NCBI GenBank assembly: GCA_043827405.1
Contig: JBDRPD010000058.1
Span: 1-15,702, forward strand
Direction: 5' to 3'
Source: Elusimicrobiota bacterium
Lineage (GTDB): Bacteria > Elusimicrobiota > Elusimicrobia > UBA1565
DNA length: 15,702 nucleotides
Shown here: one piece after another, positions 1 to 15,702 of the stretch
Numbering within the stretch: position 1 is the stretch's first letter
Layout: each line of letters opens with the position of its first letter
Notes under the pieces: generated by a model
Databases searched by the model: none
Told to the model about the DNA's origin: nothing
What the model saw: the letters and a program-made list of their open reading frames with translations, nothing else
Made by a program: the position numbers and the translations under genes

Positions 1-1
1 C

Positions 2-1099
2 TACATCACGGGGCTGGTCGCCGGCGCCTTCATTCTCGCCTCGCTGGAGCGGGTCTTCGACGTCAAGGCGGTCAAGCCGACCTACCGCTTATCGCTGCTG
101 GTCGCCCTGGCCTGCCTGCTGGTGGCGCCGCTGCCGCTGAATATCCACCTGGGCCGCCCGGAACGGGCCTTCGAGATTTTCTTCACGCCCAACCCATCCT
201 CGGCCATGGCCATGTTCGGCTTCGTCTATATCTGGTACCTGATGGCCGTCCTGCTGATGGAGATATGGCTTGACTACCGCCGGGAGATCGTCGAGTGGTC
301 GCAAACCGAGAAGTTCGCGCCCAAGCGGCTGTTCTATAAGGTGCTGACCTTCGGCGTCACCAACATCTCGCCGAAATCGCTCGCGATCGACGACAAGCTC
401 GGCAAGGTCATTACCGTCATCGGCCTGCCCTCGGCCATACTGCTCCACGGCTACGTGGGCTTCATCTTCGGCTCCATCAAGGCCAACCCTTGGTGGTCAA
501 CGCCGCTGATGCCGATCATTTTCCTGTTCTCGGCCATGGCCTCCGGCATCGCCGGCGTCATGCTGGTCTATATGTTCCTGTGCTGGTACCGCAAAGAGAA
601 TATCGACATGCTGTGCCTCGACACCATCAGCAAGTACCTGCTGACGGCGATCGTCGTGGCCTTCTCGCTCGAGATGCTGGAAACCCTGCAGACGGCCTAT
701 GAGGCCGAGGAGCATTTCGACATCATCAGCCTTCTCATCGAAGGCAAGCTCTTCTTCAGCATGGTCTTCGTGCAAATCCTGCTCGGCTCGGTAACCAGCA
801 TTATCCTGCTGGGCATCACCCGGATTTTCGAAATCCCGGCCAATATCCGCAGGATAATGTACGCCGCGACGGGCGTGCTGACTTTGGTCGGCATTCTGGC
901 CATGCGCTGGAACGTGGTGATCGGCGGACAGTTCTTCTCCAAGAGCCTGCTCGGCTTCACCACCTACAAGATGGAGCTCGCGGGCCGGGAAGGCCTGCTC
1001 AGCGCCATAGTGGTCTGCATCCTGCCCTTCCTGATCCTGATCGCGCTGCTCTACCTGCTGCCGCCGTGGGAGAAGGCGCCGAAAAAGAAGACTACTTAG
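2..1099 (+). CDS. NrfD/PsrC-family polysulfide-reductase-type integral membrane subunit (5' truncated by window edge)
   Basis: The frame is open from base 2 (YITGLVAGAFILASLERVF...) into ORF 122..1099. NrfD motifs HLGRPER, SSAMA-FG, LHGYVGFIF, NPWWSTP..P..FLFSA and RWNVVIGGQ are present, with many hydrophobic helices. Confidence 0.9.
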   Translation, partial: YITGLVAGAFILASLERVFDVKAVKPTYRLSLLVALACLLVAPLPLNIHLGRPERAFEIFFTPNPSSAMAMFGFVYIWYLMAVLLMEIWLDYRREIVEWSQTEKFAPKRLFYKVLTFGVTNISPKSLAIDDKLGKVITVIGLPSAILLHGYVGFIFGSIKANPWWSTPLMPIIFLFSAMASGIAGVMLVYMFLCWYRKENIDMLCLDTISKYLLTAIVVAFSLEMLETLQTAYEAEEHFDIISLLIEGKLFFSMVFVQILLGSVTSIILLGITRIFEIPANIRRIMYAATGVLTLVGILAMRWNVVIGGQFFSKSLLGFTTYKMELAGREGLLSAIVVCILPFLILIALLYLLPPWEKAPKKKTT

Positions 1100-1826
1100 G
1101 GGGGAACTGCTTGCGCTCCAGCCGGTCGAGGTAGCGGCCCAGCGCCCGCACGTCCGCGTCGGAAAGGTTCTCATCGAGCTGGAAGCCGTGCCGCCTCTCC
1201 TCCATGGTCCGCAAATTCTTTTTCAGAACCTCCAGCTCCGCCGCGGAAAATGATTTCTCATCGACCCGGATAACGCGGATCGGCTCGCGCATGCGCCGCC
1301 GCGGGGGCTGCCCGGTCCCTTCCCCGCCGCGCAGGTCGACGGTCCCGGTATCCTCCGGGGAGGGCGGCGCGGCGGCCGCGGTTACCGTGAAGATGCCCTC
1401 GCCGGTCCTGCCGTGGCATGGCCCGCAGGCCTTCAGGTACACCTCCTCCCCGCGCTCAAGCGGCGCCGCTGCCGCCGCCGAAACGGGACCGCTGGAGAGC
1501 CTTCTTATATAGGAAACGATGTCGCGCGCCGCCGCGGTGGAGACCGCATGCTCGTTGCGGTAGCCGGGAAAGCGCGTCATGCCCTGGGTGATGATGCCGA
1601 CGAGCTGGTCGTCCGGCATGGCCTGGATGCGGGGGGCGGTAAAATCGCGATTGCGCTTGAGCGGCCCGTCTTCGCGCCCGATGCCCGCCCGCCCGCGTCC
1701 GTCACGGCCGTGGCAGGCGGCGCAGGTGGCATCGAACAGCGCCTGGCCCCGGGCCGTCCCGCTCGATTCGGCGCCGGCGGAAACCGACAACAGCACAGTG
1801 ATTGCGACGGCCGCGGATATCCTCAT
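1092..1826 (-). CDS. Exported diheme c-type cytochrome
   Basis: Signal peptide MRISAAVAITVLLSVSAGA. Two CxxCH motifs in class I context: RGQALFDATCAACHG and RGEEVYLKACGPCHG. C-terminal helix LSDADVRALGRYL. The stop overlaps the NrfD-like stop by 8 nt (convergent). Confidence 0.88.
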   Translation of the reverse strand: MRISAAVAITVLLSVSAGAESSGTARGQALFDATCAACHGRDGRGRAGIGREDGPLKRNRDFTAPRIQAMPDDQLVGIITQGMTRFPGYRNEHAVSTAAARDIVSYIRRLSSGPVSAAAAAPLERGEEVYLKACGPCHGRTGEGIFTVTAAAAPPSPEDTGTVDLRGGEGTGQPPRRRMREPIRVIRVDEKSFSAAELEVLKKNLRTMEERRHGFQLDENLSDADVRALGRYLDRLERKQFPPK

Positions 1827-1843
1827 GCGCTATCCCAGCCCAT

Positions 1844-1872
1844 AGGATATGCCGATTGTCCGCCGCGCGCAA
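1844..1872 (-). promoter_or_regulatory. Candidate sigma70 promoter for the cytochrome c gene
   Basis: Minus strand TTGCGC (1872-1867), 17 nt spacer, TATCCT (1849-1844), ending 17 nt before ATG 1826. Confidence 0.45.
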
Positions 1873-1891
1873 GCCGCCGCCTGTCCCGCTG

Positions 1892-2218
1892 CTACAGTCC
1901 TTCGAGGACTCGCCGCGCCTTCGTCTCGCCGAGATGGCGCCGCGGCCTCGGCAGGACAAGCAGGTCGCAGTGCAGCGCGTCAAACACGCGCCGCCAGGTA
2001 TTGAGCCGGGCGTTGATCCGGCCGGACTCGAGCCGCTGCAGCTGCTGCTGCGGCATCCCGGCGCGTTCGGCCAATTCCGTTTGGGAGAGGCCGAGTTTCG
2101 TTCGCGCGGCCAGCATGAACTCCGCGGGGGGCGTCCGGCACATGCGTTTCGGCGCCGCTTTCATAAAGACGGCCGCCTCATTGAGCGCCTGCAGAGTTCT
2201 GACCGGCCTTGCGCGCAA
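1892..2218 (-). CDS. XRE/Cro-C1 family helix-turn-helix transcriptional regulator
   Basis: ARTKLGLSQTELAERAGMPQQQLQRLESGRINARLNTWRRVFDAL is a typical HTH_3 pattern. The TTG start has AGGAGG 7 nt upstream. Confidence 0.85.
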   Translation of the reverse strand: MRARPVRTLQALNEAAVFMKAAPKRMCRTPPAEFMLAARTKLGLSQTELAERAGMPQQQLQRLESGRINARLNTWRRVFDALHCDLLVLPRPRRHLGETKARRVLEGL

Positions 2219-2350
2219 GCCGCAGCCTCCTGCGCGCGTGCCGCCGCCTCATGCGCGGCTCAAGCCCATCCTGAGCCTTATTTGAACTCGCGCTTAGGTT
2301 GGGCGGAACTTCATCGCGCATCATATCCGCAGATGACAAGATCGGGGGAC

Positions 2351-2842
2351 ATGATGATGATCGAAAAAGCGACGAAGAGCGTGATTCTGGCGGCGGCGAT
2401 CGTGGCCTTCCTAACCTATCAGGCCGCGGCGAATGATTCCGTTTTCGACGTGGCGCCGCCGGCGCTGGAGCTCGCGCCGCCGCCGCTGACGCTGACCGCG
2501 CGCGCCCCGGTGCCGGCCCAGTGCCATGCTCTCGGGGAAATAACCGAGAGCCTTGAGACCTCCATCATCGACAGCAAGGCCCGCTACTGGGCCTACCGCG
2601 CGCACCGCGGCCGCACCCGCGGCCTGATCTCCAACCCCGGCTCGGAGATCCGCAGCGGCGTGCTGCGGCGCCAGTTCTACGACCTATTCAACTACCACTA
2701 CGCGAATACCGGGATGCGCGGCCTCAGCAGCTCGGAAGAGAACACCTTGAAGTCGGTGATGGAGCGCATGCTGCGCATGCGCAACGTCTGCGGCGACGGC
2801 GCGCCGGAACTGCGGCGCACCATCCGCCAGATGTTCGGATAA
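2351..2842 (+). CDS. Hypothetical secreted protein
   Basis: C-terminal part of ORF 1802..2842. ATG 2351 follows GGGGGA. Signal-peptide-like MMMIEKATKSVILAAAIVAFLTYQAAA, GC3-rich codons, two Cys. No recognised domain. The start could be 2351, 2354 or 2357. Confidence 0.7.
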   Translation: MMMIEKATKSVILAAAIVAFLTYQAAANDSVFDVAPPALELAPPPLTLTARAPVPAQCHALGEITESLETSIIDSKARYWAYRAHRGRTRGLISNPGSEIRSGVLRRQFYDLFNYHYANTGMRGLSSSEENTLKSVMERMLRMRNVCGDGAPELRRTIRQMFG

Positions 2843-2853
2843 CCGGAGGGAGC

Positions 2854-3231
2854 ATGACCAATAGAAAACGGATTCTGATCGTTGACGACGAAGCGACCAT
2901 CCGCCGGGTGCTGTCGCGGCTGCTCGCCGGCTCCGGCCACGAGATCATGACGGCCGAAGACGGGCGCGAGGCGCTCGAGATGATCCAGCAGCGTCCGCCG
3001 GACCTGGTGCTGCTCGACATCAATATGCCGCGGCTCGGCGGCATGCGGCTGCTGGAGCTGGTCAAGAAAATCCGACCCGGTCTGCCGGTGATCATGGTAA
3101 CGGGGGTCGATGATCCGGACCAGGCTCTCGCCACCATGAGCCTCGGGGCTGAAGACTACGTCACCAAGCCCTTCGACTTCGACTACATCGACACCGCAAT
3201 CAAGGCCAACCTGGCCGCACGCTGCGTCTAG
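2854..3231 (+). CDS. Single-domain response regulator receiver (CheY-like)
   Basis: RILIVDDE, DLVLLDINMP (phospho-Asp), VIMVTG, DYVTKPF. RBS GGAGG upstream. Confidence 0.93.
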   Translation: MTNRKRILIVDDEATIRRVLSRLLAGSGHEIMTAEDGREALEMIQQRPPDLVLLDINMPRLGGMRLLELVKKIRPGLPVIMVTGVDDPDQALATMSLGAEDYVTKPFDFDYIDTAIKANLAARCV

Positions 3232-3235
3232 CGAG

Positions 3236-4585
3236 TCACTTCCTGGGCTTGGTGATTTTGTATTCCTTCAGCTTGCGCCACAGGGTATTGCGGCCGATGC
3301 CGAGGCGCTTGGCGGTTTCGACCTGGTTGCCGCCGCAGATCTCGAGCGCCTTGACGATATGCTCGCGCTCGATCTCGCTGAGGCGCTGCAGCCCGCGCGC
3401 CTCGGCCGCCGCGGGCTGGGTCTCCGGCGGCAAATCCTCGACGCCGATCTCGTCTTCCGACGACATGATGACCGCGCGTTCGACCGCGTGCTCGAGCTCG
3501 CGGACATTGCCCGCCCAGACATGCGCGCGCAGCAGCTTGGCGGCGTGGGGGGAGAAGCGCAGCGCCTCCCGGCCGTGCCGGCCGCAGGCGATCTTCAGGA
3601 AGTGCTCGGCCAGAGGCAGGATGTCTTCCGGACGCTCGCGCAGCGGCGGGATCACGATGGGGAAGACGTTGAGGCGGTAGTACAGGTCATCGCGGAACGC
3701 GTTCTCATCCATCGCCTTCTTGAGGTCGCGGTTGGTGGCGGTGACGATGCGCGCGTTGACCTTGATATTGCGGTTCTCGCCGACGCGGCGAATCTCGCCC
3801 GACTGCAGCGCCCGCAGAAGCTTGACCTGCAGCGCCGGCGACATCTCGCCGATCTCGTCGAGAAACAGGGTCCCGTCCTTGGCCTCTTCGAACAAGCCGC
3901 GCTTGTTTACCACCGCGCCGGTAAACGAGCCCCGGGCATGCCCGAACAGCTCGCTTTCCAGCAGCCCCTCGGGCAGGGCGCCGCAGTTGACGGCGACGAA
4001 GGAGTTGCTGCGCCGGCCGCTGGCGGAGTGGATGGCCCGGGCGATGAGCTCCTTGCCGGTGCCGGACTCGCCTTCGATGAGCACCGAGGCGTCGGTCGCC
4101 GCGACCTTGCGCACGAGCTCCAGGACGCGGTGAAAGGCGGGGCTCACATAGACGATATTCTCGAAGCTGAACTTGCCGCGCACCTGAGCGCGCAGGTGTT
4201 CGACTTCGCGCAGCAGCCGGTTGCGCTCCAGCGCCTTATGCACCGCGATGCCCAGCGACTCGGGCTCCACCGGCTTGGTCAGATAGTCGAAGGCGCCGGC
4301 CTTCATCGCGCGCACGGCCGAATCCACCGTGCCGTGGCCCGTGATCACGATCACCTGGGCCTCGGGGCGGCGGCGCTGGGACTCCTCCAGGACTTTGAAG
4401 CCGTCGACACCCGGCATCTTGAGGTCGGTGATGACGAGGTCGAAGCTCGACTTCGCCAGCTCCTGGAGCGCTTCCTCGCCGCCCGCGACGGCCGTGACCT
4501 GGACGCCCAGGCGCTTGAGCTCCAGGTTGAGAACCGTCCGCAGCGAGGTGTCGTCTTCGGCAAAAAGCACTTTCGGCGCAGTCAT
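3236..4585 (-). CDS. Sigma54-dependent response regulator (NtrC/AtoC/ZraR family bEBP): REC + AAA+ + Fis HTH
   Basis: Receiver (AEDD, VITDLKMP, KP), Walker A GESGTGKE, ESELFGH, GSFTGA loop, Walker B LFLDEIG, DLYYRLNV, WAGNVRELE, C-terminal HTH TAKRLGIGRNTLWRKL. The start overlaps the kinase stop (ATGA). Confidence 0.96.
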   Translation of the reverse strand: MTAPKVLFAEDDTSLRTVLNLELKRLGVQVTAVAGGEEALQELAKSSFDLVITDLKMPGVDGFKVLEESQRRRPEAQVIVITGHGTVDSAVRAMKAGAFDYLTKPVEPESLGIAVHKALERNRLLREVEHLRAQVRGKFSFENIVYVSPAFHRVLELVRKVAATDASVLIEGESGTGKELIARAIHSASGRRSNSFVAVNCGALPEGLLESELFGHARGSFTGAVVNKRGLFEEAKDGTLFLDEIGEMSPALQVKLLRALQSGEIRRVGENRNIKVNARIVTATNRDLKKAMDENAFRDDLYYRLNVFPIVIPPLRERPEDILPLAEHFLKIACGRHGREALRFSPHAAKLLRAHVWAGNVRELEHAVERAVIMSSEDEIGVEDLPPETQPAAAEARGLQRLSEIEREHIVKALEICGGNQVETAKRLGIGRNTLWRKLKEYKITKPRK

Positions 4586-6222
4586 GCACCCTCCTGTTCG
4601 GCGGGCAGCGTAATCTGGATAACGCAGCCGCCTTCCGGCCCGTCCTCGATGCGGATGCGTCCGCCATGCGACGACACGATGCGTTCGGCCACGGCCAGCC
4701 CGAGCCCGGTGCCCTTCTCCTTCGTCGTGTGAAAAGGCTGAAACACCTTGGCGCGCTCCTCCGGCGGGATGCCGGGGCCGGTATCGGCCACGCGCAGCAC
4801 CGCCTTGCCGGCCTGCACCCGGGTGCTGATGGTCAGCGTCCCTTCGCCGCCCATGGCCTGGATCGCGTTGAGGAGCACGTTCCAGACCACCTGCCGTATC
4901 TGGTCGGCGTCGAAGCGAAACGCCCGCAGCTCCTTATCGAGCTCCAGCAGGATTTCGACGTCGCCCAGCGCCTCCGGCGCCGAGCGCACCATGCTCAGCG
5001 TCTCGTCGATGGCCCGGTTGAGGTCGCCGACCTCCAGGTTCTGCTCGCGCGGCCGGGCATACTGCAGAAACTGGGTCAGCGTGTCGTTGAGGCGCTTGCT
5101 CTCCTCGCGGATCACCTGCAGCAGCGTGTTCTTATCCTCGGCGGGCAGGTCGGCGCGCGAGATCGAGCTGGCGGCGGCGACGATCGAGCCGAGCGGATTG
5201 CGGATCTCATGCGCCACGACCGCCGCCATGGAGCCGACCGCGGCCAGCGATTCGTACTGCGCCAGACGGCGCTGCAGTTCCTCCTGATCGGCCAGGTCGA
5301 CCGCGTTGGAAACGAAACCGATGATGTCGTCCGCCTCGTTGCGCACCGCGGTGATCGAGATCAGGACCGGGACCTCCTCGCCGTCCTTGGTGCGGTTGAC
5401 GATGCGTCCCCGCCAGAAGCCCTGGGCCGGATCGAGGATGTCGTGCCACAGCCGCTTGTAGAGGCTCTCGGGTGTGCGGGGGGAACGGATAATGCGGGGC
5501 GTGCGGCCGACCGCCTCCTCGCGGGTATAGCCGAAGCGCCGCACGAAAGCGTCGTTGACATCAAGGACCACGCCGTGCTGATCGGTATAGAACATGAAGT
5601 CGTTGGACTTGAGGAAGGCCTGGTAAAAGGCGAGCGCCCGCCGCTCATGCTGGTTCTGCTCGGCGAGGTCGCGGCCGATGCAAAGGACGAGCTCACGGCC
5701 GCCGATGATGACCGGGTCGATGCGCAGCTCGGTATCCACCGTGCTGCCGTCCTTGCGGCTCAGCGGCGTGATCGTGGAGTCCGCGCCGCCCGCGCCGACC
5801 AAGCGGCGCAGCTCGGCGATGTCCTTCTCGCTCGCCACCAAGGCGAAAAAATCCTTGCCGAGCAATTCCCGGCGCTCGCGGCCAAGCAGGCGGCAGGCCG
5901 AGGGGTTCACGTCCACCAGCAACCCCGACTCCGGTTCATAAAGCAGGATCATATCCGCCGCCGAATCGAACAGGCGCCGGTACTTCATCTCGTTTTCCCG
6001 CAGACGGACGAACATCGGGTTGATCAGGAACAGGTAAACGGCCGCTCCGGAAGCGACGCAGGCGACCGCGGCCGCGGCGGAAAGCTGCGCCGCCCAAGCG
6101 AAATGTTCCTGGGCGCCGGCGGCATGCAGGGTAAGGAACGCCGTACCGGCGACCAGCGCCGTCACCCCCGCGAGAACCAGCACCAAGTATCCGATTTGCC
6201 GACGGTTTGTCATCACCGGCAT
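4582..6222 (-). CDS. Membrane-anchored PAS-PAS sensor histidine kinase (NtrB-like)
   Basis: Two N-terminal TM helices, two PAS/PAC domains, H-box VAHEIRNPLG, N-box NVLLNAIQAM, DTGPGI, FQPFHTTK, GTGLGL. The likely start is ATG 6222 or 6213; the ORF extension to 6369 runs through the AT-rich promoter. Confidence 0.93.
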   Translation of the reverse strand: MPVMTNRRQIGYLVLVLAGVTALVAGTAFLTLHAAGAQEHFAWAAQLSAAAAVACVASGAAVYLFLINPMFVRLRENEMKYRRLFDSAADMILLYEPESGLLVDVNPSACRLLGRERRELLGKDFFALVASEKDIAELRRLVGAGGADSTITPLSRKDGSTVDTELRIDPVIIGGRELVLCIGRDLAEQNQHERRALAFYQAFLKSNDFMFYTDQHGVVLDVNDAFVRRFGYTREEAVGRTPRIIRSPRTPESLYKRLWHDILDPAQGFWRGRIVNRTKDGEEVPVLISITAVRNEADDIIGFVSNAVDLADQEELQRRLAQYESLAAVGSMAAVVAHEIRNPLGSIVAAASSISRADLPAEDKNTLLQVIREESKRLNDTLTQFLQYARPREQNLEVGDLNRAIDETLSMVRSAPEALGDVEILLELDKELRAFRFDADQIRQVVWNVLLNAIQAMGGEGTLTISTRVQAGKAVLRVADTGPGIPPEERAKVFQPFHTTKEKGTGLGLAVAERIVSSHGGRIRIEDGPEGGCVIQITLPAEQEGA

Positions 6223-6232
6223 ATTAACATTT

Positions 6233-6270
6233 TGCACTAGATTGGAACATTGATGAACCATATCGGCACA
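6233..6270. promoter_or_regulatory. Two tandem 17-bp NtrC-like pseudo-palindromic boxes (candidate bEBP binding sites)
   Basis: TGCACTAGATTGGAACA (6233-6249) matches the NtrC site TGCACCAWWWTGGTGCA at 13/17. TGAACCATATCGGCACA (6254-6270) is a similar box. The centres are 21 bp apart. Confidence 0.55.
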
Positions 6271-6281
6271 AATTATATATA

Positions 6282-6298
6282 CTGGCGATATTGTTGCT
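6282..6298 (+). promoter_or_regulatory. Sigma54 (-24/-12) promoter for the downstream operon
   Basis: CTGGCGATATTGTTGCT has GG (6284-5), N10, GC (6296-7), fitting YTGGCACNNNNNTTGCW. It lies in the AT-rich spacer divergent from the bEBP operon; predicted TSS about 6309. Confidence 0.75.
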
Positions 6299-6339
6299 AT
6301 TATGTAATATATTGCCTTGTCCTGGCACACATTTTTACC

Positions 6340-7437
6340 ATGAATAACCCCAGTCTCGGCCTGAAGCAAAAGTCACAAAACTATCAGCTTCTGCAGGGCC
6401 GCCTCACGGCGGCCAAATGGATCAGCATGCGGGAGCCGGAAGTAGGCAGGGAGATCGCCGAGCTTGAGAAAGACTCGATGTTCCAGGATCTCCTGTACGG
6501 CGCGCCGGGGCTCAATCCGATCGTCAAGCGCATGCGCTGGCCGGCCTCGAGCATCCATTCCGGATTCTATGAGCTCAACGACGGGATAGTCGCAGCCAGC
6601 GGAGAAAGCGACATCCAGGATATTCTGCACGCCAAGGAGGAGCTCATCGAGGTAATCCGCGGCATCGGCATCGAGGCGTTCGAGAAGTATTTCCTCTACG
6701 GAGAAGAGGGCCTGCCGCTGGCGCACGCCTGCCGGGAACTCGCGCTGTCCGAAGAGCAGGGCCGCGCGATCATGGACCTGGTGCTGAAGGTCGGGACGCG
6801 TTCCGAGTTCTTTCGCCCGACCCTTTCCGCCGAGACCTCGGGCATCCGCTACCACTGCATCGCATCGATCGAGAAGGACATCCGCGAGCCGGACAACCTG
6901 TTTTTTCGCTTTCTCTCGCCGCACTGGGCGCGCGGGAAGTACGTCATCGCCTACGAGCGTCTGGAGGAATGGAAAAGCGAACGCGCCGGCGACACGGCGC
7001 AGCGGCGCCGCCTGCGCAAGCTGCTCAAGCGCGTCGAGCTCCTGAATATGCGCCAGGACACGCTCTTTCAAATCCTGTCGCGCGCGACCAATGCGCAGTC
7101 CTCGTTTCTGCGCAGCCGGATGAAAGCGCGGCGGCGTCCGCTAAGCCTGCGCGAGCTCGCCCGCCGCATCGGCGTCGCGCCGAGCACGGTCAGCCGCTCC
7201 ATCGCCAACCGCTCGGTCGAGCTCCCGTGGAGCGAGGAAGTGCCGATCAAAGAGCTGCTTTCCGGCCAGCGCGTGGTGGTGCTGTCGATTCTGCAGGACT
7301 GGCACGACGCCGGCGGCCTCGGCAAAGGCGTGACCGACGAAATGCTCATGCGCCGCCTGGCGGAGGAAACCGGGATCAACGTATCGCGGCGCACCATAAA
7401 CGACTGCCGGCGAAAGCTGCCGCACTCCGGGCCGTGA
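6340..7437 (+). CDS. Divergent, shortened sigma54 (RpoN)-like factor, 365 aa
   Basis: Region I-like Q/L-rich N-terminus (LGLKQKSQNYQLLQG...ISMREPEVGREI), RQDTL..I...Q..F segment, HTH RPLSLRELARRIGVAPSTVSRSIANR, TDEML...GINVSRRTINDCR (canonical ARRTVAKYR). ATG 6340 is preferred over 6250. Confidence 0.82.
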   Translation: MNNPSLGLKQKSQNYQLLQGRLTAAKWISMREPEVGREIAELEKDSMFQDLLYGAPGLNPIVKRMRWPASSIHSGFYELNDGIVAASGESDIQDILHAKEELIEVIRGIGIEAFEKYFLYGEEGLPLAHACRELALSEEQGRAIMDLVLKVGTRSEFFRPTLSAETSGIRYHCIASIEKDIREPDNLFFRFLSPHWARGKYVIAYERLEEWKSERAGDTAQRRRLRKLLKRVELLNMRQDTLFQILSRATNAQSSFLRSRMKARRRPLSLRELARRIGVAPSTVSRSIANRSVELPWSEEVPIKELLSGQRVVVLSILQDWHDAGGLGKGVTDEMLMRRLAEETGINVSRRTINDCRRKLPHSGP

Positions 7438-8228
7438 GCGCGCAGGGCTATTACCTGCCGCGCGAGCACGGGGGCTGGGCGCTGCTGGCCGCGCCGCCTC
7501 TCACCGGCATCGCCGCCGCCGGCGGCGGCGGCAGCACCGAGCTGTGGCTGTTCTGGGCGGCCCTGCTCGGCGCCTTCCTGCTGCGCACGCCGCTGGAAGC
7601 GTTTATCCGCCGGCCATCCGACCGCCGGGCGCTGTTTTTTCTGCTCGCCTACGGAGCGGCGGGCGGCGGCGCCGCCCTCCTGCTCATCACCCGCTACGGC
7701 CGCTGGGGACTCGCGCTCCTGGCGATCCCCGGCGTCGCGGCCATGCTGCTGCATATCCGGCTGAGCATCCGGCGGCGCGCGCAAAGCTCCCGGCAGGAAA
7801 TACTGGCCGTCGCGGTGCTGTGTCTCGGCGCGCCGGCCGCCCTGTACGTGAAGACCGGACATTTCGGCGCGCAGGCCGGCTGGCTGTGGCTGCTCAACAC
7901 CCTGTACTTCATCGGCCCGCTTTTCCACGTGAAGATGGCCATCGCCCAGTACGCTCTCATCGTCAACCGCAACGCGGAAAGGCGCTTCCGCGACCTGCGC
8001 CGGTCCGCCTGGACCTACCATGCGGCCGCGACGGCCGCCGCCGGCGCCCTGGTGTTCGCTTCCGTCGTGCCGCCGCTCGCCGGCGCGCCGTTTCTCCTCG
8101 CCGCGGGCAAGACGGTTTACCGCGGCCTGAGCGTTCCGGTATCGGACATCCGGCTCATCGGCTGGCAGGAGGTGGGCTATACGCTGCTCTTCGTCTGCCT
8201 GGTCGCGGCGGGGTACCTGGCGGGGTAG
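7434..8228 (+). CDS. YwiC-like family integral membrane protein
   Basis: GTG start overlaps the previous stop (GTGA). N-terminal LPREHGGW motif (YwiC P-x-Q/E-H-G-A/G-W), many hydrophobic segments, C-terminal IRLIGWQE. Confidence 0.8.
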   Translation: MSAQGYYLPREHGGWALLAAPPLTGIAAAGGGGSTELWLFWAALLGAFLLRTPLEAFIRRPSDRRALFFLLAYGAAGGGAALLLITRYGRWGLALLAIPGVAAMLLHIRLSIRRRAQSSRQEILAVAVLCLGAPAALYVKTGHFGAQAGWLWLLNTLYFIGPLFHVKMAIAQYALIVNRNAERRFRDLRRSAWTYHAAATAAAGALVFASVVPPLAGAPFLLAAGKTVYRGLSVPVSDIRLIGWQEVGYTLLFVCLVAAGYLAG

Positions 8229-8265
8229 CGCCGCCGATTTTTATACAATAAGCTCCGCGCCGTCC

Positions 8266-9210
8266 ATGGAACGCCTCGACCTCAAGCTCGGCTTCACCTG
8301 CAACAACCGCTGCCGCTTCTGCGTCCAAGGCGACAAGCGCGCGCGCTTCGGCGCCCGCACGTCCGCCGACATCGACGCATTCCTGCGCCGGGGACGGGCG
8401 CGCGGCGCCTCCGCTTTGGTGCTGACGGGCGGCGAGCCGACGGTTCATCCCACGCTGCCCGGCACCGTCCGCCTGGCCGCCGCCCTCGGCTTCACGACCA
8501 TCCAGATCCAGACCAACGGCCGCCGCTTTTTCTACGCCGACTATTGCCGGGAGCTGCTGGCGGCCGGCGTCACCGAATTCTCGCCCGCCCTGCACGGCTC
8601 AAGCCCGGAGATTCACGACGGGCTGACCCGCGCGCCGGGAAGCTTCCAGCAGACGCTCCAGGGCATCCGCAACCTCAAGGAGCTGGGAGCCTTCGTCCTC
8701 ACCAATACGGTCGTCACCACGCGCAACTACCGGGACCTGCCGGAGCTGGCGCGGCTCTTCACCCAGCTCGGCGTCGACCAGTTCCAGTTCGCCTTCATGC
8801 ATATCGTCGGCGAAGCCGGCGCCAACAAGGACGAGCTGACGGTGCGCAAGACCACGGCGATGCCCTTTATCCAGCGCGCGCTCGACATCGGGCGCGCGGC
8901 GGGGACCCGCTGCTACACCGAAGCGGTCCCCTACTGCCTGATGCGTGGCTATGAGGACTGCGTGGCCGAGAAGATCATTCCCCGGACCATGGTCTTTGAC
9001 GCCGAGACCATCATCGACGACTACACCCAGTACCGCCATACCGAAGGCAAGGCTAAGGGCCCGCGCTGCGCGCAGTGCCGTCACGATGCCGAATGCGAGG
9101 GCCCGTGGAAGGAATACGCGCAGATGTTCGGCTGGGAAGAGTTCAAGCCGGCAGCGCAGAAGAAAAAGAAGAGTAAGAAGAAGACGGCAAAAAAGCATGC
9201 TGAAAGATAA
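8266..9210 (+). CDS. Radical SAM protein with C-terminal Cys cluster (HxsC-like / SPASM-twitch-like)
   Basis: CNNRCRFC, LTGGEPT, IQTNGR, HDGLTR.PGSF.QT..GI, VPYC, and C-terminal CAQCRHDAECEG. Lys-rich tail. Confidence 0.9.
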   Translation: MERLDLKLGFTCNNRCRFCVQGDKRARFGARTSADIDAFLRRGRARGASALVLTGGEPTVHPTLPGTVRLAAALGFTTIQIQTNGRRFFYADYCRELLAAGVTEFSPALHGSSPEIHDGLTRAPGSFQQTLQGIRNLKELGAFVLTNTVVTTRNYRDLPELARLFTQLGVDQFQFAFMHIVGEAGANKDELTVRKTTAMPFIQRALDIGRAAGTRCYTEAVPYCLMRGYEDCVAEKIIPRTMVFDAETIIDDYTQYRHTEGKAKGPRCAQCRHDAECEGPWKEYAQMFGWEEFKPAAQKKKKSKKKTAKKHAER

Positions 9211-10147
9211 GGACGATCTGTCCTGGTACGCGCGAAAAGCAGGAAGCGCTCGCGCGGGCGAAATGGACGCCGGCCCCGCCGCCGCCGCGGCGGAGGGACC
9301 CGTCGCCGAACTGCTGGCCGAGCTCAAGCGCGACGGCAGCAAAGGCTCTTTTGCGGCCCGCACCTTGTACACCCGGCGCCTTCCTCCCGGCTGCCGCAGC
9401 TGCCTGGGCGGCAAAGGCAGCAACCTGTACGTCACCGGCCTATGCACGCGGGACTGCTTCTTCTGCTTCAACAGCAAGCCGCGCCAGGACGAGCTCGTCG
9501 TTCACGGGATCAAGGTAGAGCAGCCCGAAGAGGCGGCCGAGATCGTGACCCGCTACGGCCTGCGCAGCATCGGGATCAGCGGCGGAGAGCCGCTGCTGTT
9601 TCCCGACCGCGTGCTGCGCATCATCCGCAGCCTGCGGGCGCTCCCCGAGCGCGTCCGCATCGATCTCTACACCAACGGCGACCTCGCGACCGACGAGCTG
9701 CTGCGCCAGCTGAAAGAAGCGGGGCTCGACGCCCTGCGCTTCAACCTGGCGGCCCGCGGCTACGACACCGATCCGGTCGAGCGCGCGCTGCGCGTTTTCG
9801 CCGAGGTCACCGTCGAGATCCCCGTAATCCCGGCGGAGCTGGAGCACCAGAAGGCCATGGTGCTCGGGCTCGACGAGCTGGGCGCGCCGTTTCTCAACAT
9901 CCACGAGCTTTTCTCCTGCGCCGAAAACCGCGCCCAGGTCACCGCGGAGGGCGGCCCTGAGAAAGCGGCCGCGGACGCCTCCCTGCTGCTGTGGAAGCCG
10001 GTGCAAAACGGCGAAGAGGCGGCCCTGCGGCTGCTGCACTTCGCGCTGACGAACACCCGGCAGCTGTCCGTATATTACTGCTCCTGCCGCACGCAGGAGA
10101 CGATCAGCGAGCGCGGCCTGCGCCGCCGCAGGCGGCTGGGCCGATGA
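9197..10147 (+). CDS. Radical SAM protein, MJ0021/COG2108-like
   Basis: Probable ATG 9197 (MLKDKDD), overlapping the previous gene by 14 nt. LPPGCRSCLGG followed by LYVTGLCTRDCFFC, ISGGEPLL, LYTNG, AGLDALRFN, VEIPVIP, FLNIHE, C-terminal YYCSC. Confidence 0.85.
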   Translation: MLKDKDDLSWYARKAGSARAGEMDAGPAAAAAEGPVAELLAELKRDGSKGSFAARTLYTRRLPPGCRSCLGGKGSNLYVTGLCTRDCFFCFNSKPRQDELVVHGIKVEQPEEAAEIVTRYGLRSIGISGGEPLLFPDRVLRIIRSLRALPERVRIDLYTNGDLATDELLRQLKEAGLDALRFNLAARGYDTDPVERALRVFAEVTVEIPVIPAELEHQKAMVLGLDELGAPFLNIHELFSCAENRAQVTAEGGPEKAAADASLLLWKPVQNGEEAALRLLHFALTNTRQLSVYYCSCRTQETISERGLRRRRRLGR

Positions 10148-11016
10148 AGCGCCGCGACGCGGTCATCGTGGGCGGCGGACCGGCGGGACTGACCGCCGGC
10201 TTCTACCTGGCGCGCGCGGGCTTCAGCACGCTGCTGCTCGAAGCCGGCCAGCTCGGCGGCCGGGCGGCGCGCATTCCGACGCTCCACAACTACCCCGGCT
10301 TTCCGCTGGGCATTGCCGGCCGAACGCTGATGCGCCGCATGGTCCGGCAGGCCGCATGCTGGGGCCTCGACACGGAATGCGCGCAGGTTCGCCTGCTTGA
10401 ACACCGCGCGGACGGCTGGCGCATCGAGCTCGCGGGAGGAGAGGTCCGCCGCGGGAAGGCGGTTCTCATCGCCACCGGCACGGAGTTTCTGCCGCTCGGC
10501 GTCCCGGGCGAGCGGCCGCTTACGGGCAAGGGCGTGCGGCATGCCGTGTTCGATAACGCCCGCCGCTACGCCGGCCGGCGCGTCGGCGTGGTCGGCGGCG
10601 GCGAAGCCGCCGCGCACCAGGCGCTGGCGCTGGCGAAGCATGCGGAAAAAGTCGTACTCTTCGTGCGCGGGCGGGAGATCAAGGCGATCCGTCCGCTGCG
10701 GGACGCGCTGGCGAACAGCTCCCGCATCGAGCTGCGGCGCGGCGTGCGCGTGCGCCGCCTGCTCGGAGACCGGCGCCTTGCGGGCGTCGAGTGGGAGCGC
10801 GGCGCGCGCCGGCGGCGCGAGGAGCTGGACGCGCTGTTCGTGCTTGTGGGCCAGCGGCCGCATCTCCCGGCGCGGCGCGGGACGGGGGGGAAGCGCTCCC
10901 TGTTTATCGCGGGCGACGCGCGCCGCGGCGCGGTGCGCCATGTGGTGGCGGCGGCGGCCGACGGCATGGCGCGCGCCATGGAGTGCGAACGTTTTTTGCG
11001 AGGCTGGACGAAATGA
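10144..11016 (+). CDS. Thioredoxin-reductase-fold FAD/NAD(P) oxidoreductase lacking CxxC
   Basis: ATGA overlap. DAVIVGGGPAGLTAG, NYPGF, IATG, LGVPGE, VVGGGEAA, FIAGD. GKGVRHAVFD replaces the GVSYCATCD redox motif. Confidence 0.88.
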   Translation: MKRRDAVIVGGGPAGLTAGFYLARAGFSTLLLEAGQLGGRAARIPTLHNYPGFPLGIAGRTLMRRMVRQAACWGLDTECAQVRLLEHRADGWRIELAGGEVRRGKAVLIATGTEFLPLGVPGERPLTGKGVRHAVFDNARRYAGRRVGVVGGGEAAAHQALALAKHAEKVVLFVRGREIKAIRPLRDALANSSRIELRRGVRVRRLLGDRRLAGVEWERGARRRREELDALFVLVGQRPHLPARRGTGGKRSLFIAGDARRGAVRHVVAAAADGMARAMECERFLRGWTK

Positions 11017-11972
11017 CGCAGAGCAGATCGATCGAGATCGAAACCCGGCGGGACGTCCCGGGCGTCGGGACCCTGTATCTCGCCCGGCGGCGCGGCGATC
11101 CCGGCCGGCAGATCGAATTCATCGAAGCGACCGACCCCGGAACCCCGCGCTCCGACAAGTGGATCCTCATGATCTCCACGCAGTTCGGCTGCGCCGTCAG
11201 CTGCGCGATGTGCGACGCCGGAGCGGCGGGCTATCACGGCAACCTGACTTTGCCGGAGCTGCGCGACCAGATCCTGACGGTGTTCGACGCCCGGCCGGAG
11301 ACCGCCGCCGGCGAGGTCAAGAAGCTCAAGCTGCACTTCGCCCGCATGGGCGAGCCCAGCTTCAACCCCGAAGTCCTGCGCTGCATCGAAGAGCTGGGAA
11401 GTGAAGGCCGCCTGCCCGGGCTGGTGCCGAGCATCTCTTCCGTAGCGCCGAGCTGCCGCGGCACCCTCGACTTCTTCGAGGAGCTGTTCCGGCTCAAGGA
11501 GCGCTGGTTTTCCGGCGGCCGCTTCCAGCTGCAGTTCTCCGTGCACTCCACCGACGAAGCGGCCCGGCGCGCGCTGATCCCGATCCGCAAGTGGGACCTG
11601 GAAGACATCGCCGCCGTGGGCCGGCGCTGGTACCGCGAGGGCGACCGCCGGGTGACGCTGAACTTCGCCCTGTCCAGGGAAGCCCCCTGCGATCCCGCTA
11701 TCGTCGCGCGGCTGTTTTCGCCGCGCAGCTTTCTCATCAAGTTCACGCCGATCCATCCGACCGCGCGCGCCGACAGCAGCGGCCTGACCGCCAACTGGTA
11801 CCAAGCGCCCGAACGCATAACGTCTCTGACCTCCGAGCTGGAGCGGCGCGGCTACCAGGTCATCGTCAATGCGCCGTGGCCGGAAGAGATTCTGAGCCAT
11901 GCAAGCTGCGGCCAGCTCGCCCGCGCCGCCGCCGAACAGCCGCGCCCGGAGGCGGCGGCGCCCGCGTGCTGA
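11013..11972 (+). CDS. RlmN/Cfr-related (COG0820-like) radical SAM protein, atypical
   Basis: ATGA overlap. ISTQFGCAVSCAMC, ARMGEPSFN, LQFSVHS, C-terminal SCGQL. 319 aa, with no RlmN N-terminal helical domain evident. Confidence 0.87.
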   Translation: MTQSRSIEIETRRDVPGVGTLYLARRRGDPGRQIEFIEATDPGTPRSDKWILMISTQFGCAVSCAMCDAGAAGYHGNLTLPELRDQILTVFDARPETAAGEVKKLKLHFARMGEPSFNPEVLRCIEELGSEGRLPGLVPSISSVAPSCRGTLDFFEELFRLKERWFSGGRFQLQFSVHSTDEAARRALIPIRKWDLEDIAAVGRRWYREGDRRVTLNFALSREAPCDPAIVARLFSPRSFLIKFTPIHPTARADSSGLTANWYQAPERITSLTSELERRGYQVIVNAPWPEEILSHASCGQLARAAAEQPRPEAAAPAC

Positions 11973-12637
11973 AGCGCGCCTACGCGGCACCCGCGAACAT
12001 CGCCGCCAAGACCCGCCGCTGGATGCGCGCCCTGGCACCCTATGCGCGGCCCGCGCCCCCGCTGCGCGTCCGGCGCGCCGCCCTGCTCGTCGTCGACATG
12101 CAGACGTTCTTTCTCGACGCGGACAGCCCGGCGCGCCTGCCGGCCGCCGCGGCCGCCTTGCCCGCGATACGGCGGCTGATCGAGGCGGCCCGCGCCGCCC
12201 AGCGCCCCGTCGCCTATACCGTCTATGCGAGCGCGGCCAAATCCAGCGGCCATCCGATGCGCCGCTGGTGGCGGCGGCCCTGCCCGCCGAACAGCCGCTG
12301 GGCCAAGCTCGGGGGGGAGCTGCGCCGCGAGCGCGGCGAGAAGGTGTTTGCGAAGGCGGGCTACAGCGCTTTGCGCGCTACCCGGCTGCATGCCTGGCTC
12401 CGGACCCGCCGCATCACGGATCTGATCGTGACGGGAGTGCTGACCAACCTCTGCGTTGAGTCCACGGTGCGCGACGCTTTCGACGCCGGCTACCGCGTCT
12501 TTGTAGCCCCGGATGCCTGCGCCGCGGCGACCGAAGATATGCATCTGGGCTCGCTAAAGAATATGGTGTCGGGCTTCGCATTTGTAGAGCAAACACAAAA
12601 GCTTTTTGCTACCATGACGAATCGTCGTGGAGGATAA
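11966..12637 (+). CDS. Isochorismatase/cysteine hydrolase family amidohydrolase
   Basis: GTG 11966 overlaps the previous stop. ALLVVDMQ (Asp), FAKAGYSAL (Lys) and GVLTNLCVESTVRDAFD (Cys) show an intact catalytic triad. Confidence 0.9.
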   Translation: MLKRAYAAPANIAAKTRRWMRALAPYARPAPPLRVRRAALLVVDMQTFFLDADSPARLPAAAAALPAIRRLIEAARAAQRPVAYTVYASAAKSSGHPMRRWWRRPCPPNSRWAKLGGELRRERGEKVFAKAGYSALRATRLHAWLRTRRITDLIVTGVLTNLCVESTVRDAFDAGYRVFVAPDACAAATEDMHLGSLKNMVSGFAFVEQTQKLFATMTNRRGG

Positions 12638-14611
12638 ATGCAGCGCCTGTTGCTAACCACTGTTTGCCGTCCGATCGGCCCCGCCCAGGGCGACGCCCCG
12701 AGCGTGGGCTACGAGCTCCTGTACGGCCAGGTTACGCGCGCCCAGGGCGTCTTCAGCCCCCGCGCCACCCATGTCCAGTACGGCCTCGAGTATATCGCCA
12801 ATAACGTCGACGCCCCGACCACCGTTTTGCAGTATCCTTCGCGCCGCCAGCTGATCCGTGAGCTCAAGAAGGGCTACGACTATATCGGCATCGCCTTCAT
12901 CATGGCGACTTTTCATCACCTGAAGAGGATCGTGGCGCTGGTGCGCAAGCACTCGCCGCAGACCAAGATCGTGCTCGGCGGCTACGGCACCATCATGAGC
13001 GACGAGGAGCTCGCGCCCTACTCCGACCATATCTGCCGCGAGGAGGGCGTCGCCTATACGCGCCGCCTGCTCGGCGAGCCGGAAAAGAAGATGCCCTACG
13101 ATCATCCGACGGTGATCAGCAAGCTCAAGGTGTTCTCCATTCCGAGCAGCCGCACCGGCATGGTCTTCGCGGGGCTGGGCTGCGCCAACGGCTGCGATTT
13201 CTGCTGCACCTCGCACTTCTTCAAGCGGCGGCACATCCGCCTGCTGCCGACCGGCAAGGACATCTTCGACGTGCTGTGCCGCTATCAGAGCGAGCACGGC
13301 GTCGAGCAGTTCACCATCCTCGATGAGGACTTTCTGCTCAACAAAAAGCGCGCCATGGAGCTGCGCGCATGCTGCGTGCGCGAAAACCGCACCTTCTCCA
13401 TCTTCGCCTTCGCCAGCGTCCGCGCCCTCAACCAGTATACGCCCAAGGAGCTGCTGGAGATGGGCGTCGACGGGCTGTGGATCGGCTATGAAGGGACGCG
13501 CGCGGGCTACGACAAACAGAAGGGCGGCAAGCAGCCCGCCGAGCTGTTCCCGGAGCTGCGCCGCCACGGCATCCTGATTCTCGCCTCGATGATCGTCGGC
13601 TTCGACTATCAGGACCAGGAAGTAACCGCCGCCGAGCTGCGCGGGCTGCTGCGCCTGCGGCCGACGCTCGCCCAGTTCCTGATCTACGGCCCGACCCCGG
13701 GCACCCCGTTCTACGACCGGGTCATCAAAGAGGGGCGCATGCGGCCGGAGGTCTTCTCCGATCCCGACAATTACCGCCGCGAAGCCACGGGCTTCCGCTC
13801 CATGGTCACCCACCCCAAGATGTCCGCCGAGGAGATCGAGGGCCTGCAGCGCTGGTGCTTCGAGCGCGACTATCAGAGCCTCGGACCGTCGATGTTCCGC
13901 TCGATCCGGGAATGGCTCAGCGGCTTCGAGAACCTGCGCGCGTCGTCGAGCGTTATGCTGCGCCGCAAGGCCCTGCGCTTCGGCCGCGAAGTGCGCCGGG
14001 CCTATCCGCTGTTTTTGGCCGGCCGGATATTCGCCCCCAACAAACGGATCCGCCGCTGGCTCAAGGCTTTCGAGAAGCGCGCGCACCGGGACCTCGGCGC
14101 TCCCTCGCTGTGGGAGCAGGCGCTCTCTTTCGCCGCCGTCGGCGCCGCGGCCTGGACCCAATTCACGCTGCAGTTCGACTACTTCCAGCATCCGCGCCTG
14201 CCCATCGTCCGCCACCGCTGGGAAGGCCTGAGCGAGAAGTTCATGCGGCTGTGGGGTGAGGTCCGCGACGGCGGCCGAGCGGCCGAGCTCAAGGTGCTGT
14301 TCCAGCGCCGCCAGGCCGAGGGCTTCTCCTGGCTGCGGCTGGAAGGCGCGATGGATGAGAAGAACATGAAGCAGCTCAAGCGCCGCCTCAAGGCTTCGCT
14401 CAAGAGCGGACGCGAGCGCTTTGAAGTCAGCCTGGAGCACATCCAGTATGTGGACCGCAAAGGCCTCACCATGTTCTACAAGGTATTCCGCAAGTACCGG
14501 CGCTCCATGCGCCTCCAGCTGCCCGAAAGGCTGCCGGTTAAGGCTCCGGAGCTGAGCCGCGTGCTCCGCTACTTCACGCGCTGCGCGGGCCTGGGCTCGG
14601 CGCCCTCGTGA
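12638..14611 (+). CDS. Cobalamin-binding-domain radical SAM protein with C-terminal STAS-like domain
   Basis: RBS GGAGGA. N-terminal Rossmann-like segment (YDYIGIAF...KIVLGGYG), GCANGCDFC, ILDEDF, IGYE, IVGFD, PTPGTPFY. The tail LRLEGAMD...VSLEHIQYVDRKGL resembles STAS. Confidence 0.88.
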   Translation: MQRLLLTTVCRPIGPAQGDAPSVGYELLYGQVTRAQGVFSPRATHVQYGLEYIANNVDAPTTVLQYPSRRQLIRELKKGYDYIGIAFIMATFHHLKRIVALVRKHSPQTKIVLGGYGTIMSDEELAPYSDHICREEGVAYTRRLLGEPEKKMPYDHPTVISKLKVFSIPSSRTGMVFAGLGCANGCDFCCTSHFFKRRHIRLLPTGKDIFDVLCRYQSEHGVEQFTILDEDFLLNKKRAMELRACCVRENRTFSIFAFASVRALNQYTPKELLEMGVDGLWIGYEGTRAGYDKQKGGKQPAELFPELRRHGILILASMIVGFDYQDQEVTAAELRGLLRLRPTLAQFLIYGPTPGTPFYDRVIKEGRMRPEVFSDPDNYRREATGFRSMVTHPKMSAEEIEGLQRWCFERDYQSLGPSMFRSIREWLSGFENLRASSSVMLRRKALRFGREVRRAYPLFLAGRIFAPNKRIRRWLKAFEKRAHRDLGAPSLWEQALSFAAVGAAAWTQFTLQFDYFQHPRLPIVRHRWEGLSEKFMRLWGEVRDGGRAAELKVLFQRRQAEGFSWLRLEGAMDEKNMKQLKRRLKASLKSGRERFEVSLEHIQYVDRKGLTMFYKVFRKYRRSMRLQLPERLPVKAPELSRVLRYFTRCAGLGSAPS

Positions 14612-14615
14612 TGAC

Positions 14616-15236
14616 GTGAGCGCCTCGTACGTCTACCGCTACCAGGACGCGCTCTACGTCAACCTGACCAACCGCTGTCCGACGTCGTGCGTCTTCTGCG
14701 TGAAGGGTCCTTACCGCATGGATTATCGCGGGCTGGACCTCAGCCTCGGCGCGGAGCCCACAACCGAGCAGATCATGATGTCCCTGCGCGAGCAGGCGCC
14801 CTTGAGCGAGCTGGTCTTCTGCGGCTACGGCGAATCCACCTACCGCATGCCGGAGCTTATGGAAGTAAGCCGGACCGTACGCGCTGAATTCAAGGTCCCC
14901 GTACGGCTCAACACCATCGGCCTCGGCAGCCTGATCAATGGACGCGACATCAGCCAAGACCTGGCGGCCTGCCTTGACGCCGTCTCCATCAGCCTCAACA
15001 CGGCCGATCCGGAAAGCTGGCTGCGCCTGCATCGCCCACTGCCGGAATTCCGCAAAGAGGGCTTCGCCGCCGTCCTCGACTTCACCCGCGCCTGCGTCCG
15101 CGGCGGGCTCAGGACCGTCGCAACCGCCGTCGACTACCCGGAAAACGACCTCGCGGCCGTGGAAGCCCTGGCCGGCGAGCTCGGCGCCGCTTTCCGCCTG
15201 CGCCCCCGCCTCGAAGACGAGTGGAAAAAAGCCTGA
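14616..15236 (+). CDS. TatD-associated-type radical SAM protein (TIGR04038/TIGR04100-like)
   Basis: Y.Y...LYVNLTNRCPTSCVFC, ELVFCGYGE, VRLNT.GLGSLINGRD, SISLN, FRLR near the C-terminus. 206 aa, GTG start 4 nt after the previous stop. Confidence 0.88.
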   Translation: MSASYVYRYQDALYVNLTNRCPTSCVFCVKGPYRMDYRGLDLSLGAEPTTEQIMMSLREQAPLSELVFCGYGESTYRMPELMEVSRTVRAEFKVPVRLNTIGLGSLINGRDISQDLAACLDAVSISLNTADPESWLRLHRPLPEFRKEGFAAVLDFTRACVRGGLRTVATAVDYPENDLAAVEALAGELGAAFRLRPRLEDEWKKA

Positions 15237-15305
15237 TCCGGCGCACCCATTAGTCCTGAAACCGGGGGGGCCTCCCGCCCGCCCGCGCCTGCCCCGTTCG
15301 ACCCT

Positions 15306-15333
15306 TTGACCGTCGCCGCGACCGCGCTACTAT
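15306..15333 (+). promoter_or_regulatory. Sigma70 promoter, probably producing a leaderless mRNA
   Basis: TTGACC (15306-11), 16 nt spacer, TACTAT (15328-33). ATG 15339 lies 5 nt after the -10 element. Confidence 0.65.
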
Positions 15334-15338
15334 TAGGT

Positions 15339-15702
15339 ATGCGAAAACGAAGTTTCGCGCTTTATCTGCTGGCCGCGCTGACGGCCGTTCCGGCCTCGGC
15401 CGCCCGCATCGCCGCTCCGGTCGGCAAAGCCGCGCCGACGCTCCGACCCTTCACGCTCCCGGCCGTCGCCGCGCCGCTGTTCCGGCATAACGGCGGCGCC
15501 GGCATCTCGCTGCCCAAGCTCGATCCCGGCATTCTGACATCCGTCGCGACCCCCAATATTCTGCCGTCGATCCTATTCACCCAGCCGCGCACCGTTAAAG
15601 TGCAGGACCTGCGTCAGGCAACGGTCACGCCGGGCAAGGCCGCGGCCGCCGTCAAGCAGAGGGTGCAAGCCGCGTTCTCCGCGCTCTCCTCGGCCAAGAA
15701 CC
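15339..15702 (+). CDS. Secreted hypothetical protein, N-terminal part (runs off the window)
   Basis: Not in the ORF track because it has no stop. It reads MRKRSFALYLLAALTAVPASAARIAAPVGKAAPTLRPFTLPAVAAP..., a signal peptide plus Ala/Pro-rich linker, and is open to the window end. Confidence 0.75.
   Translation, partial: MRKRSFALYLLAALTAVPASAARIAAPVGKAAPTLRPFTLPAVAAPLFRHNGGAGISLPKLDPGILTSVATPNILPSILFTQPRTVKVQDLRQATVTPGKAAAAVKQRVQAAFSALSSAKN

Follow-up and report, generated by a model that had tools for sequence, protein, structure and literature searches.

A candidate mosaic radical SAM tailoring cluster around a three-gene unit in an Elusimicrobia genome

Nine genes on the + strand at 6340–15236 of the window, the whole stretch of 15,702 nucleotides analyzed here, include five that encode radical SAM (rSAM) enzymes. 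Do these genes constitute one conserved system, and on what substrate would it act? The genes, g1 to g9, are separated by junctions of −4, +37, −14, −4, −4, −7, 0 and +4 nt, matching the preliminary description, and the five CxxxCxxC motifs it listed are present in the translations: CNNRCRFC (g3), CTRDCFFC (g4), CAVSCAMC (g6), CANGCDFC (g8) and CPTSCVFC (g9). We read the locus as a mosaic, probably sigma-54-driven rSAM tailoring cluster around g5-g6-g7, which in Elusimicrobia would handle a tetrapyrrole-type substrate. The probability of this whole reading is put at about 0.45. The host is an uncultured groundwater bacterium.

Control region and transcription units

Gene g1 (6340–7437, ATG start) encodes a short divergent sigma-54 paralogue of 365 residues, one of only two such short sigma-54-like genes in the genome. 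It matches Sigma54_DBD of Pfam at 48.9 bits and TIGR02395 at 62.7 bits, the latter under the cut-off of 277. A Foldseek comparison of its predicted model (pLDDT 80.5) with the PDB gave sigma-54 chains for each of the top 31 matches; the E-value is 1e-3 or lower in 22. The homologues of g1 are 54 proteins of 344–400 residues and two fragments, and every source name given is from Elusimicrobia. They stand at the head of similar clusters in locus L040, which runs sigma-54-like gene, kinase, NtrC, rSAM, triad (g5-g6-g7) and g8, and in L050.

Two regulatory genes lie on the − strand in front of g1. One encodes an NtrC-type sigma-54 activator (3236–4585) with receiver, AAA+ and Fis HTH domains (Pfam Response_reg 97.8 bits, Sigma54_activat 237 bits, HTH_8 61.5 bits); PF00158 finds only two sigma-54 activators in the genome, this one and another on contig C38. 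The other, divergent from g1, encodes a PAS-PAS-HisKA-HATPase sensor histidine kinase (4582–6369; Pfam PAS_9, HisKA and HATPase_c). The longest open reading frame of the kinase enters AT-rich intergenic DNA, so its true start is probably near 6222.

A sigma-54-type −24/−12-like motif, TGGCGATATTGTTGCT, is located at 6283–6298 on the + strand, 41 nt upstream of the g1 ATG. Its GG and GC are correctly spaced, it agrees with 9 of 11 consensus positions, and it is the sole such match on the + strand of the window. Similar motifs occur 15–30 nt upstream of cluster genes elsewhere, three in L050 and one in L033. An inverted repeat at 6256–6295, with 13-nt arms that are 85% complementary and 14 nt apart, reaches with one arm into the −24 element and may be a regulator-binding site. 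Sigma-54 control of the operon, as proposed in the preliminary description, is plausible from these elements; the anaerobic induction proposed with it is conjectural. That description took g1 as a sign of such control alone, whereas the gene codes for a sigma-54 paralogue in its own right. The cluster would probably be switched on by its own module, leading from the PAS kinase through the NtrC-type activator to g1.

Gene g2 (7434–8228, GTG start) encodes a YwiC-like membrane protein (Pfam YwiC, 63.2 bits). A hairpin followed by the U-run AUUUUUAU (8206–8236, + strand; −21.4 kcal/mol, z −2.53) spans the g2 stop codon and could terminate or attenuate transcription before g3. Its position near the 37-nt gap between these genes means that g1-g2 are possibly transcribed separately from g3-g9, or that read-through is partial. 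With the promoter motif overlapping a palindrome and the hairpin between g2 and g3, a single nine-gene transcript is only a candidate. Overlaps of 4–14 nt, indicative of translational coupling, run from g3 through g7, and 0 and 4 nt precede g8 and g9.

The left end of the window carries NrfD and cytochrome c genes. At the right end, an open reading frame without family match begins at 15306 (+ strand) and runs off the contig at 15702. The end of the window's contig, C58, overlaps the start of contig C23 identically over 141 nt; the frame continues there and is followed by a sixth rSAM gene, for an rSAM/SPASM protein of 306 residues (Pfam, NCBIfam).

The conserved triad and the genes added to it

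The triad is formed by g5 (10144–11016), encoding a TrxR-fold FAD/NAD(P)H flavoprotein without redox-active CxxC, g6 (11013–11972), encoding an RlmN/Cfr-like (class-A-like) rSAM core, and g7 (11966–12637, GTG start), encoding an isochorismatase-family cysteine hydrolase. Of 40 Elusimicrobia-type loci, 36 have the complete triad. Among 40 loci of other phyla, including Chloroflexota, Planctomycetota, Desulfobacterota, Thermoplasmata and others, archaea among them, the arrangement is g7-g5-g6 in 24, g5-g6 in 12 and g6 alone in 4. Besides the triad members, no neighbour common across phyla was found in the compared loci. Many Elusimicrobia carry g7 fused to g6, and such fusions, 509–556 residues long and carrying PF00857, account for 81 of the 120 best-matching g6 homologues listed; a search for longer forms yielded three further g6-g7 fusions and two g5-g6 fusions (P0124 and P0125), checked with Pfam. 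All homologues derive from uncultured genomes. Two otherwise similar loci, L012 and L015, lack g5 and g7 and have the order g4-g6-g8, which counts against our reading. Taken together, the recurring arrangements and the fusions show that g5, g6 and g7 are functionally coupled: they keep company in many phyla, in some cases as fused proteins.

The other six genes are distributed differently. By their occurrence, g4 and g8 are Elusimicrobia-specific add-ons, and g1, g2, g3 and g9 are local. A g4-g8 core recurs in relatives. Gene g4 (9197–10147) encodes an rSAM enzyme outside the curated families, whose best profile matches are MoaA and viperin, all under cut-off; it adjoins the triad in 9 of the 36 Elusimicrobia loci with room for it and in 0 of 29 loci of other phyla. 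Gene g8 (12638–14611) is found within 4 kb of the triad in 13 of 26 Elusimicrobia loci. It encodes a cobalamin-type (class B) rSAM enzyme with B12-binding, rSAM and STAS matches in Pfam, each near or under cut-off. Its predicted model (pLDDT 89.7) matches TsrM, MgmA, AprD4, OxsB, TokK and CysS with a Foldseek probability of 1.0, and no PDB relatives were found at the sequence level. BchE is the best curated match of the window's g8, while HpnJ fits more members of the family; both are weak profile matches. Unlike the class B enzymes, g8 reaches no curated family cut-off and adds a C-terminal helical domain and a STAS domain, the latter matched by Foldseek to RsbV/TM1442. Of the 150 best representatives, no more than about five have the same full length. 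In the proposed pathway, g8 would carry out a second C-methylation or a rearrangement.

Gene g3 (8266–9210) encodes an rSAM enzyme with a Cys-rich C-terminal (twitch/SPASM-like) end. It scores 170.9 and 93.8 bits against the HxsC4 and HxsC-like models, each under cut-off, and its nearest solved relative is BlsE (E 1.9e-18). The genome has seven further copies of this family on contigs C74 and C107, near nitrogenase-like genes; the best paralogue (C74:19050–19931), with 47% identity, lies immediately upstream of NifD/K-like genes. Gene g9 (14616–15236, GTG start) encodes an rSAM enzyme of TIGR04038 ('TatD-associated') at 169.5 bits, above the cut-off of 129.7; no TatD was found near it. That the rSAM enzymes fall into five distinct subfamilies, as the preliminary description had it, was borne out by Pfam and profile assignment, with a curated equivalog cut-off reached by g9 alone; the label MJ0021-like used there is putative.

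The nine genes do not form one conserved system: in the loci compared, only g4-g8 recur in the family and only g5-g6-g7 across phyla. Among 16 relatives' loci, g1 and g2 are next to the cluster in none, g9 in one (and in two of the 40 loci), and g3-like genes in three. A chance collection of Fe-S genes, taken for the whole set, is ruled out by the part that co-occurs elsewhere. A milder form of that idea, that beyond the triad the cluster is largely an accretion of unrelated Fe-S genes under one promoter in an rSAM-rich genome, draws on these low counts, on cluster edges that differ between genomes, on the many rSAM paralogues and on the terminator-like hairpin after g2. We consider it unlikely in view of the coupling from g3 to g7 and the tight junctions before g8 and g9, the recurrence of g4 and g8 alongside the triad in several genera, the presence of g3-type rSAM genes upstream in 7 of the 40 loci compared, and the g1-type sigma factors heading clusters in two other genomes.

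Genomic context of the substrate

For groundwater Elusimicrobia, Méheust et al. [quoted passage not shown] On contigs C101 and C74 the window's genome, of the same phylum and habitat type, carries three NifH-like genes and NifD/K-like genes, flanked by rSAM genes that number at least 16; a NifH-NifD fusion is among the nitrogenase-like genes. The description of the locus as undescribed therefore holds in part: an rSAM suite with group VI Nfl genes, present in this genome, is already in print, and no description of the triad was found in the literature searched; the preprint's supplementary figures and tables may show some of the genes.

Several observations connect the cluster to the Nfl system. 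The family of g3 is multiplied beside Nfl genes. The triad is co-directional with Nfl genes, 4–18 kb apart, in four genomes (G005, G023, G032 and G034), and in the last three it ends the Nfl supercluster. A g4-g6-g8-g9 block follows Nfl genes in L012, on the same contig as L029 (GWA2_69_24). In addition, an AhbD/NirJ2-like rSAM gene (402–412 bits), co-directional with the triad, stands directly before it in L040 and two genes before it in L050, a TP_methylase gene is inside the L022 cluster, and the weak BchE match of the window's g8 fits the link to tetrapyrroles. Given this genomic tie, the likeliest substrate in Elusimicrobia is an intermediate of a tetrapyrrole-type cofactor or else a tetrapyrrole obtained by salvage. 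From family resemblance and gene context together, we infer a small N-heterocycle, most likely a tetrapyrrole.

There are differences as well. The window's operon is on a separate contig, which has no Nfl gene, and the published account, in its accessible text, mentions neither the triad, an isochorismatase nor a sigma-54 paralogue. The triad is largely independent of Nfl: of 41 related genomes, 15 have NifH-like genes and 26 do not, and g6 occurs in 11 and 16 of them, respectively. It also occurs in phyla for which that text reports no group VI paralogues. Neighbours in other phyla are heterogeneous (adenosine deaminase, XdhC, MobA-like transferase, beta-eliminating lyase and TGT), and some of them point to pterin/molybdenum cofactor (Moco) or purines and not to tetrapyrroles.

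In anaerobic haem degradation by ChuW/HutW and ChuY, an rSAM methyltransferase attacks a tetrapyrrole sp2 carbon and an NAD(P)H-dependent reductase acts next, a logic that the triad would match. Some related clusters have iron-uptake genes beside them, FeoB and DtxR-FeoA in L011, L014 and L015; in L024, a gene for a TonB-dependent receptor separates g7 from g8. However, ChuW/HutW is HemN-like (class C) and g6 is class-A-like, and ChuY is not known to be a flavoprotein of the TrxR fold. None of the products here was identified as a haem-binding protein.

The pterin-directed neighbours suggest that the triad, with the MoaA-like g4, might handle a pterin cofactor or precursor in the tailoring or maturation of a molybdenum or tungsten cofactor for a molybdoenzyme. 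XdhC, of the Moco insertion chaperone family, directly follows g6 in 5 of 14 Chloroflexota/Anaerolineales loci (Pfam-confirmed in L069, L093 and L106), but these loci are mutually related and represent few independent events. Next to the triad, L103 has a gene for a MobA-like NTP transferase and L075 one for a pterin-binding enzyme. MoaE is directly upstream of g4 in L016 and L026, and MogA-like, MoeA and TatC genes are upstream in L014; the MoaE and MoeA neighbours are limited to one family, where synteny may be inherited. MoaA models are the best curated matches of g4, and the closest model for the C23 rSAM/SPASM protein is that of a tungsten-cofactor maturase (94 bits; cut-off 380); every such similarity score is far under cut-off. 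The NrfD and cytochrome c genes at the left end of the window fit the idea, as does a molybdopterin oxidoreductase gene upstream in L013, yet Moco genes are absent from the surroundings of most triad loci, and we regard the idea as improbable.

Chemistry of the triad enzymes

RlmN and Cfr are the sole curated or solved relatives of g6, with which it shares the rSAM core. The CxxxCxxC motif is present in 80 of 80 family members, and a C-terminal CG[QHM] motif, at the position of the RlmN methyl-carrier cysteine, in 78 of 79. The match to the RlmN/Cfr-like profile is 60 bits against a cut-off of 290, and the alignment begins at profile position 100 of 355, and in the comparison with solved chains at residue 109–117, leaving out the N-terminal accessory domain. 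None of the 80 members has a cysteine at the place of the resolving one, within 12 residues before CxxxCxxC; the genome's own RlmN has a cysteine at −7. The median net charge is 0 in 39 Elusimicrobia members and −3 in 37 others, versus +24 (pI 10.2) for that RlmN, a true one encoded elsewhere in the genome (302 bits, above the cut-off of 290). An identity of g6 with RlmN is rejected: although the methyl-carrier cysteine (CGQ) is kept, the N-terminal domain, resolving cysteine and basic charge are missing.

That g6 is a second RlmN/Cfr-type rRNA or tRNA methyltransferase with unrelated neighbours is very unlikely. The retained methyl-carrier motif and the automatic annotation of many homologues as "23S rRNA (adenine2503-C2)-methyltransferase" speak for it; the low profile score, the lost RNA-binding N-terminal region and resolving cysteine, the near-neutral or acidic family, the genuine RlmN elsewhere and the obligate pairing and fusion with a flavoprotein and a hydrolase speak against it. 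RlmN and Cfr are not known to have a counterpart to such partners.

Maturation of a ribosomal peptide (RiPP) or protein by g3 (SPASM/twitch), g8 and others has little probability, for although rSAM-rich clusters are typical of RiPP loci and g3 and g8 weakly match peptide-maturase models (HxsC, sactipeptide maturases, ApyD), the gaps of at most 37 nt leave no space for a precursor gene, clustering of open reading frames of at least 60–70 residues gave no conserved small one, the window has no protease, transporter or leader-recognition (RRE) gene, and other phyla have the triad with no rSAM/SPASM partner.

For a tailoring cluster with a tetrapyrrole-type substrate, the following steps can be proposed. 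A Cys-bound methylene radical of g6 would react with an sp2 carbon in a small, electron-poor heterocycle rather than in RNA. Elusimicrobia would extend the triad by the rSAM enzyme g4, the B12-type g8 and variable g3-type enzymes. The two possible methylating enzymes of the preliminary description have their candidates in g6 and g8, by its class B fold, and the electron supply it predicted in the dedicated flavoprotein g5, which is also seen fused to g6 homologues. The g5 protein scores 170 bits against a TrxR-like profile with a cut-off of 343. It keeps the GxGxxG and GxGxxA motifs for FAD and NAD(P)H but no dithiol: the CAIC of TrxR is aligned to AVFD, and at most 2 of 73 homologues have Cys at the CxxC positions. 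The protein might supply the [4Fe-4S] cluster with electrons from NAD(P)H, or it might take over from the absent cysteine and resolve or reduce the adduct. The g7 hydrolase may act on an amide or ester of the substrate or product. It matches Isochorismatase of Pfam at 149.6 bits, and its Asp-Lys-Cys catalytic triad is intact, with D44, K130 and C163 invariant in 58 of 58 homologues.

The conserved unit of the cluster

Nine plus-strand ORFs, g1 to g9, lie between positions 6340 and 15236 of contig C58 (15,702 bp), part of a draft genome of 4.33 Mb that is 98% complete. Their start codons and their junctions of −4, +37, −14, −4, −4, −7, 0 and +4 nt match the preliminary description exactly, and the five CxxxCxxC motifs claimed there were found in the translations of the radical SAM (rSAM) genes g3, g4, g6, g8 and g9. 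In Pfam and NCBIfam scans, g2 matches YwiC with 63.2 bits. Gene g4 encodes an rSAM protein with weak MoaA/viperin-type matches under the cut-off, and g8 encodes a protein with B12-binding, rSAM and STAS regions, each Pfam match being marginal. The left end of the window (2–1826, 1802–2842) holds an NrfD-type membrane subunit on the plus strand, cut by the contig start, and then a cytochrome c made up of two cbb3-type domains, called on the minus strand. A 346-residue ORF without a family match and a stand-alone receiver protein (2854–3231) are also found there. A molybdopterin oxidoreductase-NrfD-multihaem set likewise precedes the cluster in a homologous locus, L013.

A hairpin with a U-run extends across the stop codon of g2 (8206–8236, −21.4 kcal/mol, z −2.5), so a single transcript of g1 to g9 is plausible at most. 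The metatranscriptome contig sets X5 and X6 of a groundwater study gave only spurious matches of about 20 nt to the window. In set X1, from the same study, three pieces of DNA contig together span 6200–15300, none with more than 4 differences; X1 is possibly the source sample, and its coverage is therefore no independent support for the locus. The stretch occurs in groundwater metagenome runs. At the right end, 141 bases of the window (15562–15702) are identical to positions 1–141 of contig C23, so the locus carries on into that contig. An ORF without a family match opens at 15306 and runs on into C23, where it is followed by a sixth rSAM gene (rSAM/SPASM, 306 aa). Further on in C23 come a type III glutamine synthetase gene (GlnA type III) and then unrelated genes, which include a SpoIID/TPR gene and a spermine-synthase-like gene.

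With g8 as the query, 12 of 40 relatives yielded full-length orthologues (52–66% identity) and another 3 yielded fragments. The 16 loci around these orthologues and fragments were then compared by tblastn with all window proteins. Gene g6 is present in 12 of the 16 loci, g7 in 10, g5 in 9 and g4 in 7, while a g3-like gene (27–32% identity) occurs in 3, g9 in 1, and g1 and g2 in none. A g6 profile (alignment A1) run on contigs of one genome per species gave 485 relatives, and the best 80 loci of the 485 were analysed. Gene calls in the high-GC loci were GC3-based, because the initial ORF clustering was contaminated by conserved shadow frames; these calls are crude, and some starts and small genes are possibly wrong.

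Forty of these best 80 loci are of the Elusimicrobia type, and 36 of them have the order g5-g6-g7 whole. Where there was room, g4 adjoins this triad in 9 of 36 loci and g8 lies at most 4 kb away in 13 of 26; g3-like genes occur in 7 of the 40, g9 in 2 and g1 in 2. The other 40 come from other phyla, including Chloroflexota/Anaerolineales, Planctomycetota, Desulfobacterota, Zixibacteria, Acetothermia and Thermoplasmata archaea. They display g7-g5-g6 in 24 loci, g5-g6 in 12 and g6 alone in 4. None of 29 has g4, none of 26 has g8, and no neighbor beyond the triad is common to them. In an even sample of the phylum, g6 is carried by 6 of 151 genomes, none from small-genome families, and among close relatives by 27 of 41. 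At least 3982 g6 homologues at E ≤ 1e-20 were found among 8000 candidates scored. Among the best 120, 81 are g6-g7 fusions, proteins of 509–556 residues that also contain an isochorismatase domain. A search for longer forms yielded 3 further g6-g7 fusions and 2 g5-g6 fusions; in the latter, Pyr_redox_2 is the N-terminal and Radical_SAM the C-terminal domain.

The triad of g5, g6 and g7 is one machine. Part of the gene set recurs elsewhere, so the cluster is not a chance collection. The nine-gene unit of the preliminary description is conserved in its triad and not as a whole, g1 and g2 being missing from all 16 relatives' loci. The conserved unit is thus smaller than had been supposed, and the system to which it would belong in this phylum, a suite of group VI nitrogenase-like (Nfl) and rSAM genes, is larger. 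The suggestion that the system was undescribed holds in part: the Nfl-rSAM suite is already in print without a function, and a description of the triad was not found in the literature searched (RlmN/class A rSAM, isochorismatase, thioredoxin reductase, gene cluster). Judging by title or abstract, none of the papers listed on RlmN-like or class A rSAM enzymes deals with the g6 family.

The RlmN/Cfr-like enzyme and its partners

The CxxxCxxC motif is present in all 80 members of the g6 family, and 78 of 79 members have a C-terminal CG[QHM] motif that aligns with the ...ACGQL of solved RlmN. In E. coli RlmN, C355 is the methyl-carrier cysteine and C118, located 7 residues before the cluster motif, is the resolving cysteine. 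None of the 80 family members has a cysteine in the 12 residues that precede the cluster motif. Position −7 is occupied by M, I, L, T or Q, whereas the genuine RlmN of the source genome, encoded on contig C60 (302 bits vs the cut-off of 290), has Cys at this position. The match of g6 starts at position 100 of the 355 positions of the RlmN profile, and its cluster motif is at residue 60 instead of 117 as in the genuine RlmN, a difference of about 57 residues. The pI is 7.6 for the window g6, with family medians of 7.2 and 6.0, compared with 10.2 for the genuine RlmN; the net charge is 0 and −3 as family medians, compared with +24. Gene g6 scores 60.3 bits against a cut-off of 290 with TIGR00048 and 50–52 bits against 468–550 with the Cfr models. 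Identification of g6 as an RlmN is therefore rejected, as the N-terminal domain and the resolving cysteine are absent, the protein is not basic, and the score is far under the equivalog cut-off.

Judged by its sequence, g6 keeps the class A fold and the methyl-carrier cysteine and has lost the RNA-binding equipment and the resolving thiol, which points to a small molecule, probably one with an electron-poor sp2 carbon, as the substrate. To our knowledge, class A rSAM methylases are known as RNA enzymes only (RlmN, Cfr), and g6 would then be the first non-RNA member of this mechanistic class. The g6 proteins form a widespread sister family of RlmN/Cfr, near-neutral to acidic, devoid of the RNA-binding domain and resolving cysteine, and tied, sometimes fused, to a flavoprotein and a cysteine hydrolase. 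These differences from RlmN/Cfr suggest that a small molecule is the target of a new kind of radical chemistry. Outside its own family, the structural neighbors of g6 in a protein atlas include rSAM clusters encoded by phages and a fusion family from Bacillota of PNP_UDP_1, QueT and rSAM (TM 0.82 by query). Such neighbors are a hint of possible chemistry on nucleobases or nucleosides. The queuine lyase QueL was named by none of the Pfam and NCBIfam scans of g6.

Gene g5 encodes a protein of the thioredoxin reductase (TrxR) fold (TIGR01292, 170 bits against 343), with its glycine motifs for FAD and NAD(P)H kept. However, the redox-active CxxC of TrxR is absent: the CAIC of solved TrxR aligns with AVFD in g5, and of 73 homologues no more than 2 have Cys at those columns. 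The flavoprotein might be a reductase dedicated to passing electrons from NAD(P)H to the cluster, or it might be the resolving or reducing partner. Gene g7 belongs to the isochorismatase family (PF00857, 149.6 bits vs the cut-off of 27), and its catalytic triad of Asp44, Lys130 and Cys163 is invariant in 58 of 58 homologues. It would hydrolyze an amide or ester.

A proposed sigma-54 circuit

Upstream of g1, on the minus strand, are genes for an NtrC-type sigma-54 activator (3236–4585) and a PAS histidine kinase (4582–6369). Gene g1 (6340–7437) matches PF04552 (Sigma54_DBD) at residues 232–360 with 48.9 bits vs the cut-off of 22.8; this DNA-binding domain alone is recognizable by sequence, and TIGR02395 scores 62.7 vs 277. 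The structural model of g1 has a pLDDT of 80.5, and its top 31 structural matches are all sigma-54 chains, aligned over 300–446 columns with probability up to 1.0 and TM scores of only 0.25–0.38. The whole source genome, at 98% completeness, gives no match to PF04963 (Sigma54_CBD) and has no canonical RpoN. It has two sigma-54-like genes only, each of about 365 residues, which are g1 and one on contig C91 (7368–8456), and two sigma-54 activator genes only, one of which is the NtrC-type gene of the window.

The short form makes up a conserved family: we found 54 homologues of g1, and their sources, where named, are all Elusimicrobia. In two further genomes (loci L040 and L050), such homologues stand at the head of similar clusters. 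The order in L040 is sigma-54-like gene, kinase, NtrC, AhbD-like rSAM, g5, g6-g7, further genes and g8. In L050, the sigma-54-like gene (61% identity) is followed by Usp, an AhbD-like rSAM, AhpC, an unassigned gene, g5, g6-g7 and g8. The sole −24/−12 sigma-54-type match on the plus strand of the window is TGGCGATATTGTTGCT (6283–6298), 41 nt before the ATG of g1. An inverted repeat at 6256–6295 has 13-nt arms, AACCATATCGGCA and TGGCGATATTGTT, and the right arm coincides with the −24 part of the motif; from its sequence, the repeat could be an operator or activator site, instead of or besides a promoter element. Similar motifs were found in L050 (three, intergenic) and in L033 (one, 30 nt before g4), the background being 45 matches in 552 kb. 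When the sequence upstream of g1 was aligned with that upstream of the L050 homologue, the two promoter-like motifs were not in register. Given the two sigma-54-like genes and two activators in the genome, the g1 homologues heading L040 and L050, and the promoter-like motifs, the most economical reading is that a private kinase/activator/sigma-54 circuit would drive the cluster. A short sigma-54 paralogue linked to its cluster, in a genome with so few sigma-54-like and activator genes, would make a tidy model of such a circuit.

Nitrogenase-like genes and the proposed chemistry

Two other contigs of the source genome carry Nfl genes. Contig C101 (1030–18251) has three NifH-like genes, two of which are NifH-NifD fusions of about 800 residues, NifD/K-like genes, and five rSAM genes including one of B12 type. 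Contig C74 (3572–22645) has a run of 11 or more consecutive rSAM genes, among them a 799-residue HemN-like/HxsC4-like double rSAM, and then two NifD/K-like genes. Neither the 15.7-kb window contig nor the initial 12 kb of C23 contains an Nfl gene. In four relatives, the triad or a g4-g6-g8-g9 block is located 4–18 kb from Nfl genes. The block comes after NifH-like genes in L012/L029 (GWA2_69_24), and in genomes G034, G032 and G023 the genes all run in one direction, in the order NflHD, NflDK, further genes, an rSAM gene, a g3-like rSAM gene, further genes and g5-g6-g7, within 8–18 kb. A group VI Nfl-associated rSAM suite in Elusimicrobia is noted, without a function, in the accessible part of an earlier report (Méheust 2020, bioRxiv 10.1101/765248), and the accessible part of a 2026 review (PMC13474568) singles out the group VI system as having no characterized member.

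The add-on rSAM genes display links of their own. Gene g3 is nearest to HxsC4/HxsC, with both scores under the cut-off (NF038332, 170.9 against 500; TIGR03977, 93.8 against 267.9). It has seven paralogues on contigs C74 and C107, the best of which (47% identity) is directly before NifD/K-like genes. Gene g9 reaches TIGR04038 (169.5 vs the cut-off of 129.7), the sole curated family reached among the nine genes. This is the family behind the "TatD-associated" label that g9 had been given. No TatD family match turned up in the window, nor among the five genes examined at the start of C23 (first 9.8 kb).

Gene g8 lies just under the Pfam cut-offs for B12-binding (27.0 vs 32.1) and Radical_SAM (27.7 vs 29.5); no curated family fits it, and a sequence search gave no PDB match. 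Its model (pLDDT 89.7) has TsrM, MgmA, AprD4, OxsB, TokK and CysS as top fold matches. The model predicts a cobalamin-dependent (class B) rSAM fold, in which an N-terminal Rossmann-type B12-binding domain precedes the rSAM barrel. The earlier assignment as B12-dependent-like is upheld by this ranking, with cobalamin binding predicted only. The last 100 residues or so (about 550–650; window 14200–14611) have the STAS fold of RsbV and TM1442, two anti-sigma antagonists, as their structural match, and this modeled domain may bind a ligand or partner. At E ≤ 1e-30 the g8 family comprises 265 representatives, the majority of which are about 520–560 residues long and lack the C-terminal extension.

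Several features of the clusters hint at tetrapyrroles. An AhbD/NirJ2-like rSAM gene (402–412 bits) is upstream of the triad, directly in L040 and two genes away in L050. A TP_methylase gene is inside the L022 cluster, and BchE is the best curated match of the window g8. We propose, with a probability of roughly 0.45 for the statement as a whole, that the triad alkylates a small heterocycle by a radical mechanism, and that in Elusimicrobia this heterocycle is most likely a tetrapyrrole. A fuller version is doubtful when taken in its entirety. It holds that the triad would be a self-contained, NAD(P)H-powered class A rSAM system that alkylates a small heterocycle, not RNA, and in Elusimicrobia serves the Nfl pathway. 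The substrate would be electron-poor, of tetrapyrrole, pterin or purine/pyridine type, and would undergo C-methylation or another alkylation, the flavoprotein g5 or the hydrolase cysteine of g7 replacing the missing resolving cysteine of g6. In groundwater Elusimicrobia, g4 and g8, the B12/STAS enzyme, would extend the triad to a module that provides or tailors the product of the group VI Nfl pathway, and the private sigma-54/activator/kinase circuit would run this module.

A pterin or molybdenum cofactor (Moco) context for the triad is an alternative. An XdhC-family gene, encoding a Moco insertion chaperone, directly follows g6 in 5 of 14 Chloroflexota/Anaerolineales loci (L069:10969–12039, L093:8584–9648 and L106:4450–5676; also L085 and L091). 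In L103 a MobA-like transferase gene adjoins the triad, in L075 the gene of a pterin-binding enzyme does so, and MoaE, MoeA and MogA-like genes are upstream of g4 in three loci of the relatives' family f1. None of this is decisive. The idea that the triad is an Nfl accessory everywhere is rejected, since g6 is present in 11 of 15 relatives with NifH-like genes vs 16 of 26 without, a weak association; g6 is also found in many phyla beyond those named as holders of group VI genes in the accessible literature. The triad, with its add-ons in Elusimicrobia, offers the uncharacterized group VI Nfl system concrete candidate partners that can be tested, and the triad itself is a compact three-gene target for heterologous expression.

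Other neighbors also recur around the triad, and these are not decisive either. A beta-eliminating lyase gene is found in L040, L082 and L102. Iron uptake genes are represented by Feo genes at three loci and, at L024, by the gene of a TonB-dependent receptor inserted between g7 and g8. In family f2 of the relatives, a small chorismate-mutase-type (CM_2) gene directly follows g8 (L020:13966–14283, L022:13966–14241 and L024:13964–14317).

Follow-up and report, generated by a model that had tools for sequence, protein, structure and literature searches.

The window, as the whole analysed stretch of 15,702 nucleotides of Elusimicrobiota DNA is called here, belongs to a 98% complete genome (the source genome, G000) and carries a gene for a compact sigma54, which stands divergent from a histidine kinase gene and a bEBP gene and ahead of a run of genes on its own strand (Table 1). 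The 365-aa reading frame, its RpoN-box counterpart and the altered -12-side helix-turn-helix were all found as the initial annotation had described them. A longer start at 6250 (395 aa) was ruled out, since homologues of 344-400 aa align from M1 and since the promoter-like site would otherwise fall within the extension.

Table 1. Features of the compact sigma54 locus, in positions of the window.
Feature	Position	Strand	Basis or remark
NtrC-type bEBP: receiver, AAA+ with GSFTGA loop at 3914-3931, Fis-type HTH	3236..4585	-	domain search
Divergent PAS-PAS histidine kinase; start codon 6222 or 6213 uncertain	4582..6222	-	domain search; second PAS closest to Aer/NifL-type
-24/-12 promoter-like site TGGC-N7-TTGCT	6283..6298	+	57 nt before ATG; only match in window; start predicted near 6309
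Compact sigma54, clade A of short family (P0001, 365 aa)	6340..7437	+	Pfam, fold matches, alignment, tree
Region I-like segment, residues 1-50, two helices; predicted activator-contact and inhibitory region	6340..6489	+	model, sub-threshold HMM
Short non-acidic linker replacing Region II, 38 aa	6490..6603	+	boundaries set from model
Five-helix middle domain, residues 89-157; predicted half-size core-binding domain	6604..6810	+	model, profile comparison, complex prediction
Extra-long helix, residues 219-252; R238 = E. coli R336	6994..7095	+	model and alignment
-12-side helix-turn-helix; S282/R286 = E. coli S379/R383; A280/P281 instead of H377/E378	7141..7203	+	alignment
RpoN domain with box SRRTINDCR at 7384-7410; R350/R351 = E. 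coli R455/R456; C356 instead of Y461	7267..7419	+	alignment, structure match
Downstream genes: YwiC-like, HxsC-like rSAM, rSAM, TrxB-like, RlmN-like rSAM, isochorismatase, B12 rSAM, TatD-linked rSAM	7434..15236	+	domain search

The only Pfam domain recognised in the 365-aa protein was the sigma54 DNA-binding domain PF04552 (residues 232-360, 48.9 bits for a cut-off of 22.8), which was matched in 65/65 members of the short family. In the HMM search that had been proposed with the initial annotation, PF04963 and PF00309 gave no match in the protein at E<=0.1 and none genome-wide at E<=1, which bears out the remark that the core-binding region is barely recognisable. The NCBIfam rpoN equivalog TIGR02395 reached 62.7 bits, under its curated cut-off of 277.35. 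When an AlphaFold model built from a 65-sequence alignment (pLDDT 85) was searched with Foldseek, all 22 matches at E<=0.001 were sigma54 chains, and the best structural match was A. aeolicus sigmaN (PDB 5UI5; Z 11.4, rmsd 7.1, 182 residues aligned, over residues 172-365). The DNA-binding half of the compact sigma54 is intact, and about half of its core-binding domain appears to be missing.

The N-terminal segment forms helices at residues 6-29 and 32-44 in the model, and a structural alignment to 5nsr_M begins at residue 17 (Z 8.1, rmsd 8.7, 225 aligned). The likeness to Region I claimed in the initial annotation can be seen in the alignment and shows up as an HMM segment below threshold, but gave no significant sequence match. 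In the linker that follows, 2 of 38 residues are D/E, against 17 of 64 in E. coli Region II. Further along the protein, APSTVSRS (7177-7200) aligns with E. coli HESTISR (377-383) and the box SRRTINDCR with ARRTVAKYR (454-462), R357 corresponding to R462. In an alignment of 228 rows of the family, which holds some redundancy, R238 was retained in 94%, S282 in 92%, R286 in 100%, R350 in 88%, R351 in 97% and R357 in 94%. The RpoN-box consensus is not matched in full, with N at the A459 position in 52% and Y461 kept in 55% of the rows. R455/R456 have been named for reading the -24 element and H377/S379/R383 for the -12 GC (PMC9770992), an R336-type residue has been named for activator dependence (PMC7057263), and an R456 substitution alters -24 specificity (PMC12096077). 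The base-reading arginine pair is spared by the box changes, because the R455/R456 equivalents are kept. At the H377 position the compact sigma54 has A, and H stands there in 17% of the rows, so that, by alignment, one of the three named -12 contacts is lost. The E. coli variant AC461/462 has an in-vivo activity of 0 (PMC2715252), a comparison to be read with the caveat that it changes R462 too, whose equivalent is kept in the compact sigma54.

The middle domain comprises five helices in about 70 residues, compared with about 130 for the canonical core-binding domain. The match between the family profile and canonical sigma54 (99.9%) begins at residue 123 (E. coli 228) and takes in E. coli 228-257, while the middle domain alone gave a weak match to the canonical profile at E. 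coli 156-185 (56%, E 1e-4, 27 columns). It may thus be inferred that a helix pair present in two similar copies in the canonical core-binding domain occurs once in the short form. Folded alone (residues 84-166, pLDDT 76.5), the domain gave no Foldseek match at E<=0.001; in a VIA search its best match was COMMD at Z 6.0 and there were no sigma54 chains among the best 50 matches listed, which neither shows nor excludes kinship. A complex was also predicted for the middle domain with pieces of the beta and beta' subunits encoded in the same genome (rpoB/rpoC on contig C26), beta from the flap to its C-terminus and beta' over its N-terminal 421 residues, giving a score of 0.62 against 0.00 for the best of three controls, with a between-run contact agreement of at least 64% and a partner pLDDT of at least 69. 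The mark used for this score was reached by 116/157 solved pairs and 2/215 mismatched pairs, a calibration set that the three-chain job is unlike. The predicted contacts, in piece numbering at beta 72-87, 361-377 and 414-423 and beta' 57-69 and 384-393, can be read as the flap tip, the beta C-terminus, the beta' zinc-binding domain and the dock, the same list as that given for the contact surfaces of the core-binding domain on polymerase (PMC5095919). The structural check suggested by the initial annotation accordingly came out in favour as far as the model matches sigma54 only; the complex score supports docking on polymerase, and may reflect memory of solved sigma-polymerase structures.

The close homologues that bear names are labelled Elusimicrobia or Elusimicrobiota. 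The source genome holds two PF04552 genes, namely that of the 365-aa protein and, on contig C91, that of a paralogue of 344 aa with about 30% identity, and profile searches of this 98% complete genome found no canonical rpoN, the second copy that the initial annotation had wished to see checked. Across the phylum, 73/251 genomes matched the family profile, 72 of them with the short form and one, G111, with canonical RpoN; most of the negatives come from two families of small genomes (1/71 and 0/84 match), and within the order 38/41 genomes matched. The canonical rpoN of G111 (contig C163, L008), the only one among the 251 genomes, encodes 461 aa with all three domains; its nearest named relatives include Omnitrophota, no bEBP was found in G111 at E<=1e-40, and transfer or misbinning are suggested alternatives for its presence. 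A profile search of the short family returned 372 clusters at E<=1e-30, and an ESM Atlas structure search showed Elusimicrobiota clusters and added a predominantly Chloroflexota one (TM 0.86). Two other structure rows of that search (6 and 8) are clusters of about 370-390 aa, mostly from Pseudomonadota, with a sigma54 DNA-binding domain and in some cases GIY-YIG. In viral contigs, no canonical rpoN relative was found with the E. coli query.

In a tree of the C-terminal 200 residues, 32 short and 20 canonical sequences were split at 100/100; this tree is unrooted and built from chosen sequences, the canonical sample coming from one search plus E. coli, and it does not fix the direction of change. 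As judged from these sequences, the short form is a separate sigma54 clade replacing the standard form in the Elusimicrobiota genomes searched. The proposal of a lineage-specific sigma54 class agrees with this split, and that of a dedicated paralogue with the two short paralogues, the lack of a canonical rpoN and the conservation of the protein's own kinase-bEBP cassette. Short length had been offered as a further mark: the median is indeed 360 aa in 120 short sequences against 466 in 117 canonical ones sampled, but length is not diagnostic alone. Short Aquificota sigma54 proteins (a 369-aa cluster) are of similar length and keep the Pfam core-binding domain in 98% of members, whereas PF04963 is not among the 25 commonest families of 65 short-clade members. 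The long forms P0081, P0161, P0187 and P0192 look like read-throughs or chimeras.

With regard to the genes around the compact sigma54, the second PAS domain of the kinase has 3ewk, Aer (8dik) and NifL (2gj3) as its closest entries, PAS domains which we take to bind FAD and sense redox. In the other clade-A loci (n=31), the kinase was matched in 30 and the bEBP in 28. At the genome level, a bEBP was detected in 67/72 genomes with a short sigma and a short sigma in 67/68 genomes with a bEBP, counts that leave out G111 and one small fragment and that come from kin genomes, which are not independent. Moreover, 67/113 short-sigma matches lie within 3 kb of a bEBP, and a GAFTGA-type loop was present in 51/57 neighbouring bEBP frames, six not having been extracted. 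On the other side, the first downstream gene overlaps the sigma stop codon (GTGA), and the downstream genes are likely to be co-transcribed with the compact sigma54 in the source genome. In the 31 other clade-A loci, YwiC was found in 3, the TatD-linked rSAM in 2 and the second rSAM in 1; no conserved downstream operon was found. The initial description of a gene heading its own metabolic operon therefore fits the source genome and not the other loci, where the kinase-bEBP pair is conserved and the downstream genes mostly are not; its observation that the context differs from that of lptB/hpf/ptsN was correct. By gene order across these loci, what is conserved is the divergent cassette of PAS kinase and bEBP rather than the operon that follows. 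Between 8266 and 15236 there are five radical SAM genes (HxsC4-like, unassigned, RlmN-like, B12-binding with a STAS-like tail, and TatD-linked) along with the TrxB-like and isochorismatase genes; a TrxB-like/RlmN-like pair also lies near short sigmas in two other loci (L054, L055), and in G283 the pyruvate:ferredoxin oxidoreductase (PFOR) gene has a relative of the unassigned rSAM ahead of it. A stand-alone receiver-domain gene (2854-3231, +) converges on the bEBP, further left of which are an XRE-type HTH gene (1892-2218, -) and an NrfD/DsrP-like gene (122-1099).

The promoter-like site before the gene is weak evidence alone, as 43/200 shuffles also have one; it is predicted to be the autoregulatory promoter of the compact sigma54 gene. 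In the whole family (83 loci), TGGC-N7-(T/C)TGC was found within 150 nt of the gene in 12 loci and at none of six other spacings. Upstream of the clade-A gene, GGC-N7-TTGC was found in 25/32 loci (each from a different genome, three duplicates excluded), compared with 0/32 for six other spacer lengths, and 7/32 loci had no such site; among loci fetched after the motif was first noticed, the site was present in 18/23. A matrix built from 25 sites of other genomes was scanned over the source genome and gave its top ranks to PFOR (promoter at C66:84048), the compact sigma54 gene and rnfB. Genome-wide it matched 39 times, against 8-49 with wrong spacers, which is no excess, so that only the top-ranked sites are meaningful. 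In the source genome, sites in A+T-rich stretches precede the nifJ-type PFOR, the por operon, rnfB-PFOR-like-rnfC and a dsrL-like/dsrC/dsrM/dsrK-like cluster. The gene between rnfB and rnfC encodes a 1377-aa PFOR-like protein (G000:C87:76281-80411; L140:2281-6411). The last cluster (G000:C105:45158-49995; L141) consists of dsrL-like, dsrC, RsbRD-domain, dsrM-like and dsrK-like genes after a CobB-type amidase, and these genes, together with the NrfD/DsrP-like gene, suggest a Dsr sulfur pathway in an Elusimicrobiota genome.

The PFOR promoter allowed a comparison between genomes: 28 genomes of the order have PFOR, of which 26 with upstream DNA were used (G180 and G279 were dropped). A site was present before PFOR in 16/17 genomes with an intact clade-A gene and in 1/9 without it. 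With the first, stricter pattern the result was 12/17 versus 1/9, the relaxation having been made after the data were seen, and the genomes are kin, with 5/9 negatives from one genus. The five genomes of that genus (L189, L191, L192, L195, L199) carry, at the place of the PFOR site, TTGGCA-17 nt-TAAAAT with sigma70-like spacing; the TTGGCA that serves there as a -35-like box before TAAAAT could come from a sigma54 promoter turned into a sigma70 type. Exceptions were G286 (91% complete), with a PFOR site but no clade-A gene, and G283, in which the clade-A gene is present and PFOR lies inside an operon. A similar comparison for rnfB, matched in 3/41 genomes, was too small to inform. In G279 an AGGC-type site is visible by eye. 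In G270, one of the nine genomes counted as lacking an intact clade-A gene and itself without a PFOR site, the clade-A sigma gene is split over two reading frames (L239, G270:C68:891-1989).

The paralogue on contig C91 (G000:C91:7338-8372; L006) is a second short sigma54 and belongs to clade B, which has 100/100 support. A second bEBP of the source genome (G000:C38:1298-2514; L007) lacks a Fis-type HTH. The two clades differ in the sites of their loci: YGGCA-N6-TTG(C/A)TC occurs at 29 sites in 19/30 clade-B loci versus one in 32 clade-A loci, and the A-type TTGC(A/T)(A/T) at 35 sites in 24/32 clade-A loci versus 5 in 4/30 clade-B loci, patterns partly drawn from the same loci, only 3/10 later B loci having had a site. 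The clade-B-type pattern was present in G180, G090 and G176 and not in G142 or G088, both without short sigmas. In the source genome, TTGATC/TTGATA sites (GG-N10-GA) lie ahead of a VIT-vWA gene that diverges from the gene for the HTH-less bEBP, of an Lnt gene at the C91 locus and of a gene for a DUF2339 membrane protein; the genes behind the TTGATC sites are of envelope type (VIT-vWA with rhomboid, Lnt, DUF2339). The shifted -12 element is associated with clade B, not clade A. At the HTH position of E. coli S382, which is S285 in the compact sigma54, there is S in 30/30 clade-A and N in 30/30 clade-B sequences, a difference that may cause that of the -12 elements. For the present copy, the altered promoter specificity raised in the initial annotation found no support, since the protein retains the arginines that read the bases and its associated sites are of the ordinary -24/-12 type; altered -24 specificity was rejected on the R455/R456 equivalents together with the clade-A sites.

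The reading that we favour, with a probability of roughly 80%, is that the compact sigma54 is a working activator-dependent sigma factor on ordinary -24/-12 promoters, opened by the bEBP and driving its own gene and anaerobic energy genes. Direct support comes from its domain content, its clade, the conserved cassette, and promoter-like sites that are conserved and co-vary with the gene. That the protein binds polymerase and depends on the bEBP, that kinase and bEBP form a pair and that the signal is redox are predictions, as is the regulon. The PAS kinase would sense a low redox state and, from gene order and conservation, would phosphorylate the adjacent bEBP; this would in turn remodel Region I of the compact sigma54 holoenzyme at -24/-12 promoters, as the conserved residues and the established pathway (PMC7057263, PMC11839083) lead one to expect. 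The half-size middle domain would bind RNA polymerase, and the outputs predicted from the sites would be the sigma gene itself and anaerobic energy operons such as that of PFOR.

It is improbable that the protein is a working sigma factor for which the AAA+ activator is not needed, or only in part, the channel-blocking Region II and half of the core-binding domain being gone. The 38-aa linker is in fact not acidic, the middle domain has about 70 aa versus about 130, and a charge switch with the acidic Region II has been proposed as part of activator action (PMC11839083). However, the protein retains the R336 equivalent and helices resembling those of Region I, bEBPs with intact loops come and go together with the sigma gene, and only 5/72 genomes have the sigma without a detected bEBP. 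We give very little credence to a misassigned regulon, in which sigma54 function is real but the other paralogue, alone or together with this one, reads the PFOR/Rnf/Dsr promoters. G286 without clade A, the five A-type sites in 4/30 clade-B loci and the rnfB comparison of only three genomes leave room for it; on the other hand, the clade-B-only genomes G090 and G176 have no PFOR site, and of TTG(C/A)TC, with 29 sites in 19/30 clade-B loci, only one was found in 32 clade-A loci.

Equally slim is the chance that the protein is a DNA-binding repressor or antagonist, occupying -24/-12 sites without polymerase in the manner of truncated RpoN remnants. Its core-binding domain is not recognisable by Pfam, its DNA-binding half is intact and the sites before its own gene would fit autorepression. 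Yet canonical sigma54 is absent from the 98% complete genome and occurs once in 251 phylum genomes, and the activators would be left without a partner; genomes without the clade-A gene include five of one genus with the sigma70-like TTGGCA-17-TAAAAT before PFOR, and the middle domain is predicted to dock on polymerase. The antagonist considered in the initial annotation is thus disfavoured, because the genome has no canonical sigma54 for it to act against and the promoter sites follow the presence of the gene. Truncated Neisseria RpoN remnants likewise have missing Pfam domains (PMC12316311), but those lose the DNA-binding domain too, whereas the short clade is full-frame, conserved end to end and has kept its activators.

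Compared with canonical sigma54 (E. coli RpoN, 477 aa; A. aeolicus sigmaN), the compact sigma54 shares the succession of a Region I-like segment, a linker, a middle domain, the extra-long helix, the HTH and the RpoN domain, the equivalents of R336, S379, R383, R455, R456 and R462, the strictly spaced -24/-12 sites and partner bEBPs with a GAFTGA-type loop. It differs in the non-acidic 38-aa linker and the five-helix middle domain of about 70 aa without PF04963, in the H377/E378 and A459/K460/Y461 positions, which vary in the short clade, in the long branch between the two forms, and in adjoining its bEBP, while the canonical gene lies in an lptB-hpf-ptsN context. Several sigma54 copies, each with a cognate bEBP, are also found in Cereibacter (Rhodobacter) sphaeroides (RpoN1-4), where specificity is tied to the base beside the -12 GC and the activator FleT has no DNA-binding domain; RpoN1/RpoN2 are a known precedent for a promoter split between paralogues (PMC11999139). 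The second bEBP of the source genome resembles FleT in having no DNA-binding HTH. Unlike in C. sphaeroides, both copies here are of the short clade, and clade-B sites often turn the conserved GC into GA.

Since surveys recognise rpoN by the joint presence of the three Pfam domains (PMC12316311), and the core-binding domain has been described as the most highly conserved part of sigma54 (PMC5095919), the short clade would be missed or left hypothetical in them. It is, by its sequence, homologous to sigma54 and predicted to work alike, yet falls outside a definition by the canonical core-binding domain and the full RpoN box. A term search of the text of that survey (PMC12316311) gave no mention of Elusimicrobia, and of Elusimicrobiota only E. 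minutum is mentioned in the text seen of PMC3162934. No published description of the short clade was found in the titles and listings of the open literature searched, and supplementary survey tables may list such proteins.

If it works as predicted, the compact sigma54 would offer a natural minimal sigma54 for testing the roles of Region II and of half the core-binding domain in activator release and promoter escape, and a first regulatory handle on the anaerobic energy metabolism of free-living Elusimicrobiota. A wider reading is put forward tentatively, with the odds well against it: that the short clade is a second deep-branching sigma54 architecture whose core-binding domain is a single module, perhaps as it stood before an internal duplication produced the canonical two-subdomain form, and in which the lack of an acidic Region II would entail a different activator release and promoter escape. 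Clades A and B would then form a natural orthogonal pair, B reading GG-N10-GA and GG-N10-GC through the fixed Ser-to-Asn change in the HTH recognition helix. Already on the main prediction, the two sigma/bEBP/promoter sets would offer a natural pair differing at -12, of a kind that engineers now construct by mutating R456 (PMC12096077).
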